From IMG/VR virus record IMGVR_UViG_3300048121_001678, positions 233,165 through 297,164 of that record: 64,000 nt of DNA, one strand, 5' to 3'. The translations under genes were made by a program, and so were the position numbers. The notes beneath the pieces are model-generated. The model worked only from the letters and a program-made list of their open reading frames with translations, had not been told where the DNA came from and did not search any database. Positions 1 through 64,000 of this stretch are shown piece by piece. Numbering within the stretch: position 1 is the stretch's first letter; the number at the start of each line of letters is the position of its first letter.

Positions 1-105
1 GTCCCGCACATATGTCAATACTACTAAATGAAAATATTTCATCAGTAGGTTTTGGTTTTTCCGAAGAGGCAGGTGGTTTAGTTGTTTGTTTTAGAAGTAA
101 GAAAT

Positions 106-135
106 AAAAAAAGGAGGGAAAACCCTCCTTTTTTT
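106..135. terminator. Bidirectional intrinsic terminator
   Basis: Hairpin aaggaggg-aaaa-ccctcctt flanked by A and T tracts, just past the stop of 142..1209(-). Confidence 0.75.
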
Positions 136-141
136 ATTAGT

Positions 142-1209
142 TTAATCAAATGCTGGACAAAGTGTTTGACTTGGTCTACGTCGTTTAGATTTGTTTTTGG
201 ATTTTTTAATCCATGTATATAATGGTATTTTAATAGATATACCTTTAGTTCTTCTCTGGAATGTAACTTTATATAGTTTGGTTGTCAGTGTTTCTTCACC
301 CCCGTCTTTCCCTGGTGATGGAGGTTTATTTAGAACAACCTGAATATCAACATTTAAATATTTATAAGGTTCATATTTAGACTTATCAGAGCCTTTTTTC
401 CATTCAGGTCCTGATGTTCCATCACCATTTTGACCTTTATAGTTTTGAGTGATTACCGTATTTGAATCAGTTATAACACCTAAGGAGTTTAATTGAGATT
501 CTATATATTTTAATGCACTATCATTCCTTAATTTAGATAACTCCTTAAACGTATATGTTTTACCGTCAGGAGATTGAGTATTAGGTATTCTCGATGCCGA
601 AGTATCAACATTTAAATTTTTTAAGTACATTTTAGGTTTACCCTCTAAGCTCTTCATTGATTCTAATTGAGTTTTAATTGGGTCAATAACATCTTTTTTA
701 AATTGCTCTTTAAAATATGGTGTAGTTTCATAGTAATTATCGACAAAGAAATCTGAAGAAGGTGAATTATTCGCTGGAAAAACTACTGGTAACGAAGGAT
801 ACACTTTAGGTTCTCCAGGTACTTTTTCAGTTCTTTCACCCGCATTACTACAGTACACTCTATTCCATTTATTTTCCGGATAAGTTTCGTTGAATGACTC
901 AACCGTTGCCACCGCTAAATCTATTTGATTTTTCTTAATTTCTTCCCACTTAGTTCGACTTGTTTTTGTCATCAGAGAAACCATTACATTCGCCTCAGGT
1001 CCGTTAACAAACTCTTCCCATTGTTCTTCTGAAAGTTCTGGTTGTACATTACCTTGTTTTAATGTTTTTTTATCTTTAGTTTTGGATTTAATAATTTGAA
1101 CACGCTTAGTTCCCACACGTCTCAATTGTTCATTATACTCTTGTTCTTCAAGTACCTTTCTAACCATATTCTCCAAATCAGATTCAGATATTTTTACTAC
1201 TTTCCTCAT
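142..1209 (-). CDS. Putative internal virion protein; leader motif plus possible OmpA-like domain
   Basis: Start moved to MRKVVKISESDLENMVRKVLEEQ (1209) because the longer ORF overlaps the tmRNA; TATTTAT at 1230-1236; LSKLRNDSALKYIESQL resembles the OmpA_C LSxxRA motif. Confidence 0.65.
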   Translation of the reverse strand: MRKVVKISESDLENMVRKVLEEQEYNEQLRRVGTKRVQIIKSKTKDKKTLKQGNVQPELSEEQWEEFVNGPEANVMVSLMTKTSRTKWEEIKKNQIDLAVATVESFNETYPENKWNRVYCSNAGERTEKVPGEPKVYPSLPVVFPANNSPSSDFFVDNYYETTPYFKEQFKKDVIDPIKTQLESMKSLEGKPKMYLKNLNVDTSASRIPNTQSPDGKTYTFKELSKLRNDSALKYIESQLNSLGVITDSNTVITQNYKGQNGDGTSGPEWKKGSDKSKYEPYKYLNVDIQVVLNKPPSPGKDGGEETLTTKLYKVTFQRRTKGISIKIPLYTWIKKSKNKSKRRRPSQTLCPAFD

Positions 1210-1237
1210 AATGCTACGTTTTATTAATGATAAATAG

Positions 1238-1294
1238 TTTGTTATTAGAAAAAAAGTATTTATATTTGTACTCAGAAACAAAAGTTCTTTGAAA
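1238..1294 (+). promoter_or_regulatory. Bacteroidota-type promoter and boxA-like element for tmRNA
   Basis: TTTG (1238-1241), 19-nt spacer, TATATTTG (1261-1268), then GTTCTTTGAAA (1284-1294). Confidence 0.65.
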
Positions 1295-1298
1295 TTAT

Positions 1299-1688
1299 GG
1301 GGGTGAATGGAATTGATTGGCAGGGTCAGTTGCACGGGGCACGTAGTGAGATGTTATCTATCACTTTAATCTATGATGGCAATTTTGTAATCGGCGAAAC
1401 TTTCGCAAAACTTCAGGCAGTAGGTCTCCTACGTACTGAAGAAGTAGCTGTAGCGTAAGACGTTAACAGTGAATCGGGTCGGTCAGGACATGTACCTATG
1501 AACAGAAGTCCGTTGTTGTGGTGGAAAAACGATTAAACCCTAAATTGAGTCGTACATCTATTGGTGATAGAGGATGTAAAAATTCAATCACATATTTCGG
1601 AACATTGTGAACTAATGTTGACCTAAACGTGTAGTCCTTTGTAGGTGGACTGAACAAGACGCGGGTTCGAATCCCGCCACCTCCACCA
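1299..1688 (+). ncRNA. ssrA: tmRNA; tag ORF 1393-1458 encodes GETFAKLQAVGLLRTEEVAVA*
   Basis: 5' GGGGGTG pairs with 3' CACCTCC-A-CCA with a G3.U70 alanine determinant; T-arm GCGGG-TTCGAAT-CCCGC; 390 nt; resume context gtaatc-GGC. Confidence 0.93.
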
Positions 1689-1696
1689 AAGCTAAG

Positions 1697-1730
1697 GTCC
1701 AATAGAGTTTATCTATTGGACTTTTTTTTT
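1697..1730 (+). terminator. Intrinsic terminator after tmRNA
   Basis: 10-bp stem gtccaataga/tctattggac followed by T9. Confidence 0.8.
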
Positions 1731-1761
1731 ATAAACTATATGTTATTACAAAACAAAACTT

Positions 1762-2019
1762 ATGAAATTACCTATAATTAAAAAGATTGTAGAATCAGGT
1801 GAATTTGATGAGGATTACTTAGATGAGACAATTGAAGTTCTTCTTTGTATTTCAGAATCAAGAGGACTTAAAGATGAGGAAATGGATGTCATCGGTGAAC
1901 TTATCTCAAATATCTCAGGAGCCCAAGAGGTGATGAAAGATATAAAAGACGGTACATCACAACGTGATGCACTGAACGGTTTCATGAAACGAGTTACTAA
2001 TAGTGTAACGTTTAATTAA
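1762..2019 (+). CDS. Small acidic helical protein resembling a conserved Bacteroidota family (DUF6952-like)
   Basis: MKLPIIK..DEEMDVIGELISN..ALNGFMKRV pattern; family recalled from memory. Confidence 0.6.
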   Translation: MKLPIIKKIVESGEFDEDYLDETIEVLLCISESRGLKDEEMDVIGELISNISGAQEVMKDIKDGTSQRDALNGFMKRVTNSVTFN

Positions 2020-2276
2020 ATCTTTAACCATGTGTATCCACCAATACCATCGTCAAGTAATTTATAGGCGTCACCAGTATAGTCATCAGGTATCACCGCC
2101 GATTCTAAACCGGTAAGATTTACTAATTCAAAACCATCGGAGGTTCCCCATCCTTCTTGTGAACCTGAGAATTCATTTGCGGACACTGATATTAATTCTG
2201 TTTCGGTGATACTAATAACACCTGTAGTGGTCACAAATCTCACAACTTTTGATGTTGAATTTCTACAAACGTACAT
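2016..2276 (-). CDS. Hypothetical protein
   Basis: 86 aa ORF with TATTTAT at 2306-2312. Confidence 0.6.
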   Translation of the reverse strand: MYVCRNSTSKVVRFVTTTGVISITETELISVSANEFSGSQEGWGTSDGFELVNLTGLESAVIPDDYTGDAYKLLDDGIGGYTWLKI

Positions 2277-2416
2277 AATTTATATTTTTTTGTTTTTATT
2301 TAACAATAAATAGATATTACTCTTGATTATTCCAATAATAATGTTGTGGGTTTATAAAATTTGCAGTATATTTGTATTGTTAATAAGGACATAAACCACG
2401 AAAAAAAAGAAAAAAC

Positions 2417-3166
2417 ATGACAGTAACAGGAATCAACATCACAGAAAAAGTAAGAGACTACAAAGGAAACAATTCATTCATCAAGAACCTGAAGCCAGGT
2501 CTTTCAAAGTACGGGAGACTAACTCCTAAGCAATTCGCAGCTGCTGAGAAAATCATCTTAAACGAAGTACGTAGTTCTGAAGTGAAGGTTGAGGACCTAC
2601 CACAATCTATTCAAGATATCGTAAACTACGGTGGTGAGTTGAAGTTCGTAAAAGACATTCAGTCTAAATATAACAAATATCGTCGTCTTACTGAGAAGCA
2701 AGTATCTGCAGCGACTAAAGCAATCAGCCGTGAAAAAGCTAAAAAGTCACAGAAAGAAATCAATGTTGACATCGTTGGTAACACTATCAAACTTGGACGT
2801 AACATCGCTTTGGATATCAAAGACACATACAACTTAGAGTTCCAACCAATCTTAGTTGACGTTACTAAAGTCATGACAGTATCTGAAAAGGCAGTGAAGA
2901 TAGAGGCTAAACTAACAAAAGAAAACGGTGGTATCTGTCGTTGTTGTGGTAGAACACTTACTGATGATATGTCTAAAATGACAGGTATCGGTCCTGTATG
3001 TTCACGTAACGTGGGGGTTAAACACCCGACATCTCGAGAAGACCTACCTAAGTACCAACAGATGATTTCTGACAAAATCGACGAAATAGGAACATTTGAG
3101 TTCTGGATTCCAAAAAGAGGAATCGTCGAGTGGAACGGTCACGGAGCAGTATTATTAAAGCTCTAA
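2417..3166 (+). CDS. DUF6011-like zinc-ribbon protein
   Basis: CRCCGRTLTD..S..TGIGPVC motif; host-type promoter TATATTTG at 2367-2374; terminator at about 3173-3200. Confidence 0.75.
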   Translation: MTVTGINITEKVRDYKGNNSFIKNLKPGLSKYGRLTPKQFAAAEKIILNEVRSSEVKVEDLPQSIQDIVNYGGELKFVKDIQSKYNKYRRLTEKQVSAATKAISREKAKKSQKEINVDIVGNTIKLGRNIALDIKDTYNLEFQPILVDVTKVMTVSEKAVKIEAKLTKENGGICRCCGRTLTDDMSKMTGIGPVCSRNVGVKHPTSREDLPKYQQMISDKIDEIGTFEFWIPKRGIVEWNGHGAVLLKL

Positions 3167-3280
3167 TATTAACGGAGGGGGAAACCCCTCCTTTTTTTTT
3201 TATTGTTTTTTTAATAGATGGGCCGAGTTAACCTACTAAGGTACTATTAAAAATTTTAAATTCCTAATAAAATTTTACTT

Positions 3281-4045
3281 TTATAACCCCTTATCTCTTT
3301 TAATGTCATCATCGGTTGGTTCGGTTAATGAGTTACCCAAATCCTGAAATCTAGACTGACCTGTATAATCAATTTTAGTTGCAATTGCAGAAATATTAGA
3401 AATAAACATCTCTCTTATATCTGAACGGGGGTGAGAGGAAATTACTGATGATAAAAATTCATCACTAACAATTACATTCTTTTTAAGTTTTGGTAAGTGC
3501 TGTTCAACTAATTTTTCAATACCGGCTCTTTTAATAATGTAAGTATGTGTGTTATAAAATGCAGATGGTCTAATAAAGTGTTTCTTACCAATCCTTTTAC
3601 TATCAATTAGTTTTTTAAAAATTCTGTGTAATGAATTGTGTGACATTAAGCAAAGGTCCCATTCGTAGTCATCCATTTCGTCGAATATTGACCAATCTAT
3701 TGGTATACGAGGGATAAAATCATCTTCTAAAATCATAATAGTATTGTAACCATTCTTATGAGCGTCCTCCCAACACCGAGTATGTGAAATCATTCCACCC
3801 GCTTCACCATATGTTGTCGGTCTATTCCAAAAATCATACTTAATTTTACTCTCAGGTAGTTCCCATCCTTTATACAGGGTATATTCATCACCTTCCTCTT
3901 TAATTAACCTTTTTCCCACATAACCCTCAAACACTTCAACATCACAACCAAATGGTAATGGTAACATCTCAGCTCTCTGAAGTAACTCCTCAATATATTC
4001 TTTTCTGTGGTCAATAGAAATAATGTAGACTTTATCGATATACAT
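3281..4045 (-). CDS. Glycosyltransferase family 25
   Basis: VYIISI..RK, GEAGGMISH..CW, ILEDD motifs. Confidence 0.85.
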   Translation of the reverse strand: MYIDKVYIISIDHRKEYIEELLQRAEMLPLPFGCDVEVFEGYVGKRLIKEEGDEYTLYKGWELPESKIKYDFWNRPTTYGEAGGMISHTRCWEDAHKNGYNTIMILEDDFIPRIPIDWSIFDEMDDYEWDLCLMSHNSLHRIFKKLIDSKRIGKKHFIRPSAFYNTHTYIIKRAGIEKLVEQHLPKLKKNVIVSDEFLSSVISSHPRSDIREMFISNISAIATKIDYTGQSRFQDLGNSLTEPTDDDIKRDKGL

Positions 4046-4133
4046 AAATTACTTTTTTAATTAAAAATAGTATTTGTTATAAAATAATAAACCCACCTAA
4101 GAGGTGGGTTCACTATGTGTCGTATTTAGTGTC

Positions 4134-5015
4134 TTATAAGGACATTAACATGTCCAATAACTCTTGTTGTGGGAACATATCCACTTTATCTTTACGGGTG
4201 TTTGTGTGTGTCCACAAACCTTTAACCTTACCGTAGTATGCGTCCTCATTCCATTCGAATGCATCTGCACCTTTATCTTTAATCAATGATGGTAATCCTG
4301 CTCTAATATCAATACCGTCTCTATCACCAATCCATAATATCCACTTTCTTAACGCTTCAATTTGTTCGTCAGAATAACGATGCCACGTTTTGTGACCTCT
4401 AAATTCTTTATCAAGTGTAACTATTTGTGACTCAGCAACAGATGTTCCAGCATATGTTTTACCATTCTTAATCCATCCAAAGTTACAAACCTCAATGGCA
4501 ACTGAGTTAACGTGCATCTTTTGTGAACCATTTTTACCTAAGTGCCAACCGTAATTACCTTCAGGGAAAGCTTGTACCATTACACCGTCATATGTGTCAT
4601 CATTACCCTTTACTGATTGACCACCCAGTACAAATTCCGTGGCAACTGCACCTCTACTGTCTCTACCCCACGAATCAATACATTTATAAGGATTATTCCA
4701 ACCTGCAGTGTGGTGTAAAAATAACCATTCAGGTTTAATTGGACCTTCTTTATATTCACCCTTAGGTAAAAAATGTTGGTTTATCATCAAACCATTATCA
4801 GTGGTATAAGACTGTTCAGAATTATCTGTAGTTGCTAGACCCATTGCGTCCCAAGTTTTTGGACCTACTATCCCGTCAGAAACCAAACCATTATCCATTT
4901 GCCATTTTTTAACAGTTAACTCTGTACCTTTACCAAAAATACCATCGGTAGTTATATTGAAGAATTCTTGTAGAGTTTTCACTTCTTTACCTCTTGAACC
5001 TATTTTTAAAATCAT
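4134..5015 (-). CDS. Endolysin: peptidoglycan-binding domain plus N-acetylmuramoyl-L-alanine amidase (Amidase_2)
   Basis: LKIGSRG.EVKTLQ..DGIFG.GT..DGIVGPKTW; LHHTAG, WH.G, H(T)N..K.D zinc ligands. Confidence 0.88.
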   Translation of the reverse strand: MILKIGSRGKEVKTLQEFFNITTDGIFGKGTELTVKKWQMDNGLVSDGIVGPKTWDAMGLATTDNSEQSYTTDNGLMINQHFLPKGEYKEGPIKPEWLFLHHTAGWNNPYKCIDSWGRDSRGAVATEFVLGGQSVKGNDDTYDGVMVQAFPEGNYGWHLGKNGSQKMHVNSVAIEVCNFGWIKNGKTYAGTSVAESQIVTLDKEFRGHKTWHRYSDEQIEALRKWILWIGDRDGIDIRAGLPSLIKDKGADAFEWNEDAYYGKVKGLWTHTNTRKDKVDMFPQQELLDMLMSL

Positions 5016-5107
5016 ATTATATTATTTAAAAGTTTATTTACCATAAATATATCTTTGATTATGAAATTTATTATCTTTACCGTTATATGGTTATCAAATT
5101 AAATTAA

Positions 5108-5599
5108 ATGAATGTAGTATTAGTCCTAAACTCAGACTTTACACCACACAACGTAACAACATTACGAAGAGGTTTTGTATTAGTGGAAAAAGGTAAAGCT
5201 GAGATATTGAAAAAAGGTGATGATATAATAACAACATCAGGTAACTTTGTTAGACCCTTAGTTATTCGATTAGTTAATTATGTTAGATATCGAGCAAGGA
5301 ACTTAGGTGTGAACCGTAAACGACTATTTAAAAGAGATAGATACCAATGTGGTTATTGTGGTTCTAAAAATAATTTAACAATCGACCATATAATTCCTAA
5401 ATCCAGAGGGGGGTTAAATACTTGGGATAATTTGGTGACATCATGTTTTAGATGTAATAGTATTAAGGATAATAAAACACCTTCAGAAGCGGGAATGAGA
5501 TTAAGGATTAAACCTTATACACCCACATTATTCTCACGTGTTATCGACGATACTGTTGAGTCAATATGGGAATCATTTAAAAAAGAAGTGTTTAAATAA
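5108..5599 (+). CDS. HNH endonuclease (McrA-like)
   Basis: RDRYQCGYCG..LTIDHIIPKSRGG..WDNLVTSC..CN. Confidence 0.9.
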   Translation: MNVVLVLNSDFTPHNVTTLRRGFVLVEKGKAEILKKGDDIITTSGNFVRPLVIRLVNYVRYRARNLGVNRKRLFKRDRYQCGYCGSKNNLTIDHIIPKSRGGLNTWDNLVTSCFRCNSIKDNKTPSEAGMRLRIKPYTPTLFSRVIDDTVESIWESFKKEVFK

Positions 5600-5659
5600 A
5601 AAAAGGTGTTCTCACGAACACCTTCCTTAGATAAACTCACCTCCTTTCCTTTGGTTTGT

Positions 5660-6247
5660 TTATGATACGATATTATCTCTAATATCCATCATCTTTCGTT
5701 CCATGTTTGAGTTTATATCTCCCATTAAAGGACTCAACATGTCTACAAACATATCTTCTAATTCTTTTTCATTATTTGGGTCTTGAGCCAACTTAGCAAC
5801 TTTACTTTTCATAAATTCAGGTAATGTTTCTAAATAACCAAGTGAGAAATCTTCACTATAAACTTTAGCTAGTTTCGATGCTAAAAATCTTGGTTCAGTA
5901 AACAACTTAGTTACATCGTCAACATCAGTTTCACCAATCGCCTTCTCAATTACCTTTTGTTCAAAATCACCAATATTTAATTTACTCATTAAAAACTCAC
6001 TCAACTTACTCTTCACTGTTTCCATAAATTGTGGTCCGTCATCTTGAAACATTTGATTCAAAACTGAAATAAGATTTTCATTAATAAGTTTAGTGTCGAA
6101 CTTCTGAGTTCTCATATATTTTATTTCAGACACCAATTTAGGGAATGTCTTAGTATTACTTAATCTTCTATTAATAATTGAAGACTCGGTAATTCTCTTT
6201 TCTCTTTTTTCTTCTATTTCTAAAAGATGTTTTTTAAGGTTTTTCAT
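5660..6247 (-). CDS. Hypothetical helical protein, putative internal virion protein
   Basis: Last gene of the 10393-5660 minus-strand run; leader with LLE, ITE and INE sites. Confidence 0.65.
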   Translation of the reverse strand: MKNLKKHLLEIEEKREKRITESSIINRRLSNTKTFPKLVSEIKYMRTQKFDTKLINENLISVLNQMFQDDGPQFMETVKSKLSEFLMSKLNIGDFEQKVIEKAIGETDVDDVTKLFTEPRFLASKLAKVYSEDFSLGYLETLPEFMKSKVAKLAQDPNNEKELEDMFVDMLSPLMGDINSNMERKMMDIRDNIVS

Positions 6248-6248
6248 A

Positions 6249-7640
6249 TTATTTTTTTAACGATATTACGTCATTATCAGTACCAACGGTTTGATTATTA
6301 TAGTTAATCATAAATAGTCCTGAATTAGGGTCTTGTGCCCATTTATTACTACCTATCTCATTTAACTTATCACCTATCTTTGAGAAATCTAATCTTCCTC
6401 CGAAATCGTGTTGTCTTCTACATCTATATACTTGTTTAGCAGCACTTCTTCTTTCTTCGTCAGACATATCGAAATCACCTATTTTACCGATTTCATAATA
6501 TTGCTCAATCATTTCTTTACATTGTTTTTTAGTAATTGATTGTAACTCAGATAGTTCTTTAATTGATTTAGTTCTATTACCAACACTAATACCGTCTCTC
6601 TTTAGTTTATACATTTTAAACTCTTTAAATGGTTCAAAATCTTCTGAATATTTTGACTTAACATCCATCTCCTGATACATATCAGGGTTAATAGGTCTTA
6701 ATACCGCATAACCCTCATTGTTCAAACTTTTAATTATTCTTTTTTGACGGGCAGTAAAATGCTTACTAACTAAATCAGTTACTGAGTCGATACCCTCGGA
6801 TGATGCCTTTTTATAGATGTCATTTAATAATTTATTATTTTCCACACCTAACTCTTCCTCAGGTCTCTTTTCATCTGTCTTAACAGCCGGTTTATCATCT
6901 GTCTTAATAGATGTCTTAATAGAGTCTTTATCAGGACCACTTACGGGTTCACTGACATTTGGTAATCTATTATAACTAACTACCGCGTTATTCTTACCAC
7001 CTGGACCACCAACTAGTTTAAAGCCCCCACTATTATCATATTGTATATATACTTGTTCAGGTTTTGTTGAGTAACCCTGTTCTAATAGTACTTTTTCCAA
7101 ACCTTTAGCCTCAACAATATCGTATGATAACTTATAAACGTTATCAGGGGTATATTCCACATAAAACGGATATATTCCCCTATCCCTAACCATATAATCA
7201 ATTAAATAATTAATAAATGTATCATCTACCTTTGACATATCAAGGTCCTTTAATTCATCACCTAATTCTCTTTTTAAACGACCTAATGTTCTTGATTTTA
7301 CAATTTCACGGTCAGTATCTTTAAGTTTATTTAAAAGATTATTTTTTTCCCTATCAAAAACACCAAAAATATCAAACATCTCAGACATTCTCTGTGAAAG
7401 CTTAACCTCTTTTGAGTCGTCAGGTGTAGGTGTTGGAGTTCTTGTTGGTGTAGGTGTTGATGGGTCAGGTGTTTGCTGAGGGTCAACTTCTTTTGCTTTA
7501 TACATTTGGAATCCATTGACAGTGATAATATCGTGAGTGGTTGATGAATAATTATTAGGCCTCTCTAAAGACCATCCATCAGACTCTGCAGACGTAACGC
7601 TATTATACTGTTGTTCTAAAATTATACTTAATCCTTTCAT
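6249..7640 (-). CDS. Hypothetical protein with Pro/Thr linkers, putative internal virion protein
   Basis: 463 aa; MKGLSIILEQQ leader and internal VLLEQ; PTPTPTRTPTP linker. Confidence 0.7.
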   Translation of the reverse strand: MKGLSIILEQQYNSVTSAESDGWSLERPNNYSSTTHDIITVNGFQMYKAKEVDPQQTPDPSTPTPTRTPTPTPDDSKEVKLSQRMSEMFDIFGVFDREKNNLLNKLKDTDREIVKSRTLGRLKRELGDELKDLDMSKVDDTFINYLIDYMVRDRGIYPFYVEYTPDNVYKLSYDIVEAKGLEKVLLEQGYSTKPEQVYIQYDNSGGFKLVGGPGGKNNAVVSYNRLPNVSEPVSGPDKDSIKTSIKTDDKPAVKTDEKRPEEELGVENNKLLNDIYKKASSEGIDSVTDLVSKHFTARQKRIIKSLNNEGYAVLRPINPDMYQEMDVKSKYSEDFEPFKEFKMYKLKRDGISVGNRTKSIKELSELQSITKKQCKEMIEQYYEIGKIGDFDMSDEERRSAAKQVYRCRRQHDFGGRLDFSKIGDKLNEIGSNKWAQDPNSGLFMINYNNQTVGTDNDVISLKK

Positions 7641-7647
7641 ATTATAC

Positions 7648-8817
7648 CTATTGTTCTTTTGATGTTATTTTTCCTTTTTCCAAAGTTACACTATAATCCT
7701 GTGGTCCTCTAACTTGGGCATTTTTACCATCCTGACTTATGTAAATTTTAAACTCATTATTAAATGTAGGTTCATCAATAGGATACATATTTATCAGATG
7801 TTCTCTCACATTTGATTGTGTCAATTCACCAATTTCTCCTGTTGCGTTTGAAAACATATCTTTAATCCATGCAATATCACCCCAATTATTGAACCTTGCC
7901 AATGTTGAATACCATAATAACGCACCCAGAGAAGGTCCAAGACTAAATCCACTAATAACGGTGAGTAGTTTTTTCCACATGGGTAGTTTTGACCACCATG
8001 ATGGATTGATTTCATTAACTCTTTTAAGTTCGGTCAATATATCTGGGTCAATTCTTCTAGAAGAAGAAATTGCGTCTGACATTAATTTATTATATTCAGT
8101 ATCTGAAATATCTTTTAGGAATGAACCTTTTTTTCTCGCATTTTTGATGAATTCTTTGAACGCTTTTTCATTTCTTGCAACCATTTCTTTTGTTGTTTTA
8201 GAAACAGCATCAGTAGGTATATTATCAACAACACTTGCACTCTTCAATAGGTCATCGACCGCATTATCTAAATTAGAAATAACGTTTTTATTTATAAAGT
8301 CACTATATTTTGAATCAAATTCAGACTTGAAGTCCCTAACTAATTTTGACTTAATTTCATCAGCACCTTCTAAGTATGGTAATTCATCTAATTTATCTGA
8401 ATAATATTTTATAATCTTATTACGTTGGTCCATAGTGATTTGACCCATGCTATCAACTTTTGCAAATATTTTTGAACCAATCTCATCGAAATTAGAACCA
8501 AAAAACTTACCTGATTTCATAAACTTAACTAAGTCATCCACATTATCAATTGTTGATTTTGATAATATTTCTAATACATCGTCAGAAAGGTTATCAATTC
8601 CATCTGTATCAATTCTTCTGATGACATCATCTATTTGATTATCTGTTAAGTTGAATAACTTAGTTAATGGGTCCAACAAATCATCTGATGTTTTTAGTAC
8701 TTTCTTTACTAAAGGTTTTGGTAACGGTATTGGTTGTTCAACTAATAATTTACTCGATAAACCCATAATTTCATGGATTCGATTAATATCTTCATTAATT
8801 ATTTTTTTATTTTTCAT
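7648..8817 (-). CDS. Putative internal virion protein with C-terminal hydrophobic segment
   Basis: MKNKKIINEDINRIHEIMG leader; TATTTAT at 8840-8846. Confidence 0.7.
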   Translation of the reverse strand: MKNKKIINEDINRIHEIMGLSSKLLVEQPIPLPKPLVKKVLKTSDDLLDPLTKLFNLTDNQIDDVIRRIDTDGIDNLSDDVLEILSKSTIDNVDDLVKFMKSGKFFGSNFDEIGSKIFAKVDSMGQITMDQRNKIIKYYSDKLDELPYLEGADEIKSKLVRDFKSEFDSKYSDFINKNVISNLDNAVDDLLKSASVVDNIPTDAVSKTTKEMVARNEKAFKEFIKNARKKGSFLKDISDTEYNKLMSDAISSSRRIDPDILTELKRVNEINPSWWSKLPMWKKLLTVISGFSLGPSLGALLWYSTLARFNNWGDIAWIKDMFSNATGEIGELTQSNVREHLINMYPIDEPTFNNEFKIYISQDGKNAQVRGPQDYSVTLEKGKITSKEQ

Positions 8818-8864
8818 ATAATTTCTTTAATTACTAATAATAAATAGTTTTATTTATTATAAAT

Positions 8865-10106
8865 TTATAAGTTTGCTAGTTCACTATCCATATTACTTAA
8901 TACTTTATTAATATATTCAACTTTTTCTTCGTCCGTGGTTTCAATCACCTTTCCAATCGAAATTTGTACACTTTCCTTAATTTCTGTTGATTCATTAACC
9001 ATTTGAGATAATAAATCTTTTTGAAACTTTTCTTTTTCTTTTTCAGATAGTTTAACGTATTCTTCAGGTAACTCAACTCTTCTGTAATCCAATCCTTTAA
9101 TTTCGACACCTAAAATTTTACCAATTTGCATAAAAGTGAGGAGTCCACCTCCTAACGCAGCTACTCTCCAAGTTGCTCTCCATGGGAGTAGACCAACTTT
9201 AGTAAAATATAATAACGCACCTATTAATTTCTTACCCGTATATTTTGACAAAGATTTTGAAATTAAACTACTTAGTTTCGAATATGCTTGGACATTTTTA
9301 CCTATCCAATCAGCATTCTTTTCAAGTTCCATACTAAGCTTTCTTTCCATTGGTGATAAATCTAAACCCTTTGATACTTTATTTAAAAAGGTTTTAAGTG
9401 CACCAGATGTGAACTTTTTTACAAAAGGAATTTTATTCAATAACATACCACCAGGTATAACTGCAAACGCAGCACCAATACCTGCCGATTCATAATCCTT
9501 CTCTTTAACATATAATGCGATATCCGCAGCTTCTAAAACACCGGCAATAGCAAGACCACCGATTCCACCTGTTGCCACAGTAACGATAAGTGCACCTATA
9601 GGTAATACCCAATGCCAAAAATCTTCAGGTAATGGAGGTGATGTTTGACGCTCTTCCCAATCTTCTAAATCTGATTTATAAACCTTCATTAATAGACCCT
9701 TACCTTTAATACCTTTACAAGATGTCCTATATTGGGAACAACTACATATTTTATTATCCTTACAAAGTCTTTTTAATCGTGGAGATGTGTACGTTACAAA
9801 GTAATCTAATTTATTCATCATCACCTTCTTGTCATATGATGACATATTTGATGAGTATACAATGTCTTGGTGAGATGGAGGACTAGGTTTATTTTTACCT
9901 GTGTAGTTTAACATTAATCCAGGTGGTATTGACTTTCCATCAGGCATCAAACCTAAATACTGAGGGTCAACTCTAGTGTTATCTGACTGCATAGTCCTAT
10001 CAGGAATATTAAACTGCTGTTCCTGAATATTCTCATTAAGGGTTTTAGACGAATCGTAATTCATCTTTAATAATATATCTTTTAATATTTGTTCATTATC
10101 TACCAT
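8865..10106 (-). CDS. Putative internal virion or membrane-inserting protein
   Basis: Leader ending TLNEN; Gly/Ala-rich hydrophobic hairpin WVLPIGALIVTVATGGIGGLAIAG. Confidence 0.7.
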   Translation of the reverse strand: MVDNEQILKDILLKMNYDSSKTLNENIQEQQFNIPDRTMQSDNTRVDPQYLGLMPDGKSIPPGLMLNYTGKNKPSPPSHQDIVYSSNMSSYDKKVMMNKLDYFVTYTSPRLKRLCKDNKICSCSQYRTSCKGIKGKGLLMKVYKSDLEDWEERQTSPPLPEDFWHWVLPIGALIVTVATGGIGGLAIAGVLEAADIALYVKEKDYESAGIGAAFAVIPGGMLLNKIPFVKKFTSGALKTFLNKVSKGLDLSPMERKLSMELEKNADWIGKNVQAYSKLSSLISKSLSKYTGKKLIGALLYFTKVGLLPWRATWRVAALGGGLLTFMQIGKILGVEIKGLDYRRVELPEEYVKLSEKEKEKFQKDLLSQMVNESTEIKESVQISIGKVIETTDEEKVEYINKVLSNMDSELANL

Positions 10107-10393
10107 AATGGGTTTCCTTTGCCTCTATTTATTCCTGAGTCCCATTTAGACGTACCGTCAATTGGATTGGCTTTACCTCTTGTTAATCCTGTTTCCCATG
10201 TTGTCATTGATGGTCCTGATGGTGCTGGTTCTCCATCATCTTGCTCATCAATTTCACCTTCAGTTTCATCATCAGGATAACAATCACATCCATCGTCATA
10301 ACCTTCAGGACCTTTATACATTGGACTATTAGGTTCTTCATCGATACCCATGACTTCCTTAATACGTGAAATATCTTCTTTTAATAACCCCAT
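10100..10393 (-). CDS. Small acidic protein with head-targeting-like leader
   Basis: MGLLKEDISRIKEVMG; TATTTAT at 10410-10416. Confidence 0.7.
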   Translation of the reverse strand: MGLLKEDISRIKEVMGIDEEPNSPMYKGPEGYDDGCDCYPDDETEGEIDEQDDGEPAPSGPSMTTWETGLTRGKANPIDGTSKWDSGINRGKGNPLW

Positions 10394-10453
10394 TAGGAAA
10401 CATTTCTATATAAATAGTTAGTTTTATTAAAAAATAGTTTGTATATTCGTTTT

Positions 10454-10711
10454 ATGAAGAACAAATATAACATTAATGAATCGGTTTATGATTGCAAAAC
10501 TAAAGAAGTGAAAACCATTAAGGATTTTGAATTTTTTGAATCTATGGTTTTATATTACTTTGATGGAGGTGGGGCATCTCCAGAGTCAAAATTATTATCA
10601 CCAATTTTCATGGAGTTTATGAATGTCGTAAACACGTCAATGGAAGAAAAAGAAAAAGAAATTGATAACGTATTAAAAAATATAACTAACGAACTAAACG
10701 AATTAGTCTAA
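10454..10711 (+). CDS. Hypothetical protein
   Basis: Likely start MKNKYNINES; coupled to the next gene (TAATG). Confidence 0.6.
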   Translation: MKNKYNINESVYDCKTKEVKTIKDFEFFESMVLYYFDGGGASPESKLLSPIFMEFMNVVNTSMEEKEKEIDNVLKNITNELNELV

Positions 10712-11217
10712 TGAAGAAATTACTATATCTATTACCCTTATTATTATTTGGTTGCGAAAAGTCGTACCCTACTTATCCAAACTTAGATGGGGAGTACGTA
10801 ATTGACCACGTAATTGTATTAACTGAAGACCAAGTATACGGATGGAGAGAGGACACTGTGTACCATTATGGTAGTTTTAATCTATTTGAACCTCAAACAC
10901 CGTTGGATACATTCTTAGTAGGTGTAACACGTTTTAAGGTAACCGACAATAATAGAACGTTCTATTGGAATAAAGACACCACAGTATTTGGTAATCCGTG
11001 GTCGTCAAGGGCGGAATGTACGGTACGTCAAGATATTTTATCAGGTCAATGGGATGTAATGTCAGTTCATTTCTTTAACACTAACACGGTAAGTAGGGTA
11101 TATGAAATATCATATGTGGGCATTGATGAGTTTTCTGTGTGGCAAACACAATACCCCTACAAGGCGGAAGGACCACAACATAAAATAAGGTACCACTTCA
11201 AAGAAGTAGGACCATAA
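10711..11217 (+). CDS. Putative lipoprotein
   Basis: MKKLLYLLPLLLFG-C lipobox, beta-rich mature domain. Confidence 0.7.
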   Translation: MKKLLYLLPLLLFGCEKSYPTYPNLDGEYVIDHVIVLTEDQVYGWREDTVYHYGSFNLFEPQTPLDTFLVGVTRFKVTDNNRTFYWNKDTTVFGNPWSSRAECTVRQDILSGQWDVMSVHFFNTNTVSRVYEISYVGIDEFSVWQTQYPYKAEGPQHKIRYHFKEVGP

Positions 11218-11240
11218 TAAAAGGAGGTGAAAACCTCCTT

Positions 11241-11693
11241 TTATTTTTTTAACATTTGTTGTATTGTTTCGATATTTTGAATGAACTTCTCAGGATTATC
11301 TTTAACCCATTGTTTTACACTTTCAGGTAGGTGAGATTTCTCCACTTCCTCCATCATCACTATTTTCATCGTTTTTCCCTGACTCTCCGACTCCACCATA
11401 ACGTCACCAAAAGCACCGTATAACTTTCTTCTTAATGTTGGTACTCCACTTTCAAAGGTTATATTGTAACCATTTTTTTTAGCCCATTGGCTTAATTGTT
11501 TCGTATCAAGAATATTATTTTTTTTAAAGGGGAAGTTTTTAATTAACCTTTCAGGGTCACCTTTAACACCAAATATCTTTAAAGATGGACTAACAACTAC
11601 GGTAATACTATTCTCATCAAAACCAAAAAATGTTGGTTTCGACAATTTAATTCTACCAAGTAGTTTAACCAATAAATCATTTATATTGTCCAT
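11241..11693 (-). CDS. Hypothetical protein
   Basis: Likely start MDNINDLL, directly after TATTTAT. Confidence 0.6.
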   Translation of the reverse strand: MDNINDLLVKLLGRIKLSKPTFFGFDENSITVVVSPSLKIFGVKGDPERLIKNFPFKKNNILDTKQLSQWAKKNGYNITFESGVPTLRRKLYGAFGDVMVESESQGKTMKIVMMEEVEKSHLPESVKQWVKDNPEKFIQNIETIQQMLKK

Positions 11694-11707
11694 ACTAATA
11701 AATATCA

Positions 11708-12013
11708 TTAAAGATATTCTTCACCAGGTAAATTTCCTTCAACTAAATAATATTCGTTAATAAAAGACAATAATTCATCCTCATCTATATAAAACTCATC
11801 CTCATCGTAATCTACTCCCCATTCATCATCTTCAAAATCATCTGAAAACTCACCAAAGTCTATAGAGTCATCATAACCATACTCTTTAAGTTTTTCATAT
11901 TCTATTGTATCTGTTCTCATTTTATCATAATCATCTCCAAGACATTTGAACTCAACTCTAATGACGTTAGACTCTTTACTTATAAAATGTGATATTATTT
12001 CAACTATTTCCAT
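11708..12013 (-). CDS. Acidic hypothetical protein
   Basis: 101 aa, D/E-rich. Confidence 0.65.
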   Translation of the reverse strand: MEIVEIISHFISKESNVIRVEFKCLGDDYDKMRTDTIEYEKLKEYGYDDSIDFGEFSDDFEDDEWGVDYDEDEFYIDEDELLSFINEYYLVEGNLPGEEYL

Positions 12014-12061
12014 TTCTATTTTCTAAAATTTGTTTTATCCTTTATATAAAATATATCAAAA

Positions 12062-12379
12062 ATGAATAAAAACCAATTAATTATTGAAGACTATGATATT
12101 TTCGATACTGAATTATCTGTATATTTCTCAGTTAATCAAGAGTTAGACGTTAGAGAAGGTATAATAGATATCGATGAATTAGATACATGGCTTGAAAGTA
12201 TGGGACATTATGAGATGTCTGAAGATTGTTGGGATTATGCTACTGAATCACATTACACCAAAGATTGGACTATAGATTTTTATGAATATAAATCAGAGTT
12301 TTTAAGTGTCGACGACATAGTTGAGTTTACACATGATTATTATAAAGATAAAGCATTACCAAATTTTGTGGAAGAATGA
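12062..12379 (+). CDS. Acidic hypothetical protein
   Basis: 105 aa; ATGA overlap with the epimerase gene. Confidence 0.65.
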   Translation: MNKNQLIIEDYDIFDTELSVYFSVNQELDVREGIIDIDELDTWLESMGHYEMSEDCWDYATESHYTKDWTIDFYEYKSEFLSVDDIVEFTHDYYKDKALPNFVEE

Positions 12380-13014
12380 AAATACTATCAACGTCATTAG
12401 ATAACGTATATTTAATTGAAGAATCCGTACATAAAGATAATCGAGGATATTTTATGGAGACTTGGAATGAAATGGGATACTCATCAAAGAATCTTATTAA
12501 TGATTTATCCGTCGAATGGGCAGTAAAAGATGATGGGACAATGAATTCAACCTATTTTGTACAGGACAACCTATCCGTATCACATAAGGGTGTTTTTAGA
12601 GGACTTCATTACCAAACTGACATAAACGGACAAGCAAAACTAGTGAGGGTCCTGAAGGGGTCTGTAGTGGACTTTGTGGTGGATTTACGTGAGATGTCAG
12701 ACACCTATGGTAAGTTCGAGTATTTCGAATTAAATGATACGAATAATCTATCATTATTTGTACCACCGTACTATGCACATGGTTTCTTATCACTGAAAGA
12801 CGATACTATATTCACATATAAATGTGGTAATTACTATAATAAAAATTCAGAAGGTAGTATTGTTTATTCTGACCCAATCATTAGACACGTAAATGACTAT
12901 AGTCAAACAATAAAAGACGTAATTGATTTCTATCACCCTTGTGAAAGTGAAGATGATTTATTACTTTCGTATAAAGATAAACACGCACCTAAATTCTTAA
13001 AACGTAAATATTAA
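12376..13014 (+). CDS. rfbC: dTDP-4-dehydrorhamnose 3,5-epimerase
   Basis: DNRGYFME, FVQDNLSVS.KGVFRGLHYQ, QAKLVRV..G.V.DFVVDLR, AHGFL motifs. Confidence 0.93.
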   Translation: MKILSTSLDNVYLIEESVHKDNRGYFMETWNEMGYSSKNLINDLSVEWAVKDDGTMNSTYFVQDNLSVSHKGVFRGLHYQTDINGQAKLVRVLKGSVVDFVVDLREMSDTYGKFEYFELNDTNNLSLFVPPYYAHGFLSLKDDTIFTYKCGNYYNKNSEGSIVYSDPIIRHVNDYSQTIKDVIDFYHPCESEDDLLLSYKDKHAPKFLKRKY

Positions 13015-13015
13015 T

Positions 13016-13207
13016 ATGGAAATTATTAAAAACATGGAAGCCCTGAATAAGGCAAGGAACATTGTACATTCTTGTGACACGTACAAACAACTAGATGTTG
13101 CTCAAAGATTCTGTGAGTTATATTATGAAGTCTTTAATGACCGAGTAAATTACGAACGACTACTTCGCGACATTACAATTCGTAGAACTGAATTGACTAT
13201 GGAATAA
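13016..13207 (+). CDS. Small hypothetical protein
   Basis: 63 aa, followed by a terminator at about 13209-13240. Confidence 0.6.
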   Translation: MEIIKNMEALNKARNIVHSCDTYKQLDVAQRFCELYYEVFNDRVNYERLLRDITIRRTELTME

Positions 13208-13241
13208 TAAAAAACCCCTCGATTGAGGGGTTTTCTTTTTT

Positions 13242-13778
13242 TTAGTTAAATTTATTAAACCGATTAAAGTTCTCTAAGATTGTATCTCTTTCGGTTTTGA
13301 ATGCTTCGTGGAGGTCCTCATCGATTTCCTCATACATTCCACATTGTTCTGAACATTCACCTTCTCTCATTTCTGAACCACATTGTTCACACATTTCTTT
13401 TTCGTCTAACTTGTGGTCGTGACCTTCACACTCACAATCTTCAACAGGACTATCACATGAAGGACAAGTTTCACCTTCACCCATAACCATCTCACCATCC
13501 TCAGGACCGTCAGATACAAAGTCATAAGCCGGTTCAACATTAGAAACGTCCATATCAGGAGCATCAATAACTGCTTGTTCCTGTAGGTTGTTATCGTACA
13601 CCTTAACTTCACCAGTATTAGTAATCTGAAGACCGTTTTTATCCTGTGCCAAATCCTCAACCGTCAACGGTGTTTGATTTGATGGAACATTCCCAGTGGC
13701 GTAACCATCATAGAAACTTCTATGTGTATTGAGGATAGATGCTCTTTCCTCGTCTGATATCATTGAATAACCTCTCAT
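13242..13778 (-). CDS. Acidic Cys-rich protein with head-targeting-like leader (scaffold-like)
   Basis: ISDEERASILNTH leader, CEQCG..EGEC.EQCG module; TATTTAT at 13794-13800. Confidence 0.7.
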   Translation of the reverse strand: MRGYSMISDEERASILNTHRSFYDGYATGNVPSNQTPLTVEDLAQDKNGLQITNTGEVKVYDNNLQEQAVIDAPDMDVSNVEPAYDFVSDGPEDGEMVMGEGETCPSCDSPVEDCECEGHDHKLDEKEMCEQCGSEMREGECSEQCGMYEEIDEDLHEAFKTERDTILENFNRFNKFN

Positions 13779-13849
13779 AATTGTATTTTTATTATAAATA
13801 GTATTTGAAAGTGAAATATCTTTTTATTATCTTTACAAAAAAGATTTAT

Positions 13850-14122
13850 ATGGAAATAGTAGATATTGATTTGGATAACATACATGAAATGGCTGAAGGG
13901 GCGATAATCTTAGATGGTTTAGATAATGCGATAATAGGGATAACTGAAGAGTTCGGTATGGAACCCAGAATCCTTTACTCGGTTAATAAGATTTTAGATA
14001 TATTATCTAACGATGGTATGACTAATCGTGAAGAAGCGTTAGAGTATTATTATTACAATATAGTTGGGGGTTATTTTGGGGAGAGAAACCCAATCTTTTT
14101 GTCTGACCATTTGGTATATTAA
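13850..14122 (+). CDS. Hypothetical phage protein
   Basis: Likely start MEIVDID; AIILDGLDNAIIG..EEALEYYYYNI.G.Y.GE..PIF. Confidence 0.65.
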   Translation: MEIVDIDLDNIHEMAEGAIILDGLDNAIIGITEEFGMEPRILYSVNKILDILSNDGMTNREEALEYYYYNIVGGYFGERNPIFLSDHLVY

Positions 14123-14164
14123 AACATAACCGTTATATTTGTTTAACATTAAAAAATAAAATAT

Positions 14165-14551
14165 ATGCCATACATAAATCCATATGAGTTACCAACACAA
14201 TACAAAGAACACAAAGAACTCGGACGATTGATTCGTAAACAAAGATTCAATGTGACTGAGTATGATAATGCTACTAATTTGGATTTTCGTATAACATATA
14301 TCAAAATGTCTGATTACTACAGAGACATAGAAGTGAATGTAAAGGTTTCAGGAACTCTATATCAATGGGGATACTGGGGACGACAGACAAATTCAGGAGG
14401 TAGACGCATTACTGGAATGGTAAATCCACGTAGTCGTAATAGCGACATCCGTTCTGCAATCCAAAAAGAAATTCGTGACTTTTTTAAGTTATTTGGGGTT
14501 GAGAAATATCGTGTTAATATAAAGAAAGTTACAGTAGCAGAGTCTATTTAA
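14165..14551 (+). CDS. Hypothetical protein, paralog of 27375..27749
   Basis: Similar layout ending IRxFFKLFG..Y.VNIKKVT; TATATTTG at 14134-14141. Confidence 0.65.
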   Translation: MPYINPYELPTQYKEHKELGRLIRKQRFNVTEYDNATNLDFRITYIKMSDYYRDIEVNVKVSGTLYQWGYWGRQTNSGGRRITGMVNPRSRNSDIRSAIQKEIRDFFKLFGVEKYRVNIKKVTVAESI

Positions 14552-14552
14552 T

Positions 14553-15143
14553 CTACTTCATCATAATGAAGGCTCGAAGAGCTTGTTTGGCTAATAACTT
14601 AACCTCACGGTTCATGTTTTCCAAACTTGGCTCTTTACCCTTTCGTTCTAAGGATTCGATAGATAGACGAATCATTGCATGTTTGGCGTCATCCGCAGCA
14701 TCATATAACTCCACATACTTATCCTCATCATAATTTTCATATTGATTAAACTGAATATAACGTCTAAGATAATCTGAACCTGAATAAATAAAGTGGGTAG
14801 ATTCCAACATATTCATTACACCTGACATTCTTAATTTCTCGAAGAAGTCATACAAGATTTTGTTCTCACGACCCAATACATCTGAAACCGCTTGCCATTC
14901 AGTCCAATGGTGATTACCACCTTCATTTAGTCTTTCACCCTCATCTAACAACCATAAATCCTCAGCAGATACAATTGAAAGGTTGCGACCATTTTCCCAA
15001 TCAACAGATATTAATAGGTCATCTTTTTCAAATGGGTCTTCCTGAACTCTGGTGACAACACCTTTAGTACCTGGTGTCATACCTTGTTCGTCTTTCATAT
15101 AGACCAACACTATTTTATCACCTTCTTTAACTTTAGGATTCAT
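14553..15143 (-). CDS. DUF4314-like N-terminal domain plus helical domain
   Basis: GDKIVLVYMKD..PGTKGVV..V.WENG..L; internal RLNEG; TATTTAT at 15163-15169. Confidence 0.6.
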   Translation of the reverse strand: MNPKVKEGDKIVLVYMKDEQGMTPGTKGVVTRVQEDPFEKDDLLISVDWENGRNLSIVSAEDLWLLDEGERLNEGGNHHWTEWQAVSDVLGRENKILYDFFEKLRMSGVMNMLESTHFIYSGSDYLRRYIQFNQYENYDEDKYVELYDAADDAKHAMIRLSIESLERKGKEPSLENMNREVKLLAKQALRAFIMMK

Positions 15144-15203
15144 AATAATTTATTGTTTTAGTATAAATACTATTAATTATATATTTATTCTAAAAGAGTT
15201 TAC

Positions 15204-15878
15204 ATGCAATACATAATAACAGAAGAACAACATCAATTAATCCTTACAGAAGGTTTTAAAGATGCTGTAGAAAATCGTTTAAAAAATGCGTACAACTTTA
15301 CTAAAGATATCATAGCTAAAACTAAAGAACAATTTGGTAATAGTTTTAGATTTGCACTTACATATGGTGCCGGTATCGGAGCATTGGCACCCGCAATTGA
15401 TGAATACTTAAGAGGTTCATTTAGTGGATTAGACGACTCCCAAATTGCAAGTCTTATAATGTCAGCAATCTCTATAGTGTTTTTCAATACTAAGGATTAT
15501 TTGGACATATATAAAAAAATGAAAAAAGATGGTCTTATAGATGAATTAGGGTCAGCAGTATCATTCACTGAAAAATTAAAGTCTCGCGTATCAAAAATTT
15601 TAGACGTTTTAGGTATCGCCACTTATCAAGCATTGGATGTCGTTTCATTTTCGTTCTTATTACCTATTTTACCAGCAATTATTAAAATGTTAAGTGACAC
15701 AGATTTAGATATGGTGGCACTTAAAGGTTTACTTAATTCTTCGTTTATTACTGTAAGTGCAATAACCCTTCAAAAGATTATCGGGAAATTAAGCGAAAAA
15801 ATTTCACCCAAAAACTCTTCTGATGATGTAAGTGAACCTGAGGGTGAATTCCAATCTCCTGAGTCAGATATTGTTTAA
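15204..15878 (+). CDS. Hydrophobic protein with head-targeting-like leader
   Basis: MQYIITEEQHQLILTEG; TATTTAT at 15182-15188; several hydrophobic helices. Confidence 0.7.
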   Translation: MQYIITEEQHQLILTEGFKDAVENRLKNAYNFTKDIIAKTKEQFGNSFRFALTYGAGIGALAPAIDEYLRGSFSGLDDSQIASLIMSAISIVFFNTKDYLDIYKKMKKDGLIDELGSAVSFTEKLKSRVSKILDVLGIATYQALDVVSFSFLLPILPAIIKMLSDTDLDMVALKGLLNSSFITVSAITLQKIIGKLSEKISPKNSSDDVSEPEGEFQSPESDIV

Positions 15879-16075
15879 GAGATTCTTGAGCTTCCTCTAA
15901 AGTGTTGTTTTGTTGGTATTTATGTGGGATTTTACCTGTCTTATATTTCTTTCTTAAAACGTAAGATATATCCCTTTTCTTAATTAGGAAAAGTCTATTA
16001 CCTTTACTATCCGATGATTCTTCAATTCTAAATTGTTTAAGGATAAATTCTGGAAATTCATTAAATGATACCATA

Positions 16076-16429
16076 TTAAATAAATTCGAAATCTTTTCTT
16101 ACTTCATAGTAATGTACACCCATTGAGTAATAAAGTAGTTTTACCTTACCTTTGTCTCTCTCCTTACCAACTTGTACCCTTTTATCGTGTTCATCTAACT
16201 TGAGTCCAATAATTTTATACCCATGACTAGCCAAACTTGATGGGTGTGAGTGTACAACTATCACATCAGGTTTTGTATGGTCAACTATACTTTTAATAAT
16301 TTGAGTTTTCGTACCACCATATTTTAACCCATATGATTTTGCCAGTATTTTTAACTCCTGTAGTGACTTACCCTTTAAATCTTCCTTATTTACTTCCATA
16401 ATAACTGAATTAATACGACACAAAGACAT
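16076..16429 (-). CDS. Protein with SAP/Rho-N-like helical motif
   Basis: LKGKSLQELKILAKSYGLKYGGTKTQII. Confidence 0.55.
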   Translation of the reverse strand: MSLCRINSVIMEVNKEDLKGKSLQELKILAKSYGLKYGGTKTQIIKSIVDHTKPDVIVVHSHPSSLASHGYKIIGLKLDEHDKRVQVGKERDKGKVKLLYYSMGVHYYEVRKDFEFI

Positions 16430-16731
16430 AATGATAGTGAAACAGCATTCTTCATAGTTAACGTCTCACCTAAAATAACATAACTTAAAAATAACATCAC
16501 TAATATCCCTAAACTAAATTGTAGTAGTCTCGCACTCCAAGCAGTTCCCATTGATGAATATGCAAATCGTGCCCCATAAATAAATAAGTAAGATAAGGGT
16601 ACACCTAAAAATACCGCATTAAACCAAACATTCTCTTTAAACCATGGATATTTAACCTGAGCAAATTGCTGAAACCACGCACCGACCTGTGCGATTAAAA
16701 GTAATGATATTGCAAGTAATGTCTCTTTCAT
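16390..16731 (-). CDS. Small 4-TM membrane protein (DMT/SMR-like)
   Basis: Four hydrophobic helices, ending LGETLTMKNAVSLSLC. Confidence 0.65.
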   Translation of the reverse strand: MKETLLAISLLLIAQVGAWFQQFAQVKYPWFKENVWFNAVFLGVPLSYLFIYGARFAYSSMGTAWSARLLQFSLGILVMLFLSYVILGETLTMKNAVSLSLCLCVVLIQLLWK

Positions 16732-16770
16732 TACTACAAATATATAAAAATAAAAAGAAACATCAAAACT

Positions 16771-16935
16771 TTAGTCTGATGTTTCCCCATACATTAACTC
16801 TTGTAAGTCTTCTAAATACTCATTATCGTAGTCCCAATCATAGAATGCTGATGCATCAAAAGGTGCTTCGTCCAAAGAGTGTTTTTCTGGTCGTACAAGA
16901 GTTGTTATTTTAAAATAACTAACTCTGTCTTTCAT
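16771..16935 (-). CDS. 54 aa acidic hypothetical protein (not in the ORF track)
   Basis: MKDRVSYFKIT..GETSD*; TATTTAT upstream at about 16964-16970. Confidence 0.55.
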   Translation of the reverse strand: MKDRVSYFKITTLVRPEKHSLDEAPFDASAFYDWDYDNEYLEDLQELMYGETSD

Positions 16936-17021
16936 AAAAATTAGGGGATTTTGGTCCGTTACTAATAAATACTCAGAACAGAAAGATAAAGATGTAAAAA
17001 ATGATGAAATTATTAACTATT

Positions 17022-17441
17022 TTATTCAGGGAAATAATTATAGGTATAACTAAAGGTAGCCTTACCATTTTTTTCACCTTCAAAACCCCATTCATATTCA
17101 GATGACTTGAAATAACCAACCATATCGTCACTGTCATCAATAGGGGTAAACCTTTTTACGAACTCACCGTCTTGACCAATTTCAATACCTGTAAAGAAAT
17201 TAAATTGTTTGTCGTCACATTCGTTAACTGCTCTCATGTAAACACCAACGTCAGGGTCTGATACATCAAATACGTATTCAGTATCAAAATTAACCTCAGC
17301 GGCACTATCATTATCACCAAACCATGAAATGGCGACATTACTAATCTTTGGGTCGGAATTACGTCCATGTTTGGTTTGGTAAACATATAACATCACCTGT
17401 AAAGATGATTTCACATTATTTTCAAATACTTTCTTATCCAT
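17022..17441 (-). CDS. Hypothetical protein
   Basis: 139 aa; overlaps the stop of the upstream gene. Confidence 0.65.
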   Translation of the reverse strand: MDKKVFENNVKSSLQVMLYVYQTKHGRNSDPKISNVAISWFGDNDSAAEVNFDTEYVFDVSDPDVGVYMRAVNECDDKQFNFFTGIEIGQDGEFVKRFTPIDDSDDMVGYFKSSEYEWGFEGEKNGKATFSYTYNYFPE

Positions 17442-18240
17442 ACTTCTTTTTATATTCGTCAGTTAAAAATGACACTAACTCCTCAACATCCTCGTCAGAA
17501 AGTTGATGAATCTCTTTATTTCTATTGAACCATCCTTGGATAACTTGCTTTGGTGGTTGTTTTCTTAATTTAACTATTCTTCTAAATCCTGAAACTTCAG
17601 CAGGTACTTCGTGGTCTTGTTTATAGTAATCTTTATCTGTCGGAGTTTCTTTATCTTCGTCTTTTACAACATCTCTATACCCAAATTCTTGTAATACATG
17701 CTCCATTTCGTGAGCAATAATATCATTTAAGTCTGCAACTAAATCATAATATGCTTCAGGAAACTTTGTTGGATTCATAGTTAACCTAACGTCAATCTCA
17801 TCACCATCTTCTGCGGTATTACCGTCAATCAAGTAATCACCATTAATAGACATGTCCTCATTGACCGTTAACTCAACACTAAATGTTGGTATTTTAGGAA
17901 AGATGTATAACATCCCCTCACTACCTGACACCTCTTCAGGTAAAAAATAGTGACCTGGACCTTTTTTAACTAACCCCAACAAATCCCTAACTACTGTCCT
18001 AACAGGTAAATCGAGTTTAGAGCCTTCAGTTATTAGCGAGTCAGATTTAATAGACTCAAAGATTTGAGTTTTAAGTTTATCAATAATCATTTGGGGATTA
18101 TCGTCCTCATAAAATGCGGTTTTTATTCTGAAGTAATTTTTCCTTAGTTGGTATTTAACCATCTTTGGACTTGCACCCATCTCAGATAGTTCATCCGCAA
18201 TTCCCATTAAATAATCATTAAATTCTGGTCCCATAAACAT
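17434..18240 (-). CDS. Putative zincin-like metallopeptidase-domain protein
   Basis: IIAHEMEHVLQ (HExxH) followed by HEVPAE; internal LITEG. Confidence 0.6.
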   Translation of the reverse strand: MFMGPEFNDYLMGIADELSEMGASPKMVKYQLRKNYFRIKTAFYEDDNPQMIIDKLKTQIFESIKSDSLITEGSKLDLPVRTVVRDLLGLVKKGPGHYFLPEEVSGSEGMLYIFPKIPTFSVELTVNEDMSINGDYLIDGNTAEDGDEIDVRLTMNPTKFPEAYYDLVADLNDIIAHEMEHVLQEFGYRDVVKDEDKETPTDKDYYKQDHEVPAEVSGFRRIVKLRKQPPKQVIQGWFNRNKEIHQLSDEDVEELVSFLTDEYKKKYG

Positions 18241-18261
18241 AAATAGTCTAAAATATAAATA

Positions 18262-18714
18262 TCACAACGCGTTTAATCTATACTTAAAAGAAAGACCAAT
18301 ACCAAAATTAATTTCCTGAGATATATTCATCATCAAAGAAACGTCGGTCATTCTATTGTTTTGAGTTAACATTTTTAGTGGGTGAAAACGAACTAAGAAA
18401 TTAGGTATAACCTCATAATCACTTCCCGTTCCCCATAGGATAGTTCCACCACCACCTAAGTTCACACTATTCTGAAATAAGGCTACATTCACACCTAAAG
18501 TATTTGGTATCCCGTATCTATAGTCCGATTGATTTAGAATCTGTGATGCCTCCCACATAGTATACAACCCAAAGGGACTATATTCTGTGGTTAGGTTAAT
18601 ATTATCAGTACATAGGACTACCGTCTCAGTTGCAGGGATAAACCCGATGGTTGATGATTGTGAGTATACTTTAATACTCAACAATAAAAGTAATGTTACT
18701 ATTGTCTGTTTCAT
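18262..18714 (-). CDS. Putative secreted or outer-membrane beta-rich protein
   Basis: Signal peptide MKQTIVTLLLLLSIKVYS; amphipathic strands ending FGIGLSFKY. Confidence 0.55.
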   Translation of the reverse strand: MKQTIVTLLLLLSIKVYSQSSTIGFIPATETVVLCTDNINLTTEYSPFGLYTMWEASQILNQSDYRYGIPNTLGVNVALFQNSVNLGGGGTILWGTGSDYEVIPNFLVRFHPLKMLTQNNRMTDVSLMMNISQEINFGIGLSFKYRLNAL

Positions 18715-18846
18715 AAAATTTATCTATTATCTACAAATATACTAAAAAAAATCAAATGGGACTACTAAAAGAATATTTTTTGAATAATTTACCAAACGAC
18801 GACGATGTATTAGAAAAAATGTATTATCTTTGTCTCGAAGAACAGG

Positions 18847-18900
18847 AATACTATGAACAATCTGAAAGACATAAATACTATGAACAATCTGAAAGACATA
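18847..18900 (+). repeat. 27-bp perfect tandem duplication of a translation start region
   Basis: aatactatgaacaatctgaaagacata x2. Confidence 0.9.
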
Positions 18901-19311
18901 TTTAAGAAGGAACTACAACTCAAAGGTGATAAAGCATTGTTGGATGCTCGATATATGGGTATTGGACACGATGATATCTTTACCGTATACGATGAGTTAG
19001 GTATGGACCTCCCAATCAAGCTTATACAAAACTCTCTTCGATGGGGTCCTACTGAAAGAGGTTGGGGTAACGGATATGTTCGTATTGCTGAGGGTCACAA
19101 ATACTACGGTATGGACTATATGGATATTCCTGCCAATGTTCATGGTGGTTTAACTTTTGGTGACCATATTATGGATAGTAATACATGGTCCGATGGATAC
19201 TGGGTGGGATTTGATACCGCTCATTACGGAGATAACTCAGACATTTGGACCATAGATACGGTATCTGATGAGACCATAGATTTATTTAATCAAATCTACG
19301 GATTGAGTTAA
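18880..19311 (+). CDS. Hypothetical phage protein (VHGGLT motif)
   Basis: GNGYV..H..YG..VHGGLTF..GFDTAH.GD; promoter TATCTTTG at 18825-18832. Confidence 0.7.
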   Translation: MNNLKDIFKKELQLKGDKALLDARYMGIGHDDIFTVYDELGMDLPIKLIQNSLRWGPTERGWGNGYVRIAEGHKYYGMDYMDIPANVHGGLTFGDHIMDSNTWSDGYWVGFDTAHYGDNSDIWTIDTVSDETIDLFNQIYGLS

Positions 19312-19373
19312 TTTACAAAGGGGGCTTTACAGTCCCCTTTTTTTATCCTACTTATTAGGGAAACTTTATACAT

Positions 19374-19976
19374 ATGAAATGCAAACTATTATCGAAAACA
19401 TTATTGTTTGGTCTATTACTATTGCTTGGTTCGGGTACCTTATTTGGGCAGACCGTAAAAATAATAAAAACAGACATCTTTGAGGTTGAGTACTCAGAAG
19501 AATTAGAACAACCATTAAAACTCATATACACCGTAGAATGTCCTTTGGGTGATGCATCTCGTAGTGGTTTAGACTTTAGGAAATACGAAGGAGTAAAAAC
19601 ATCCGATAACGATGATTACAGTAATAACGTATATGACAAAGGTCACTTAGCACCTGCGGCAGCATTCAATTGTGACAGAGAGATGGTCAGGTCCACATTC
19701 ACATATATTAACTGTGCATTACAACACGAAGGTCTTAATCGTGGCCCATGGAAAGAGTTAGAGAGGTTCGAAAGAAACTTGGCAAAGATTTACCCTGAAG
19801 TAATAGTTCTAATTACCGTTAACTTCGAGGAAATACCTGAAAGAGTACCAGGTGGGGCAGCAATACCCACATCGTTTACCAAAGAAATTCACTTTGATGA
19901 CCGTACTATTAAATTTTTATTTCCCAATCAAGATGTTGCTGGCGAAGATTGGGTAAACTTTTTAGTTATATATTAA
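19374..19976 (+). CDS. DNA/RNA non-specific endonuclease (NucA/EndoG family) with signal peptide
   Basis: YDKGHLAPAA, TF.YINCALQHEGLNRGPWKELE. Confidence 0.9.
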   Translation: MKCKLLSKTLLFGLLLLLGSGTLFGQTVKIIKTDIFEVEYSEELEQPLKLIYTVECPLGDASRSGLDFRKYEGVKTSDNDDYSNNVYDKGHLAPAAAFNCDREMVRSTFTYINCALQHEGLNRGPWKELERFERNLAKIYPEVIVLITVNFEEIPERVPGGAAIPTSFTKEIHFDDRTIKFLFPNQDVAGEDWVNFLVIY

Positions 19977-20359
19977 TGGAATTAATCACCACACACCCAA
20001 TAAAAAAATCTGATTTAGGATTTCACGCCAATCTATTTGGTGGTAAACTTTTGGCATGGTTAGATGCCGCTGGTGCAGCATTTGCAATGGAAACTTGTGA
20101 TACTCCTCGAATGGTGACTATAAAAATTGATGAATGTATTTTTAAGAAACCAGCAAAAGAGGGTCAAATGATAAAAATATATGGTGGAGTAGATAAGATT
20201 GGTAATACATCAATAACACTTTATTTAGAGGCAAGAGCACATAATGTTTATAGTGGGCAACAGAGTGTAATACTATCGACTAACATTACATTTGTCCGTA
20301 TTGATGAAAACGGAGACCCTATTCCAATTTCGGATAGAGTTAGAAATAAATTTATATGA
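19976..20359 (+). CDS. Acyl-CoA thioesterase (hotdog fold)
   Basis: DLGFHANLFGGKLLAWLD..G; start refined to MELIT. Confidence 0.88.
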   Translation: MELITTHPIKKSDLGFHANLFGGKLLAWLDAAGAAFAMETCDTPRMVTIKIDECIFKKPAKEGQMIKIYGGVDKIGNTSITLYLEARAHNVYSGQQSVILSTNITFVRIDENGDPIPISDRVRNKFI

Positions 20360-20763
20360 GTATGATAAAAAAAGGAGTAATAGCGGGTAATTTTGATGTA
20401 CTACATCCTGGTTATATTAAGATGTTTAATGAGGCATCAGATAATTGTGATTGTTTAGTGGTACTACTTCATGATGACCCTTCAATCGAAAGACCAGAAA
20501 AGTTAAAACCTATCCTTTCCGTAAAAGAAAGAACAGAGATGTTGGAGTCACTTCGTAGTATTTGTAAAGTTGTTACTTACACATATGAAAGTCAATTACT
20601 AAATTTATTAGAAAATGGTGATTTCAGTATTCGATTTTTAGGTGATGACTATAAGGGAAAAAAGTTTACTGGCGATAATTTAGATATTGAGATTTATTAT
20701 ATTAATAGGGACCATGGTTGGAGCACCACTAAGTTTAAAAATTTAATAAGTAAAACATTATGA
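20356..20763 (+). CDS. Cytidylyltransferase-like (TagD/RfaE family)
   Basis: GNFDVLHPGYI, ER.EML, GDDY, STT. Confidence 0.85.
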   Translation: MSMIKKGVIAGNFDVLHPGYIKMFNEASDNCDCLVVLLHDDPSIERPEKLKPILSVKERTEMLESLRSICKVVTYTYESQLLNLLENGDFSIRFLGDDYKGKKFTGDNLDIEIYYINRDHGWSTTKFKNLISKTL

Positions 20764-21311
20764 AAACATTTGTTGAAATAGGCTCATGTGATTTTAATAC
20801 TTTAAGAGTATTATGTGATGATGGGTGGAAAGGAATAATGGTTGACCCATATAAACCATATTTGGATAATATTGAAAGTCATGAAAATTTGACCAAAGTA
20901 AATAAGGCTGTAGGTCTTTATAATGGTAAAGTTAAATTTAAGAAATTAAAAGATGACTACATTAAGGAAATGGGTGATACCGATTTAAAAGGTATGGGTA
21001 CAATCACTAATGTGACTACACTTGAAACATTTAGTGGGTTTAATGACCATATTGAAACATATGATGTTGATTTAATTACTTTTGATAGTATGTTAAGTTC
21101 ATTAAATGTAACGACAATTGATTACTTAAAAATAGATACTGAAGGAATGGATTTTGACATTTTAAAAAGTATTGATTATACTAAGTTCAACATAAACATC
21201 ATTAGGATGGAACACACCTACTGTGACGACAAATTAGTCATCGACTTTTTGAATCATAACGGTTACCACTGTGAACTATTTAAAAATGATATAATTGCAA
21301 TAAAAAAATAA
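20760..21311 (+). CDS. FkbM-family methyltransferase
   Basis: FVEIGS.D, IDYLKIDTEG.D..IL. Confidence 0.85.
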   Translation: MKTFVEIGSCDFNTLRVLCDDGWKGIMVDPYKPYLDNIESHENLTKVNKAVGLYNGKVKFKKLKDDYIKEMGDTDLKGMGTITNVTTLETFSGFNDHIETYDVDLITFDSMLSSLNVTTIDYLKIDTEGMDFDILKSIDYTKFNINIIRMEHTYCDDKLVIDFLNHNGYHCELFKNDIIAIKK

Positions 21312-21315
21312 TAAA

Positions 21316-21747
21316 ATGGCAGTAAAACAAGGAGACACTATTAAAGTGCACTACACAGGAAAACTTACTGATGGTTCAGAATTTGACTCATCACGTAAAA
21401 GAAATGAACCTATTCAATTTGACGCAGGAAAAGGTCAAATGATTGCAGGTTTTGATGAAGCAGTTATGGGAATGGAAGTCGGTGATGTAAAAACCGTAGA
21501 TATCCCATCAAAAATGGCATATGGAGAGCAAAATCCAGAAGCATTCATGCCGGTAACAAAAGATAACTTTCCACCTGAATTCGAATTCGTTGTTGGTGAA
21601 ATGGTTCAAGGTCAGACAGAGAATGGACAACCACTACAGGCAATAATTTTAGAAGTTAAGGATAATGAAGTTATCTTAGATTTTAATCACCCATTAGCGG
21701 GACAAGATTTAAACTTTGAAATCGAATTAGTAGAAGTCGTAAGTTAA
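21316..21747 (+). CDS. FKBP-type peptidyl-prolyl isomerase (SlyD/FkpB-like)
   Basis: VKVHYTGKL.DG..FDSS, LDFNHPLAGQDLNFEI. Confidence 0.93.
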   Translation: MAVKQGDTIKVHYTGKLTDGSEFDSSRKRNEPIQFDAGKGQMIAGFDEAVMGMEVGDVKTVDIPSKMAYGEQNPEAFMPVTKDNFPPEFEFVVGEMVQGQTENGQPLQAIILEVKDNEVILDFNHPLAGQDLNFEIELVEVVS

Positions 21748-21748
21748 T

Positions 21749-22207
21749 ATGGTTTATTGGTTCACAGGACAACCCGCACATGGTAAAACCATATTGGGGA
21801 GGAAACTAGTTTCTCACTTGAAGGAGAAAAACAAGAACCTATCTAAGTTAGTATTTCATTTGGATGGTGACCACTTAAGAGAAATAACACACAATAAAGA
21901 TTATTCTGAGCAAGGACGTATTAATAATGTCCGAAACGCCCAAATGATATGTGATTATTTACATATACATAATTGTGATGTAGTAGTATCTTTAGTGGCA
22001 CCATACAAATGGTTACGAGATGAGTTTAAAGAAAGAAATTCTGGAGATGTTACTGAAATCTATGTTCACACTACCGAACCTAGAGAAAGGGACCATTTCA
22101 AAGTAGACGGTTATGAACCACCTACTGAAAACTTCACAGATGTTGATACAACATTGGATGACCCTGATATGTCATTCGTAAAATTAATATCTAAATTAAA
22201 TTTATGA
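21749..22207 (+). CDS. cysC: Adenylyl-sulfate kinase-like protein
   Basis: WFTGQPAHGKT, LDGDHLR, N.DYS..GR..N, YEPP. Confidence 0.8.
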   Translation: MVYWFTGQPAHGKTILGRKLVSHLKEKNKNLSKLVFHLDGDHLREITHNKDYSEQGRINNVRNAQMICDYLHIHNCDVVVSLVAPYKWLRDEFKERNSGDVTEIYVHTTEPRERDHFKVDGYEPPTENFTDVDTTLDDPDMSFVKLISKLNL

Positions 22208-22575
22208 TGGAAAAAAAATCAACGATATTTTGTGATATTGATGGTACCATCTTTAAGTACAGAAAATTTGAAACCTATGAGTCTTCATCACCTGAAGTTT
22301 GTCCAAACGTAAAGGAGAAACTTCATCAATGGAAAGATGAGGGACATATGATTATATTAACCACCGCAAGACCTATTGACATGTATTTACACACAGAAAA
22401 AGAGTTAGCGGTGAATGACATTCCATATGACCGATTAATTATGGAAATAGAAAGAGGTCCAAGGGTTTTAATTAACGATATGGACCCAAATAAACCAGGT
22501 CAAAGAGCGATGGGAGTAAACCTAATTAGAAATGAAGGTTTTGAGGGGGTAGATTGGACCGAATACGGACTATAA
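22204..22575 (+). CDS. HAD-like phosphatase
   Basis: IFCDIDGT, TTAR, LINDM. Confidence 0.75.
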   Translation: MMEKKSTIFCDIDGTIFKYRKFETYESSSPEVCPNVKEKLHQWKDEGHMIILTTARPIDMYLHTEKELAVNDIPYDRLIMEIERGPRVLINDMDPNKPGQRAMGVNLIRNEGFEGVDWTEYGL

Positions 22576-22584
22576 CTAAAAAAT

Positions 22585-22977
22585 ATGAAAGAATGGACTA
22601 AAAATGTACATATTGAATCCTCAATACCCTCGAGAGATGGTCAATATGCAATGTTTGTGGGTCGATGGCAACCACTACACAAAGGTCATCAAGAATTATT
22701 TAAACAAGCAATGGATGAGGGTAAAAATATACTTATATGTATAAGGGACGGTAAACCAAATGATAAGAACCCATTTACCTCAACTGAAGTAAGGGAGAAT
22801 ATTATGAATCATTACTCTTCTGAAGTAGAATCAGGTAAGGTACAAGTTATGGTAATTCCTGACATTTGCTCTATCGAGTTTGGTAGAGGAGTTGGTTACG
22901 ATATAATAGAAAGAGTACCCCCAACTGAGATTGGTGAGATATCAGCGACTAAGATTAGAAAAGAAATGGGACTTTAA
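22585..22977 (+). CDS. HxGH nucleotidylyltransferase (possible minimal sulfate adenylyltransferase)
   Basis: FVGRWQPLHKGH, ISATKIR. Confidence 0.75.
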   Translation: MKEWTKNVHIESSIPSRDGQYAMFVGRWQPLHKGHQELFKQAMDEGKNILICIRDGKPNDKNPFTSTEVRENIMNHYSSEVESGKVQVMVIPDICSIEFGRGVGYDIIERVPPTEIGEISATKIRKEMGL

Positions 22978-23066
22978 AACCTTTATCTAAAACAATAAAA
23001 GACCAATACCATGTTGGTCTTTTTTTTGTTATTAAATTTTATATCATTATAATAAAATAAGTTAAT

Positions 23067-24923
23067 ATGAATATATTAGGTATACATACGGGACATGATG
23101 CATCACTGTCATTAATAATTGACAATAAATTAGTCGCGGCAGTTTCGATGGAAAGGTTTTCAAGGGTGAAAAAAGATTGGATTATTGATAGAGAAAATTT
23201 CGATAGATTTTTAAGGTCTTGCAATGTAACACTTGACGACATTGATTATGTATCTATGGGATATTGGAATAATGATAATATGGATTTCTGTAAATTATAC
23301 TCACCAAAAGATGAAAAATACCCGTTATCAACATATAATCGAGTGCACATGGAAATTCCATTGATTAATAATATTAAGTCGTACTTTCAGGATAAACCAT
23401 GGATAGATGAAATAGAATTTCACGAAGGTAAAGGTTATACTCTACCACGAATGATTGACCGTATAAGACCACCTTTTTCTTCAAGTGACATATCACACTC
23501 AAATGCGTTTAAGATAAACTTCGTAATTGATGGATACGATAGAATCATTCCAGGGTATTTTGTTGACCATCATATTTCACACGCATCTTCATCATATTTC
23601 ACATCACCTTTTAACAAATCATCTATATTCACTGTTGACGCATCCATGCATGAACCATCATCGTGTAGTGGGTATTTTTGGGCACATGAAAATACACTTA
23701 ACATATTGAGAGGTGCTGGTTATACCTATGGTAATTTCTATGATGTGGCTACAGAGTATTGTGGTGTTGGACCAGGGACAACTAAAGCCGGTACGTTAAT
23801 GGGATTATCATCATTTGGTAATATTAGTAAAAAGGCTCAAGATAATTGGGAATGGTGGACAAGACCTTTTGACCAACGGTCAGGTACTGAAGATTCACAC
23901 TATAATGATTGGTTATTCTTACAGATTTCAGGTAAATACCCTTATGTATCATCAATTAGACCTGAAATTGAAAATAAAGAACCAGGTTACGAACATTATA
24001 ATAGAGAGTATCAAATGGTTTACACTAAAAAAGACGTTGACACTCAAGAAGTAATGGACATTGCAGCCGATATTCAGTTTATTGCTGAAAAGTCATTAGT
24101 TAAATATGTTGAAGACCTTTATAACGAGACCCATACTATATGTGACGATAATTTATGTATTGCAGGTGGTACTTTTTTAAACTGCAATGCTAACTACAAA
24201 ATCGCCACTGAAACTTCTTTTAAAAATATACATATATTTCCAGCGTGTGGTGATGATGGAATAAGTGTTGGGTCATCTCTTTATGTTTTACATGAAATAT
24301 TAAATATTGAACGTACTACTTACACTAACAGTGAAATTTCTTATTTAGGGTTTCAATACATGTATCAACCAAAAAGTAAATTTGAGTCAATAGATTACAA
24401 TGTTAATACCGTAGCAAAAAGTATTAGTGAAGGTAAAATCATATGTTGGTATCAAGGAAGGAGTGAATTTGGTCCAAGAGCGTTAGGTAATAGGTCATTT
24501 ATTTCAGACCCAAGAAAGAAAGAAATGAAAGACCAATTAAATAGTCGAGTTAAATTTAGAGAATGGTTTAGACCATTTGCACCCGTAGTTTTAAATGAAC
24601 ATAAAGAAGAGTGGTTTAATATGGATTTTGAATCTCCGTTTATGTTATATACTGTACCTTGTAAGAGACCACAGGACATACCTTCGGCAGTACATATAGA
24701 TAACACATCAAGGGTACAAACACTAAAAAAAGACGATAATGAAGAGTTCCACGAACTAATCGAAGAATTTTACAAAATAACTGGAGTACCAATAGTAATG
24801 AACACATCATTAAACGTTAAAGGACAACCAATTGTTGAGACACCTGAAGAAGCGATGGAGTTATTTGAACAATCAAATGTCGATATTCTTGTGATTAATG
24901 ATAAGATGTACTTTAAAAACTAA
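23067..24923 (+). CDS. Carbamoyltransferase (NodU/CmcH family)
   Basis: GHDASL, HHISHA, GTLMGLSSFG, GG.FLNC, DDGISVG, GRSEFGPRALGNRS, REWFRPFAP, NTSLN. Confidence 0.93.
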   Translation: MNILGIHTGHDASLSLIIDNKLVAAVSMERFSRVKKDWIIDRENFDRFLRSCNVTLDDIDYVSMGYWNNDNMDFCKLYSPKDEKYPLSTYNRVHMEIPLINNIKSYFQDKPWIDEIEFHEGKGYTLPRMIDRIRPPFSSSDISHSNAFKINFVIDGYDRIIPGYFVDHHISHASSSYFTSPFNKSSIFTVDASMHEPSSCSGYFWAHENTLNILRGAGYTYGNFYDVATEYCGVGPGTTKAGTLMGLSSFGNISKKAQDNWEWWTRPFDQRSGTEDSHYNDWLFLQISGKYPYVSSIRPEIENKEPGYEHYNREYQMVYTKKDVDTQEVMDIAADIQFIAEKSLVKYVEDLYNETHTICDDNLCIAGGTFLNCNANYKIATETSFKNIHIFPACGDDGISVGSSLYVLHEILNIERTTYTNSEISYLGFQYMYQPKSKFESIDYNVNTVAKSISEGKIICWYQGRSEFGPRALGNRSFISDPRKKEMKDQLNSRVKFREWFRPFAPVVLNEHKEEWFNMDFESPFMLYTVPCKRPQDIPSAVHIDNTSRVQTLKKDDNEEFHELIEEFYKITGVPIVMNTSLNVKGQPIVETPEEAMELFEQSNVDILVINDKMYFKN

Positions 24924-24946
24924 AAAAATAATATTAAATTAGCGTT

Positions 24947-25102
24947 ATGGAAAACAAAAGTAAGAATAAGAGACCAAAGTGGGTTGGGGACCCTTTAAAT
25001 GACTCTGATGTTGGTTATGATTCAGAATGGGAACCAAACATACCGATGGGTAGTCCAGGTCCAAGAGAACCAATTAAGACAGACAAGGAAGAAGAATTAT
25101 AA
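24947..25102 (+). CDS. 51 aa Pro/Asp-rich micro-ORF (not in the ORF track)
   Basis: MENKSKNKRPKWVGDPLND..KEEEL*; fills the intergenic gap. Confidence 0.45.
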   Translation: MENKSKNKRPKWVGDPLNDSDVGYDSEWEPNIPMGSPGPREPIKTDKEEEL

Positions 25103-25114
25103 AATCGTTAAAAC

Positions 25115-25690
25115 ATGAAATTATTTAGTTACAATAAAAATTCTTTAGAATATAATAAAGTGAGAGTACTACCATATATGTTACTTTTTATTATTTTAAT
25201 ATTACTAAGCTATATGTATGGTTTTTTAGAGGGTAGAGAAGATAAAATTATAAAACTCACACCTCAAGAAAAAGAATTAATCTTAATTAATGTACAAGAC
25301 ACATCATTAACATTTAGTGAGGAAAAACTAATTTCACTAATGAATGAATTAAATATTAAGTTTCCTCATATAGTGTTAGCTCAGGCGAAAGTCGAGAGTG
25401 GTAATTATACTTCTAAAATTTTTAGAGAAAACCATAACCTATTTGGCATGAAGGAGGCTCGTGTAAGAATTCACACAGCACAGGGAACACAATTTAACCA
25501 TGCCTATTATAATACATGGAGGGAATCTGTGTATGATTACGCATTCTATCAATGTAGATACCTGTCTAATATTAACACTGAAGACGAATATCTAAGTTAT
25601 TTAGGTCAATCATACGCAGAGGCAACTAATTATGTGTCTATATTGAAAACAATGATAAAGAGAGAAAAACTAAGAGAAAAGTTTAACTAA
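25115..25690 (+). CDS. Glucosaminidase/muramidase (FlgJ-like GH73) with N-terminal TM anchor
   Basis: LAQAKVESG..NHNLFGMK; YA.A..Y. Confidence 0.8.
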   Translation: MKLFSYNKNSLEYNKVRVLPYMLLFIILILLSYMYGFLEGREDKIIKLTPQEKELILINVQDTSLTFSEEKLISLMNELNIKFPHIVLAQAKVESGNYTSKIFRENHNLFGMKEARVRIHTAQGTQFNHAYYNTWRESVYDYAFYQCRYLSNINTEDEYLSYLGQSYAEATNYVSILKTMIKREKLREKFN

Positions 25691-27357
25691 TGGTAATAAT
25701 AGGTTTATCGCATGGTCATGATGCAGGTGCAACACTTTTTAAAGATGGTGAAATTATAGTATCAATATCAGATGAGAGGTTGACTAGAACAAAAAAAAAT
25801 TACGGATTTTTTAGTAATGTGATTGCAACTAAATCAATTGATTATTGTTTGGAGTACTCTAATTTGTCCATTGATGATGTGGATTATATTTTTTTTAACA
25901 CCACAAACCCAAAACCCGATGTGTTATATTGTTTAAAATATTATTATAATATTGATAGTAATAAAATAATATATGTGACACATCATTTATCACACGCAGC
26001 ATCATCTGTTTTCACTTCAGAATTTGAAGATGTTGTTATAGTGGTTTCTGATGCATTAGGTGAGGACCCCATTTATGGGGACTATGGTTGGAGGTCATTT
26101 GAAGAAAAGGGTTTTAATTTAGTTGAACACGAAGATATAGAAAGTAGTTTCGGTGAGGGGTGGTCTATATACCATTATAAAAATGGTGAGTTTTTTAATT
26201 TAGAAAAAAAATGGGTAGATAGTAATGGTCAGTTTAAACAACTAAAAGATTGTTCGATAGGTTACCTATATGAATGTGGGACAGAACAATTAGTTGGTGG
26301 TATAACTATTGGTAGTGCTGGTAAATTAATGGGATTAGCATCATTCGCGGATAAAGATTGGGTTTCAAAACAAGAAAGAAATCACAAAATTATTTATGAT
26401 AATTTATCTATCAAAGGTGAATTATTTTATCCTGAAATTAATCATAATAGTCCATTTCAAATAAAGTCAAACGTTGCGGGGTTATACCAAAGAGAACAGG
26501 AGGAATGTTCTCATTTTTTAGTTGAGAAATCTAAAAAATTAAGTAATAGTAATAATATTACAGTTGCAGGTGGTTCATTTTTAAATTGTACAACAAACAG
26601 TAATATTGTGAAATCCAACTTATTTGAATCTCACCATTTTTTCGCATCGTCTGACGACTCAGGAATATCTTTAGGGTGTGCTTTATACGGGGCATATACT
26701 ATGAGTAGTGTTAATCGTAAAAAATTCTTTAGTCCTTATTTAGGTAGAGAATATAGTAGAGAAGAAATTTTAAATGAATTAGAAAAACACAATTATTTAA
26801 ATTACAATGAAATAACCGATTTTACACAATTAACAGATATAGTCACTAACCAAATAATAGATAATAAAATTATTGGTTGGTTCCAAGGTAGAAGTGAAAT
26901 AGGTCCAAGAGCGTTAGGTAATAGAAGTATATTGGCAAACGCATCGACTCCATGGATTTCTGACTATATTAATGGCGAGATTAAAAAAAGAGAATGGTAC
27001 AGACCATTTGCACCTTCAGTATTATATGAGTATCAGTCTGAAATATTTGATTTGGATTATTTTTCACCTTATATGTTACTAACCGCTGAAGTAAATACCG
27101 AATGGAGAAACAAAATACCATCAGTAACACATATAGATAATACCTCAAGATACCAATCAGTAACTAAAGATACTAACGAAAGGTTTTATGATTTGATAAG
27201 TGAGTTTAATAATAAGACAGGTATACCTCTACTCTTAAATACTAGTTTTAACGGACCAACAGAACCAATAGTTGAGTCACCAAAAGACGCTATAAATACA
27301 TTCTTAGAGGTGGGTTTAGATATTTTAGTAATTAATGATTTTGTAATTACAAGATAA
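25690..27357 (+). CDS. Second carbamoyltransferase (NodU/CmcH family)
   Basis: GHDAGA, HHLSHA, GKLMGLASF, GRSEIGPRALGNRS, REWYRPFAP, NTSFN. Confidence 0.93.
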   Translation: MVIIGLSHGHDAGATLFKDGEIIVSISDERLTRTKKNYGFFSNVIATKSIDYCLEYSNLSIDDVDYIFFNTTNPKPDVLYCLKYYYNIDSNKIIYVTHHLSHAASSVFTSEFEDVVIVVSDALGEDPIYGDYGWRSFEEKGFNLVEHEDIESSFGEGWSIYHYKNGEFFNLEKKWVDSNGQFKQLKDCSIGYLYECGTEQLVGGITIGSAGKLMGLASFADKDWVSKQERNHKIIYDNLSIKGELFYPEINHNSPFQIKSNVAGLYQREQEECSHFLVEKSKKLSNSNNITVAGGSFLNCTTNSNIVKSNLFESHHFFASSDDSGISLGCALYGAYTMSSVNRKKFFSPYLGREYSREEILNELEKHNYLNYNEITDFTQLTDIVTNQIIDNKIIGWFQGRSEIGPRALGNRSILANASTPWISDYINGEIKKREWYRPFAPSVLYEYQSEIFDLDYFSPYMLLTAEVNTEWRNKIPSVTHIDNTSRYQSVTKDTNERFYDLISEFNNKTGIPLLLNTSFNGPTEPIVESPKDAINTFLEVGLDILVINDFVITR

Positions 27358-27374
27358 ATTATTATATTTGTCCT

Positions 27375-27749
27375 ATGACAACGAGAGAATGGACTAAAAT
27401 ATTAAAAACAAATCCTGCGATTTCACAAATTAAACTTAAGGGTGAATTTGTTAAGGGTACTATTACCATTACTCGTCATAGAATTATTGAAACAGAACAG
27501 AGAAACTATTCCTTTAACGAAGAATTCAAATCTAAGTCCTATATTATTAGAAATAGCGAAATTGATATAACCTTCGAGGGTTCAGTAAAATCTTCTATGA
27601 ATAATTGGCACCTTCCTAAAACATATAATAAACGACAGTTAAACAACTGGTTCAGGGCAAGTAAGGAAATTAACGGAGAACTTAAAATGAGATTGAAACT
27701 CATAGGAGGTTCATCAGAATATAAAATAAAGAAAATCACATGTCTGTAG
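27375..27749 (+). CDS. Hypothetical protein
   Basis: TATATTTG at 27363-27370; paralog of 14165..14551. Confidence 0.65.
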   Translation: MTTREWTKILKTNPAISQIKLKGEFVKGTITITRHRIIETEQRNYSFNEEFKSKSYIIRNSEIDITFEGSVKSSMNNWHLPKTYNKRQLNNWFRASKEINGELKMRLKLIGGSSEYKIKKITCL

Positions 27750-28237
27750 TAAAAAGATTTTTCAGAAGAGTAAAAAGAGTTATTGATTTCCTTCCGATGA
27801 TTTGGAAAGGTTTTGATTTTGACTACCGTTATGGTATTGAGTTGTTTCAATACCAACTCAAACGAACTGCAGATTTCATGGAGTCTGACGGAGCAGTGAC
27901 AATGAATGCAAACATTAGAGCAAAACGAATTCGCACCGCAGTTGAACTTCTTCAAAAGGTTTATGATGAGGAATACGGTTGTGAATACCAAGACAAACTC
28001 AAACAGATTTATGGTGAGAAGGTTTTGGATTGGGAGTTTATCGAACTGGATGAAAAAAGTGATTACGATGGTGAACCTCTTTACGAACTCAAATGGGAAT
28101 ATGAAAAATGGGACAACGCTGAAGAGGTGAAAGAAGCCAAACAAAAACTTTATGAAGAGTCTCAAGAAAAACAAAAACGAGCCGAAGAGTTGGTTTGGAA
28201 ATTTATTTCACACAATATTCGTGGTTGGTGGGATTAA
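27740..28237 (+). CDS. Hypothetical phage protein
   Basis: 165 aa; IWK.FDFDY..LVWKFI..IRGWWD. Confidence 0.7.
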   Translation: MSVVKRFFRRVKRVIDFLPMIWKGFDFDYRYGIELFQYQLKRTADFMESDGAVTMNANIRAKRIRTAVELLQKVYDEEYGCEYQDKLKQIYGEKVLDWEFIELDEKSDYDGEPLYELKWEYEKWDNAEEVKEAKQKLYEESQEKQKRAEELVWKFISHNIRGWWD

Positions 28238-28274
28238 TTAAGAAATTATGTTTATCTTTGAAAAAAATAACAAG

Positions 28275-28964
28275 ATGAAAATCACATTCATATCGGATAC
28301 GCACACAAAACATCATCAGGTAACCTCACAGTTGCCAGGTGGTGATTTGTTGGTTCATGCTGGTGACTTTTCTTCACGAGGTTATGAACATGAGGTGGAT
28401 GGATTTTTTGATTGGTTCAATAAGTTGGATAACTACACCAATAAGATTGTCATCGCTGGTAACCACGACCTTATGTTTGAGGACGACCCAATGTTAGCTA
28501 AAGACATCATGAGTTACTATCCTAACGTTACTTACCTTCAGGATGACATCGAAGTCATCGGTGAGGATTACTCATCGTCAGTAAAAGTTTATGGTTCTCC
28601 GTGGCAACCTGAGTTTTATAATTGGGCATTTAACCTACCACGCAACGGTGAGGAGTTAAAGGAGAAGTGGAATGAGATTCCACATAACATGGACATCGTG
28701 GTTACTCATGGACCCGCATATGGTCATTTGGACACCGTTGTGGGACAATCTATGAACCTGGGGTGTGAGTTGTTGGCTGAACGGTTAAAGGTCGTTAAAC
28801 CGAAGATACACGTGTGTGGACACATCCACAGTGGGTATGGTTATAAGTTCCATGAAGGGACACATTACTTCAACGCTGCGGTACTCGGTGAGGATTATGT
28901 ATTCACTCAGAAACCGATGACGGTGGAGTGGGACCCAAAAACTAACGAAATAGAATTTGTTTAA
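28275..28964 (+). CDS. Metallophosphoesterase (calcineurin-like)
   Basis: ISDTH, HAGDFS, AGNHD, THGP, GHIH. Confidence 0.92.
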   Translation: MKITFISDTHTKHHQVTSQLPGGDLLVHAGDFSSRGYEHEVDGFFDWFNKLDNYTNKIVIAGNHDLMFEDDPMLAKDIMSYYPNVTYLQDDIEVIGEDYSSSVKVYGSPWQPEFYNWAFNLPRNGEELKEKWNEIPHNMDIVVTHGPAYGHLDTVVGQSMNLGCELLAERLKVVKPKIHVCGHIHSGYGYKFHEGTHYFNAAVLGEDYVFTQKPMTVEWDPKTNEIEFV

Positions 28965-29002
28965 TCAAATTTTTTTATTACATTTGTAAAAAATAAACAA
29001 TA

Positions 29003-29626
29003 ATGAAGTATAAATTGGAAATGTATGGGTGGGAAGTCGAAGCGACAGGTCACTCTTTAACGGACGAACAAGTTAAATTAATTGAAGAGTTAATGGACAC
29101 CAACGGTGCTGATGAACTATGGGAAGTTCGTCACGATATAGAACTTGAAGGTATTGTTGACGACCTTTATAACCCTGACCTTTATCATATGTCACGTGGT
29201 TTAGATAACAGTGGTCTGTGGTTCTCACTTAAAGATGAAGATGATAACGAAGTTTTAAGTTTTGAACTGTCTGACATGGAAGATATCTACGAAGTGTTAG
29301 GTGATTCCGCAGATGACATCCCTTATGAAGGTTATTTATCAATACCTGGTGAAGGTAAGAATGAAAACGTTGATAATATACTTGCAATATTTGACGAAAA
29401 CAAAGGTGGTATTTGTGATTTTGAAATGTTCGAATCAGATGAAGTACCAACGGCAAAAGATTTCTGTGTCCAACACGGAGATATAGGTACACCTGATGGT
29501 GATTGGGATTTTATCTCCAAAGTATTTTATAAAGGAAAAGAGTTAGATGTGTACGACCATTTAGATAATCGTGGTAAGGCGGCAACTGTTGAAATATACC
29601 GTAAAGATGGTACAACAATTAGTTGA
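29003..29626 (+). CDS. Acidic hypothetical protein
   Basis: 207 aa; TACATTTG at 28979-28986. Confidence 0.7.
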   Translation: MKYKLEMYGWEVEATGHSLTDEQVKLIEELMDTNGADELWEVRHDIELEGIVDDLYNPDLYHMSRGLDNSGLWFSLKDEDDNEVLSFELSDMEDIYEVLGDSADDIPYEGYLSIPGEGKNENVDNILAIFDENKGGICDFEMFESDEVPTAKDFCVQHGDIGTPDGDWDFISKVFYKGKELDVYDHLDNRGKAATVEIYRKDGTTIS

Positions 29627-29885
29627 TGGTGATGTATTAGAGGAAGGTCCGAAGGTTAAAAAGATACACATTAACCAACACCATATTCGGTCCAATAAGA
29701 CGAAGGAAACGGACCTTCCTGTAATCACCATTAAGATTGGTAGTAAAAACTACTACTGTAATGAAATAGAAATAAACGGTCCATCGAAACTATCTTACTG
29801 TGGGAGTGGTGACCAAAAACCCTTAATCAGTTGTGGGGCGAGAGTAATCTTGGAAACGACTGCTGAAGTAAAAATTATAAGATAA
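29607..29885 (+). CDS. Hypothetical phage protein
   Basis: IHINQHHIRSN..PVITIK..SCGARV; start uncertain. Confidence 0.65.
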   Translation: MVQQLVDGDVLEEGPKVKKIHINQHHIRSNKTKETDLPVITIKIGSKNYYCNEIEINGPSKLSYCGSGDQKPLISCGARVILETTAEVKIIR

Positions 29886-30094
29886 TGAATGAATTCTTTA
29901 ATAGCTATAAAGTATTAAAAGGTACATTACTTAGAACATTAGTTTACACATTGGGGCATTTCCTAATTGCAGCTGCTTGTGTAATGTATTTTACAGGTGC
30001 AGATTTTATTAGTTCAGTTACTGATGCTGTGGTAGAGCCAATTATCAATGGAGTTTGGTTTTTTATTTTAGATAGACTTTGGACAAAAAATTAA
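29885..30094 (+). CDS. DUF2061-like small membrane protein
   Basis: LLRTLVYTLGHFLIA..EPIING.WFFILDRLW. Confidence 0.7.
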   Translation: MNEFFNSYKVLKGTLLRTLVYTLGHFLIAAACVMYFTGADFISSVTDAVVEPIINGVWFFILDRLWTKN

Positions 30095-30393
30095 TTAGTA
30101 TATATAATATGTTAGATTTTAAAAATGGAATAATTTTAAACAACTTAAAAATAATGAGATTTTTAAGTTCTCTTGGTATTTTGCTTATATTTGTAACTCA
30201 ATGTAGTGTTGATAAGAACGTCACCGTGAATACTAAGACTGTTGACTTATCTGAATTGGATAGTGTTGATTGTGTACTATGGTGGGAAGTTCAGAACGAT
30301 ACCTTAAAGGTTTGGACTAAGGAAGATGAAAGACGAGCCGATATTGAGAGATATAATTACATTCGTTCATTAGACACAACAGGATGGGAATAA
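30079..30393 (+). CDS. Putative lipoprotein or membrane protein (start probably downstream)
   Basis: Hydrophobic stretch ending in TQ-C. Confidence 0.5.
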   Translation: MDKKLISIYNMLDFKNGIILNNLKIMRFLSSLGILLIFVTQCSVDKNVTVNTKTVDLSELDSVDCVLWWEVQNDTLKVWTKEDERRADIERYNYIRSLDTTGWE

Positions 30394-30394
30394 G

Positions 30395-30511
30395 ATGAAA
30401 GAGAAAGTATTAAAATATAACAACGACTGGAAAGGTCGTAGAATATACGAAGAGAATAAAAAGAAAGAGTTGGTCAATAAGACTAAAACCTTTAACACCA
30501 AAGAGAGATGA
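30395..30511 (+). CDS. Cassette micro-ORF ending FNTKER
   Basis: 38 aa MKEKVLKYNNDWKGRR..TFNTKER*. Confidence 0.55.
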   Translation: MKEKVLKYNNDWKGRRIYEENKKKELVNKTKTFNTKER

Positions 30512-30639
30512 GTGATAAAAATAAAGAAACAGAGATGTTAAGAGCTTCATTAATGAAGAAAGTTAGTGAACTAAATGATAATGAAATTATATCTTTATAT
30601 GATGACTTATCTGAATTCTTTAACACCAAAGAGAGATGA
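30508..30639 (+). CDS. Cassette micro-ORF (43 aa), copy 1
   Basis: MSDKNKETEMLRASLMKKVSELNDNEIISLYDDLSEFFNTKER*. Confidence 0.7.
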   Translation: MSDKNKETEMLRASLMKKVSELNDNEIISLYDDLSEFFNTKER

Positions 30640-30767
30640 AAAGATATTGGAATAAATTCCTCAACTTCATATTACCAAATAGAAGAGAGAGGTTACTTAT
30701 TGAAATAATGAAACGAGACCAAGATTTGGGTCTCTATGATGAAACCTTTAACACCAAAGAGAAATGA
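30636..30767 (+). CDS. Cassette micro-ORF (43 aa)
   Basis: MKRYWNKFLNFILPNRRERLLIEIMKRDQDLGLYDETFNTKEK*. Confidence 0.65.
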   Translation: MKRYWNKFLNFILPNRRERLLIEIMKRDQDLGLYDETFNTKEK

Positions 30768-31045
30768 GTGAAGTAAATCCAAATTACAATCCACAAGCAG
30801 ATTTTGACAACTTTGGTGAAGAGATGGAACACATCGTTAAGACAACACCTAAAGAGGTGCTAAAAAAGGAGTGGGATAAAGTATTAGCAGAATATGGTAC
30901 TGATACACACGACAAGATTCTATCTATGACTGATGACTTTGTTCAGTCTAATCGTAGTGAAGGACAAACCTATGCTCATTATCACTATGATATGATGGCA
31001 GACTTTGCTCTACATATATTAGAAACCTTTAACACCAAAGAATGA
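30764..31045 (+). CDS. Cassette ORF (93 aa)
   Basis: Ends ETFNTKE*. Confidence 0.7.
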   Translation: MSEVNPNYNPQADFDNFGEEMEHIVKTTPKEVLKKEWDKVLAEYGTDTHDKILSMTDDFVQSNRSEGQTYAHYHYDMMADFALHILETFNTKE

Positions 31046-31098
31046 TAGTCAAAGTGTTTTGATTATCACATATTGAGAAATTTTAACACCAAAGAGAG

Positions 31099-31230
31099 AT
31101 GAGTGATACAAATAAAGAAACAGAGTTGTTAAGAGCTTCATTAATGAAGAGAGTTAGTGAACTAAGTGATAATGAGATTATATCTTTATATGATGACTTA
31201 TCTGAATTCTTAAACACCGAAGAGAAATGA
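31099..31230 (+). CDS. Cassette micro-ORF (43 aa), copy 2 of 30508..30639
   Basis: MSDTNKETELLRASLMKRVSELSDNEIISLYDDLSEFLNTEEK*. Confidence 0.7.
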   Translation: MSDTNKETELLRASLMKRVSELSDNEIISLYDDLSEFLNTEEK

Positions 31231-31484
31231 ACGAAGTAGAAATCTTTATCAACCGTCTCAAGAAAATTGGTATTGAGCTTGAGTTAATGGGTAATCTACC
31301 TTGGATTTACTTACACAAAGTAGATGGTAATAGGGTACAACCTGAAGATTATAATGCTAATCACGGTTACACTATTGCTTGGTACCCTGTTAGAGTGGAC
31401 CAAAAGATACATCTTGATAGTAATTTGAAACGAACCTTTGAAGTAATTAGAAAATACAAATCCTTTAACACCAAAGAGAAATGA
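31227..31484 (+). CDS. Cassette ORF (85 aa)
   Basis: Ends KSFNTKEK*. Confidence 0.7.
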   Translation: MNEVEIFINRLKKIGIELELMGNLPWIYLHKVDGNRVQPEDYNANHGYTIAWYPVRVDQKIHLDSNLKRTFEVIRKYKSFNTKEK

Positions 31485-31630
31485 AACTAAAAGTCAGAGG
31501 AGAAAAATATGATGTATACGGTCAGTTCTACATCATTCCAACCATCAAAGTAACCCACGACAAATTACTATATGGATATTATACCATAGATTTAGTTTGG
31601 GGAAAATGGGGTGTTTCAATTTGCTTTTAG
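31481..31630 (+). CDS. 49 aa micro-ORF after the last repeat
   Basis: MKLKVRGEKYDVYGQFYIIPTIK..WGKWGVSICF*. Confidence 0.55.
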   Translation: MKLKVRGEKYDVYGQFYIIPTIKVTHDKLLYGYYTIDLVWGKWGVSICF

Positions 31631-31649
31631 TCTCTTTACGGCTCACAAA

Positions 31650-31679
31650 TGTCAAGTATATTGCACAAAATACTTGACA
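31650..31679. promoter_or_regulatory. Perfect 10-bp inverted repeat, possible operator
   Basis: tgtcaagtat-N10-atacttgaca upstream of the 31768 operon. Confidence 0.45.
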
Positions 31680-31767
31680 AATGAGATACAATGTTCAACA
31701 AAATTATTTGACTTATAATATTATTTAGACTACACTATGTTTAAGTATTAAATTAAAAAGATTAAAC

Positions 31768-31953
31768 ATGGAAAACTTATTAAACAAACTTTCAGAATTC
31801 ACTAACAAATGGTATCCTATCATTCTTGCATTCATCTGTCTATTATACTCAGTTGGATTAGGACTATTAGGTCACACTAACGAGGCAGCATATTCTGCAC
31901 ACTGGCCAGGAACAATTTTATTATTCGCAATCGCAATCAGACAAAGACGTTAA
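31768..31953 (+). CDS. Small 2-TM membrane protein
   Basis: WYPIILAFICLLYSVGLGL..YSAHWPGTILLF. Confidence 0.65.
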   Translation: MENLLNKLSEFTNKWYPIILAFICLLYSVGLGLLGHTNEAAYSAHWPGTILLFAIAIRQRR

Positions 31954-31955
31954 TT

Positions 31956-32177
31956 ATGAGCACAGGATTTTTCATAGTAGGAGCAGTTATTTTCTCAATC
32001 TATATGTATTTCACCATATGGAACATTAATAGAGGTGCAAAAGCACAACAGGAAGAAAACGAAAGAAAAGAATTACAAAGAAGATATTCAGAGAATTCAA
32101 TGGTTGATTACGATGGTATGGGTAATTTCAGTAGAATGCCAATTTCAAGACCCAAAAAGAAATCTAAGGTATTATGA
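31956..32177 (+). CDS. Small membrane-anchored protein
   Basis: N-terminal TM; VDYDGMGNFSR. Confidence 0.6.
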   Translation: MSTGFFIVGAVIFSIYMYFTIWNINRGAKAQQEENERKELQRRYSENSMVDYDGMGNFSRMPISRPKKKSKVL

Positions 32178-32749
32178 AACATCTGATAGTTGTCGGCCAC
32201 CCAAATAAGGAATCCTTTTGTCATAATGGAATTTATAAAACCATTGTAGATACATTAAAAAGTAATAATCAGGACTATACGACCATCGACTTATATGAGG
32301 ACAAACTCCATAGAAATAAATTGGACCTTATCAAATATTATCAGGATAAAGTAAAAGAGTCCACTCACATTTATTTTATCTCACCAGTATGGTGGTTTAG
32401 AATGGTTCCGAAGATGGAGACATTCTTTGATGAGGTTTTTACACCAGGATTTGCATATAAGTTTGTCCCTATCATTGGAAAGTATGCGTACCCTAAACCA
32501 TTTTTAAAAGATAAGAAGGTAAGAACATACATTACCCACGGAGCACCTATGTTACCGGTAGTTACATTATATCTTAACTCTGTAAAGTTAAGATTGGTGA
32601 TGGGTGTTTATACATTTGTATTTGGATGGAAACCTTCACGATGGTTAAAGACAAAACAATTTTGGTCTGTACCTTTTGTCACCGATGAAAAGAGAAAAAA
32701 ATATCTACGTGTCGTAGAGAAAGACATTAAAAGAGACCTTAAATGTTAA
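32174..32749 (+). CDS. NAD(P)H-dependent oxidoreductase (flavodoxin-2, KefF/NQO-like)
   Basis: LIVVGHP..SFC, PVWWFR.VP..FFDEVF..GFAY. Confidence 0.88.
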   Translation: MKHLIVVGHPNKESFCHNGIYKTIVDTLKSNNQDYTTIDLYEDKLHRNKLDLIKYYQDKVKESTHIYFISPVWWFRMVPKMETFFDEVFTPGFAYKFVPIIGKYAYPKPFLKDKKVRTYITHGAPMLPVVTLYLNSVKLRLVMGVYTFVFGWKPSRWLKTKQFWSVPFVTDEKRKKYLRVVEKDIKRDLKC

Positions 32750-33159
32750 CAATACCTGAATACGATAAAATCCAAGCATATGAAAACTCTTACCATATTG
32801 CTGTAGACTTTGATGGTGTAATATGTGAAAGTACCAAAGGATTCCATGACGGTACAGCATATGGAGAACCAATTAAGGACACTATTGACTCCATTAAAGA
32901 ACTATATAATAAGGGATTTACTTTGGTAGTATTCACAGGTAAGGTTAAAAAAGACCGACCAAATATAGGTGGTAAAACAGGTTTAGAAATTGTTGAAGAG
33001 TGGTTAGTAAAATACGACTTACTCAAATACTTCAAAGAGATTACTAGCGACAAACCAAGAGCACTTATTTATATTGACGACAATGGTTATCGTTTTGATA
33101 ACTGGAAAAACACATTAAAATTCATTGATAATATATCAAATACAGAAAAAAATAATTAA
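32743..33159 (+). CDS. HAD-like phosphatase
   Basis: IAVDFDGVI, FTG, KP.ALIYIDD. Confidence 0.8.
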   Translation: MLTIPEYDKIQAYENSYHIAVDFDGVICESTKGFHDGTAYGEPIKDTIDSIKELYNKGFTLVVFTGKVKKDRPNIGGKTGLEIVEEWLVKYDLLKYFKEITSDKPRALIYIDDNGYRFDNWKNTLKFIDNISNTEKNN

Positions 33160-33161
33160 TT

Positions 33162-33518
33162 ATGAAAGAAAATGAGATGTACTCCCTTTTAGAAATACAG
33201 TACTTAAAGGGAAGACTAGATGAATTACATAAAGCAATACCTACCATCACTAACATGGACCGTAGTCGTAAGTTAGATGTTAGACTTCAAAAATATTACG
33301 AAAAACTTAAGTCTGTTTCTGAATTAGCCTATCACCTATACCAAGTGGAGAGACAAAACCAGATGATATCTAAAGATAAAAACAAAAAGTTGATGAACCA
33401 ATTACTGTTAGAAGTATCAACAGTACTGACCTCAGTATCAATAAATACACCAACTGTCGATGAGTATGATATTACAGAACTATTAGACAGAATTAAAAAA
33501 CAAATAGAAAAATACTAA
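33162..33518 (+). CDS. Hypothetical helical protein
   Basis: 118 aa ORF. Confidence 0.65.
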   Translation: MKENEMYSLLEIQYLKGRLDELHKAIPTITNMDRSRKLDVRLQKYYEKLKSVSELAYHLYQVERQNQMISKDKNKKLMNQLLLEVSTVLTSVSINTPTVDEYDITELLDRIKKQIEKY

Positions 33519-33527
33519 ATAAAAGTT

Positions 33528-33695
33528 ATGTTCGGACTATTCAAAAAGAAAACAAAAGAAGAAATACTTCAAAAAAAATACGATAAATTAATTGACGAAT
33601 CATATAAATTATCCACAATCAATAGAGCTAAAAGTGATGAAAAAGCTTTTGAAGCCAATGAAGTTTTAAAACAAATAGATAATTTAACAGAATAA
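33528..33695 (+). CDS. 55 aa protein resembling the flavobacterial Lacal_2735 family (not in the ORF track)
   Basis: MFGLFKKKT..LQKKY..LS..NRAKSD.K..EA..VLKQI; family recalled from memory. Confidence 0.7.
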   Translation: MFGLFKKKTKEEILQKKYDKLIDESYKLSTINRAKSDEKAFEANEVLKQIDNLTE

Positions 33696-33721
33696 TTGTT
33701 GTTAGTTTAAATTTTTTAACT

Positions 33722-33759
33722 TACATTTGTTGTGTTGAAAGACAAAAAGTTATTTGAAA
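33722..33759 (+). promoter_or_regulatory. Host-type promoter and boxA-like element for the tRNA operon
   Basis: TACATTTG (33722-33729), GTTATTTGAAA (33749-33759). Confidence 0.55.
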
Positions 33760-33818
33760 TGTCGGAAAGAATTTAGTACCGATGCCGCTGTGGTGGAATT
33801 GGTAGACACGAGGGACTT

Positions 33819-34490
33819 AAATAGTTACCACGTATGACTTTTCTATACTTTGATACTATTTATAGTTATGAAAGTAACAGATGAAGAGATAATAGAAGCA
33901 TGTGAGTCTGAATTGACTATGTCACGTGCAGCAAGTAAACTAAAGATTCACTTTAACACACTTAAGAGGAGGGCAGTTTTACTTGGAGTTTATAAACCTA
34001 ACCAATCAGGTAAAGGAACTAATAAACGACACAATGGTAGTAAATTACCTTTGAATGAGATTTTAAAAGGTTTACATCCACATTATCAAACTAATAAGTT
34101 ACGACATAGACTTATAAAAGAAGGTATCAAAGAAGAAAAGTGTGAAGTCTGTGGAATCACTGAATGGTTAGGTAAAAAATTAAGTTTTGAATTAGACCAT
34201 ATTGACGGTGATAGAACTAATCATAGATTAGAAAATATTAGAATAATATGTCCTAATTGTCATTCACAGACAGAAACATACCGAGGTAAAAACACTTGAG
34301 TGCACGAAGAGAAATCTTTGATGTAGAACCTCTCAAATTCGGGGAAACCTGTAAAATGGCAATCCCGAGCGAAGCCCGAAAGGGAACGTGTAGAGACTTA
34401 ACGGGAGGGACCCTAACGTGAAGACGAGGGTTAAGAGAAAGTCCAGACCACAAACATCATATGATGGCAACGAAAGTTGTAGTTGGTACG
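33819..34490 (+). mobile_element. Group I intron (cyanobacterial/plastid tRNA-Leu IC3-like) with an HNH ORF in L1
   Basis: Insertion after U34, terminal G; IGS GAGU at 34298-34301; P3 CCUCUC/GGGAGG; P4 UUCGGG/CCCGAG; R GUGUAGAGACUUAA; P8 CCCUAACGUGAAGACGAGGG; S AAGAGAAAGUCC. Confidence 0.9.
33868..34299 (+). CDS. Intron-encoded HNH homing endonuclease
   Basis: N-terminal HTH-like; CEVCG..ELDHIDGD..N..LENIR.ICPNCHSQT; stop codon overlaps the IGS; own TATTTAT at 33857-33863. Confidence 0.88.
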   Translation: MKVTDEEIIEACESELTMSRAASKLKIHFNTLKRRAVLLGVYKPNQSGKGTNKRHNGSKLPLNEILKGLHPHYQTNKLRHRLIKEGIKEEKCEVCGITEWLGKKLSFELDHIDGDRTNHRLENIRIICPNCHSQTETYRGKNT

Positions 34491-34611
34491 AAAATCCCTT
34501 GGACAGTAATGTCCGTGGCGGTTCGAGCCCGCCCAGCGGTACGATAGATAGGGAGTTATCCAATACTAGTTGGAACTAGATAACTTTAAAAAAGAACCCT
34601 ATCTTTTACAT

Positions 34612-34685
34612 GCACCCATAGCTCAGCTGGATAGAGCATCTGCCTTCTAAGCAGACGGTCTCAGGTTCGAATCCTGATGGGTGTA
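34612..34685 (+). tRNA. trnR: tRNA-Arg(UCU)
   Basis: GCACCCA/TGGGTGT acceptor; TCTGC-CTTCTAA-GCAGA; no encoded CCA. Confidence 0.93.
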
Positions 34686-34720
34686 CTGGTGAACACAACT
34701 TAGTTGTAAGTAACCTAAAC

Positions 34721-34794
34721 GGACTTTTAGCTCAGTTGGTTAGAGCACCTGACTCATAATCAGTAGGTCGATGGTTCGAGCCCATCAAGGTCCA
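34721..34794 (+). tRNA. tRNA with CAU anticodon (Ile2-like or elongator Met)
   Basis: GGACTTT/AAGGTCC acceptor; loop CTCATAA. Confidence 0.88.
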
Positions 34795-34964
34795 CGTTGT
34801 TGTATTAAATAAAAATAACCAATATCTTTATATTACAGAAAATGTAATGTATATTTGTACTACGAGAGAGAGACAGTAAAGCTGATTAAATTGAGATTAT
34901 GGTAAAGGTTAACCACTCATTCACGCAGTAACCTTGAAAGACCCGAAAACCTCTCTCTTTTAAA

Positions 34965-35037
34965 GCCTTAATAGCTCAGTTGGTAGAGCAGCACATTTGT
35001 AATGTGCGGGTCGGCGGTTCGAGTCCGTCTTGAGGCT
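34965..35037 (+). tRNA. trnT: tRNA-Thr(UGU)
   Basis: GCCTTAA/TTGAGGC; GCACA-TTTGTAA-TGTGC. Confidence 0.92.
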
Positions 35038-35114
35038 CATTAACTGAAACATACCGTTCCTTAAATACGGGTAACGGAAGACCAGGTAGAGAACATTAAG
35101 TAATCTACCAAATA

Positions 35115-35199
35115 GGAAGATTGACAGAGTGGTCGATTGTACTGGTCTTGAAAACCAGCGTACCGAAAGGTACCGTAGGTTCGAATCCTACATCTTCCG
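35115..35199 (+). tRNA. trnS: tRNA-Ser(UGA)
   Basis: GGAAGAT/ATCTTCC; CTGGT-CTTGAAA-ACCAG; long variable arm. Confidence 0.93.
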
Positions 35200-35205
35200 C
35201 AACAA

Positions 35206-35288
35206 TGGGGAGTTGAGCAATTGGTTGGCTCGACAGACTGTAAATCTGTTCCTTTTTAGGCTTGGGGGTTCGAGTCCCTCCTCCCCAA
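35206..35288 (+). tRNA. trnY: tRNA-Tyr(GUA)
   Basis: TGGGGAG/CTCCCCA; ACAGA-CTGTAAA-TCTGT; long variable arm. Confidence 0.9.
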
Positions 35289-35290
35289 CG

Positions 35291-35698
35291 AAGTGAGTTC
35301 TTTGACATATTTAAACTTTAACAAATTATGGAAATAACATCATTTATTTTAGGTGTATGTGCGGTCATTGTTCTTATGATGGTCATGGGTACGTTTGTGA
35401 ATTACATGACAACATCGTCCTTGAAAAAGGAAATAAACGGTCTCCAAAAAGAAGTTGAAAATCTTCATAGAGACTTAGAAACCAAAGAACGACAACTCTA
35501 TGATTTTGGTAGTAGTTTGGACCAAAATCTTCGTGATGAATTAGAGAAACTATATCGTCACATAGATAGTCGAGTAGACAAACTTGAAAATGGGGTATCC
35601 CAACAGATTGCTGACATTTACCGTCAGCTAGATAAATTAGAAAACGAAGGAGAGTCCGTTATTAACGGGTAATCCATAAAACGTTAAAGAACTCACTT
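35291..35698 (+). repeat. 16-bp inverted repeat (boxA-like arm) bracketing ORF 35328..35672
   Basis: AAGTGAGTTCTTTGAC (35291-35306) vs GTTAAAGAACTCACTT (35683-35698); the only mismatch is a G.U pair. Confidence 0.75.
35328..35672 (+). CDS. Membrane-anchored coiled-coil protein
   Basis: N-terminal TM then heptad-like helix; terminator at about 35700-35731. Confidence 0.7.
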   Translation: MEITSFILGVCAVIVLMMVMGTFVNYMTTSSLKKEINGLQKEVENLHRDLETKERQLYDFGSSLDQNLRDELEKLYRHIDSRVDKLENGVSQQIADIYRQLDKLENEGESVING

Positions 35699-35763
35699 AA
35701 AAACCCCTTCAGAAATGTTGGGGTTTTTTTTATTATTAATGAAAAAAGTTTTATATTTGTATT

Positions 35764-35961
35764 ATGGAAAAATTGAATACATGTAAAGAATGTCCGTGGG
35801 TAGTTAGAAATAACCATAATAACACCATTGTTAATTTTTCTAAAAGGATGGATAAATCACATAACTGTCATATGATTAATGGTGGTAAAGACCTTTGGAA
35901 TGCGACTGAGAGTACAAAGTGTAATGGGAGAAAACATTATGAATCTTTGGTTTCGTCGTAA
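35764..35961 (+). CDS. Small Cys/His protein
   Basis: CKECPW..H.CH..C; TATATTTG at 35752-35759. Confidence 0.6.
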   Translation: MEKLNTCKECPWVVRNNHNNTIVNFSKRMDKSHNCHMINGGKDLWNATESTKCNGRKHYESLVSS

Positions 35962-36063
35962 ATGCTGGATAAACCCATCATTAACCACGTTTTTAACCCT
36001 TAATGATGGTTTTTCCATACATTTATAACACACTTAAATTATTAACCATAGAAGAATTAGACA

Positions 36064-36285
36064 ATGAGTGAAGATAAAGAATATTTTAAAAAAGGTGTTG
36101 AATATTATTTTAAGTTCAATAATGATGACCCGATTAAGTTTGCAGAATCAACTGAAGACTTATCTGATATGGAGTCGATTGAAAGAAGTACTCTTAAGAT
36201 GGAGGTTGGTCCGTGGGATGGTAGTGAAATTAGTTGGAAGATTGGAATGAAAAAGTTTAAGATTTATTCGAAAGAGAAGGAATAA
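36064..36285 (+). CDS. Hypothetical protein
   Basis: 73 aa ORF. Confidence 0.55.
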   Translation: MSEDKEYFKKGVEYYFKFNNDDPIKFAESTEDLSDMESIERSTLKMEVGPWDGSEISWKIGMKKFKIYSKEKE

Positions 36286-36319
36286 TTTCGTATATTTGTA
36301 TTGTTAAACAGATAAAGAT

Positions 36320-36652
36320 ATGGCAAGAGAAAAATTATGGCGTAATGTAAGTGGTGAGTATAACTATCAATTCAATTGGATTGATGAGAACGGTAGTACC
36401 TGTGGATTCAATGATGTATGGGCACCTAACAAGCGTGAAGCGGTTAAAAGAGCAAAGAAAATGGAGACTAAGGCTCATTGGTCTCTTTGGGATGAGGACA
36501 AACGTGAATACGTTACTGTACCTAACAAAGTAGAAGGTAAAGGTCATTGCTTTCGTATGAAGGGTATATATGTTGATACTAAGTCAATGTATAAGGCGAC
36601 TTTTAAACAGGCGGATGATATGAATCGTTTAGGTTGGATGATGACGATATAA
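36320..36652 (+). CDS. Hypothetical protein
   Basis: TATATTTG at 36291-36298. Confidence 0.65.
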   Translation: MAREKLWRNVSGEYNYQFNWIDENGSTCGFNDVWAPNKREAVKRAKKMETKAHWSLWDEDKREYVTVPNKVEGKGHCFRMKGIYVDTKSMYKATFKQADDMNRLGWMMTI

Positions 36653-36666
36653 TTAGAATAGTAAAT

Positions 36667-36900
36667 ATGAAAGCAACAATAGAATTTGATTTACACGACC
36701 CTGAAGATAAAAGGGAACACCAACGTATGTTAAAGAGCATGGATATGCATCTTGCTCTATGGGACATCTCTCAAGAGATACGTTCTAAAATTAAGTACGA
36801 ATCTGACTCAATGAGTGAAGACGAGTACAAAGCGTGGGGACAAGCACAAGAAATGTTCTACCGTATTATCAACGATTACACAATAGATTTAGAATTATAA
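36667..36900 (+). CDS. Hypothetical phage protein
   Basis: MKATIEFDL.DPED; start refined. Confidence 0.65.
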   Translation: MKATIEFDLHDPEDKREHQRMLKSMDMHLALWDISQEIRSKIKYESDSMSEDEYKAWGQAQEMFYRIINDYTIDLEL

Positions 36901-37073
36901 TGGCATACGTAGTATTAAAACACTCATCCGACAGTAAACATACTGTCATCGTAAACGACTCTGAAGGTATTGCAATGGAATTTGATACACATGAACAGGC
37001 ACAAGCAGTTGCCGAACTGTTCCAAGCAAACACAACACACGGTTCAAAATACGAAGTAAAGAAACTATCATGA
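36900..37073 (+). CDS. Small hypothetical protein
   Basis: Start refined to MAYVVLK; coupled on both sides. Confidence 0.6.
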   Translation: MAYVVLKHSSDSKHTVIVNDSEGIAMEFDTHEQAQAVAELFQANTTHGSKYEVKKLS

Positions 37074-37444
37074 AATTAGCACTAATAGCACACGACGGAA
37101 AAAAGTCAGATATGGTCGCATTCGTTATGAAGAGATTAAAATTCTTCAATAGAGCAGATGTTAACATTGTTACCACAGGAACAACAGGTAAGAAGATATT
37201 ACACGCTGGTGTTGATAAGGTTGAGGCAGTGGCATCTGGACCTTTGGGTGGTGATGCCGAGATTGGTGCCATGGTTACACGTGGAGAAATTGATGGGGTG
37301 TTCTTTTTTAGAGACCCGTTAGATAAACACCCACATGAACCTGATGTTCAAATGTTAATGAGATTATGTGATGTCCATGATATTCCATTAGCAACAAATT
37401 ATAAAAGTGGACATATAATGGTTAAATATTTTGAAAGAAAATGA
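37070..37444 (+). CDS. mgsA: Methylglyoxal synthase
   Basis: LALIAHD.KK, TTGTTG, SGPLGGD.EIG, FRDPL..HPHEPDV..L.RLCDV. Confidence 0.95.
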   Translation: MKLALIAHDGKKSDMVAFVMKRLKFFNRADVNIVTTGTTGKKILHAGVDKVEAVASGPLGGDAEIGAMVTRGEIDGVFFFRDPLDKHPHEPDVQMLMRLCDVHDIPLATNYKSGHIMVKYFERK

Positions 37445-37722
37445 CACACAATTGTTTAATATGTGATAAAATCGCAGATAGAAAAGTAACGACATCTCTT
37501 AATCAGGGAGAATTATATCTTTGTTCAAGTAAAAAGTGTAAGACAATGTTAAAGAATCGTTTAACTGAAAATATAGAAAAAATTGAAGACGACCCTATGG
37601 ATTTTCAAGGTAAGTCACCTAAACAATATGAATCAAGTGGTAAAGCAATGATTTGGTCATTTACTTTAATTGTTATTGTGGTGATAATTTATGGTATATA
37701 TAAATTATCGACAAACTATTAA
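37441..37722 (+). CDS. Zn-ribbon protein with C-terminal TM
   Basis: CLIC..LCSSKKC; hydrophobic C-terminus. Confidence 0.6.
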   Translation: MTHNCLICDKIADRKVTTSLNQGELYLCSSKKCKTMLKNRLTENIEKIEDDPMDFQGKSPKQYESSGKAMIWSFTLIVIVVIIYGIYKLSTNY

Positions 37723-37736
37723 TAAGACAAAAAAAA

Positions 37737-38297
37737 ATGAAGAGAACGATAATAATAAATCTATTTGGTGGTCCTGGCTCGGGTAAGTCTACGGTTGCCT
37801 CAGGATTATTTTACACGTTTAAGAGTAAAGGACTAACATGTGATAACCCTTATGAGTTCCCAAAACAAGTGGCGTGGGAGGATAATAAATCACAAATATC
37901 TGACCAACTTTATATATTCGCTAATCAACATAGAGGAATTGTTCGTTCTTATGGTAAAGTAAACTACATTATTTTAGATTCTCCGTTATTATTATCTTTG
38001 GTTTATAAAAATGGATATACAGGTGACTATCCCGCCAAGTTTTATAATGATAGTTTTGATTCCATGGTTTTGGAACTATTTAAGAGTTATGAAAATATCA
38101 ACATATTTTTAGATAGAGCAGATAGACAATTTCAACAGGAAGGTAGATTTCAATCTGAAGAAGAATCTGAAGAAGTTGATAAAAAAATAAAAATGATAAT
38201 GGATGAAAATGATATTCCTTATCATAGCGTCAAAGTAGGTGATAACGAAATAAGACGTATTATAGAAATTATAAGAAATGAAAAAGAAAGCAATTAA
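37737..38297 (+). CDS. P-loop kinase (NadR/AAA_28-like)
   Basis: INLFGGPGSGKST, ILDSPL, GRFQSEEES. Confidence 0.8.
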   Translation: MKRTIIINLFGGPGSGKSTVASGLFYTFKSKGLTCDNPYEFPKQVAWEDNKSQISDQLYIFANQHRGIVRSYGKVNYIILDSPLLLSLVYKNGYTGDYPAKFYNDSFDSMVLELFKSYENINIFLDRADRQFQQEGRFQSEEESEEVDKKIKMIMDENDIPYHSVKVGDNEIRRIIEIIRNEKESN

Positions 38298-38667
38298 CGC
38301 AGTTTACAGAAAAGATTCTGAATCATTCCCTGAGTGGTTAAAGTATGAAGTCACCATTTTATCTGAAGATGGTGAAATATCTAAAGTACCGGCTTACGGT
38401 AAAGATTTACAAGATGCACTATCAAGGGTAGTACATGACGATAGAGTTAAAAAAATAGAAAAAAAGGTAATCGGTAAAGTTTCACTTACTGGATGGACAA
38501 TCGCTTGGTTTTTGGGTATGGCACTTTCGGTTTCAGTTGTCTACTCGACAATTGAACATAGATATGCCGGTTTTTGGATTATAGGGGTAATATTACTATA
38601 CTCACTTATGACACTTTCAATAAGTAACTGGTTTAGCTTACGAAATGTTAGTCAAGGCAAAAAGTAA
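38278..38667 (+). CDS. Hypothetical membrane protein
   Basis: PAYGKDLQDAL; two C-terminal TM helices. Confidence 0.65.
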   Translation: MKKKAINAVYRKDSESFPEWLKYEVTILSEDGEISKVPAYGKDLQDALSRVVHDDRVKKIEKKVIGKVSLTGWTIAWFLGMALSVSVVYSTIEHRYAGFWIIGVILLYSLMTLSISNWFSLRNVSQGKK

Positions 38668-38715
38668 TTTACCTAAGACTTAATTAAATTATATTTATTC
38701 AGTAAACAACTCAAT

Positions 38716-39315
38716 ATGATTATTATAGACAACTTTATTAAGGACGAAGAATTACTAAAAAAAATCAATAATGATAAAGATTTTTGGACTGTCGGGTACC
38801 GATGGTACGATGGATGGTGGAAAGAAGGAGTACAAGATTTACACCATGAATTGATAAAATTAATTTGGGGTGAAGACTCACCACATGAAAGTGTTCAGGT
38901 TGCTGGTTTTGAACATTGGGTTGGTGATTACACAAGTAAAGAATCTTTCGATGTTATTGGTGAAAAGTGGTCCTTAAAACCTCACTTCGATAAAGATGAA
39001 GAGAAGTGGAACAATGATAAGACATTCGTAACACCTAAGATTGGGACGGTATTCTACCCTGACCCTGAGATTGATGAGATGGAAGGTGGTATGTTATATT
39101 ATTGGGAGAAGTTCCCACCTCAAAGAGCAAATGAAGATAACACAATCTTTTGGCCAGAAGAGGAACCTGAAATAATCAAACCTAAATTCAATAGATTACT
39201 TATCTTCGACGCAGGTTGTTTACACGGTGTAAGTCAGATTAAGTCAGGAAGACGTAGGGCGGTCGCAATCAATTTGTGGGACCAAAAACCCACAACGTTC
39301 AAAAAAGATTATTAA
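38716..39315 (+). CDS. 2OG-Fe(II) oxygenase
   Basis: PHFDKD, GTVFY, GG.L, HGVS, RRAVAINLW. Confidence 0.82.
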   Translation: MIIIDNFIKDEELLKKINNDKDFWTVGYRWYDGWWKEGVQDLHHELIKLIWGEDSPHESVQVAGFEHWVGDYTSKESFDVIGEKWSLKPHFDKDEEKWNNDKTFVTPKIGTVFYPDPEIDEMEGGMLYYWEKFPPQRANEDNTIFWPEEEPEIIKPKFNRLLIFDAGCLHGVSQIKSGRRRAVAINLWDQKPTTFKKDY

Positions 39316-39360
39316 TATAAGAGGTTTGGTTTTCCAAACCTTTTTTTTTACCTTTGTTTT

Positions 39361-39963
39361 ATGAAAGTAATATTCTTAGATAACGACGGAGTTATTTGTT
39401 TGACAAATAATTGGGGGAGTAGACTTAAAAAACAAAAAAAGGTCTATACTAAGAACAACCCACACCCGATGGGTGAAAAAATCCCTCTTAATTTAAGGTT
39501 TGACAACTTTGACCAAAAAGCAGTTAAAGTTCTAAACAAGATATTGAAAGAGACTGACGCTGAGATTGTGGTAAGTTCTGATTGGAGATTTCATGCAACA
39601 TTAGAGGAGTTAGGTGATTACTACGAATCTCAGGGCATCATCAAAAGACCGATTGGTCTGACTGAACGTTACCATTATACGTTTTGGAAAGAAGAAGGGT
39701 TTATACCTGAAGATTTTGGTTTTAGTAGGACATTTGATTTGGAACAAGAACGACACTTTGAGATTAAGAGATGGTTACGTGACCACCCTGAAGTCACTCA
39801 TTGGGTTGCTGTTGATGACTTGAATATGGGATTTGAGATTAATACCTCTTATGGTCCAACTGAACGTGATTGGGGATTGGAAAACTTTGTATGGACCCCA
39901 CGGAATTTTGAAGGTATCAAACAGAGTGGAATGAAAGACAAGATAATAAAGTTTTTACGATGA
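39361..39963 (+). CDS. HAD domain of the Swiss-army-knife RNA repair type
   Basis: VIFLDNDGV, VVSSDWR, EIKRWL..WVAVDD; TACCTTTG at 39349-39356. Confidence 0.8.
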   Translation: MKVIFLDNDGVICLTNNWGSRLKKQKKVYTKNNPHPMGEKIPLNLRFDNFDQKAVKVLNKILKETDAEIVVSSDWRFHATLEELGDYYESQGIIKRPIGLTERYHYTFWKEEGFIPEDFGFSRTFDLEQERHFEIKRWLRDHPEVTHWVAVDDLNMGFEINTSYGPTERDWGLENFVWTPRNFEGIKQSGMKDKIIKFLR

Positions 39964-40472
39964 ATATATTTGTATTGGATTGGGACGTTGAAAAGTGTGC
40001 TCAATATCACAACGACAAACATGTGGTTAAGATGATATTGGAGACGGCTCAGTTATTGTGTGGTGTTCATCATATGACCGACCAAGCTAACGACCAAGCT
40101 AACGACCAAGCTAACGACCAAGTCCCATACAAGTTATCACATAAAAACCACCCCTGTTCTATTTGGGCTCGTGAGAGTATTACTAATTATCTATGGTTAT
40201 GTGAATTGGGTTTGGAACTGTGTTATGAATACACTCATCGTTACGGTAAGAGACACAAATCTCAGGATGTGATAGAGTGGTGTATCGAAAACAAAGCCAA
40301 CCTACCCGAGAAAGGTTTTACAGAACCAGCAAAGGCAATGCCGATACAATACAAGGAAAAATCAGTTGTTGAATCTTATCGAAACTACTATCGAGGTGAA
40401 AAAGCGTCATTTTCTAAATGGAAAAATCGTCCTACCCCTTTATGGTTTAGTGAATCTTTACTATCATTATAA
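39960..40472 (+). CDS. Pyrimidine-dimer DNA glycosylase (DenV-like)
   Basis: MNIF.LD..CA..H.DKHVVKMILETAQLL, H.NHPC..W, YRNYY..K. Confidence 0.82.
   Translation: MNIFVLDWDVEKCAQYHNDKHVVKMILETAQLLCGVHHMTDQANDQANDQANDQVPYKLSHKNHPCSIWARESITNYLWLCELGLELCYEYTHRYGKRHKSQDVIEWCIENKANLPEKGFTEPAKAMPIQYKEKSVVESYRNYYRGEKASFSKWKNRPTPLWFSESLLSL
40080..40122 (+). repeat. In-frame 12-bp tandem repeat (DQAN x3.6)
   Basis: gaccaagctaac x3 plus gaccaag. Confidence 0.9.
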
Positions 40473-40483
40473 AAAATCTAATC

Positions 40484-41392
40484 ATGAAAAAGTTTATCTT
40501 CTTATTGTCACTATTATTGACAACATTTGTGACAAAAGCCTCTCACGTTATGGGTGGTATCATTCAAGTGGCTCAAACCAGCCAGGACTCAACATCTATT
40601 GGGTTATATATCATATCAGAATCTTTCCCTTCAATGCCGTCATCAGTATCCGTTCAAAGATGGGAAATGAACTCTCAGGGTTGGTATGACTATGATGGTA
40701 ATATTACCTTAGACATGGTGACCACAAACACACATCAGGGATTTAATACTACTAATTACGGTAGTGACTATTTAGACCTTGATTCAGGTCAATATCGTTT
40801 CATTTACACAAACTGTTGTTGGGGACAATTAAATAACTCGTCAAGCACATCAAACTCAGAAGTGGTTATTTCAGCAGATTATTGGCATGTCCCAAACAAT
40901 ACAACACCATTTATGGAACAACCTTTATGGGTAAATGTCCAATCAAATATAGTCAACTCAATGAAACCTATATGGGGTATTTTCAACTGTCACTTCACAA
41001 ACCCTGATGGAGATTCTGTGAATTTATATATGTCAGAGATTTACTCATCATATTCTAATGGTGTTTTTGTACCACAAGTTCAAACCTCAACAAATGTATT
41101 GGCAGATAACGATTCTATTACCTTTGTTGGTACTAACTTAGGAACTTATGGGTATGGGTTTCAAATTGACAAATACCGTAATGGGTATTTACTAACAACC
41201 CAAAGAATACAATGGACATTCAAAGTGGTCTCATCCACTCTCGGTATCGAAAAAAATGATATTGAAAAAGAAGTATTAGGTATTTGGGATTGGCAAGGTC
41301 GTTATATGGGAAAAGATATAAAATCACTAAATAGTGGATTACATGTTATTAGATATGATGATGGAACTACAGAAAAAAAATTTAAGTTATGA
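40484..41392 (+). CDS. Secreted protein with T9SS-like C-terminal sorting domain
   Basis: Signal peptide ending TKA-SHVMGG; C-terminal TLGIE..IWDWQGR..L.SGLHVIRYDDGTTEK. Confidence 0.7.
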   Translation: MKKFIFLLSLLLTTFVTKASHVMGGIIQVAQTSQDSTSIGLYIISESFPSMPSSVSVQRWEMNSQGWYDYDGNITLDMVTTNTHQGFNTTNYGSDYLDLDSGQYRFIYTNCCWGQLNNSSSTSNSEVVISADYWHVPNNTTPFMEQPLWVNVQSNIVNSMKPIWGIFNCHFTNPDGDSVNLYMSEIYSSYSNGVFVPQVQTSTNVLADNDSITFVGTNLGTYGYGFQIDKYRNGYLLTTQRIQWTFKVVSSTLGIEKNDIEKEVLGIWDWQGRYMGKDIKSLNSGLHVIRYDDGTTEKKFKL

Positions 41393-41525
41393 GCGGAATA
41401 ATTGCAAGAATTATATTAGTTTTGTTTGTATCGATGATTAGTTATCAGGTATACGTTAATTTTATAAAAAAAGAAAAATAGAAAACTACTTAGAGTAAAA
41501 AGAAAGGGACGTTAAGTCTCTTTTT

Positions 41526-41825
41526 TTATTCAAAGATAAATTCTTTAATATAATCGATAGTCTGAACTGAACTATCTGTTCTTATAATTTCTCCATTATA
41601 TACCAACCCAAAAGTAGGTAGTCCTCTTACTTTAAATTCTGTACCCAAATCATAATTATAATCAATATTACAAATCACAATAGGTACATCTATCTCAGAC
41701 TGCAACTTAGTTAGGTTTGGAAACATCATTTTAGAATACCCATCCCATTCAGTATAGAAATATACAAAAACCCTTTCGTTCTTACTGGTTAAATCTTTTA
41801 GTGTGTTTTTATTAACTTCAATCAT
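41526..41825 (-). CDS. Thioredoxin-fold protein lacking CxxC (WDGYS)
   Basis: FY.EW.G..KMM.P..NID..VRGLPTF..NGE. Confidence 0.75.
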   Translation of the reverse strand: MIEVNKNTLKDLTSKNERVFVYFYTEWDGYSKMMFPNLTKLQSEIDVPIVICNIDYNYDLGTEFKVRGLPTFGLVYNGEIIRTDSSVQTIDYIKEFIFE

Positions 41826-42430
41826 TTTTCAAATAAATAATCACATACCGCACAATATCTCCATCCAAATTCTTTAGGTACGTACAGTGGGTTATGGAAT
41901 AGTGTTCCGTCAAAAAAATAAAATTTTCCTTTTTCTACAGGTCCGTTATAAACATCATCTTTATGCGCCATTACTAAATCTGTATATGGTGAACCACATG
42001 ATGGTACGTCTAAATAAAGACTTAATGTATAATCAGAGTCTGTTTGGTCATCCCCATCACCATTAGAAATGTTATCTCTATGTGAATGCCAGTAAGACTT
42101 GTGTTCATCATTTGACGCGATAATCCATGCTTCTGAATTTATTAGATTTAAACTTTTACCTTCAATACCTCTTAGTGTTCTTGCAAGTGTTAATCCAATT
42201 TTATATGCGTCCTCGAAAAAGTGAGGTAAATTTTTTGGGTCTAATGTAACGTGAACACCTGGTCCTTGGTCCTTTAAATTACCGTGTTCGTCATAATTAA
42301 CCCCCAATAACTCTTTAGACCATAATTCATCATATAATAGTTTACTATCTAAGTTTTTAACGTATTCCACTTCAGACGTATAGACATAATGGTCACCTAC
42401 TTTAATTGTTTCTAATAATGGTGTTATCAT
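41822..42430 (-). CDS. Putative 2OG-Fe(II) oxygenase
   Basis: WHSHRD, TLSLYLD, FFDG.LFH.P..RY. Confidence 0.65.
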   Translation of the reverse strand: MITPLLETIKVGDHYVYTSEVEYVKNLDSKLLYDELWSKELLGVNYDEHGNLKDQGPGVHVTLDPKNLPHFFEDAYKIGLTLARTLRGIEGKSLNLINSEAWIIASNDEHKSYWHSHRDNISNGDGDDQTDSDYTLSLYLDVPSCGSPYTDLVMAHKDDVYNGPVEKGKFYFFDGTLFHNPLYVPKEFGWRYCAVCDYLFEK

Positions 42431-42562
42431 TTAAAATGTTATTTTAATTGAAATCTAATATAAAATATAAATAAGTAAAAAAGATTGTGTAATATAATTA
42501 AACCAATCATTGTTTATTATGTAGAAATACCATATATTTGTATCAAACAGAAATAAAAAAAT

Positions 42563-43222
42563 ATGGATTACGGAAAAGATTTTAGAAAGTATGCGATGAG
42601 TGATTTTAATATGTCATCATCAACTTTGGATTCAATTGAATCATCACTAACCCCTTACATCTTAGAAGAGAGAGAGATGAGGGTAACACAAATGGATATA
42701 TTCTCTCGATTAATGAGAGACCGACTATTGTGGGTTGCTGGACCAGTAAATGACCATATGTCAACAATGGTTCAAGCGCAACTTATGTATTTAGACTCTG
42801 TAGATAACATGCCAATTACGATGCACATTGACTCACCAGGTGGTTCAGTAAAATCAGGATTGTCTATGGTCGATGTAATGCATTATATCAAATCAGATAT
42901 TGCTACGGTAAATACTGGTATGGCTGCGTCAATGGGTTCAGTACTATTAGGTGCAGGTACAAAAGGGATGAGGTCCTCACTTCGTTTCTCACGTACAATG
43001 TTACACCAATCATCAGGAGGAGCAATGGGTAATATCCAAGATGCGGAAATCACAATGAACGAATGGAAGAAGTTGAATGACATTCTATTTGGATTGTTAG
43101 GTGAGTTCTGTGGTAAAGACCCTGAGCAAGTGAAACAAGATGCCTCACGTGATTTGTGGTTGTCAGCACAAGACGCTCTCGAGTATGGTATTATTGATGA
43201 GATTGTTAAATCCAAAAAGTAA
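42563..43222 (+). CDS. clpP: ATP-dependent Clp protease proteolytic subunit
   Basis: DIFSRLM.DR, IDSPGGSV, AASMG, MLHQ, RD.WLSA..A.EYGIID; TATATTTG at 42533-42540. Confidence 0.95.
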   Translation: MDYGKDFRKYAMSDFNMSSSTLDSIESSLTPYILEEREMRVTQMDIFSRLMRDRLLWVAGPVNDHMSTMVQAQLMYLDSVDNMPITMHIDSPGGSVKSGLSMVDVMHYIKSDIATVNTGMAASMGSVLLGAGTKGMRSSLRFSRTMLHQSSGGAMGNIQDAEITMNEWKKLNDILFGLLGEFCGKDPEQVKQDASRDLWLSAQDALEYGIIDEIVKSKK

Positions 43223-43245
43223 TATGTAGAATATACATATTACCT

Positions 43246-43278
43246 AAAAACCCCCATCTATTAAGGTGGGGGTTTTTA
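43246..43278. terminator. Bidirectional terminator between clpP and the rhodopsin operon
   Basis: aaaaaccccc-atctattaaggt-gggggttttt; same family as hairpins near 4089, 53038, 53516 and 55569. Confidence 0.75.
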
Positions 43279-43302
43279 ATTATTTAATATTAAAATGTAA
43301 GT

Positions 43303-43941
43303 CTATTTTTTATCTCCACTTGTTGCATGTTTAACACCCATTATTGTACCAATAATACTAAAGGAGTTTGTTAATAAAATACCAAAAAGGTTTGACCATG
43401 TTGATTCAATAATTTTAGAATCATGACCCTTTAATAATACAAAGACATACAAAGCAGTTGTTATAACACCAACACCCATTATTACCCAAAGGGCCACCTT
43501 AACTATATTACTCATTAATTCGGTTTGTGTTTTCTTTTGAAGTAGCGAAAGGTCGGTTTCAGCAAGTTCCTTAGCTTGTTCCGCTTTATATCTTAACCTA
43601 TCCGCTTCTTCCCTAGACTTCTCAGATTCTTCTTTAGACTTAGTAGCTATTTCTGCAGAATCAATAGCTTCTTTTAGTGCTGTTTCTAATTGTTTGTTAA
43701 CTCTAATATTTTCTTTTGCTGCTGATTCTAAGTCTTTATTTTGAGACTGAACCTGTTTGGTAACCTGTAAACGTTTCTTTCTTGCAGTAACATCTCTGTC
43801 CTTACATGTTTTTAGATAGTCTACTAATTCTTTATCATCCTTTTCTGCTTTTAGAACTTTTAATATATTTCCTTCCAAATATATTTTCTTCTCCTTAGCT
43901 AAGGTCAACAATACTTTTTTTACTTCAGGAGTTATTATCAT
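43303..43941 (-). CDS. Coiled-coil protein with two C-terminal TM helices
   Basis: K/E-rich heptads then VALWVIMGVGVITTALYVFVLL and LFGILLTNSFSIIGTIMGV; ATGA overlap with the rhodopsin stop. Confidence 0.75.
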   Translation of the reverse strand: MIITPEVKKVLLTLAKEKKIYLEGNILKVLKAEKDDKELVDYLKTCKDRDVTARKKRLQVTKQVQSQNKDLESAAKENIRVNKQLETALKEAIDSAEIATKSKEESEKSREEADRLRYKAEQAKELAETDLSLLQKKTQTELMSNIVKVALWVIMGVGVITTALYVFVLLKGHDSKIIESTWSNLFGILLTNSFSIIGTIMGVKHATSGDKK

Positions 43942-44519
43942 TTTTCATATTTTGTGTGTATGTAAATAGCCACACCTAATTTTGCAGTTAAATCAACTAA
44001 AGAATACAATATAATTGTCATTAATGAATCAGTTGTAAAATATACTATAGGGTAAAACATCCATAAAGTTAATACTCCAATGAAAAAATTTAATTGTTTT
44101 TTCTTTATTCCATTTGATAAACTCACGAAAGTATAGATTGAAAACATGGTTCCTATGAAACCACCCAAGACTTTGGGTATAATAGATGCTTCACCTAAGA
44201 ATCCAAACAACAACATACCCAACATACAGAGTATTGAAGATAATAAGGTTCCAATTTTTTTGTGTTTTACTTTTAAGAAAGTATACATTTGATATATTAG
44301 AATAGGTACGGTAAATGTCCAGTCTAAGTATCTCCATGTTCTTAAATTCGTAGTATCATCAATACCAAATAAATGTGACATTAACATATATGATACACCA
44401 GCAATCAATAATATTATTGATGACAATTTTGACTGTAGTGAATTTAATGAGTTGTACCCAAAATAAAGTCCTCCACCTAAAAATAATAAGGACGTAGTGA
44501 ATAAAATATCGCTAATCAT
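43938..44519 (-). CDS. Compact type-1 microbial rhodopsin (DTQ motif)
   Basis: 7 hydrophobic helices; helix C RYLDWTFTVP, helix D MLLFGFLGE, helix F W.FYP, helix G DLTAK with Lys180. Confidence 0.9.
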   Translation of the reverse strand: MISDILFTTSLLFLGGGLYFGYNSLNSLQSKLSSIILLIAGVSYMLMSHLFGIDDTTNLRTWRYLDWTFTVPILIYQMYTFLKVKHKKIGTLLSSILCMLGMLLFGFLGEASIIPKVLGGFIGTMFSIYTFVSLSNGIKKKQLNFFIGVLTLWMFYPIVYFTTDSLMTIILYSLVDLTAKLGVAIYIHTKYEK

Positions 44520-45021
44520 TTTTGTACTGTTTTAATTTATCGTTTAGTTTAATATTTTCCATTCTAAGGTTAAAGTTAACCTCCATCTGTTCCTTTATTT
44601 TTTCTTCCAAATCTTCTCTATACATTTTGGATACATCATCCTTTATTTTTTCTTGTTTTTTAGATTTGATTTTTTGGTTGATTCTCCTGATATTACTTAA
44701 CGCACTAATTGAGATGACTACCCAACCCCAATTCATGTGACTCCATGTATATGGGTCGTATTCATAGAAGTGTAGACCAATAAACAAAATGGACATAATA
44801 CCATATAGGTACGCAAATAATTTTCTCCTTTCTAATTTACTATATACCACTGAGTAAAGTGTACCAAAACCAATTAACGAGCTCAGAATACCAATATACC
44901 AAAGGTGATAATTTTCCATCATCAACACAGCAGGGGCAAAGATGAACCAAATTAAACCTTGAATAATTTCAGTAGGTTCAGAATCGTGGTAGGTTAAGAT
45001 ATGTCCTAGTTTTTTTATCAT
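44512..45021 (-). CDS. 4-TM membrane protein with C-terminal coiled coil
   Basis: Hydrophobic residues ~20-110, then K/E/Q-rich helix; overlaps both neighbours. Confidence 0.75.
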   Translation of the reverse strand: MIKKLGHILTYHDSEPTEIIQGLIWFIFAPAVLMMENYHLWYIGILSSLIGFGTLYSVVYSKLERRKLFAYLYGIMSILFIGLHFYEYDPYTWSHMNWGWVVISISALSNIRRINQKIKSKKQEKIKDDVSKMYREDLEEKIKEQMEVNFNLRMENIKLNDKLKQYKND

Positions 45022-45455
45022 TTGTACACTTTAAATGGGTTTGTTTTATTTTTATACCCTTCATAGTCTTCCCTAAAATCCTCTAAACGTGGTTCAATGT
45101 CGTCTGATTTTATAATCCAAAATTGAGCACCAGCATTTTTTGCCTTCTCTATTTCTTGATTATCATCAGATGATGATATGATTCCTATCACACATCCATT
45201 TCCGTATTCATGATTTATTTTATGGACCATCTCAATTCCATTGAATGAAGAACCTATGATATTCAAATCAACAAACACACATTCAGGACGTTCATGGTTC
45301 ACGTCATCTGGAAACCATTCTTTGAACTTTTTATCTGCTTCATCTGAAGAGTTTAACGCCTCTAACGAAAGAGTAATATCTAAGATACTACACGCATCTT
45401 CGAAGACCAAGTGGAAAAGGTCTTCATCATCAATTAACATTATTGAATTAATCAT
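45018..45455 (-). CDS. Single-domain response regulator (receiver)
   Basis: IMLIDD (D9/D10), VFVDLN (D63), ISSS, IIK. Confidence 0.9.
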   Translation of the reverse strand: MINSIMLIDDEDLFHLVFEDACSILDITLSLEALNSSDEADKKFKEWFPDDVNHERPECVFVDLNIIGSSFNGIEMVHKINHEYGNGCVIGIISSSDDNQEIEKAKNAGAQFWIIKSDDIEPRLEDFREDYEGYKNKTNPFKVYK

Positions 45456-45462
45456 TTCTATA

Positions 45463-46713
45463 TTATTTAATTTTAATCTTTATTTTAGTTCCGTAATTTA
45501 ATTTTTCGGAGGTAATAGAAAAGTCGTGCTCTTGTAGGATTGCAATACATATATTCAGACCTAACCCACTACCACTTTCCTTTTGGTCTTTTTTTCTCGT
45601 ATAAGGTTTAGACAGTTCTATAAACTCTCTTTGACTCATACCTCGTCCATTATCTTGTATAATTAAAGTTTCTTCGTCTTCCATATAAATCATTACCGAC
45701 TTTGTAGGACTATCATTATATTTCAAACCGTTACGAATTAAATTATCTATTGCTGTACAAAATAATGGTTCATTCACATCAATCTCAGGTAAATCATCAA
45801 TCACCACCTGTTTCACATAAGAAGTTGAGGATAGATAGTCTCTCAAAATTTCTTTGAGGTTGGATTTTGTTTTTTCTAACTGAACTTCTTGCTTTACTAA
45901 GTTTGTGAACTCTTTCACACCGGAATACACTTTCTGAGTATGTTTCAAACCTTCTTCCAACATCTTAAGTGGAGAATCTATTTTTAATTCTTTAATTTGT
46001 TCATCAGAAATTCTTCTTTTCAAAGACCTTAATCCTCTTGGCATATAAGTATTAATACCTGAATGCATATCGTGTCTAAGGATTTTAGCTGCATGTTCTA
46101 AATAAGAGTTTTTTTGGTTCAACACCACTTCGGCATCATGTTGTGAAGTAATATCCGTTGCTATTTTTAATATGGTAGTATACTCACCATCCTCATTTTT
46201 AATAGGTGTATAATTACCAAATAACCATTTTTTGGAACCGTCTTTTGCAACCCTTTCGAATTCACCATTCACACTCTTACCCTGTCTCAAAGTATTCCAA
46301 AAGTTTAAATACTCCTTACTTTTAGCATATTCAGGTGTGACCATATTACTATGATGTTTGTTAACTATATTTTTTTCAGGACATCCCATAATATCACAGA
46401 AATTGTCATTAGCTGAAATTATATTCCCGTCAATACCCATAATCACCACTAAATTTGATTTACTGATAGCATCTAGTTGTGCATTTACGTTTTCTTCTTT
46501 GAGTCTGATGTTTTTTAAAAGCTCACTAATAACCATAAAGAAGGGTGGCATAAACGCAATTACACAAGCGTATCCAAATTGTGCTAAAAACATACTGTTT
46601 TCACATATACCAAAAACAATACAAGATTGCACAGAGAAAAACGCAAACATAATTATTGCCGCAATTCCCAAAGATATCTTGGACTTAATTGATAATAGTG
46701 AAACCGTATCCAT
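45463..46713 (-). CDS. Membrane-anchored PAS/PAC sensor histidine kinase
   Basis: 2 TM; PAS DG.IISAN.NF..W..L..G...GEF.RVAKDG..W..Y.PI..ATDIT; H-box RHDM; N-box DNLIRNGLKY; G1 DNGRG; G2 GSGLGL. Confidence 0.93.
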   Translation of the reverse strand: MDTVSLLSIKSKISLGIAAIIMFAFFSVQSCIVFGICENSMFLAQFGYACVIAFMPPFFMVISELLKNIRLKEENVNAQLDAISKSNLVVIMGIDGNIISANDNFCDIMGCPEKNIVNKHHSNMVTPEYAKSKEYLNFWNTLRQGKSVNGEFERVAKDGSKKWLFGNYTPIKNEDGEYTTILKIATDITSQHDAEVVLNQKNSYLEHAAKILRHDMHSGINTYMPRGLRSLKRRISDEQIKELKIDSPLKMLEEGLKHTQKVYSGVKEFTNLVKQEVQLEKTKSNLKEILRDYLSSTSYVKQVVIDDLPEIDVNEPLFCTAIDNLIRNGLKYNDSPTKSVMIYMEDEETLIIQDNGRGMSQREFIELSKPYTRKKDQKESGSGLGLNICIAILQEHDFSITSEKLNYGTKIKIKIK

Positions 46714-46716
46714 AAA

Positions 46717-46917
46717 TTATAACTCAGACTTTCTGAATCCACATTTACCGAAAAACCACTTTGAAGGGCAGAAACCTGTCCACACTCCTACGTTTAACAT
46801 GGCGATGACGAAAATTACGACACCCCATGATTCCAATAAAAAACCTGAAAGTAGTACCAACGACATTAGAAGGTATACCATACGTGTGTCTGTGACACTT
46901 TTTAATAAATTTTTCAT
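46717..46917 (-). CDS. YgaP/DUF2892-like 2-TM protein
   Basis: R..YL...TGFCP motif. Confidence 0.7.
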   Translation of the reverse strand: MKNLLKSVTDTRMVYLLMSLVLLSGFLLESWGVVIFVIAMLNVGVWTGFCPSKWFFGKCGFRKSEL

Positions 46918-46924
46918 ATATTGT

Positions 46925-47047
46925 TTACATCATGTTTATAGTTGCAAAAAAAGCAACTTTTATTCTTATCCATAATCTTTTGGACCATGTCAAAGATTTA
47001 AATTCTTTAGTTAAGAACATATCTTCTATCTCTTTATAATCTTCCAT
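46925..47047 (-). CDS. 40 aa leader micro-ORF of the rhodopsin operon (not in the ORF track)
   Basis: MEDYKEIEDMFLTKEFKSLTWSKRLWIRIKVAFFATINMM*; TATTTAT at 47051-47057. Confidence 0.55.
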   Translation of the reverse strand: MEDYKEIEDMFLTKEFKSLTWSKRLWIRIKVAFFATINMM

Positions 47048-47127
47048 ACTATAAATACCTTCAAATTATGGTATTTACTTTTTTTATTTTAGATTTACAT
47101 AATCTAATTATTATTCATACTTTTAAT

Positions 47128-47355
47128 ATGAATAAAACAAAAGTCTCATTAAAGAGACATATCGCAAAAACCTTAACATGGAGAATAGTTGGTACCATAG
47201 ATACAATGGTATTAGGTTGGTTAGTATCAGGAGACCCAATTATTGGTTTAACCATCGGTTCATTTGAAGTAGTTACTAAAATGGTACTGTATTTTATACA
47301 CGAAAGAGTGTGGTATAAGTATGATTATGGTGTTAAAAGAAAGGATAAAAACTAA
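47128..47355 (+). CDS. DUF2061-family membrane protein
   Basis: RHIAKTLTWRIVGTIDT..E..TKMVLYFIHERVW. Confidence 0.8.
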   Translation: MNKTKVSLKRHIAKTLTWRIVGTIDTMVLGWLVSGDPIIGLTIGSFEVVTKMVLYFIHERVWYKYDYGVKRKDKN

Positions 47356-47398
47356 TAATAGTGTATTATCGATATATTTATTACATATAAATTAGTAT

Positions 47399-48022
47399 AT
47401 GGACTGGATAAAGATTGCAGAACTATTAATAACATCACTAACGTCAATTATTATTGCACTGTTAGGTGCTGGTTATTTTAGAAAAATGACGATTAAAAAA
47501 GAGAAAAATAAATCTAAAGAGTCGTTGATGCAGCAAATTAAAAACGACGAGATTGTTCACTTATCAATTCGTGAAATAAGGAGAAGATATAACGCAGATA
47601 GAGTATATATTTGGCAATTCCATAACGGTGGGAGCTTTTATACCTCATCACCAATGCAAAAAATTTCAATTACTTACGAAAGAAACTCAGACGGGTTAGA
47701 AAGAAAGGCAGATAAAAACCAAAACCATTTAGTGTCACATTTCAACACTTTTGTTAAAGATGTTATCGACTATAATATGTATTACTCAAATATTGAAACA
47801 ATGCAAGATTTAGGGTTGAGGTCATTAGCACAATCTAATGGAACCAAATCCCATACTTCGGTACCTATTTACGATAAACTTGGTAACTTAGTTGCCATAT
47901 TATCTCTTGACTGGGTCTTTTCACTAATCCCTACAGAGTATCTTAAAAAAGACGGTGACTTCACTCAAGATTTTAAAGAGGAAATATCAAAGGATGCCGA
48001 CACATTAGATAATTATTTATAA
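47399..48022 (+). CDS. Single-TM protein with GAF-like domain; holin candidate (T4 gpt-like architecture)
   Basis: N-terminal TM; ADRVYIWQFHNG..PIYD..GNLVAILSLDW; TATTTAT at 47375-47381. Confidence 0.6.
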   Translation: MDWIKIAELLITSLTSIIIALLGAGYFRKMTIKKEKNKSKESLMQQIKNDEIVHLSIREIRRRYNADRVYIWQFHNGGSFYTSSPMQKISITYERNSDGLERKADKNQNHLVSHFNTFVKDVIDYNMYYSNIETMQDLGLRSLAQSNGTKSHTSVPIYDKLGNLVAILSLDWVFSLIPTEYLKKDGDFTQDFKEEISKDADTLDNYL

Positions 48023-48023
48023 T

Positions 48024-48257
48024 ATGATGAGATATAAGAAATTAATAATTACACTACTGTTAATATCACTACTATCAGTTATTGACACGATTAAAGGTGC
48101 GGTGATTATGGAGTATGGATATAGTTATCAGTTTTGTTTTATTGAATTAGTTTCTTTACTAACCGGTATAATTTTATTATTGTATGTTTATAAAAATATA
48201 AGTAATAGTAAATGTACAACAATAATAAAAAAATCATCTGATGACGTTTCAAATTAA
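48024..48257 (+). CDS. Small 2-TM protein
   Basis: Two hydrophobic helices. Confidence 0.55.
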   Translation: MMRYKKLIITLLLISLLSVIDTIKGAVIMEYGYSYQFCFIELVSLLTGIILLLYVYKNISNSKCTTIIKKSSDDVSN

Positions 48258-48525
48258 CATAGAAGAAAAGAAAATATTATTTACCGAGCCGTTCACCAAA
48301 CATGATTTAGAGGAGGTACTTAACCTACTCAATATCGATGGTGTTGAAGATTGGAAAGTCGATGTGTCTGAAGACTACAAATCTAACCCGCAACCATACA
48401 TTCCACCGACAGATAATACAGGTACGGGATGGCAAAGTCCATATGTTATCACCTCAACAGGTTCAGAATCAATAAATTTTATAAATAATAGTTCCACTAA
48501 TGAATTGGAAACTATTTATAACTAA
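48241..48525 (+). CDS. Hypothetical protein
   Basis: 94 aa ORF. Confidence 0.55.
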   Translation: MTFQINIEEKKILFTEPFTKHDLEEVLNLLNIDGVEDWKVDVSEDYKSNPQPYIPPTDNTGTGWQSPYVITSTGSESINFINNSSTNELETIYN

Positions 48526-48536
48526 ACTTAAATATT

Positions 48537-49037
48537 ATGCTAAAGAAATTAATAAACTTTTTTAAAGAAATTTTCGGTAAAACTGAAAATAAAAATATTA
48601 ATAAACCGTATAAAAATGATTTTAATACTGAACCAAAAGTAGAGTCTTGGAAAGAAAAACAAGAAGAAAAATTAGAAGAACTAAAAGATATTTTAGAAAC
48701 ACCTAAACCATCTTCTACACCTAAACCATCTTCTACACCTAAACCATCTTCAACACCTGAGCCATCTTCAACACCTGAACCAGTTAGACGAGATGAAGGT
48801 ATGTTCGAAAGAGGTCTTTATGAGGAACTCATTAACTTTTTAATGGGTGCTGGATTCAACGAACATGAGGTTGGTCTATACATAAAAGAATTGGGAGAAG
48901 GATTATTTATTATCGATTTTATCGAAAAAACAATAACTAAGAAAATGGGTAACACATCTATTGATGGTAGAATATTAGAAGGACCTGAAGGTTTTGATAG
49001 AGTTGTTAGATTTTTAGAAAAACATAGGGGACTATAA
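48537..49037 (+). CDS. Hypothetical protein with TPKPSS repeats
   Basis: 166 aa ORF. Confidence 0.6.
   Translation: MLKKLINFFKEIFGKTENKNINKPYKNDFNTEPKVESWKEKQEEKLEELKDILETPKPSSTPKPSSTPKPSSTPEPSSTPEPVRRDEGMFERGLYEELINFLMGAGFNEHEVGLYIKELGEGLFIIDFIEKTITKKMGNTSIDGRILEGPEGFDRVVRFLEKHRGL
48699..48782 (+). repeat. In-frame 18-bp tandem repeat (TPKPSS x4.7)
   Basis: acacctaaaccatcttct and variants. Confidence 0.88.
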
Positions 49038-49047
49038 CTATAAGTTA

Positions 49048-49893
49048 TTATTCAATATTTATAGGATAACTTAAACTAAGTCGGTAATTATTACCGACTT
49101 TTTTTATTGTCAAATTTTCTTTGAATGAATCCGAAAGTTTGTTTTCCAAATCAATAATGAACTCGGAATTTGGTTGGGTAATATCTATTGGGTATTCCTC
49201 TAATAGAATCGGTGACATAGTAAAAGACGATATTATTGTAACATCACCACCACTGGAGTTTGTCAAATCATAAAACTTAACACTAACATCTTCTTGGTTA
49301 TCATATAGTTTTTTAAGGTCATTAAAAAGATTCATATTAGTGAAAGTCCAGTAGTATCTCAAAGGCTCAACAACTTCATCATCTGTTTCAGTCCTACCAT
49401 CACCATCACACTCATGACACTCAATTTCAGATTCACCATCACACCACTCACAATATTTCAGTCCTGAAGAATTACAATTATCACAACCTTCTGTTTCACC
49501 ATCGTCACCTTCTACCTCACCTGTGCCGTCACAATAATCACATTCTATTTCACCATCGCCATCACATTCACCACATTCTTTCTGACCGTCACCGTAACAA
49601 TATTCACATTCAACGACATTATTAGTTATTTCGTTGATATCATCAATAACAACTAATTTAATTTTCTCCGATTTACGTTTCGACTCTTCCATTGAATACC
49701 CTTCAAATAAAAAGAAAATTACGTAACAAAGTTTCAGTACATCATAAGGACTTAAGTCCTTAATCAAAGACCTACTAGTTGGGTGTTCAACAACCTTACT
49801 AATAATAAATGAAACATGGGGAGAACGTCCAGTTTTAAGTTCTGTAAGATTAATTTCAACCCAAGATTTTAGTATATTAATTATTTTATCCAT
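49048..49893 (-). CDS. Protein with DnaJ-type CxxCxGxG zinc-finger repeats, no J domain
   Basis: Six CxxC(xGxG) units; TATTTAT at 49913-49919. Confidence 0.7.
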   Translation of the reverse strand: MDKIINILKSWVEINLTELKTGRSPHVSFIISKVVEHPTSRSLIKDLSPYDVLKLCYVIFFLFEGYSMEESKRKSEKIKLVVIDDINEITNNVVECEYCYGDGQKECGECDGDGEIECDYCDGTGEVEGDDGETEGCDNCNSSGLKYCEWCDGESEIECHECDGDGRTETDDEVVEPLRYYWTFTNMNLFNDLKKLYDNQEDVSVKFYDLTNSSGGDVTIISSFTMSPILLEEYPIDITQPNSEFIIDLENKLSDSFKENLTIKKVGNNYRLSLSYPINIE

Positions 49894-49949
49894 TAAAATT
49901 ATATTTGTTATTATAAATATACGAATATTTATAACTAAACAGTATAGTC

Positions 49950-50549
49950 ATGTCAGAATTAAAAAGAATAAAAGAAATAATGAACATACAAGAAGATATG
50001 AAAGTTAGGACTGCACCAATACCAACTAAAGGGTTAGTAAAGGTTATAGAATTTGTATTAAACCAATATGAAATAGATGTTAATTTTTCAACAATAGAGC
50101 CAGATGTTAATATTATAGACACCATACTAAGTAATTTAAAATTAATAGGTTCTAAAAACCTTGGTTGGGAAAGCGCTGACTATATTTATGCTTTTATAAA
50201 AGAGAATGGCTCTCTTTTAAATGACTTGAACTTTAATCATGAAGATTATATGATACCACAAAAAAAAATGTTTAAATGGTCCGGAATTGAGGAGTATACC
50301 GCTTATCATCAAGATACATGGACAGGTAAAGAAGAGGGGTATTCTAAAGATTTTTTAGAATATAGTTTTGACAGTGGTGAATTTGACATCACTGTGGGTA
50401 GTGTAGAGACTGAAGACATGTTAGACACATTCGATACTCGTACTTTTTTAGATAGTATCGAAGAAGTCCCGATGAATGAACGGATTAATAGTGGAAATGC
50501 ATCAATTATCGAAGAATTAAAGAAAATTAACTCAATAATCTTACTTTAA
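49950..50549 (+). CDS. Protein with head-targeting-like leader
   Basis: MSELKRIKEIMNIQED; TATTTAT at 49926-49932. Confidence 0.7.
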   Translation: MSELKRIKEIMNIQEDMKVRTAPIPTKGLVKVIEFVLNQYEIDVNFSTIEPDVNIIDTILSNLKLIGSKNLGWESADYIYAFIKENGSLLNDLNFNHEDYMIPQKKMFKWSGIEEYTAYHQDTWTGKEEGYSKDFLEYSFDSGEFDITVGSVETEDMLDTFDTRTFLDSIEEVPMNERINSGNASIIEELKKINSIILL

Positions 50550-50637
50550 ATTAAAATAAAAGGGAGATGGTAGCGAACCCCTCCCTTTTTTCGTTACCAT
50601 AACTGATAACGGTCCTAAATCCCCTAAAAAGGGGTCG

Positions 50638-50721
50638 TTATTTCATTTGACACACACAATTGGTGCATTGACACCCCTCAGTGAGACAATTTTGATTACA
50701 TGTACAATTTTCGCAAGCCAT
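50638..50721 (-). CDS. 27 aa Cys-rich micropeptide (not in the ORF track)
   Basis: MACENCTCNQNCLTEG..CVCQMK*; TATTTAT at 50737-50743. Confidence 0.55.
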   Translation of the reverse strand: MACENCTCNQNCLTEGCQCTNCVCQMK

Positions 50722-50773
50722 AGTCTTGTTTTTTATATAAATATCATCTATTTTATAATAAAATCACTTAAAA

Positions 50774-50893
50774 ATGGAGTATAATGTTAATATCTGCCCA
50801 CTTTGTGGTGAAAATACTGAAAGAATACCCGAAGATTACATGGTCGGAAATGTTCATTTGACCTGTTTTCTAAAAAAAGAGGAAATTTCTTAA
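50774..50893 (+). CDS. 39 aa zinc-ribbon micro-ORF (not in the ORF track)
   Basis: CPLCG..HLTC. Confidence 0.5.
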   Translation: MEYNVNICPLCGENTERIPEDYMVGNVHLTCFLKKEEIS

Positions 50894-50896
50894 ATT

Positions 50897-51109
50897 TTAC
50901 TTCAAAAAATCACTAATTTGTTCTTTTGAAGGGTAACCTATCTCTTTATCACATTCTTTACAATAAACTTTCATTGTATTTGTTCCATTTTCGAACTTAA
51001 CTTTAGTTTCATTATGTTTACAGGTGTCCTGTAGTGTCTCTTTTTCTTTACTTAAAATCTTTATTTGAGTATCAAGAGACTGAATTTTTTGTATTTTATC
51101 TTTTTCCAT
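50897..51109 (-). CDS. Small zinc-binding protein
   Basis: CKH..YCKECDK; start refined to MEKDK. Confidence 0.6.
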   Translation of the reverse strand: MEKDKIQKIQSLDTQIKILSKEKETLQDTCKHNETKVKFENGTNTMKVYCKECDKEIGYPSKEQISDFLK

Positions 51110-51204
51110 GACTTTTATTTTAGTCATTTATTCGTATAAACGAATAAATGGATATTTCATAAGAAATACCCATTTATATAATAAATTATCATATATAAAT
51201 ATCA

Positions 51205-51804
51205 CTATTCGACCTTAGAATACTCTAACCATGTTGTTAAGATGTACTTATCGTCTGAAATTGGAGTGTGTCCATTATGTACAAAAGGGAAGGTTGCTGG
51301 ATGGCAAATAACACGTCCTTTCTTAGGTTTTATTTTAACATTATCATACATTAATTCAGTCTCACCCCCTTCGTCAACATCATTTAAATATAGAATGAAC
51401 ACAAATAGTCTTGGTGTCGTTCCATAACTATCAGTTTCAAAATGATATGCATTATAGTGACCTGTTTTTTTATCATATTTTTGTAATTGACAGGTAGTGT
51501 ACTCTGTATCTTGAGTGAACACTTGATTAATTGGTGTAAATTTATTTTGAAACGGTAGGGAAAGTAATAATTCCTCAACGACAGTATTAAAACCATCGAA
51601 TACCTGATAACCATACTCCTCCATTAGATGTTCATGGTAAAATAAATTAAGGTCAGTTGTTTTTTTAATATCATTATTTAAACCACTACCACTATGTCCA
51701 TCATAAGAATACTGTGGGTATCTATCAAACAACGAAATTAATTCATCACAAAACTCATCTGTGAAAACATGGTCTTTAATAATAACAAAATCGGATAAGT
51801 TCAT
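51205..51804 (-). CDS. 2OG-Fe(II) oxygenase (prolyl-4-hydroxylase-like)
   Basis: YHFE, ILYLNDVDEGGET, PKKG, HNGH, DKYILTTW. Confidence 0.9.
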   Translation of the reverse strand: MNLSDFVIIKDHVFTDEFCDELISLFDRYPQYSYDGHSGSGLNNDIKKTTDLNLFYHEHLMEEYGYQVFDGFNTVVEELLLSLPFQNKFTPINQVFTQDTEYTTCQLQKYDKKTGHYNAYHFETDSYGTTPRLFVFILYLNDVDEGGETELMYDNVKIKPKKGRVICHPATFPFVHNGHTPISDDKYILTTWLEYSKVE

Positions 51805-51965
51805 ATTTTTAAAAAATTTTTATATTACTAATAATATAATAATGGTTTAAGTAAAATATAGTGTATTATGATTTTAAAAAAATCAATTCTAACGAGCTCA
51901 ATTTACTTAGTGTAGTACTACTGAGTAAAATGGTTGATAGTGTAATAGAAGACTTCTAAATGTGT

Positions 51966-52373
51966 TTAGAACATACCTAAAGTGGTGATAGGTTTGTTAG
52001 TTTTAAATATATTGATGATTCTTTCATCAATTTCACTTTTTTCTTTTTTTCTATTAGTAAGTACTAAGGAGATATCAGATTTATGATTATTAATTGAATT
52101 TTTAGGTAATCCAGTATAGGACTCGGCCTCACCACCTAAAAGTAGATTTGTAATTTCTGAACCTCTTACCCCACCTGTTTTTTCATAAAACTCTAATGGT
52201 GACATTCCTTTGATAGTGTCAAAATTAGTTATTACTCTAATTTTACCTTTCGCTAACCCATCTACGATTTCAAGACGGTCTACAATTATACCATCCATCC
52301 ACTCATACTTAGGAACAATAACTGAATTATAGTATATGGTTAATAAATCTTTGTACGATGGTTTCATAATCAT
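51966..52373 (-). CDS. Hypothetical protein
   Basis: TATTTAT directly upstream. Confidence 0.6.
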   Translation of the reverse strand: MIMKPSYKDLLTIYYNSVIVPKYEWMDGIIVDRLEIVDGLAKGKIRVITNFDTIKGMSPLEFYEKTGGVRGSEITNLLLGGEAESYTGLPKNSINNHKSDISLVLTNRKKEKSEIDERIINIFKTNKPITTLGMF

Positions 52374-52378
52374 AAATA

Positions 52379-53002
52379 TTAGTTATGTCCCTTTTGTTCA
52401 ACCTGAGTTTGCCAAGGTTTAAAGTCTTTTCGTTTTGTTTTTGGAATAAATAATGGGTGTCCCTCTAATGTCTGATGTTCTATTTCTACCCAATTATTCA
52501 TTAAAGGTCTCTGACATTTTTCCCATAACTCGTATGTCTGTTCTTCCATTTCCCATTTTAGTAGGTGGTTGTAGTCAGGGAAATCATCAGGTATTACCTG
52601 TCCTCTAGTTTTCGATTCATATTTATGTGTTTGGAATCTTATAAATGGATTACGTACCCAATACTGTTTTAACGAAACCATATCTTTATAAACAAATACT
52701 ATTAACGCATCTTTTAGTTCCTCATCTTTTAATCTATGTAAATGTGCTGCCTGTGATGGACTAAAAAGGACCCAACCGTCAGGATGTTGAGTATTTATTT
52801 CATATAGTCTTTTCTTCAATCCTTCATTATCACACCAGTAATCTTCGGTGTCCCATGGGTTTTCACATCGTATATATGGTAGATTAGTATCGTGTGCAAT
52901 TATTTTTGCGGTGATTTTATTACCAGCACCGTGAGCACCTGTGACAACAATTTTCTTAAATTGTTTTATATATTCAATATTATCAAAAAAGTTTTTACTC
53001 AT
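52379..53002 (-). CDS. P-loop/sulfotransferase-fold protein
   Basis: IVVTGAHGAGNKI.AKIIA; IVFVYKD; W.EIEH..L. Confidence 0.55.
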   Translation of the reverse strand: MSKNFFDNIEYIKQFKKIVVTGAHGAGNKITAKIIAHDTNLPYIRCENPWDTEDYWCDNEGLKKRLYEINTQHPDGWVLFSPSQAAHLHRLKDEELKDALIVFVYKDMVSLKQYWVRNPFIRFQTHKYESKTRGQVIPDDFPDYNHLLKWEMEEQTYELWEKCQRPLMNNWVEIEHQTLEGHPLFIPKTKRKDFKPWQTQVEQKGHN

Positions 53003-53089
53003 AGATTTAATATAGTTAATAATTATCTTACGGTAAATAAAAAAACCCCACCTATTTAGGGTGAGGTTTAGTTGTTTTTAATTATTATG

Positions 53090-53479
53090 TTATTTCTTAG
53101 TTAGTGTTAAATCAACTAAAGGACTTTTAGTCTCTATTTTATTTTTATTATTTTTTATAGAATTGATGATATAGGTTAATTTTTTATAGGGTAATTCAAA
53201 GGTTTTACCTGTATTATCTGTAATGTAATATTTCCCATCCTTTTTATTTTTATAAATATATTTAACTCCCACAGGTCCATCATAAAGCGCGGTGTCAACC
53301 GTAACTGAATATTTATTTGTTATATTTTTATACTTAGTAAGGATTGGACCACCATGTTTAGAGTTAGCTGGTGATAGAGTCACACCATGTAATGTTATCG
53401 TTTCATTAAGGTTTTCGGTAACGATTCTTTTGATAAGGCTTTTTAATTCCGATTCAGTTAACTTAATAATTTTTTTCAT
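53090..53479 (-). CDS. Small protein with head-targeting-like leader
   Basis: MKKIIKLTESELKSLIKRIVTENLNE; TATTTAT at 53498-53504. Confidence 0.7.
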   Translation of the reverse strand: MKKIIKLTESELKSLIKRIVTENLNETITLHGVTLSPANSKHGGPILTKYKNITNKYSVTVDTALYDGPVGVKYIYKNKKDGKYYITDNTGKTFELPYKKLTYIINSIKNNKNKIETKSPLVDLTLTKK

Positions 53480-53552
53480 AGTCACATGTTTTTATTAATA
53501 AATATATCAGTATTAAAAACCCCCACATTTCTGTGAGGGTTTAAATACAATT

Positions 53553-53789
53553 CTACTCAACTTCTTTTTTCTTTGAGAAAATCTTAGTAATCCCATCAAT
53601 ACCAAAAGAACCTAAAGTGATAATTACAAATGAATTATATATAAATTCTTGTACTGGTAGGTCCTTACCTAAGAATCCAGTGATAATGTCTGCCGTGGCG
53701 AATAGTGCCATAATTGCAAATGAAGCAAATCCAACAACGTTTTTTTCGTTGATATCATTACTTTCTTTAAAAATGTCTTTGAATGCCAT
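53553..53789 (-). CDS. 2-TM membrane protein, holin-like
   Basis: Two TM helices, basic C-terminus. Confidence 0.6.
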   Translation of the reverse strand: MAFKDIFKESNDINEKNVVGFASFAIMALFATADIITGFLGKDLPVQEFIYNSFVIITLGSFGIDGITKIFSKKKEVE

Positions 53790-53812
53790 GATAAATAATT
53801 TTTATAGTTTAG

Positions 53813-54352
53813 TTAACTATAAATATTCTCTAATGTTTGAATGTCTTCAGGAGATAAAGATTCCCACCATTCATCATTATCTATATGGGCTAAGTGGTAA
53901 CCTTCACGGGAATCTATCTTTCCACTTTGGTACTTTGGATAAGTGTATCCTGTATCTACTTCCAACATTGCACCCACACTTGAAAGTTCGATATAATTGG
54001 TTGGGTGTTTAAGTGGGGCATCATCACTGGTACCTGATATCCATGTTGGTGGCCAACTCTCTTGTATTAATTTAATACTCGCATGGTTGATACCTATGTA
54101 TCTTAATAGGTATTCCAAATTAAACATCAAATCTTGAATGGAAGCAAATCGACCATATTTCATATTGGGTTCCATTGATACTCCAAATATGGTGGGTATG
54201 GGTTTGTCGGTCGTAACCCTTATGGTGTAAAAATCTTCATTTTGAACTTCCACACCTAACACAGTAAAGTGAAGGTCAAGACCATAATAGTCCATAGCTA
54301 ATTTCTTACCTAAACTATTTAAAACCTTTTCTATCGCTTCTTCATTAACCAT
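53813..54352 (-). CDS. Hypothetical protein
   Basis: N-terminal domain ends LEYLLRYIG, like the 62.5-64 kb family. Confidence 0.65.
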   Translation of the reverse strand: MVNEEAIEKVLNSLGKKLAMDYYGLDLHFTVLGVEVQNEDFYTIRVTTDKPIPTIFGVSMEPNMKYGRFASIQDLMFNLEYLLRYIGINHASIKLIQESWPPTWISGTSDDAPLKHPTNYIELSSVGAMLEVDTGYTYPKYQSGKIDSREGYHLAHIDNDEWWESLSPEDIQTLENIYS

Positions 54353-54365
54353 ATATGGTAAGTTT

Positions 54366-55517
54366 TTAACCTTTACGTGTATCCCTAATTGGTTTATCGT
54401 AATGAATTACCTTTTTACCACCACTACTATAATCCACTTTATAGTTTTTGTTATGGAATACTATAATATCTTTACCGTTTGAATAAAGAATATAATTTAG
54501 GCCTGACGATACTTTATTTTTGTACCAATCTTTCATTCCATATGTGGAAACACTAAATGTACCGTTATCTAGTTCTTCTATTTTACTTAATGGTTTTATT
54601 TGGTAACCCTTACCTTTAATAGAAACATCTATAGAGTCAATACGGTCTCTAATTGAACCTAAACAATATTGAATAATATCTTCATCCTTTAATGAGGGAC
54701 TTAATTCCTTAATCCTATCAATAACTTTTGATTCTGTTTCCCACCCACTTTCGAATGACCTTCGGTTTCTTTTAACTAATGATTGTAGTAATTCACTATC
54801 CTTACCAAATAGCTCGTATCTATTATCGGTCAACCACTGTTTAAAACCACTTAGTGTGTTTGTCTCGTTTTCATCCTTATACTTATCTACTAATATTCTT
54901 ATAACACCTGGATTGGTATCAAAAAAGTTTAGTATTGACCATCTTTCACCTTCAATGGCTGGAAATATATCAATGACACCATCTAAGGTTTCACAACCTG
55001 GCTCCGAAATCCTTCCCCAATTATTGGGGTAAACGTCTTTTAATGTGTCCAGTATATGTTGAGGTATTCCTGATTTTTTTGTTTTTAATAAATTAACCGA
55101 TAAATCATTATCTACGGAACTTAAAGATGAAGACCCATCACTTGTTTTCATTAACGGTAATAACTTATCATAATATAGATTACTTAGTTTATTACCAAAA
55201 ACATAAGGAGTTTTACCGTCATAACGGATAACACTTGAATCAAATTCAAACTCACCATTTTTACCAATAAATAAAACTGTTCTCTCACCATCTTCAGGAT
55301 GTTCATATTCACTTTTACCGAAATCAGTACCGTTAAAAAATACAACACCAATATTATTGGGGTTTCCCTTTTTAGGTAGAACACCTAAACTAGTGTAATT
55401 ATATTCAGGATAATATTCGTCAAAGTCACTAACCTTATTAACTTCAGACATTAAACGGTTCTCTAATCTTTTATTAGATTCTTGTATATGTCTAATCTTA
55501 CTATAACTTCGATTCAT
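54366..55517 (-). CDS. Leader-bearing protein with possible C-terminal PD-(D/E)xK nuclease domain
   Basis: MNRSYSKIRHIQESN..LMSE leader; GWETE..D..DSIDV..GYQIKP; TATTTAT at 55537-55543. Confidence 0.6.
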   Translation of the reverse strand: MNRSYSKIRHIQESNKRLENRLMSEVNKVSDFDEYYPEYNYTSLGVLPKKGNPNNIGVVFFNGTDFGKSEYEHPEDGERTVLFIGKNGEFEFDSSVIRYDGKTPYVFGNKLSNLYYDKLLPLMKTSDGSSSLSSVDNDLSVNLLKTKKSGIPQHILDTLKDVYPNNWGRISEPGCETLDGVIDIFPAIEGERWSILNFFDTNPGVIRILVDKYKDENETNTLSGFKQWLTDNRYELFGKDSELLQSLVKRNRRSFESGWETESKVIDRIKELSPSLKDEDIIQYCLGSIRDRIDSIDVSIKGKGYQIKPLSKIEELDNGTFSVSTYGMKDWYKNKVSSGLNYILYSNGKDIIVFHNKNYKVDYSSGGKKVIHYDKPIRDTRKG

Positions 55518-55616
55518 ATTATTATTACTTTCATTTATAAATATAACTATTTACTCATTTAATTAAATAAAAAACCCCCACCTAATGGTGAGGGTTTATA
55601 TAATATTGATTTTTTA

Positions 55617-56087
55617 TTATCCTTGAGATTTGACTCTACTATCGTTATCGACATAACGACCAATCTCAGCCATCATCATATCAAAGAAGGCCTCATGATT
55701 TCTTTTATCTTTATTGAGTCTAAACATTAATTCTATACCGTTATCATCTAAACACTCTCCAATTTGTTTAACTAACTCACGTATATCATTATCATTTAAT
55801 GGTCCAAGTTTAATACCCTTTCTTGATGGTAATGTTTCAGCATTTTGTTCATCCAATTCTTCTTCTTTCATGGAACCACATTGTTCAACACATTCACCTT
55901 CTTTCAACATACCACCACATTGTTCACATGTTTCTTCTGATGCTTCGCTGATGAATGGTTTTGCGTCACCCGATTTTGTTTCCACCAATTTTTTGAAGTT
56001 ATCAATGGCTAATTTCATTCCACCTTCGTGTTGCTCACGAATTCTATTTTTTTCTTCTTCAGATATATTATTTAATAAATGTTTCAT
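55617..56087 (-). CDS. Acidic protein with head-targeting-like leader and CEQCG module
   Basis: MKHLLNNISEEEKNRIREQHEG; TATTTAT at 56102-56108. Confidence 0.7.
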   Translation of the reverse strand: MKHLLNNISEEEKNRIREQHEGGMKLAIDNFKKLVETKSGDAKPFISEASEETCEQCGGMLKEGECVEQCGSMKEEELDEQNAETLPSRKGIKLGPLNDNDIRELVKQIGECLDDNGIELMFRLNKDKRNHEAFFDMMMAEIGRYVDNDSRVKSQG

Positions 56088-56148
56088 AATAATGTTTTAT
56101 TATAAATACCAAAAAAAACAAAAAAGTGAAAAATACGTCATAGGTATT

Positions 56149-56385
56149 TTAAAAATATCTTTGGTTTTTGGATTTGAATCTCATTGATTCTGATTTGACG
56201 GAATGTTTTGTTTTACGACCTTTGACTCTTTTCCTCCACATTTTGAATGAATTGGGTGAAAGGTTTTCTCTCATGATTTTACGGACATCATTTTCTTTGA
56301 GTCCGAATTGGGCTTCGATGGCGTCGAAAGGTGTTCGGTCTTCCCAGGCCATCTCAATAATTCTATCTAAAGTTTTTAAGTCCAT
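56149..56385 (-). CDS. TIGR03643/DUF2805-like protein
   Basis: DRIIEMAWEDRTPF.AI..QFGL.E..MR..L...SF..WRKRV.GRKTKH; family recalled from memory. Confidence 0.85.
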   Translation of the reverse strand: MDLKTLDRIIEMAWEDRTPFDAIEAQFGLKENDVRKIMRENLSPNSFKMWRKRVKGRKTKHSVKSESMRFKSKNQRYF

Positions 56386-56455
56386 TTACTCATTTAATTA
56401 AATAAAAAACCCCTCCACAATGGAAGGGGTTCAACTTCAAAATTTATTAGTATAA

Positions 56456-57100
56456 TTATTTTGTTAATATAGATAAAATTCCACCATAGTTTTCACCACC
56501 TTTAACCATACCATTGCTTACATTAACTTCATCTTCAATAGGTCCTCTAACTCTGTGTCTTAATAATAAATAAAAATTAGTTGGTTCACCATTTTTCATA
56601 ATTTGACCTTTATCACCAGAACCAGATAAAGTATAATTACCATTTGGTAAGTCAACTTTTGAAACCACATTATAACCATTTTTCTTTATATCCTCATACC
56701 TTGATAATACATTTCTTCCAATCGTATCAAAAAGTTCTTCCATTTTCTCCAATGGATATTCTTTACCCTTATAGTTGGACATTAAAGAAGGTATGATATC
56801 ACCTGACGCCCCTACATATACGTCTGAGAATTTTCCGTCAAACAGGTCTCTCACCTTAAATACTAATTGTTCACTACCGTTAGTATAGCTTATAGTGTCA
56901 ACAGTATCTGCGTATGTATGTTTACGTTTGAAACCGTAATTTGATGGCCAGTCAGGAAAATAATCACCCATTCGGTTCATAAGTCCACCAAGCATTTGAC
57001 GCTCATTCAAAGTTAAGGAATCTGGTCTATCTGCTGTTTCATTAACCAAACCCATCATCTGACGGATTTCGTTTACCTCTTTTAATATATTATTTTTCAT
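56456..57100 (-). CDS. Protein with head-targeting-like leader
   Basis: MKNNILKEVNEIRQMMGLVNE. Confidence 0.7.
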   Translation of the reverse strand: MKNNILKEVNEIRQMMGLVNETADRPDSLTLNERQMLGGLMNRMGDYFPDWPSNYGFKRKHTYADTVDTISYTNGSEQLVFKVRDLFDGKFSDVYVGASGDIIPSLMSNYKGKEYPLEKMEELFDTIGRNVLSRYEDIKKNGYNVVSKVDLPNGNYTLSGSGDKGQIMKNGEPTNFYLLLRHRVRGPIEDEVNVSNGMVKGGENYGGILSILTK

Positions 57101-57114
57101 AGTCTTATGATTAT

Positions 57115-57399
57115 TTAATTATCATATGTACTATCAGCTCCACCTGTAGAATATGATTTACCACCACCATACAGACTACCGTCTTTTTGTAATTTGTGGG
57201 TGTTACTATATATCCTTGTTACACCTTTTTCTTGTTTTAAAAATGGTCCTTTAACTTCAGTACCAGCTTGTACTTCTGTCAATTTATAAATTCCATCAGG
57301 GAAATCTTTAAGTGGTGCAGTACTTGTTAAACCTTCATTAATAACTCTATTAATGATTCTAACTAAATCGCTTTCTGTTAATGTTACGTTCTTTTTCAT
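57115..57399 (-). CDS. Small protein with head-targeting-like leader
   Basis: MKKNVTLTESDLVRIINRVINEG; TATTTAT at 57413-57419. Confidence 0.7.
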   Translation of the reverse strand: MKKNVTLTESDLVRIINRVINEGLTSTAPLKDFPDGIYKLTEVQAGTEVKGPFLKQEKGVTRIYSNTHKLQKDGSLYGGGKSYSTGGADSTYDN

Positions 57400-57525
57400 A
57401 CTTAAATTGTTTATAAATAAATATATTAAAAATAAAAAAAGGCGGTAGGGGGTCGGGGGATTTTTAGAGACACATTAATAAGACTTTCTTAAAAAGGGTT
57501 CCGGCATCAGAGAGATTATAATATA

Positions 57526-57573
57526 GGACCGAAGGTCCGAAAAAAATTGCGAAAGACTAACGACCGAAGGTCG
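57526..57573 (-). other. Two C(UUCG)G tetraloop hairpins in an intergenic region
   Basis: Minus strand ggacCTTCGgtcc (57526-57538) and cgacCTTCGgtcg (57561-57573). Confidence 0.6.
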
Positions 57574-57686
57574 GACGGGTTGCGCGACGTTTTTTATATA
57601 TTGTTTAAGACACCCTTTTTTATTAGACCCTCTACTTTTCAAGGGTCACTACACCGCCCTTTCAGGGTGGGTGTTGTTCCAAATAC

Positions 57687-58775
57687 TTACGTCCAAATAT
57701 TTTTTACCCAATTAATAGGGGCTTTAGATTGTCTACTACAATATCCATTATTTAGGAAGTATGAATTACCCTTATCATCTCCAAATATTTCTTTTCTCTT
57801 ATAATGGTCAGTACGAATACTCTCATATTCCTGATGGGACATCTGGCAAGAATAATACCCCTGTTCGGCAGTGTTAGAAATATAGTTATAGATACCGGCT
57901 GCTCCGTGTACTGTATTACCCCCGAGTTCAGCAGAGGCGTGACACAACTGAAATAGGAAGTCAGCGCCATAACAGGCAGTAAAGAATATAGTGGTATCAT
58001 CACCGACAACATCTTTCAATTCAGATAAAAGTCCGTCCACAGCAAGACCTTTACCACGAGACATCAACAGGTTCTGTCCATCTCCGTGAGAACCGATAAC
58101 CACCTCTTTTAATGGGGTCTTCATATTACCTTTCTTTTTACGGACCACATTTATGGCATCTTCGGATGAGGTAAACACCCCTGTAACGATACCTAAAGAT
58201 TTCATAAGATAGGCTCCGATGGTCTCCCAACCTTTTTTCGGGAAGGTAAGATATAGAGAACTCGTCTTAAGTAGTCCTTCCTTCAATACGGATTCTTTTA
58301 TACTTCTTTTGTAGTCGGTCTTCTTCCAATATTTCGGAGGGTTGTCATAAAACAGTTTTGTATTTGTACTTCCCACTTCGATACTAAACTCATCGTAGGC
58401 CCCGACCATATCGTGAAAACCAATAACGATATCGGCAAAATCTGAAAAGATATTAAAACCATAATATCTTAGAAAGGATTTTTGTAGCCACGGGATAAGG
58501 ACTTTATCTGCGACCAAGTAATGGTCAATCGGCAAGTTCAATAGATGGTCTACATCGAAATAGACATCCAAGTGTATGTCTCCTGGCCCGACGTATTCAT
58601 AACCGTCAACGACCAATCGTTTCATCGTCACAGGATAGACCGATAACTTCATATCTTTTATGTGACCAATAAACCCTGAAAGGTCGGCAACCAAGTCCCC
58701 ATCAACAGGGGCGTTACCAATGAAGTTTTTCCAATTCTTATTAAAGTAATCTATTAGTGAATCAGTTACATTCAT
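57687..58775 (-). CDS. Two-domain protein with C-terminal caspase/CHAT-fold-like peptidase motifs
   Basis: VVIGSHGDG and IFFTACYGA His/Cys dyad after an internal SIKESVLKEG. Confidence 0.6.
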   Translation of the reverse strand: MNVTDSLIDYFNKNWKNFIGNAPVDGDLVADLSGFIGHIKDMKLSVYPVTMKRLVVDGYEYVGPGDIHLDVYFDVDHLLNLPIDHYLVADKVLIPWLQKSFLRYYGFNIFSDFADIVIGFHDMVGAYDEFSIEVGSTNTKLFYDNPPKYWKKTDYKRSIKESVLKEGLLKTSSLYLTFPKKGWETIGAYLMKSLGIVTGVFTSSEDAINVVRKKKGNMKTPLKEVVIGSHGDGQNLLMSRGKGLAVDGLLSELKDVVGDDTTIFFTACYGADFLFQLCHASAELGGNTVHGAAGIYNYISNTAEQGYYSCQMSHQEYESIRTDHYKRKEIFGDDKGNSYFLNNGYCSRQSKAPINWVKNIWT

Positions 58776-59293
58776 TCTTCTGTCTTGTTAATATGGTCTT
58801 GATACCTTTTCTCAGATTCTGATGATATCTTACCAATATGAAGACCAAACTTATTTCTAACTTCATTAAGTACTGTTCTTATCGTATATATTACACAAGT
58901 ATCATCATAACATTGTTCATCGTATTCGATTTCGTCATCATAGTCTTCAGGACATTCGAAGTTTGGGTCAATAGTATATCTATAGTTTAGTGACGAACTA
59001 CCACCAATACCGTTATACATTAAATCCATATTAACGGATGAGTCGGTTTTAAGAGGATATTTAACATCGACATATGTAATGTCCAAGTCACAAGGAGATT
59101 TAGAACTAAGTTTTTCTTTAATAAACCTTTCGACATTTTCTAATAACTCCCCTTGGGGGATATTAAGATATTCCTCAACAGTTTCCACATACTCATCGAA
59201 TGTTCGGAAGTTACGACCAATATACTTGGTGGTATACCAATCAATCTTACCGAGGGTATCCCATAGAATAAAAATTTGTTCCTTATTTACCAT
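58772..59293 (-). CDS. Hypothetical protein
   Basis: TATTTAT at 59298-59304. Confidence 0.65.
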   Translation of the reverse strand: MVNKEQIFILWDTLGKIDWYTTKYIGRNFRTFDEYVETVEEYLNIPQGELLENVERFIKEKLSSKSPCDLDITYVDVKYPLKTDSSVNMDLMYNGIGGSSSLNYRYTIDPNFECPEDYDDEIEYDEQCYDDTCVIYTIRTVLNEVRNKFGLHIGKISSESEKRYQDHINKTEE

Positions 59294-59321
59294 AATAATA
59301 AATATATACGTTGGAGGAAAC

Positions 59322-59693
59322 TTACAGGTTATTCACTACTCGTTCATAACTCGGCCCCATATCAATACTTTCACCACTCTTCCAATGTACATTACCCCCA
59401 TTAGATAAATTAAACTCAAAGAATAATATATCCCTATTGTCGTAATCCCAATAGTACATACCAAACCCCATATACTTCATGGTCGATATTAAATCCTCAA
59501 TATCTTCAGCACTGTATTTGTTGTCATCATTCAATAACTGTATACCAAACCTCTTCGGACTCTCAATGGTATAATCATTATATCCCAATATCTCAACAAC
59601 ATCATAAGGTCTATCAAAATAAAAAGAGATACACCCAAACTTTGGATGTACCTCACTAATAATTTCCTTAACCTTATTTAAGTCGTAATCCAT
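59322..59693 (-). CDS. Hypothetical protein
   Basis: 123 aa ORF. Confidence 0.6.
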   Translation of the reverse strand: MDYDLNKVKEIISEVHPKFGCISFYFDRPYDVVEILGYNDYTIESPKRFGIQLLNDDNKYSAEDIEDLISTMKYMGFGMYYWDYDNRDILFFEFNLSNGGNVHWKSGESIDMGPSYERVVNNL

Positions 59694-59916
59694 ATTACGC
59701 CTGTTCCTTATATATCTCAGTTCTAAACCTTATATACTTTGAACCAACACCTATACCCTTGTCGACTCCTCGTTTCCAAATCTCTTCCCTATCAGGGTAG
59801 ACCAAGATAAATCCCTTATCTATAAATCTAATACTATTCATTTCCTCCATATACATATAATAAAAAAACCTCCTACAAAGTAAAAGGTCATTATATACAA
59901 AATTTTCCCAAAATTT

Positions 59917-60291
59917 TTATTTCCCAATCTCTGAACGTAACTCAATATATCTCTTGTCTAACTTCGTACTGTAATAGTCCATAAGTGGTTTCCTAATCAT
60001 ATCATGATACAACTCATCGTTAGAACCCTCCTCATCATAATCACCAAATATACTCTGATGACCATTTTCAATCCCATCAGACATATTAAGTAACATTTCA
60101 TCTATAACAATCTTCTTGAATGCAAATAAACTACAGTTATATAAGATACTATTGGGATTGATGAAATCATTAGAAGTAGAATCCAAAGAATCGTAAAATT
60201 CATTATCCATACTTTGAATATCTATCCTCCTCCTAACATTAAGAGGTATACTCCTTAAAACTTCCTCCTTGATGATGTCGATTAATTTCAT
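59917..60291 (-). CDS. Protein with short (I/L)xE leader
   Basis: MKLIDIIKEEV; TATTTAT at 60296-60302. Confidence 0.65.
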   Translation of the reverse strand: MKLIDIIKEEVLRSIPLNVRRRIDIQSMDNEFYDSLDSTSNDFINPNSILYNCSLFAFKKIVIDEMLLNMSDGIENGHQSIFGDYDEEGSNDELYHDMIRKPLMDYYSTKLDKRYIELRSEIGK

Positions 60292-60399
60292 ATAGATAAA
60301 TATATAAGATTATTTAAATATATCACACTCATCCTTAACCCACCTCAACCATACATTGGGGAAGGATATTAAAAATTGAGTAATGATTTTAATCCTCAA

Positions 60400-60582
60400 T
60401 TATGACAACTGATTTACTCGACCCATTATATATGATTTCTTTCTCTCCAATTCATCAACCAACCTTTGGTCGTTTGAATCCAAATCAAACTTATTCATCT
60501 TAATCTGTCCTATCTGATTATCTAACCTATGGTACTCAGCCAAAAATCTACTGTATAATTCCGCTTTCTCCGTATTGTTCAT
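60400..60582 (-). CDS. Small helical protein
   Basis: 60 aa ORF. Confidence 0.6.
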   Translation of the reverse strand: MNNTEKAELYSRFLAEYHRLDNQIGQIKMNKFDLDSNDQRLVDELERKKSYIMGRVNQLS

Positions 60583-61038
60583 ATTCTATATATATTTGAA
60601 CATAAGATAATAATACATCCATAATTGTATATATTACCCAAATTTTCCCAAAAATTCTTTTTCACTATTTTACCCTATTTTCAAATAGGGGGTCGTGTTT
60701 TAGAAACAACCGTTTAATTTCCAATTTTTCCCAAAATTTTTTATAAACATTTTTATTACCATTTTCCCATAAGTTTTATTTAGGGGATTAAACCCCCAAA
60801 AAGACCCTTAAAAGGGGAAGGGGAGGGGGGATACGGGACCCCCATACAGGAGGGGGGGACCCCATAGGGGGCTATAACGGGGGGTATATAGGTATTGGAC
60901 ATATGGGGGGTGGTACCCTTAGGGAATATCTATGGGTGTCATGTCATAGGGGTGAGATGGCCAAATATATAATGGGGAAGTTATTAACAGACATGGTGTC
61001 AGGTTCATAAGTTTATTTGTGTATGTCAAATAATTGTT

Positions 61039-61253
61039 GTATCTTTGTTATGGTGCTTTAGAGTTTCCTTCCCCCGACACTTAGGGGCAGGTTGGAGTCT
61101 ACTCGGTCCCCATCGGTGATGATGGTTACACCACAAAGATAAGGATAAAAAAGTTACCATACAAGTTGTTTATTAAAAAAGAATGTTGTATCTTTACACT
61201 GATGCTTTGGTGTGTGTTTCCCCGTAGGGTTTAGAGCACCATAACAAAGATAC
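61039..61253. repeat. 19-bp perfect inverted repeat carrying convergent TATCTTTG promoter motifs
   Basis: gtatctttgttatggtgct (61039-61057) and agcaccataacaaagatac (61235-61253). Confidence 0.85.
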
Positions 61254-61283
61254 GGATTATATATGAGACCACCAAATTAAATG

Positions 61284-61610
61284 TTATTTATTATCGGGAT
61301 TAGTATGGTTATCCATTATCCCCATACAATGATATATTATATCCAACCTCAACTGTTCATACTTGTCCTCACCCATACCCATATACTTTGAGAAGAATTC
61401 AAATAGGGGTATCAGATAAGCATCAACAATAATATAGTTGTTCACCTTGACGGGTTTCTTACTCCACCCACTCTTAGCTCTTTCAAACCATATCACACAT
61501 TCGGGAACCACCTCACTATTATTGGTGAGGATGACTTTCATACCATTCTTATCCTCATCTACCCTGTGGGTAAAGTTCTCCTTTATATATTCTATCATCT
61601 CCATATCCAT
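61284..61610 (-). CDS. Hypothetical protein
   Basis: 108 aa ORF inside the non-coding region. Confidence 0.55.
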   Translation of the reverse strand: MDMEMIEYIKENFTHRVDEDKNGMKVILTNNSEVVPECVIWFERAKSGWSKKPVKVNNYIIVDAYLIPLFEFFSKYMGMGEDKYEQLRLDIIYHCMGIMDNHTNPDNK

Positions 61611-62562
61611 AAGTATAATATTATTTTATCTTATATCCATATTAACCCCACTTTTATTTGGTATTGTCATCTTGTCATTTATACACGGTACAGTAAATCC
61701 CCGTTATCACCCACACCTTTCCCGTAGGGGAATTACCCCTGAGAAACTTATAAACAGGATTTTGTTAAAAACTATTTACCATTTTTCTTGGATTTGTCAA
61801 AATGTCAGAGGGGAGCTACATGGGGGATAGAACTTTGGAGGGTTTTCCCACTATCCCCCACTGAGGTCTGTAAAGGGTAAAACACCACTTTTTCTGTGAT
61901 TTCATCGGCAGAATCCCCACTTTATTGATTTTGTATATGTTATAATAGTGTAGAAATAGGTATGTATATATTCCAGTAAATAATAGTAGTTTGTATAGTG
62001 TTGCGGCCGAGACGAAGTCTTAAAGGTTTAATTAATTACCTCCAACGTCCCCGTAGGGGTGAATTATTTAGAATGACCTAAAAATAAGGTCTTTTTGTCA
62101 GACTATCATAAGTGGTAGAAAGTGGGAGAAAGTATTGTAATATATAACCCTTATGGGTTATTGTTTATATACTATGGATATATTTCTCTTAAGGGGTATT
62201 GTGTATATACTATTATCATATAAACCCTTTAGGGTTATGAATAAGTATTGTATGGATATCCTCTATAGGTTGTAGTGAATTAGTCTTTAGATGACCTTCT
62301 ATAGGGGATTTGGGGTAAAGTTATTTTCAGACCCTGTAAGTGAATGACCCGATAGGGGAATGAACGTCCCTGAAAGGGTAAAGGGGGATGGGAATTACTT
62401 TACACCTATATCCTCTTATTTATTATAATATAGTATGTGGGTAGTTGATAATATAATTAGGGGATTAGGTATGATGATGGGTTTTACCTTATTGGGATAT
62501 TCGTTAATACATATTTATCTTTCTATACGTAGATACTTTGATAAATGATTATATTTATTACT

Positions 62563-62829
62563 ATGGAATTAACGTCTGATACTATTATGAAACTTGTATC
62601 CTCTTTACTTAGTGAGGAGTGGTATAGTCTTATTGATGACATTAGTGTGGAGTATCAGGAGAGGAATAGTAATAATCATGATGCTGTGACCGTTTATGTT
62701 ACATTGAATCAGGATGCTATTGATAACCACGGTGATGATAAGGACGATATTGAGTTTGAGATAGAGTCTAACATTAGAAATATTGTTAAGTACATCTCCC
62801 CGTCTTTTGTATTCGTTGTTTTCCTTTAA
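62563..62829 (+). CDS. Small alpha/beta paralog 1
   Basis: Start refined after TATTTAT at 62552-62558; ends IRNIVKYISPSFV. Confidence 0.7.
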   Translation: MELTSDTIMKLVSSLLSEEWYSLIDDISVEYQERNSNNHDAVTVYVTLNQDAIDNHGDDKDDIEFEIESNIRNIVKYISPSFVFVVFL

Positions 62830-62838
62830 TATAAAATT

Positions 62839-63099
62839 ATGAATGTAACACCCGAAACAGTTAGAACGTTATTGGATTCTTTGGTAACCCCTGAGTTTGA
62901 TGACATTGTTGATTACGACATCATTACTCGTCAGAACGATGAGGGTAAAACAGGTGTCGGTATTGATGTTATTATGAAACATAAGATTATCTTTAGTAAA
63001 CAAGATGAATACGATATTGAACGTAGGATTAGAAACGTGATGAAATATATCTCCCCCTCTTTTGTTATGGTGGAGTTTTATGTTACCGACGATTATTAA
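62839..63099 (+). CDS. Small alpha/beta paralog 2
   Basis: Ends IRNVMKYISPSFV. Confidence 0.7.
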   Translation: MNVTPETVRTLLDSLVTPEFDDIVDYDIITRQNDEGKTGVGIDVIMKHKIIFSKQDEYDIERRIRNVMKYISPSFVMVEFYVTDDY

Positions 63100-63105
63100 T
63101 TAACT

Positions 63106-63396
63106 ATGGAGATTACACACGAATTAATTAAAAACCTTTTGGTTAGTTTGGTTAACCCGAAATATCCTGACTTGATTCATGACTATATGATAAAATCATC
63201 TGAGATAGGTGATTATACCGCATACGCCATTGGTGTTATTGTGAAACCTGACGAGTATACCGATATGGAAACTTATAATGGAAACCCATTCTCAGGATTG
63301 GATAGTAAGGTGGAGAAAGACGTTAAAGATACTTTGAGGTATGTTGGATTGGGACCCACTAACTCTACAGTAAGTTTATTCGTATTAGAAGATTAA
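63106..63396 (+). CDS. Small alpha/beta paralog 3
   Basis: IKNLLVSLV.PKY..VKDTLRYVG. Confidence 0.7.
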   Translation: MEITHELIKNLLVSLVNPKYPDLIHDYMIKSSEIGDYTAYAIGVIVKPDEYTDMETYNGNPFSGLDSKVEKDVKDTLRYVGLGPTNSTVSLFVLED

Positions 63397-63399
63397 GAA

Positions 63400-63984
63400 A
63401 TGGAAACAAATCAAATAAATAACTTCTTAGCCAAATACGTTAAATCGGTTTATGACGCCGATGTTTATATTGTCGACAACAATGATTGGCTCTACCCGAA
63501 GATGATTGTATACCCTTATAAGTTTTTGAAAAACAGTAAGGAGTACGACCCTGAATATGAGAAACTATTATACCATGATAACTTTGTTAAACTTCTAAAA
63601 GACTCTTTGAAGTATATCGGTAAAAGTGATATGTCATATAACAGACCTGAATATACATTGTCAGAAGATTGGGGTGAATACTTTAATGATTATCTTAAAA
63701 ACCTTGAATACCTTATCCCGATGTTCTTTGATACAGATTATCTTCCCGAAGATAAACAAGGGATTGTTGAAGATACTGACGCTAAAGTTGGTAACGTATG
63801 GTTCACTGGCGGATATTTAGTTAATGGTATGATAGCACCAATTGAACCCGAATTGAGTGTTAAGATTGTTGTTAGTAAAAAAGGAAAAGATATGATTCAT
63901 ACTTACTCTCCATCCTTTGATGACTATTTATCTAATAACATGAACGTCGATGAACAAATCGAACTATATTTTGATATAAAGTAA
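63400..63984 (+). CDS. Hypothetical protein (paralog-like N-terminal domain)
   Basis: LLKDSLKYIG. Confidence 0.65.
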   Translation: METNQINNFLAKYVKSVYDADVYIVDNNDWLYPKMIVYPYKFLKNSKEYDPEYEKLLYHDNFVKLLKDSLKYIGKSDMSYNRPEYTLSEDWGEYFNDYLKNLEYLIPMFFDTDYLPEDKQGIVEDTDAKVGNVWFTGGYLVNGMIAPIEPELSVKIVVSKKGKDMIHTYSPSFDDYLSNNMNVDEQIELYFDIK

Positions 63985-64000
63985 TGAAAAAGTATTTAAT

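Follow-up and report, generated by a model that had tools for sequence, protein, structure and literature searches.

Gene content of the locus

The window analyzed here is a 64,000-nucleotide stretch of a 297-kb IMG/VR contig (IMGVR_UViG_3300048121_001678, positions 233,165 to 297,164). It contains seven co-oriented genes on the minus strand at 43303-47047, which include a PAS histidine kinase, a receiver, and a 193-aa type-1 rhodopsin. The features of this region are as follows:

47051..47057 (-), TATTTAT upstream motif (promoter-like or initiation-region motif of this phage), 10 nt before the leader ATG
46925..47047 (-), 40-aa leader protein of no known family
46717..46917 (-), 66-aa protein with two TM segments
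45463..46713 (-), 416-aa membrane histidine kinase: TM hairpin with a loop of about 5 residues, PAS domain, DHp with His214, and ATP-binding domain
45018..45455 (-), 145-aa single-domain receiver (CheY-like) with phospho-acceptor Asp63
44512..45021 (-), 169-aa membrane protein (read as 4 TM) with a C-terminal coiled coil, an optional module member
43938..44519 (-), 193-aa type-1 (microbial) rhodopsin with a D-T-Q helix-C motif and Schiff-base Lys180
43303..43941 (-), 212-aa protein with a conserved N-terminal region, a long coiled coil, and two C-terminal TM segments, a near-universal module member
43245..43278 (strand not assigned), bidirectional intrinsic-terminator-like hairpin between the cassette and the convergent ClpP-like gene
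47399..48022 (+), 207-aa TM protein, a possible associate but not a proven part, divergently oriented about 350 nt from the cassette

The original prediction, made from the sequence alone, had described these seven genes as tightly coupled, and this observation is confirmed: the successive gaps are 7, 3, and 7 nt, followed by overlaps of 4, 8, and 4 nt. All seven genes are conserved at the protein level in independent assemblies from JGI, ENA, NCBI, and Logan, and the identical gene order recurs there, which shows that they are real genes and that the arrangement is not an assembly artefact.

With regard to the flanking signals, TATTTAT is a real upstream motif in this genome, with 26 sense-strand hits within 60 nt upstream of 118 genes out of 68 hits on both strands of the whole window. 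The hits cluster at -21..-26 and -8..-11, although a function for the motif has not been shown. The hairpin downstream of the cassette is GC-rich and has a 15-bp stem (6 GC pairs) with T-runs on both sides; this pattern is unique in the window, with 0 expected by chance. It was predicted that the operon ends in a terminator of a family used across this genome. However, the 13 perfect-stem terminator-like hairpins in the window differ in sequence, and this description is therefore only loosely true.

Protein families and conserved residues

In Pfam searches, the kinase matched PAS_3 (49.8 bits), PAS_9, and HATPase_c (49.5 bits), the receiver matched Response_reg (30.6 bits, just above the 30.2 cutoff), and the rhodopsin matched Bac_rhodopsin (53.2 bits against a cutoff of 24.6). 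The 40-aa, 66-aa, 169-aa, and 212-aa proteins have no significant family in Pfam or PHROGs, and the proposed YgaP-like identity of the 66-aa protein is thus not supported. The leader is conserved at 44-69% protein identity in front of the module in about 40 other viral loci, and the 66-aa protein, whose hydrophobic segments were read from hydropathy, at 56-85% in many module loci with or without the rhodopsin.

Hydropathy shows two N-terminal TM segments in the kinase. It also has an invariant LRHDMHSG H-box, N, G1, and G2 boxes, and an invariant PPFF in TM2, and its PAS domain best matches the FAD-binding PAS of MmoS (3ewk). In the receiver, D9, D10, D63, S94/S95, and K116 are invariant, with 63-98% identity across five loci. 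The TM segments of the 212-aa protein lie at residues 142-172 and 185-203, and its second TM and tail are almost invariant and rich in polar residues.

The rhodopsin has every retinal-pocket residue intact and looks functional. R63, D66, W67, T70, P72, Q77, W153, Y156, P157, D176, and K180 are invariant in the family; Q77 occupies the proton-donor position, whereas the next-nearest sequence group mostly has Glu there. An AF2 model shows seven helices with a pLDDT of 88.9, and dN/dS is 0.07-0.125, which indicates purifying selection.

Phage origin of the contig

The presence of phage hallmark genes on the parent contig had been set out in advance as a test, since a bacterial or chimeric contig would have undermined the prediction. 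Large terminase (TerL; phrog_2, E=1e-39) and portal (phrog_213, E=4e-67) genes lie on the same contig, about 13-17 kb before the window and about 57 kb from the rhodopsin, and the element is a tailed phage. Translation signals point to a Bacteroidota host. The window itself has few hallmark genes, and its ten largest proteins have almost no PHROG or Pfam hits; read coverage was not examined. However, the window has 117 genes of mean length 161 aa, is 89% coding, and carries a tRNA cluster and a tmRNA, and the same upstream motif occurs on both sides of the cassette and at its own start. In relatives, T4-like tail-fibre, baseplate, and UvsX genes lie next to the module, with the tail-fibre gene 1.7 kb away. 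A bacterial or chimeric origin of the cassette is therefore already largely refuted and appears very improbable.

Distribution of the module and of the rhodopsin

Co-occurrence and synteny of these genes in viral contigs, also named beforehand as a check, were examined. The kinase-receiver-membrane-protein module occurs in at least 523 viral contigs, in which the kinase has its relatives. In the best 80 loci, ranked by alignment score (which favors full-length kinases), the receiver follows the kinase in 79, and the 212-aa protein is found after the receiver (or the 169-aa gene or the rhodopsin) in 78, whereas only 4 carry the rhodopsin and 76 do not. The leader-66aa-kinase-receiver-(169aa)-212aa arrangement is thus a general phage two-component module, and the rhodopsin is an optional add-on. 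The 169-aa protein is present in one kinase clade with or without the rhodopsin and in the 169aa-kinase-rhodopsin order of loci L049/L051, but is absent in loci L005, L216, and L219.

The reverse link is strong, in contrast to the possibility, raised beforehand as a refutation, that homologous kinase-receiver pairs never occur with the rhodopsin. About nine rhodopsin lineages (31-100% identity) sit inside or beside the module in at least five gene orders: kinase-receiver-169aa-rhodopsin-212aa, rhodopsin-kinase-receiver-212aa, 169aa-kinase-rhodopsin, kinase-receiver-rhodopsin-212aa, and rhodopsin-kinase. On the kinase tree, the rhodopsin-bearing loci fall in four places, so the link has been kept or re-made repeatedly, although the rearranged orders could partly reflect local shuffling after a single insertion. 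In loci L216 and L218, the adjacent kinase has no PAS domain, and its TM hairpin is fused directly to the H-box, which leaves a membrane partner as the only evident input; the finding that PAS-less kinases occur only with rhodopsin rests on n=2 and on a kinase sample whose ranking by alignment score favors full-length kinases. At least two family lineages (L008/L009 and L056) have no kinase within the 1-6 kb available.

The 207-aa protein encoded divergently from the cassette has a weak GAF-like match (Pfam E=0.003, below cutoff) and belongs to PHROG 38864 of unknown function. A homologue (28% identity, E=2e-13) lies immediately upstream of the solitary family rhodopsin in L056, but it is absent from the other module loci.

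The rhodopsin family comprises 13 clusters at 50% identity, followed by a score gap from 138 to about 80 bits for full-length proteins. No close relative was found in 185,579 cellular species genomes, in which the best match is 30% identity. No phage rhodopsin was found in INPHARED, PHROGs, or BFVD, where the only hit is the ChoanoV1 rhodopsin, and no report of such a protein or of its link to the kinase module was found in the literature library searched.

Proposed function

The original prediction, that the phage builds its own photoreceptor and phosphorelay in the infected cell, is only partly supported. Phage origin, an apparently functional rhodopsin, its persistent linkage to the kinase and receiver, and the lack of a previously recorded phage rhodopsin in the sources searched agree with it, but a dedicated seven-gene light-sensing operon is not supported. 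Nor are the two coiled-coil membrane proteins supported as rhodopsin-specific, Htr-like transducers: they have no HAMP or MCP domain, the 212-aa protein is present in rhodopsin-less modules, and the 169-aa protein is absent from several rhodopsin-bearing ones. The suggested timing of replication or lysis by daylight was not tested and is pure inference.

The best reading, held at a probability of about 0.5, is that the 193-aa protein is a retinal-binding sensory rhodopsin of a large tailed phage of a probable Bacteroidota host, recruited as an optional light input to an intramembrane-type kinase in a two-component module much more widespread than itself. This suggests, but does not prove, that some phages sense light. 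In this view, the kinase, which has only a two-helix membrane hairpin with almost no external loop, must take membrane signals from partner proteins. Briefly, host-supplied all-trans retinal would bind Lys180, and green light would isomerise it. The resulting helix movement would pass sideways in the membrane to the kinase hairpin, much as sensory rhodopsin II acts on HtrII, and change autophosphorylation at His214. The phosphate would then move to Asp63 of the receiver, which would act on an unknown target, one candidate being the invariably linked 212-aa coiled-coil membrane protein. The analysis establishes the genes, their intact catalytic and retinal-pocket residues, purifying selection, phage origin, and the recurrent linkage of rhodopsin and kinase, whereas retinal binding, physical contact, any light effect on the kinase, and the output are inferred; no experimental data exist on retinal binding, the photocycle, or rhodopsin-kinase contact. 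The non-carboxylic Gln at the donor position is as expected for slow-cycling sensors, and the 4-8 nt overlaps of the rhodopsin gene with its neighbors are consistent with translational coupling. In addition, the asymmetry of the linkage, in which the rhodopsin is nearly always with the kinase but the kinase is rarely with the rhodopsin, fits an accessory input module.

The main rival, considered less likely, is that the rhodopsin is an auxiliary metabolic gene, either a light-driven ion pump or a light-gated channel like the giant-virus rhodopsins, that energises or depolarises the infected cell. Its place in the module would then be a historical accident or reflect indirect coupling, with the redox-type PAS domain sensing the changed energy state. 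The closest solved sequences are proteorhodopsin pumps (E about 1e-8) and the viral rhodopsin OLPVRII, the latter also being the best fold match (TM-score 0.85-0.86). The counter-ion pair D66/D176 and R63 are intact, and some family members stand alone without a nearby kinase. Against the sensory reading, most of the kinases have their own PAS domain, which resembles the FAD-binding redox sensors MmoS and Aer and could alone be the input, and the kinase TM hairpin is equally conserved in the many modules without rhodopsin, so it did not evolve for the rhodopsin. A non-carboxylic donor does not exclude pumping, since DTG- and DTK-type pumps exist. Also against the sensory reading, no retinal-synthesis gene was seen next to the cassette in any locus, as judged from precomputed Pfam annotation. 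Against the pump or channel reading, the donor position is an invariant Gln rather than Glu or Asp, the proteorhodopsin-type His of helix B aligns with a Leu (read from the alignment), and identity to any characterised pump or channel is only about 20-23%. Moreover, the rhodopsin stays next to the kinase through at least five rearrangements and down to 31% identity, and indirect redox coupling cannot work for the two adjacent kinases that lack the PAS domain.

An unlikely alternative is that the opsin is a light-independent membrane scaffold or regulator, as proposed for the retinal-free flotillin-associated rhodopsins, or that the whole module serves a membrane process such as lysis control or superinfection exclusion in which light plays no part. 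The module works without any rhodopsin in 76 of 80 loci, its most conserved element is the polar second TM helix of the 212-aa protein, and a retinal-free rhodopsin relative with a solved structure (9r21) is among the fold matches. However, the Schiff-base Lys and the whole aromatic retinal pocket are invariant across the family down to about 31-40% identity, which is hard to explain without the chromophore.

Comparison with related systems

Sensory rhodopsin II-HtrII and sensory rhodopsin I-HtrI of haloarchaea, also found in Salinibacter, likewise combine a seven-helix retinal protein lacking a carboxylic proton donor with an adjacently encoded partner that has a two-helix membrane hairpin, and their signal ends in a His-Asp phosphorelay to a single-domain receiver. 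Here, the hairpin belongs to the kinase itself, there is no HAMP or methyl-accepting domain and no CheA/CheW, and the partner module usually exists without the rhodopsin. The phage-encoded rhodopsin is only 193 aa and belongs to another clade, nearest to proteorhodopsin and OLPVRII, with SRII chains appearing only as weak matches (E about 0.5). In the histidine-kinase rhodopsins of green algae (HKR1/COP5, two-component cyclase opsins; PMC6284317, PMC8575461), a rhodopsin also controls a histidine kinase and a receiver, but these are single fused eukaryotic polypeptides with a cyclase output, whereas the phage has separate genes, a bacterial-type membrane kinase, and a stand-alone receiver, with no cyclase.

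The giant-virus rhodopsins (OLPVRII, 6sqg; OLPVR1, 7aky; ChoanoV1 rhodopsin) are also virus-encoded and short, and 6sqg is the best structural match. However, those viruses infect eukaryotes, identity is about 22%, and the phage family is set apart by the score gap and by Gln rather than the Glu common in the next group; in the one giant-virus-like context examined, the rhodopsin had no kinase neighbor. Green-light proteorhodopsin (7b03, 8cnk, 2l6x) is the best sequence match among solved structures (E=1.3e-8), sharing the RYxDWxxTVP helix-C motif and Leu at the spectral-tuning position (read from the alignment), but the phage protein has D-T-Q instead of D-T-E and is about 40-50 residues shorter, with minimal loops.

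Intramembrane-sensing histidine kinases of the BceS and LiaS types, which depend on accessory membrane proteins, resemble the phage kinase in its two TM helices, its loop of about 5 residues, its accompanying small conserved membrane proteins, and, in two variants, the lack of any cytoplasmic sensor domain. This comparison was not tested; there is no sequence relationship and no ABC transporter or LiaF-like partner, and most copies carry a PAS domain. Heliorhodopsins that regulate neighboring-gene products (glutamine synthetase, ABC transporter; PMC9529153, PMC11109279) likewise have a role inferred from, and exerted on, the product of an adjacent gene, but they form a different rhodopsin superfamily branch with inverted topology, whereas the phage protein is a type-1 rhodopsin by Pfam and by fold.

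Organization of the Gene Cassette

The original prediction described seven co-oriented genes in one coupled operon, and this observation held. The seven ORFs are all located on the minus strand at the positions predicted:
46925-47047 (-), 40-aa leader protein
46717-46917 (-), 66-aa small protein
45463-46713 (-), 416-aa histidine kinase
45018-45455 (-), 145-aa receiver
44512-45021 (-), 169-aa coiled-coil membrane protein
43938-44519 (-), 193-aa rhodopsin
43303-43941 (-), 212-aa coiled-coil membrane protein
The first three junctions are gaps of 7, 3 and 7 nt, and the last three are overlaps of 4, 8 and 4 nt.

In Pfam searches, the kinase matched PAS and HATPase_c (49.5 bits for the latter), the 145-aa protein matched Response_reg only marginally above threshold (30.6 bits against 30.2), and the 193-aa protein matched Bac_rhodopsin (PF01036; 53.2 bits against a cutoff of 24.6). 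The other four proteins have no family in Pfam or PHROGs. The 66-aa gene had been labelled YgaP-like (DUF2892), but no Pfam family at E up to 1 and no PHROG was found for it, and the label has no profile support; a GFCP motif in it is reminiscent of DUF2892, a resemblance that was not examined by any test. A strong bidirectional terminator-like hairpin lies at 43245-43278. The TATTTAT motif before the leader is a real, position-clustered upstream motif of this genome, with 26 sense hits in the 60 nt before 118 genes, out of 68 hits in the whole window on both strands. TATTTAT(A) lies upstream of 25 genes in the sense orientation, clustered at -21..-26 and -8..-11 from the start codon, and is a candidate phage promoter or initiation-region element. 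Its reverse complement resembles the T4 late-promoter core.

Phage Origin of the Contig and Its Probable Host

The window is the last 64 kb of the 297,164-bp contig IMGVR_UViG_3300048121_001678 and represents an accessory region, with 117 genes of mean length 161 aa and a coding fraction of 89%. PHROG and Pfam searches with the ten largest proteins of the window found almost nothing, and most large proteins have no family in either. An exact-sequence search with the first protein of the window returned no record, and a tblastn search of 50,697 GenBank phage records with a large neighbouring protein gave no match. The window also encodes an endolysin-like protein, a ClpP-like protease that also matches head-maturation protease families, and sugar-modifying enzymes.

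The presence of phage hallmark genes on the parent contig had been set in advance as a check on the prediction, and such genes were sought by walking up the contig. The first 10-kb step gave only protease genes, whereas the second gave a large terminase (L222:15152-16927, L222 being a segment of the same contig; phrog_2 TerL, E=1.1e-39) and a portal protein (L222:16977-18851; phrog_213, E=3.6e-67), about 13-17 kb before the window. The contig is accordingly that of a tailed bacteriophage (Caudoviricetes), and a bacterial or chimeric origin, which had been named as grounds for refutation, is essentially excluded, although read coverage and the other roughly 210 kb of the contig were not examined. 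In related contigs the same kinase module lies 1.7 kb from a 1,886-aa T4-like tail fibre and near baseplate-wedge, UvsX-like, DnaB and ribonucleotide-reductase genes.

The host is probably a member of Bacteroidota. Shine-Dalgarno-like tetramers were found in only 3 of 94 genes, below the 8.7% background, and positions -14 to -10 and -3 are A-rich, which is the pattern described for Flavobacterium (PMC6847099). In addition, CHU_C-domain genes lie near the cassette in relatives, and a conserved neighbouring gene is shared with 630-640-kb uncultured phages and with Prevotella and Maribacter phages. On the other hand, the Bacteroidota -7 promoter motif TAnnTTTG was not clearly enriched (109 observed against about 89 expected) and was dropped as host evidence. 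Several relatives come from sets whose record names suggest surface-ocean surveys; this is an inference from the names, as sample metadata were not consulted.

The Rhodopsin Family

Homologues of the rhodopsin form a tight family of short proteins (187-235 aa), with 55 clusters at 90% identity. An exhaustive profile search of 1.84 billion representatives found 13 clusters at 50% identity, after which scores drop from 138 bits to at most 92 bits for fragments and about 80 bits for the next full-length proteins. No cellular genome among 185,579 species representatives has a relative above 30% identity. The rhodopsin gave no match by tblastn in the 50,697 GenBank phage records, and no phage record, PHROG family or BFVD model matched this family. 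A metagenome scan with the rhodopsin alignment was swamped by ordinary proteorhodopsin-like genes and yielded one new family member, at the locus L056.

In an alignment of 27 sequences, Arg63, Asp66, Trp67, Thr70, Pro72, Glu110, Trp153, Tyr156, Pro157, Asp176 and the Schiff-base Lys180 are invariant. The family therefore has the Schiff-base Lys in helix 7 with an Asp four residues before it, the helix-3 Arg and Asp, and the Trp/Tyr/Pro retinal pocket expected of type-1 microbial rhodopsins; Tyr156, Asp176 and Lys180 remain invariant after adding more distant members. The proton-donor position is an invariant Gln77 in the same 27 sequences, giving the motif D-T-Q, although one distant member has Glu, and the next sequence group mostly has Glu there.

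The AF2 model contains seven predicted helices with very short loops (residues 2-22, 28-53, 59-82, 89-110, 116-135, 140-160 and 166-191; pLDDT 88.9, pTM 0.85). Rhodopsin structures fill the list of fold matches, the best being the giant-virus rhodopsin OLPVRII (TM-score 0.85-0.86, 22% identity) and then proteorhodopsins, while the best sequence matches in the PDB are proteorhodopsins at E about 1e-8. Green absorption is expected from Leu74. dN/dS between close relatives is 0.07-0.125. The gene thus encodes a constrained protein that very probably binds retinal, although covalent retinal binding and a photocycle were not measured here. No retinal-synthesis gene was seen beside the cassette, so the chromophore would have to come from the host or from elsewhere in the genome.

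A Two-Component Module Commoner than the Rhodopsin

The co-occurrence and synteny of these genes in IMG/VR had been proposed as a test of the original prediction. A scan of IMG/VR with the kinase alignment found 523 relatives. In the best 80 of these loci (L136-L215, 57-100% identity), the order kinase-receiver-212aa is conserved; it is often preceded by the 40-aa and 66-aa genes and, in one clade, includes the 169-aa gene. Only four of the 80 loci contain the rhodopsin, namely the contig of the window, its closest relative, and L163/L164. The membrane hairpin of the kinase, including an invariant PPFF in TM2, is as conserved without the rhodopsin as with it. The seven genes are therefore not a dedicated photoreceptor operon, but a general phage two-component module into which a rhodopsin has been inserted in a minority of phages. 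The interpretation in the original prediction, that the phage builds its own photoreceptor and phosphorelay, is supported only in part.

The module, which comprises a PAS kinase, a CheY-like receiver and a 212-aa coiled-coil membrane protein, appears to be an undescribed, widespread two-component system of T4-like marine phages, present in at least 523 viral contigs. No GenBank phage record carries this kinase, for which tblastn gave only a partial PAS match, and there is no dedicated PHROG family (the kinase gets only weak generic hits of about 51-53 bits). No paper on it was found.

Linkage of the Rhodopsin to the Kinase

The rhodopsin is nevertheless tied to the kinase. The original prediction would have been refuted if homologous kinase-receiver pairs never occurred with the rhodopsin; instead, five gene orders were recovered for family members ranging from 100% down to 31% identity.

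Gene orders around members of the rhodopsin family (L numbers denote loci recovered in database searches)
kinase-receiver-169aa-rhodopsin-212aa: window, L002-L004, L006/L007, L012/L013, L163/L164
rhodopsin-kinase-receiver-212aa: L005, L219
169aa-kinase-rhodopsin: L049-L051
kinase-receiver-rhodopsin-212aa: L216, probably L220
rhodopsin-kinase: L218

Three lineages show no kinase in the flank available, L008/L009 (1.2-1.5 kb each side), L056 (6 kb each side) and L221 (0.7 kb). On the kinase tree, the rhodopsin-bearing loci fall in four places, so at least four gains or losses are needed. Rhodopsin similarity does not track kinase similarity: L005 has 52% rhodopsin identity but only 48% kinase identity, whereas L006 has 50% and 70%.

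In L216 and L218, the kinase variants (L216:713-1615 and L218:678-1583) are about 300 aa and have no PAS domain, the two-helix membrane hairpin being fused directly to the H-box. Such a kinase has no sensor of its own, and the adjacent family rhodopsin is the obvious candidate input. This rests on two loci, and because the kinase sample favoured full-length proteins, it is not claimed that PAS-less kinases are exclusive to rhodopsin loci. A second, weaker association (n=2) involves a 207-aa single-TM protein at 47399-48022 (+), divergently oriented beside the cassette. Its homologue (L056:5374-5985; 28% identity, E=2e-13) lies immediately upstream of a solitary rhodopsin in an unrelated contig. 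A role for this protein as a GAF or bilin sensor is unsupported, as its GAF-like Pfam match is below threshold and it has no PDB match.

The Signalling Proteins

The signalling proteins look active. The kinase has an ATP-binding domain in which the N, G1 and G2 boxes (DNLIRNGLKYN, DNGRG and GSGLGLN) are invariant. With regard to the phospho-accepting His in a dimerisation (DHp) helix, there is no Pfam HisKA hit, but an invariant LEHAAKILRHDMHSG stretch has His214 followed by Asp in the expected place; taken together these observations do not decide the point, and phosphorylation was not assayed. The receiver keeps Asp9, Asp10, the phospho-acceptor Asp63, Ser94/Ser95 and Lys116, all invariant, and has no output domain. 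It is the most conserved protein of the set, still 89% identical where the rhodopsin is 50%.

The PAS domain of the kinase resembles the FAD-binding PAS of MmoS (single sequence E=1e-12, profile E=2e-29), then that of Aer, and then LOV domains, which are weaker profile matches (1e-11 to 1e-8). Flavin binding was not examined. A LOV-type flavin photoreceptor was considered and rejected, because such domains carry an adduct-forming Cys in the NCRFLQ motif, whereas the aligned stretch reads NKHHSNMV, with no Cys at that place.

The 212-aa protein (43306-43941 (-)) has its strongest conservation in a basic stretch just before its coiled coil (residues about 50-72, RKKRL.VTKQVQ.QNK) and in an almost invariant polar second TM helix (residues about 181-206, WSN..GILLTN.FSI.GTIMGVKYA). 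This hints at a specific molecular function that no profile library recognises. Whether it is a partner of the kinase or a target of the receiver is not known, and its structure was not predicted.

Possible Function and Comparison with Other Systems

The favoured reading, with a probability of about 0.5, is a sensory rhodopsin that passes a light-induced helix movement laterally to the kinase hairpin, modulating a phosphorelay from His214 to Asp63. While the gene arrangement, the conserved residues, the phage origin and the recurrent linkage are results of the sequence analysis, everything about function is inference from sequence and gene context, and no multimer models were made. The supporting points are the recurrent, rearranged and translationally coupled adjacency, the non-carboxylic donor, the loop-less kinase, the PAS-less variants, and the asymmetry of co-occurrence.

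The main alternative, considered unlikely but not dismissed, is a pump or channel acting as an energy or ion AMG, either unrelated to the kinase or sensed indirectly by the redox-type PAS domain. The nearest characterised relatives and the solitary family members favour it, whereas the Gln donor and the PAS-less kinases do not. Two features of proteorhodopsin-type outward proton pumps (DTE motif) were looked for and not found: the carboxylic proton donor on helix 3 (Glu108 equivalent) is replaced by Gln77, and the helix-B His that pairs with the primary counter-ion, in the WHYMYM stretch of proteorhodopsin, aligns with Leu46 in the phmmer alignment to 7b03. A light-independent scaffold role appears still less likely, being hard to square with the invariant retinal pocket.

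In working principle, the nearest system is SRII-HtrII, with the kinase playing both transducer and CheA. The non-carboxylic residue at the donor position agrees with sensory rhodopsins, but the adjacent transducer with two TM helices, HAMP and a methyl-accepting domain was not found: neither coiled-coil protein has a HAMP or MCPsignal hit, and the only adjacent two-TM signalling protein is the kinase itself. In logic, the system resembles the fused histidine-kinase rhodopsins of algae, although the rhodopsin, kinase and receiver are separate ORFs in every locus. In fold, it resembles the giant-virus rhodopsins, but the 22% identity and the fall in profile score do not support membership of that clade (groups I and II); the 28%-identical neighbour P0055 lies on a giant-virus-like contig. 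It is a member of none of these.

Virus-encoded rhodopsins are so far known from giant viruses of eukaryotes. Literature searches for phage rhodopsins or phage histidine kinases found nothing relevant, INPHARED contained no such case, and a November 2026 survey of about 40,000 rhodopsins never mentions phages. The coupling of a sensory-type rhodopsin to a His-Asp relay is already known; what is new is the host (a bacteriophage), the clade, and the use of an unfused membrane kinase as partner. More tentatively, some tailed phages of marine Bacteroidota might perceive light themselves, with a minimal 193-aa rhodopsin directly gating a phage-encoded intramembrane histidine kinase, in some lineages one with no other sensor domain, and setting the course or timing of infection through a CheY-like receiver. 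If so, it would be the first photoreception system of a bacteriophage and a new, very compact two-protein rhodopsin-kinase signalling pair. It would also mean that infection of abundant marine bacteria can respond to light independently of the host, which bears on diel patterns of viral lysis in the sea. Whatever the rhodopsin turns out to do, a module present in more than 500 viral contigs, yet absent from cultured-phage records, matters in itself, and the pair of PAS-less kinase and 190-aa rhodopsin would be an attractive minimal optogenetic switch for bacteria.

Other Features of the Window

The phage encodes a tmRNA at 1299-1688 (+) (Rfam RF00023, 82.5 bits, full length), with an unusual tag peptide predicted by ARAGORN, and a cluster of five tRNA genes at 34612-35289 (+), Arg-TCT, Met-CAT, Thr-TGT, Ser-TGA and Tyr-GTA. 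The ClpP-like protease lies at 42563-43222 (+) (Pfam CLP_protease, 191 bits), and a 671-aa ATP-dependent protease (phrog_4871, 813 bits) is encoded at L054:16354-18369, L054 being a further segment of the contig (about 226.1-228.1 kb). The closest phage-record matches of the latter are 630-640-kb uncultured phages. Two paralogous Nol-like carbamoyltransferases (phrog_1601, E=1e-119 and 1e-109) lie about 770 nt apart at 23067-24923 and 25690-27357 (+). Together with a dTDP-4-dehydrorhamnose epimerase (12376-13014) and a family-25 glycosyltransferase (3281-4045), they point to sugar or nucleotide-modification capacity.

Several repeats were also detected. Six copies of a motif of about 23 nt (CCTTTAACACCAAAGAGAGATGA), spaced 54-382 nt apart, occur at 30486-31490 in a region with only small ORFs, with one more copy at 11559, and could be an iteron, origin or regulatory array. 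Short in-frame tandem repeats lie inside genes at 40079-40110 (a 12-nt unit three times, at about 40.08 kb) and 48700-48755 (an 18-nt unit three times, at about 48.7 kb). Four copies of AATAAAAAAAGGAGGG, at 103-140 and in the 41 nt just before the window start, form two back-to-back hairpin terminator-like structures at the boundary of the first gene.

Follow-up and report, generated by a model that had tools for sequence, protein, structure and literature searches.

Identification of a kinase-receiver cassette around the rhodopsin gene

In a 64,000-nucleotide stretch (positions 233,165 to 297,164 of IMG/VR virus record IMGVR_UViG_3300048121_001678; hereafter the window), a 297-kb marine phage encodes a microbial rhodopsin flanked by two membrane coiled-coil proteins, which raises the question of whether these two proteins are dedicated transducers of the rhodopsin or have another role. 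An earlier note made from the sequence alone described about four TM helices plus a C-terminal coiled coil in the gene before the rhodopsin, a long N-terminal coiled coil plus two TM helices in the gene after it, no HAMP or methyl-accepting motifs in either, and a receiver without an output domain. It proposed that the two proteins link the rhodopsin to the TM helices of the kinase, or that they are the output of the receiver, for example in membrane permeabilisation or anti-holin activity. The features that the note described were confirmed by the present analysis. Its interpretation was only partly supported: the comparative evidence suggests that the two proteins belong to a widespread, undescribed phage kinase-receiver signalling cassette, usually located in the cell-lysis gene cluster, to which the rhodopsin is a rare addition. 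The two proteins are referred to below as UP and DOWN. The six-gene operon and its likely terminator are as follows.

46717-46917, minus strand: small 66-aa membrane protein with a conserved C-terminal Cys-containing motif, the first gene of the operon
45463-46713, minus strand: histidine kinase, 416 aa
45018-45455, minus strand: single-domain (CheY-like) response regulator (receiver), 145 aa, with no output domain
44512-45021, minus strand: UP, 169-aa membrane protein with about four TM helices and a charged C-terminal helix inferred to be cytoplasmic
43938-44519, minus strand: short (193-aa) seven-helix microbial rhodopsin
43303-43941, minus strand: DOWN, 212-aa protein with an N-domain (about residues 1-70), a coiled-coil stalk (about 70-140) and a highly conserved polar 2-TM hairpin (about 142-204)
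43245-43278, no strand assigned: GC-rich hairpin flanked by A and T runs, between the convergent DOWN and ClpP genes, the likely bidirectional terminator that ends the operon

The receiver, UP, rhodopsin and DOWN genes overlap by 4, 8 and 4 nt, and the terminator-like hairpin that follows DOWN has a 15-pair stem with 6 GC pairs. A scan for sigma-70 promoters found no more sites than in shuffled sequence. In RNA libraries, only short contigs were found, on the rhodopsin and receiver genes in one marine run and on the receiver, UP and kinase genes of relatives in two others; as DNA carry-over cannot be excluded, these contigs do not show expression. Both UP and DOWN are real genes under purifying selection, with dN/dS values of 0.04-0.14 against relatives (dS being saturated) and many invariant columns across homologues.

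Predicted structures of UP and DOWN

Hydropathy analysis of UP gives three strong hydrophobic segments starting at residues 19, 43 and 68, plus a weaker fourth segment at 96-111 followed by a positive cluster. The AlphaFold2 model (mean pLDDT 79.8) places helices at 16-36, 38-60, 63-86 and 96-168, so that TM4 runs on into a long helix that is 50% charged and contains no Pro or Gly. UP also carries an invariant N-terminal motif. In DOWN, the AlphaFold2 model (mean pLDDT 80.6) shows a small N-terminal unit, one continuous helix at 37-171 and a second helix at 176-208. The hydrophobic peaks start at residues 153 and 185, and residues 37-135 are 43% charged with no Pro or Gly. The hairpin is the most conserved part of DOWN: W182, I188, T191, N192, F194, S195, I196, G198, T199 and G202 are invariant down to 35% identity.

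Neither protein matches HAMP, MCPsignal or any other Pfam family above cut-off; no PF00672 match was found in either at E<=1, no match to the MCP signalling domain (PF00015) was found in Pfam or NCBIfam, and DOWN ends about 8 residues after TM2. No significant Pfam, PHROG or NCBIfam holin hit was obtained for either protein, and no antiholin or spanin model matched. NCBIfam gave only sub-threshold coiled-coil noise such as HpsJ, and the JGI label "Fe2+ transport protein B" on relatives looks spurious. PADLOC defence models gave nothing significant. Foldseek searches of both models against the PDB gave no hit at E<=0.001. A BFVD search with UP showed only weak structural resemblance to uncharacterised phage membrane proteins of ~140 aa, one of them annotated holin/anti-holin (E 0.009-0.13), and searches of the ESM Atlas by features and by shape returned only DOWN's own viral clusters and nothing for UP. 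In addition, tblastn of UP and DOWN and blastn of the locus against GenBank phages gave no match. Literature searches on phage rhodopsins, phage two-component systems, rhodopsins with holins or endolysins, and kinases with lysis timing found nothing relevant.

The kinase, the receiver and the rhodopsin

The kinase has two N-terminal TM helices joined by a very short outer loop, followed by a PAS domain (Pfam PAS_3, E 4.2e-13), an H-box (RHDMHSGINTY) and HATPase_c (E 6.8e-13). In relatives the sensor part is modular (2TM only, 2TM+PAS, 2TM+PAS+PAS or 2TM+GAF+PAS), whereas the 2-TM block and the H-box stay conserved. A LOV-type PAS domain was rejected on inspection of the sequence, since there is no NCRFLQ-like Cys motif. 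The receiver matches Pfam Response_reg at 30.6 bits against a cut-off of 30.2, and D9, D10, D63, S94-96 and K116 are invariant across 47 homologues, with a mean column identity of 82%. The kinase and the receiver have the sequence features of a two-component system. The small 66-aa protein shows a hydrophobic peak but no Pfam, PHROG or NCBIfam hit.

The gene between UP and DOWN matches Pfam Bac_rhodopsin (PF01036; E 3.7e-14, 53.2 bits against a cut-off of 24.6). It has an invariant D-T-Q motif and the retinal lysine; R60, D66, T70, Q77, W153, Y156, P157, D176 and K180 are invariant in 16 family members, as is W67. These features are those of a type-1 rhodopsin, retinal binding being inferred from sequence. 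The closest solved relatives are green proteorhodopsin (E 1.3e-8) and the viral rhodopsin OLPVRII (E 3.2e-7). Q at the proton-donor position is as expected for a non-standard pump or a sensor.

Conservation with the kinase and receiver but rarely with a rhodopsin

The families differ greatly in size: 4397 hits were found for DOWN and 240 for UP, but only 55 homologous clusters for the rhodopsin. The DOWN family comprises thousands of clusters at 90% identity, 243 clusters at 50% identity and at least 532 IMG/VR loci, and has no annotation. In the 80 IMG/VR loci closest to this DOWN, the only ones analysed, the receiver gene lies directly upstream in 76/76 and the kinase in 64/64, and a homologue of the small TM gene lies directly upstream of the kinase in 51/64, while UP is present in only 14/64 and a rhodopsin in 1/64. 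The same holds in 8 MAG contigs. In 30 UP loci, UP always lies between the receiver and DOWN; the receiver is directly upstream in 29/29, and a rhodopsin is present in 3/27.

These counts bear on the idea that UP and DOWN are rhodopsin transducers, analogous to Htr, which relay light activation to the kinase. In favor of this idea, both genes flank and overlap the rhodopsin gene, DOWN combines a 2-TM hairpin with a long cytoplasmic coiled coil, reminiscent of HtrII, and the rhodopsin has Q at the proton-donor position. The earlier note had named conservation without rhodopsin or kinase in most genomes as a result that would count against it, and this condition is half fulfilled: 63 of 64 DOWN loci and 24 of 27 UP loci lack a rhodopsin, but in the loci counted the proteins are never found without the kinase and receiver. 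Furthermore, rhodopsins occur without UP (loci L003, L006 and L098) and without DOWN (L098, L100 and L138), and no HAMP or MCP signalling domain was found. A role as rhodopsin transducers is therefore not supported as the defining role of these proteins, and this explanation is considered unlikely. On the other hand, UP could still be a rhodopsin partner when a rhodopsin is present, since UP-like genes sit beside distant rhodopsins in L100 and in L138/L140. In L100, a distant UP homologue split into a TM gene and a TM+coiled-coil gene precedes a rhodopsin and an endolysin.

Domain swaps and stalk length in the DOWN family

In the domain-swapped relatives P0348, P0350 and P0314, PAS-PAS, PAS or GAF domains take the place of the N-domain and are fused to the coiled coil plus hairpin, and no receiver or kinase is found within the sequence available in their contigs, which is short for P0350. 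Conversely, in relatives P0408, P0418, P0439 and P0445 the N-domain plus coiled coil is fused to HisKA+HATPase_c. These arrangements place the N-domain in the input position and the hairpin in the output position, with the N-domain present exactly where a receiver is. A GAF-like protein encoded in the window showed no similarity to the GAF domain of P0314. The stalk varies in exact heptad steps: the distance between the conserved motifs TKQVQxQN and DLxxLQKKTQ is 41, 48, 55, 62, 69, 76, 83 or 90 residues in 179 of 183 sequences, all equal to 6 mod 7, and one further class is 94, which is 83 plus 11.

An alternative is that DOWN, and perhaps UP, are input-side accessory proteins of an intramembrane-sensing kinase, contacting its conserved 2-TM block and feeding in membrane signals in the manner of LiaF or BceAB, while the receiver acts on a host target. 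The constant feature of the kinase is indeed a 2-TM block with a minimal outer loop, and some relatives have no other sensor domain. In addition, the receiver is unusually conserved (71-97% identity, more than DOWN), which could mean that it has a conserved host target, and the membrane partners are encoded in one operon. It is also worth noting that in L138/L140, UP, kinase and rhodopsin occur without a receiver or DOWN within 6 kb, and a kinase can apparently work without them. However, where the coiled coil plus hairpin is fused to PAS or GAF domains in contigs in which no kinase was found, it cannot be a kinase input; the N-domain accompanies the receiver (76/76) and is replaced by PAS or GAF where no receiver was found; and in signalling proteins sensor domains normally lie N-terminal to outputs. 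This alternative remains possible but is not favored. A predicted complex of the receiver with DOWN(1-110) scored 0.24 against a mark of 0.32, which counts neither for nor against binding.

Association with lysis genes

In 47/68 loci, an Amidase_2 endolysin, a holin-like 146-aa gene (a weak PF05105 match; TIGR01593 E 1.9e-6, below its cut-off) or a conserved 76-aa 2-TM gene lies within 4.4 kb, on the same strand in 144 cases against 2. The PAS-hairpin protein of locus L101 lies between an i-spanin-like gene, a lipoprotein gene, a small TM gene and a GH19 endolysin, and the GAF-hairpin protein of L141 lies 1.2-1.8 kb from GH19-like and glucosaminidase genes. Moreover, distant short rhodopsins sit immediately upstream of M15 or Amidase_2 endolysins. 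In the present genome, by contrast, the cassette is not next to the lysis genes: the endolysin is at 4137-5015 of the window, about 38 kb away, the homologue of the 76-aa gene (78 aa here) is at 53553-53789, and no homologue of the holin-like gene was found. The synteny is suggestive and is not proof of function.

It may be asked whether UP and DOWN are ordinary lysis proteins of the holin, antiholin or spanin type that merely lie beside a signalling pair. They are small phage membrane proteins with charged tails in lysis neighbourhoods, UP has the weak BFVD resemblance described above, and its tail has a weak match to an Rz-like spanin PHROG (phrog_1327, E 0.078). However, adjacency to the receiver and kinase is strict even where no lysis gene is near, as in this window, and covalent fusions of the hairpin to PAS and GAF sensors exist. 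By the positive-inside rule both coiled coils, flanked by positive clusters, are inferred to be cytoplasmic, and that of DOWN lies N-terminal without a signal peptide, which does not fit a spanin with a periplasmic coiled coil. No holin or spanin model reaches significance, and the holin-like 146-aa protein shows no similarity to UP. This explanation appears improbable. Still less likely is that the cassette serves another membrane function, such as superinfection exclusion, host takeover of motility or transport, or abortive-type membrane depolarisation. The distance from the endolysin in this jumbo phage would be consistent with it, and single-domain receivers often target motors or other proteins, but lysis-gene synteny recurs with four different endolysin types in separate lineages, and there is no match to PADLOC defence models.

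Proposed model of the cassette

Based on the strict adjacency to the receiver, the natural domain swaps, the heptad-quantised stalk and the position inside or next to lysis cassettes, the second proposal of the earlier note, that the proteins are the output of the receiver, is the better supported one for DOWN, although it rests on comparative genomics only. In the proposed model, the core cassette consists of a small TM protein, a kinase whose constant feature is a conserved 2-TM block, a CheY-like receiver, and DOWN. The cytoplasmic N-domain of DOWN would receive the signal from the phosphorylated receiver, and a rigid, register-preserving coiled coil would pass it to the polar 2-TM hairpin, which would act in the inner membrane. 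Because the cassette usually lies inside or beside the lysis genes, the hairpin most likely works as a holin- or antiholin-like element that advances or delays lysis. UP would be an optional membrane subunit that may modulate the membrane block of the kinase or DOWN. In a small minority of phages, including this one, a short D-T-Q rhodopsin has been inserted between UP and DOWN and would add light as an input. The analysis itself established the gene structure, conservation, co-occurrence, domain swaps, heptad quantisation and lysis-cluster synteny; the coupling of receiver to N-domain, the action of the hairpin in the membrane, the effect on lysis timing and the light input are inferences from them. 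The model is considered about as likely as not.

A more far-reaching possibility, which is tentative and rather unlikely on present evidence, is that a large, unrecognised group of marine tailed phages carries its own two-component "lysis clock". A membrane kinase would read membrane, PAS or GAF signals, a CheY-like receiver would dock on a new N-domain, and a heptad-registered coiled coil would switch a polar TM hairpin that gates or blocks holin action. In a few lineages a short D-T-Q rhodopsin would plug into this circuit, or sit directly before the endolysin, making host lysis light-dependent. This would be the first phage rhodopsin with a defined role and a natural light-controlled lysis switch.

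If the model holds, phages would decide when to lyse using their own sensory kinase pathway, and in some lineages using light, adding a new layer to the control of lysis timing, which is so far explained by holin/antiholin clocks and by T4 lysis inhibition. It could also bear on diel patterns of viral lysis in the sea. It would define two new protein families and a new small input domain that also occurs on cellular kinases, and would give phage-encoded rhodopsins a testable function. The PAS-, GAF- or receiver-controlled membrane hairpin could also be a compact, naturally modular part for engineered lysis switches, including optogenetic ones.

Comparison with known systems

The sensory rhodopsin transducers HtrI/HtrII of haloarchaea likewise have a 2-TM hairpin joined to a long cytoplasmic coiled coil, are encoded next to a rhodopsin, and signal towards a histidine kinase and a CheY-like receiver. 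In DOWN, however, the coiled coil precedes the TM hairpin, HAMP, methyl-accepting and CheA/CheW-binding domains are absent, no sequence or fold match exists, and about 98% of family loci have no rhodopsin; the kinase here is a membrane HisKA-type enzyme, not CheA. Phage holin/antiholin timing systems (lambda S105/S107, S21 pinholin, T4 T with RI/RIII) are small inner-membrane proteins with polar or Gly-rich TM helices and charged cytoplasmic segments, encoded with the endolysin, which set or delay the time of lysis in response to a signal. DOWN differs in carrying a cytoplasmic N-domain plus coiled coil of about 140 residues, in its proposed wiring to a kinase-receiver pair, and in having no similarity to any holin or antiholin model; no report of a phage two-component system controlling lysis was found.

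Intramembrane-sensing kinases with accessory membrane proteins (LiaFSR, BceRS-BceAB) share a kinase with two TM helices and almost no outer loop, co-encoded with small membrane proteins that probably contact it in the bilayer. Those systems have DNA-binding regulators and are cellular stress systems, whereas here the receiver has no output domain and the system is phage-borne. As in CheY-FliM, a receiver without an output domain must act by binding another protein, and the N-domain of DOWN is the candidate target, although it has no sequence relation to FliM/FliN. Finally, the viral rhodopsins of giant viruses (OLPVRII, VirChR1) are, like the present one, short virus-encoded type-1 rhodopsins, with OLPVRII and green proteorhodopsin being its closest solved relatives; the rhodopsin described here differs in that it is encoded by a tailed phage, has a D-T-Q motif and 193 aa, and sits in a kinase-receiver or lysis cassette.

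Genomic setting and gene order

The IMG/VR virus record, of which the window forms the last 64 kb, is 297,164 bp long and was judged 99% complete by CheckV. GC content is about 33%, and the sequence recurs in seawater metagenomes from many studies. ARAGORN called a tmRNA-like gene with an unusual 21-residue tag ending in VAVA (1299-1688, plus strand), as well as a cluster of five tRNA genes (Arg-TCT, Met, Thr-TGT, Ser-TGA and Tyr; 34612-35289, plus strand). On the minus strand, six genes are packed without gaps, followed by a hairpin and the convergent gene.

46917-46717, minus strand: 66-aa membrane protein (small TM gene)
46713-45463, minus strand: 416-aa histidine kinase
45455-45018, minus strand: 145-aa receiver
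45021-44512, minus strand: UP, the membrane protein gene before the rhodopsin
44519-43938, minus strand: rhodopsin
43941-43303, minus strand: DOWN, the coiled-coil membrane protein gene after the rhodopsin
43245-43278: strong bidirectional hairpin separating DOWN from the convergent ClpP gene
42563-43222, plus strand: phage-encoded ClpP protease (Pfam E 1.9e-56)

The last four genes of this series (receiver, UP, rhodopsin and DOWN) overlap by 4, 8 and 4 nt. Related phages carry ClpS, ClpB-like and HSP20 genes near the cassette. Divergently transcribed next to the cassette are a DUF2061 membrane protein (47068-47355, plus strand; E 4.7e-22) and a 207-aa protein with an N-terminal TM helix and a weak GAF-like match (47399-48022, plus strand; Pfam E 0.003, phrog_38864 E 2.3e-9). 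The close relatives L014 and L002 (L numbers denote individual loci) carry a tyrosinase gene and a CHU_C-domain gene, a Bacteroidota-type secretion tail, beside the cassette (L014:7729-12342; L002:1953-3389); a CHU_C-domain gene also lies beside the cassette in L014/L015. This hints at a Bacteroidota host. The window's 302-aa secreted protein (40484-41392) gave no family match.

The earlier note had described the two membrane proteins flanking the rhodopsin, and this description proved accurate. UP has three strong hydrophobic segments and a weaker fourth, and AlphaFold2 gives four helices, the last of which runs on to residue 168 as a 50%-charged helix. DOWN has a small N-terminal unit, one continuous helix from residue 37 to 171 and a return helix from 176 to 208, with hydrophobic peaks starting at residues 153 and 185. 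Pfam confirms the rhodopsin (E 3.7e-14), the kinase (PAS, HATPase_c) and a receiver-only regulator, and finds no HAMP, MCP or other domain in UP or DOWN; PHROGs, NCBIfam and PADLOC add nothing significant. Both genes are under strong purifying selection, with dN/dS values of 0.04-0.14.

Distribution of the families

The rhodopsin family is small, comprising 55 clusters, all about 190 aa and all metagenomic, whereas UP has 240 hits and DOWN has 4397. An exhaustive profile search found 243 DOWN clusters at 50% identity among 1.84 billion representatives, with no link to any known family, and IMG/VR holds at least 532 DOWN loci. Of these, we analysed only the 80 loci closest to the DOWN gene of the window, a sample that is biased, if anything, towards rhodopsin carriers.

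Genes found upstream of DOWN in the analysed loci, counting only loci with enough upstream sequence
Receiver, directly upstream: 76/76
Kinase: 64/64
Small TM gene: 51/64
UP: 14/64
Rhodopsin: 1/64

Similarly, in 30 UP loci the receiver precedes UP in 29/29, DOWN follows in 27/27, and a rhodopsin is present in 3/27. Eight contigs binned into MAGs of eight different phyla show the same cassettes and are probably phage DNA. The two proteins therefore belong first of all to the kinase-receiver module, and the rhodopsin is a rare insertion. The alternative that UP and DOWN are Htr-like transducers of the rhodopsin was considered against these counts, and we regard it as all but certain that the two proteins are components of the cassette and not rhodopsin-specific transducers. 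The earlier note had proposed that they could link the rhodopsin to the kinase or be the output of the receiver, and this interpretation is supported in part.

Arrangements of the rhodopsin gene

Six arrangements of the rhodopsin gene were seen.

1. Small TM gene, kinase, receiver, UP, rhodopsin, DOWN (window, L002, L004, L014, L112)
2. The same without UP, followed by an endolysin (L006)
3. Rhodopsin, kinase, receiver, DOWN (L003)
4. UP, kinase, rhodopsin, with no receiver or DOWN within 6 kb (L138, L140)
5. A split UP homologue, then rhodopsin, then an Amidase_2 endolysin (L100)
6. Rhodopsin, then an M15 endolysin, then an 85-aa 2-TM protein (L098)

The rhodopsins of L098 (1184-2231) and L100 (1145-2201) are distant members (39-41% identity) of the same short family and lie immediately upstream of an endolysin gene, Peptidase_M15_3 or Amidase_2, which is the position that a holin usually occupies; the 85-aa protein that follows in L098 is a homologue of the lysis-cassette 2-TM protein. 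All family members keep R60, D66, T70, Q77, the retinal pocket and K180, giving a D-T-Q motif, and the nearest solved relatives are green proteorhodopsin and the viral rhodopsin OLPVRII.

Domain architecture of DOWN

Three observations define DOWN, in our reading, as an input domain, a transmission stalk and an output hairpin. The first is the occurrence of natural domain swaps among proteins recovered in the exhaustive profile search (P numbers). P0348 and P0350 carry two PAS domains or one, and P0314 carries a GAF domain, directly in front of the DOWN coiled coil and hairpin, and in their contigs no receiver or kinase was found within the available sequence, which is short for P0350. The 207-aa GAF-like protein beside the cassette is not similar to the GAF of P0314. 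Conversely, P0408, P0418, P0439 and P0445, which are soluble kinases of about 340 aa, carry the DOWN N-domain and stalk in front of a HisKA+HATPase_c kinase core; one of them lies next to a MASE11 kinase gene on a probably cellular contig. The N-domain thus occupies the sensor position and, within the sequence available, is present exactly where a receiver gene is present. It would represent a new small signalling input domain shared by phage effectors and kinases. In addition, one representative (P0372) joins the DOWN N-domain, stalk and first TM helix to a FecCD-type ABC permease, which may be a real fusion or an assembly chimera.

The second observation is that the stalk is heptad-quantised. 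The distance between the motifs TKQVQxQN and DLxxLQKKTQ is 41, 48, 55, 62, 69, 76, 83 or 90 residues in 179 of 183 distinct sequences, and one further class is 94, which is 83 plus 11. Indels are therefore tolerated only if the helical register between the N-domain and the membrane is kept, as is expected of a signal-transmitting coiled coil. The third observation is that the hairpin is the most conserved part of the protein, with a polar face (N184, T191, S195, T199, G202) and invariant residues down to 35% identity, which is far more than a membrane anchor needs.

Lysis gene context

The common order in relatives, on one strand, is [76-aa 2-TM protein]-endolysin (PG_binding_1 + Amidase_2)-holin-like 146-aa protein-small TM-kinase-receiver-[UP]-DOWN. 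Of 68 loci with enough flank, 47 have one of these lysis-type genes within 4.4 kb, on the same strand in 144 cases against 2; because neighbours were detected by tblastn with a few queries, other endolysin or holin types are under-counted. The PAS-hairpin protein of L101 lies between an i-spanin-like gene, a lipoprotein gene, a small TM gene and a GH19 endolysin, and the GAF-hairpin protein of L141 lies near GH19-like and glucosaminidase genes. Four endolysin types in separate lineages make chance adjacency unlikely. An alternative reading of this context is that UP and DOWN are ordinary lysis proteins that are merely adjacent to the signalling pair.

On the other hand, in this jumbo genome the cassette has moved, and two of the corresponding genes lie far from it.

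4137-5015, minus strand: PG_binding_1+Amidase_2 endolysin (75% identity to relatives)
53553-53789, minus strand: 78-aa homologue (71% identity) of the 76-aa 2-TM protein that accompanies endolysins in related phages

No homologue of the holin-like 146-aa gene of the relatives was detected. It also remains possible that the cassette serves a membrane function other than lysis.

Kinase and receiver

The constant parts of the kinase are a conserved 2-TM block with a minimal loop and the H-box, whereas the cytoplasmic sensors are swapped between lineages (window 45463-46713 and the related loci L026, L034, L077 and L089): none (about 300 aa), PAS (416-428 aa), PAS+PAS (523 aa) or GAF+PAS (595 aa). 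This marks it as an intramembrane-sensing kinase with add-on inputs. The receiver (45018-45455) is the most conserved protein of the cassette, with 82% mean column identity and all phospho-acceptor residues invariant; its identity is 71-97% across loci where DOWN is 50-84% and the kinase 46-86%. This could point to an additional conserved, possibly host, partner. In a further alternative, DOWN and UP would be input-side accessories of the kinase, and the receiver would act on a host target.

Proposed mechanism

Based on these results, we propose a mechanism that remains an inference: the gene arrangement, conservation, co-occurrence, domain swaps, stalk spacing and proximity to lysis genes come from the analysis itself, whereas receiver coupling, membrane action, an effect on lysis time and light input are inferred. 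Matches in RNA libraries are limited to short contigs, which do not show expression. In this view, the kinase would integrate membrane and cytoplasmic cues and phosphorylate the receiver, which would engage the DOWN N-domain, although the single complex prediction gave no verdict. The coiled coil would then change the packing or oligomeric state of the polar hairpin, and the hairpin would promote or block holin-type membrane lesions and so set lysis time. UP has about four TM helices, and by the positive-inside rule its coiled coil is inferred to be cytoplasmic; it is an optional subunit that may bridge the membrane block of the kinase, the rhodopsin and DOWN. The rhodopsin would add light, either through the membrane block of the kinase (the UP-kinase-rhodopsin arrangement of L138 and L140 suggests a kinase-rhodopsin-UP unit) or directly through the membrane potential, to which holins respond. 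We consider this model as a whole about as likely as not, and that DOWN is the output of the receiver somewhat more likely than not.

Relation to known systems

No Pfam, PHROG, NCBIfam or PADLOC family, no solved or predicted fold outside the family, no GenBank phage and no paper in the literature searched covers UP, DOWN, a phage two-component system tied to lysis genes, or a tailed-phage rhodopsin. The system combines elements of known kinds, namely, two-component signalling through a single-domain receiver, holin/antiholin timing, and a sensory rhodopsin with a membrane partner. What is new is the wiring, which is built from two new protein families.

Follow-up and report, generated by a model that had tools for sequence, protein, structure and literature searches.

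Type 1 (microbial) rhodopsins have been characterized in several groups of cellular organisms and in giant viruses of eukaryotes, and a number of these described systems are relevant for the protein analyzed here. Proteorhodopsins, such as green-absorbing proteorhodopsin (GPR, PDB 7b03/2l6x), are proteins of about 250 aa that carry a carboxylate proton donor on helix C (the DTE motif) and a His residue on helix B (His75 in GPR) paired with the acceptor Asp. Proteorhodopsins with Gln in the donor position (DTQ) occur in SAR11 and LD12, and one of these, from deep water, is reported to pump protons outward in E. coli (Olson et al. 2018, as cited in bioRxiv 10.1101/2022.08.01.502354). The haloarchaeal sensory rhodopsins SRI and SRII are encoded next to the transducers HtrI and HtrII, and bacterial “Proteo-SRs” are accompanied by Htr-like transducers; replacement of the donor with retention of the acceptor is the pattern of the haloarchaeal sensory rhodopsins (PMC10519204). 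In green algae, histidine-kinase rhodopsins (HKRs) combine the rhodopsin, the kinase and the receiver in a single polypeptide, whereas giant viruses encode compact rhodopsins of about 210–225 aa (OLPVRII, OLPVR1, ChoanoV1) that are usually discussed as pumps or channels, and for which no kinase linkage is known. Finally, flotillin-associated rhodopsins are reported to keep the Schiff-base Lys but not to bind retinal (Kovalev et al. 2025, as cited in PMC12379486).

Here we examined a 64,000-nt stretch of DNA (hereinafter, the window) that is 100% identical to part of IMGVR_UViG_3300048121_001678, a 297,164-nt IMG/VR viral contig, and in which an unusually short type 1 rhodopsin with a DTQ motif had been predicted from sequence alone. 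This observation was borne out. An intact ATG-to-stop ORF of 193 codons is located at positions 43938–44519 on the minus strand, and its product scores 53.2 bits (E = 3.7e-14) against the Pfam family Bac_rhodopsin (PF01036), for which the cutoff is 24.6 bits. A profile of 51 relatives aligned over the full length of the protein with GPR (7b03, E = 1.9e-17), its best sequence match, with helix C (RYLDWTFTVPILIYQ) lying over RYIDWLLTVPLLICE of GPR, so that Q77 takes the place of the donor Glu108, “WMFYPIVY” over “WAIYPVGY”, and “VDLTAK” over the Asp227…Lys231 motif. The original prediction equated R63, D66, T70 and Q77 with bacteriorhodopsin R82, D85, T89 and D96, and D176 and K180 with D212 and K216, and noted W153, Y156 and P157 in helix F; all these residue numbers are correct, although the equivalence with bacteriorhodopsin rests on established knowledge of the family. 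The two proteins share the helix C “RY-DW--TVP”, helix D “G--GE”, helix F “W--YP--Y” and helix G “D---K” patterns, but there is no conserved His in the position of GPR His75, where either Ser43 or Leu46 is aligned depending on the alignment. The short length results from trimmed EF and FG loops and the lack of an N-terminal leader relative to GPR, but is not unique, given that other rhodopsin clusters of 188–200 aa appeared in the same search; two other short rhodopsin clusters (P0075 and P0069) have no kinase neighbor on short contigs.

Within the alignment of 51 family members, R63, W67, T70, P72, Q77, E110, W153, Y156, P157, Y160, D176 and K180 are invariant, and D66 is present in 50 of the 51 sequences, with Ala in the remaining one (P0007). 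Thus, the Schiff-base Lys, both counterions and the aromatic residues of the retinal pocket are retained. The position that tunes proteorhodopsins between green and blue, Leu74 in the window protein, is occupied by Leu, as in GPR, in 47 members and by Met in 4, which, based on the known L/Q switch, predicts green absorption. The AlphaFold2 model built on the family alignment consists of seven helices (mean pLDDT 89.5, pTM 0.86), and in a Foldseek search, the best PDB matches (TM 0.80–0.86) were rhodopsins, led by OLPVRII (6sqg, TM 0.86) and followed by PsPR, PsFAR (9r21), GPR and xenorhodopsin. A fold search of BFVD matched only the ChoanoV1 rhodopsin, and the nearest neighbors in a protein language model search were giant-virus rhodopsins as well. 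Pairwise dN/dS among close relatives is 0.05–0.13, as low as for the neighboring kinase, so the gene is real and subject to strong constraint.

The proposal that this protein represents a new clade is supported. A word-indexed search of 5.8 billion proteins yielded 54 clusters of 116–212 aa at 39–97% identity, of which the full-length ones are 187–212 aa, and one outlier. A profile search of 1.84 billion representatives yielded 13 clusters at E ≤ 1e-30, after which the scores for full-length proteins dropped from at least 136 bits inside the family to about 80 bits or less outside it. In a maximum-likelihood tree of 66 sequences (LG+C20), the family, with lengths of 187–235 aa, was monophyletic (100/100 support) with a stem of 1.49 substitutions per site, and was sister to the entire sampled bacterial PR/XR clade (99/96). 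Nesting among ordinary host proteorhodopsins, which had been specified in advance as an outcome that would refute the prediction, was therefore not observed, although in this tree the SAR11 lineage was represented only by SAR11-like “Rickettsiales” MAG rhodopsins (loci L012, L021 and L025). Giant-virus rhodopsins (loci L093 and L094 and their relatives), which also have different third-position motifs, were located on the other side of a 99/92 branch, and a quick 120-taxon tree was in agreement.

The family was found only in metagenomic and viral contigs. No member was detected in a scan of one genome for each of 185,579 bacterial and archaeal species, where the best hits were PR-like genes at 25–39% identity, in a tblastn search of 50,697 deposited phage genomes (INPHARED), or in PHROGs; NCBIfam and PADLOC gave nothing for the rhodopsin either. 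Full-text literature searches found no description of a rhodopsin in a bacteriophage. The window itself carries genes typical of a large phage of bacteria, including many HNH endonucleases, endonuclease VII, polynucleotide kinase, a peptidoglycan-binding amidase (endolysin), ClpP, five tRNAs, a tmRNA and sugar-modification genes, and a relative at 82% identity lies on a 303,974-nt contig.

The original prediction did not mention the genomic context, which turned out to be the more informative feature. The rhodopsin gene belongs to a group of six tightly packed genes on the minus strand, with the five junctions consisting of overlaps of 4, 8 and 4 nt and gaps of 3 and 7 nt. This putative operon starts with a 66-aa small membrane protein with a conserved Cys/Trp motif (SM66; 46717–46917), an optional member of the cassette located 3 nt upstream of the kinase. 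The 416-aa sensor histidine kinase (HK; 45463–46713) contains two N-terminal TM helices (residues 15–33 and 44–62) joined by a loop of about 10 residues, a cytoplasmic PAS domain, a DHp domain with the invariant H-box YLEHAAKILRHDMHSGINTY, and a HATPase_c domain with complete N, G1 and G2 boxes; no MCP or HAMP domain was found, and visual inspection alone, in relation to LOV-type flavin sensing, showed no NCRFLQ-like motif in the PAS domain. The next gene encodes a 145-aa receiver-only response regulator (RR; 45018–45455) with conserved DD (residues 9–10), a conserved “FVD” aspartate (D62 by our count) and a strongly conserved C-terminal tail (IEPRLEDF). It is followed by a 169-aa membrane protein with a C-terminal coiled coil (TM169; 44512–45021), in which two hydrophobic segments scored as TM although we read four in the sequence; this is another optional cassette member, and its stop overlaps the rhodopsin start by 8 nt. 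Downstream of the rhodopsin, with the start overlapping the rhodopsin stop by 4 nt, is a 212-aa protein (CC212; 43303–43941) that is predicted to consist of a small N-terminal domain and one helix of about 135 residues running into the first of two TM segments, which form a C-terminal hairpin that is the most conserved part of the protein. CC212 is phage-specific and always part of the cassette, and a structure search with it found no fold match; for CC212, TM169 and SM66, PHROGs, NCBIfam and PADLOC gave nothing specific. A GC-rich 15-bp hairpin flanked by A and T runs (43245–43278), between the convergent CC212 and ClpP genes, is the probable bidirectional terminator closing the operon.

Wherever enough flanking sequence exists, family rhodopsins at 38–100% identity are adjacent to a kinase of this family, in about 25 loci, not all of which are independent, with four exceptions. 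This adjacency persists in at least five arrangements, namely, HK-RR-TM169-Rho-CC212 as in the window, HK-RR-Rho-CC212 (loci L008, L215 and L217), Rho-HK-RR-CC212 (L005 and L113), TM169-HK-Rho (L090–L092) and Rho-HK (L107, a contig with 61% GC). The kinases contain none (L107, 301 aa, and L215, 300 aa), one (most loci) or two (L113) PAS domains on an invariant chassis that consists of the TM hairpin and the DHp and catalytic domains, and the rhodopsin and kinase trees agree for the subclade of the window. Three of the exceptions (L108, L111 and L112) form one subclade, whereas the fourth, L218, has SM66 and TM169 homologs upstream but no kinase on its 2.3-kb contig. The subclade that lost the kinase neighbor includes the only family members that regained a carboxylate donor, the DTE proteins P0063 and L112. 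This single evolutionary event is compatible with an association between Gln and kinase coupling but cannot prove it.

A complication for any functional interpretation is that the kinase cassette is far more common than the rhodopsin. The kinase comprises more than 120 clusters at 70% identity or above, and IMG/VR holds 580 kinase loci against at least 7 with a family rhodopsin. Of the 80 best kinase loci, 76 lack a rhodopsin, with the gene orders HK-RR-CC212 (31 loci), SM66-HK-RR-TM169-CC212 (21), SM66-HK-RR-CC212 (20), and partial or other rhodopsin-less orders (4); three of these loci were checked in detail. A tblastn search of the INPHARED phages with the kinase produced only a weak PAS-only match. 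On the kinase tree, rhodopsin-less kinases are interleaved with rhodopsin-linked ones, and rhodopsin has been gained or lost at least four times, although the deep rhodopsin-linked branches were reached through the rhodopsin search, so that, given this ascertainment bias, the association cannot be inferred to be ancestral. The kinase therefore works without light input, and the rhodopsin is a facultative add-on to a phage signaling module that must have another input and an output of its own.

Taken together, these observations lend partial support to the original interpretation, according to which this is a new clade that is more likely sensory than pumping and relies on retinal from a host that makes proteorhodopsin. 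The sensory reading is also the one we favor, with only moderate confidence, but not for the reason originally given, because Gln in the donor position does not decide the matter; the stronger evidence is the conserved, translationally coupled adjacency to a membrane histidine kinase and a response regulator. We propose that the protein is a retinal-binding photoreceptor that a large bacteriophage adds as a light-input subunit to its own two-component system. The analyses directly demonstrate the intact rhodopsin fold, motifs and pocket, the strong purifying selection, the packing of the gene with the kinase, the response regulator and two or three small membrane proteins, the persistence of the rhodopsin-kinase adjacency in different gene orders, and the existence of partner kinases without a PAS domain. 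By contrast, retinal binding, the photocycle, phosphotransfer and the output are all inferred. In this scenario, host-made all-trans retinal would bind K180, light would isomerize the retinal, and D66 would accept the Schiff-base proton; because the donor position is Gln, reprotonation would be slow and a signaling (M-like) state would be long-lived, which is the effect of E108Q in GPR. The conformational change would then pass laterally to the TM hairpin of the kinase, as in SRII and HtrII, and alter autophosphorylation on the H-box His and phosphotransfer to the receiver. The strongest single argument for a receptor-transducer pair is that a kinase consisting only of a TM hairpin and a catalytic core has no visible input other than the membrane, where its rhodopsin neighbor resides. 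However, no physical or co-evolutionary evidence of a rhodopsin-kinase contact was obtained, and the residue differences in the kinase TM helices between rhodopsin-linked and rhodopsin-less loci follow the phylogeny.

Under this interpretation, the locus resembles the haloarchaeal and Proteo-SR systems in that the receptor gene is adjacent to that of a partner with a two-helix membrane hairpin and a cytoplasmic signaling part, the acceptor Asp is kept while the donor carboxylate is lost, and signaling would end in a His-Asp phosphorelay. It differs from these systems in that the partner is itself the histidine kinase, without MCP, HAMP, CheA or CheW, that the helix C counterion is Asp rather than the Tyr of Proteo-SRs, that the system is encoded by a phage, and that the cassette also exists without the rhodopsin. 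The coupling of a rhodopsin with a histidine kinase and a receiver is shared with the HKRs at the level of generic domains, but here, these are three separate genes in a phage operon. A more far-reaching possibility, which we consider tentative, is that this is the first photoreceptor system described in a bacteriophage and a new transducer type for sensory rhodopsins, whereby a virus-specific mini-rhodopsin borrows host retinal and signals through membrane-helix contacts to a phage-encoded kinase, as a plug-in input module that would allow the phage to adjust its infection program, perhaps lysis timing, to light. If so, environmental sensing of light through the phage's own kinase would be added to what phages are known to do, and a new mode of receptor-to-kinase coupling to microbial rhodopsin biology; the evidence suggests, but does not prove, that some phages can sense light. 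At 187–195 aa, this would be one of the smallest natural seven-helix photoreceptors, with a ready-made kinase output that could be of use in optogenetics. Independently of the rhodopsin, the SM66-HK-RR-TM169-CC212 cassette, which occurs in at least 580 IMG/VR contigs, is a large uncharacterized phage signaling module.

The main alternative, which appears unlikely but is not excluded, is that the protein is a light-driven, possibly slow, outward proton pump carried as an auxiliary metabolic gene (AMG) that sustains the proton-motive force of the infected cell in the light, with its position in the kinase operon reflecting co-expression only or with the kinase PAS domain reading the energetic state changed by the pump. 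The retention of D66, T70, R63 and D176, the pumping by a SAR11 DTQ proteorhodopsin, which is a full-length cellular PR variant, the pumps GPR, PsPR and OLPVRII as the nearest structures, and the subclade with DTE and no kinase neighbor all speak for this view, as does the fact that giant-virus rhodopsins are usually discussed as pumps or channels. However, Q77 is invariant in 51 of 51 kinase-linked members although a carboxylate gives faster turnover, the adjacency to the kinase survives several rearrangements, and those partner kinases that lack a PAS domain could not sense the energy state in this manner. The frequent loss of the gene from otherwise identical cassettes fits an optional sensor input as well as it fits an AMG.

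Less likely still is a retinal-free or otherwise non-photochemical seven-helix subunit serving as a membrane scaffold or regulator of the kinase complex, as reported for flotillin-associated rhodopsins. PsFAR is among the top structural matches and no retinal-synthesis gene was found in the window, but the conservation of the classical pocket residues (W67, W153, Y156, P157, Y160, D176 and K180) and of the R63/D66/T70 triad, with the single D66A exception, would be hard to explain without a chromophore, and no flotillin family was found among the cassette or window ORFs. A light-gated channel like the group 1 giant-virus rhodopsins, which would depolarize the host membrane, for example, to trigger holins and lysis, is very unlikely on present evidence, being backed by the resemblance to giant-virus rhodopsins in the language model and fold searches and by a recurrent, but not universal, proximity to lysis genes, whereas in the tree the family is not part of the giant-virus cluster. 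Lysis genes lie within 2 kb downstream of the cassette in 15 of 60 kinase loci, are adjacent to the cassette in L008 and L134, and are directly beside the rhodopsin in L112, which lies directly upstream of an M15 peptidase and a holin, but in the window, the endolysin is 39 kb away. With regard to the output of the system, the candidates are CC212 and, speculatively, the timing of late functions such as lysis.

The absence of blh and crt genes from the window, noted in the original prediction, was confirmed among the 71 window ORFs of at least 100 aa, which leaves roughly 230 kb of the contig outside this count. A tblastn search with two Blh proteins from Flavobacteriales and Bacteroidia MAG loci, in which blh directly follows the proteorhodopsin gene, gave no hit in the window or in the family loci, and a pattern scan of IMG/VR limited to two flavobacterial Blh motifs found none either. 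Dependence on host retinal is thus plausible but unproven. The host is possibly a member of Bacteroidota, but the indications are weak. Only 3 of 52 ORFs are preceded by a Shine-Dalgarno-like motif, and the leaders are 50% A; TAnnTTTG is mildly enriched and is often located 20–45 nt before starts; and in a related contig, a CHU_C-domain protein is encoded beside the cassette.

The SM66-HK-RR-(TM169)-CC212 cassette, which comprises the small membrane protein SM66, the histidine kinase, the response regulator, in some cases the membrane protein TM169, and the coiled-coil protein CC212, and which spans positions 43303-46917 of the minus strand in the window, occurs without any rhodopsin in at least 580 IMG/VR contigs (loci L132-L214 among those we examined). 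No homolog of this cassette was found in 50,697 deposited phage genomes. It appears to be a large, uncharacterised phage two-component module.

In L112, a contig that carries the rhodopsin family's DTE member, the rhodopsin (3275-5204 for the entire arrangement) sits directly upstream of a small TM protein, an M15 peptidase and a holin (Phage_holin_4_1), that is, inside a lysis module, with no kinase nearby. In L111, another kinase-less family locus, the gene located just upstream of the rhodopsin (9374-9985) encodes a 203-aa protein with one N-terminal TM helix and a domain that has no Pfam match. The family member in L107 (7219-8702 for the pair of genes), which lies on a contig with 61% GC whereas the others are 29-37% GC, is followed, with a 4-nt overlap, by a 301-aa kinase that consists only of a TM hairpin, DHp and the catalytic domain. 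One family member, P0007, a 90% identical relative, contains Ala in place of the counterion Asp66, which could be either a natural variant or a sequencing error. Outside this family, a different cluster of short rhodopsins (P0075; 193 aa, DTE) is represented in the contig L129 (1697-4159) near a cryptochrome/photolyase-like gene (DPRP, FAD_binding_7), which is another possible light-related pairing.

With regard to the expression signals, the motif TATATTTG recurs 20-45 nt before the start codons of many ORFs in the window, for example, at 42533-42540 before ClpP, and at 49900-49907, 14134-14141 and 36291-36298, whereas Shine-Dalgarno motifs are almost absent (3 of 52 ORFs). These signals resemble those of Bacteroidota. 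A tmRNA gene at 1299-1688 on the plus strand of the window was called by both ARAGORN and Rfam (82.5 bits, E 1.8e-30), with the tag peptide GETFAKLQAVGLLRTEEVAVA, and its 5' end overlaps the ORF at 142-1335 on the other strand. A cluster of five tRNA genes, namely, Arg-TCT, Met-CAT, Thr-TGT, Ser-TGA and Tyr-GTA, occupies positions 34612-35289 of the plus strand.

Among the ORFs of at least 100 aa in the window, one produced a hit to Pyr_excise, a T4 endonuclease V-like pyrimidine-dimer glycosylase (E 7.8e-6), that is, a UV-damage repair gene in a phage that also carries a light receptor, the latter role being inferred. Two Nol-like carbamoyltransferases are encoded at 23067-24923 and 25690-27357 on the plus strand and, together with a dTDP-4-dehydrorhamnose epimerase, heptose-phosphate enzymes, glycosyltransferase 25 and APS kinase encoded by other ORFs of the window, these look like a phage-borne surface-sugar modification set.
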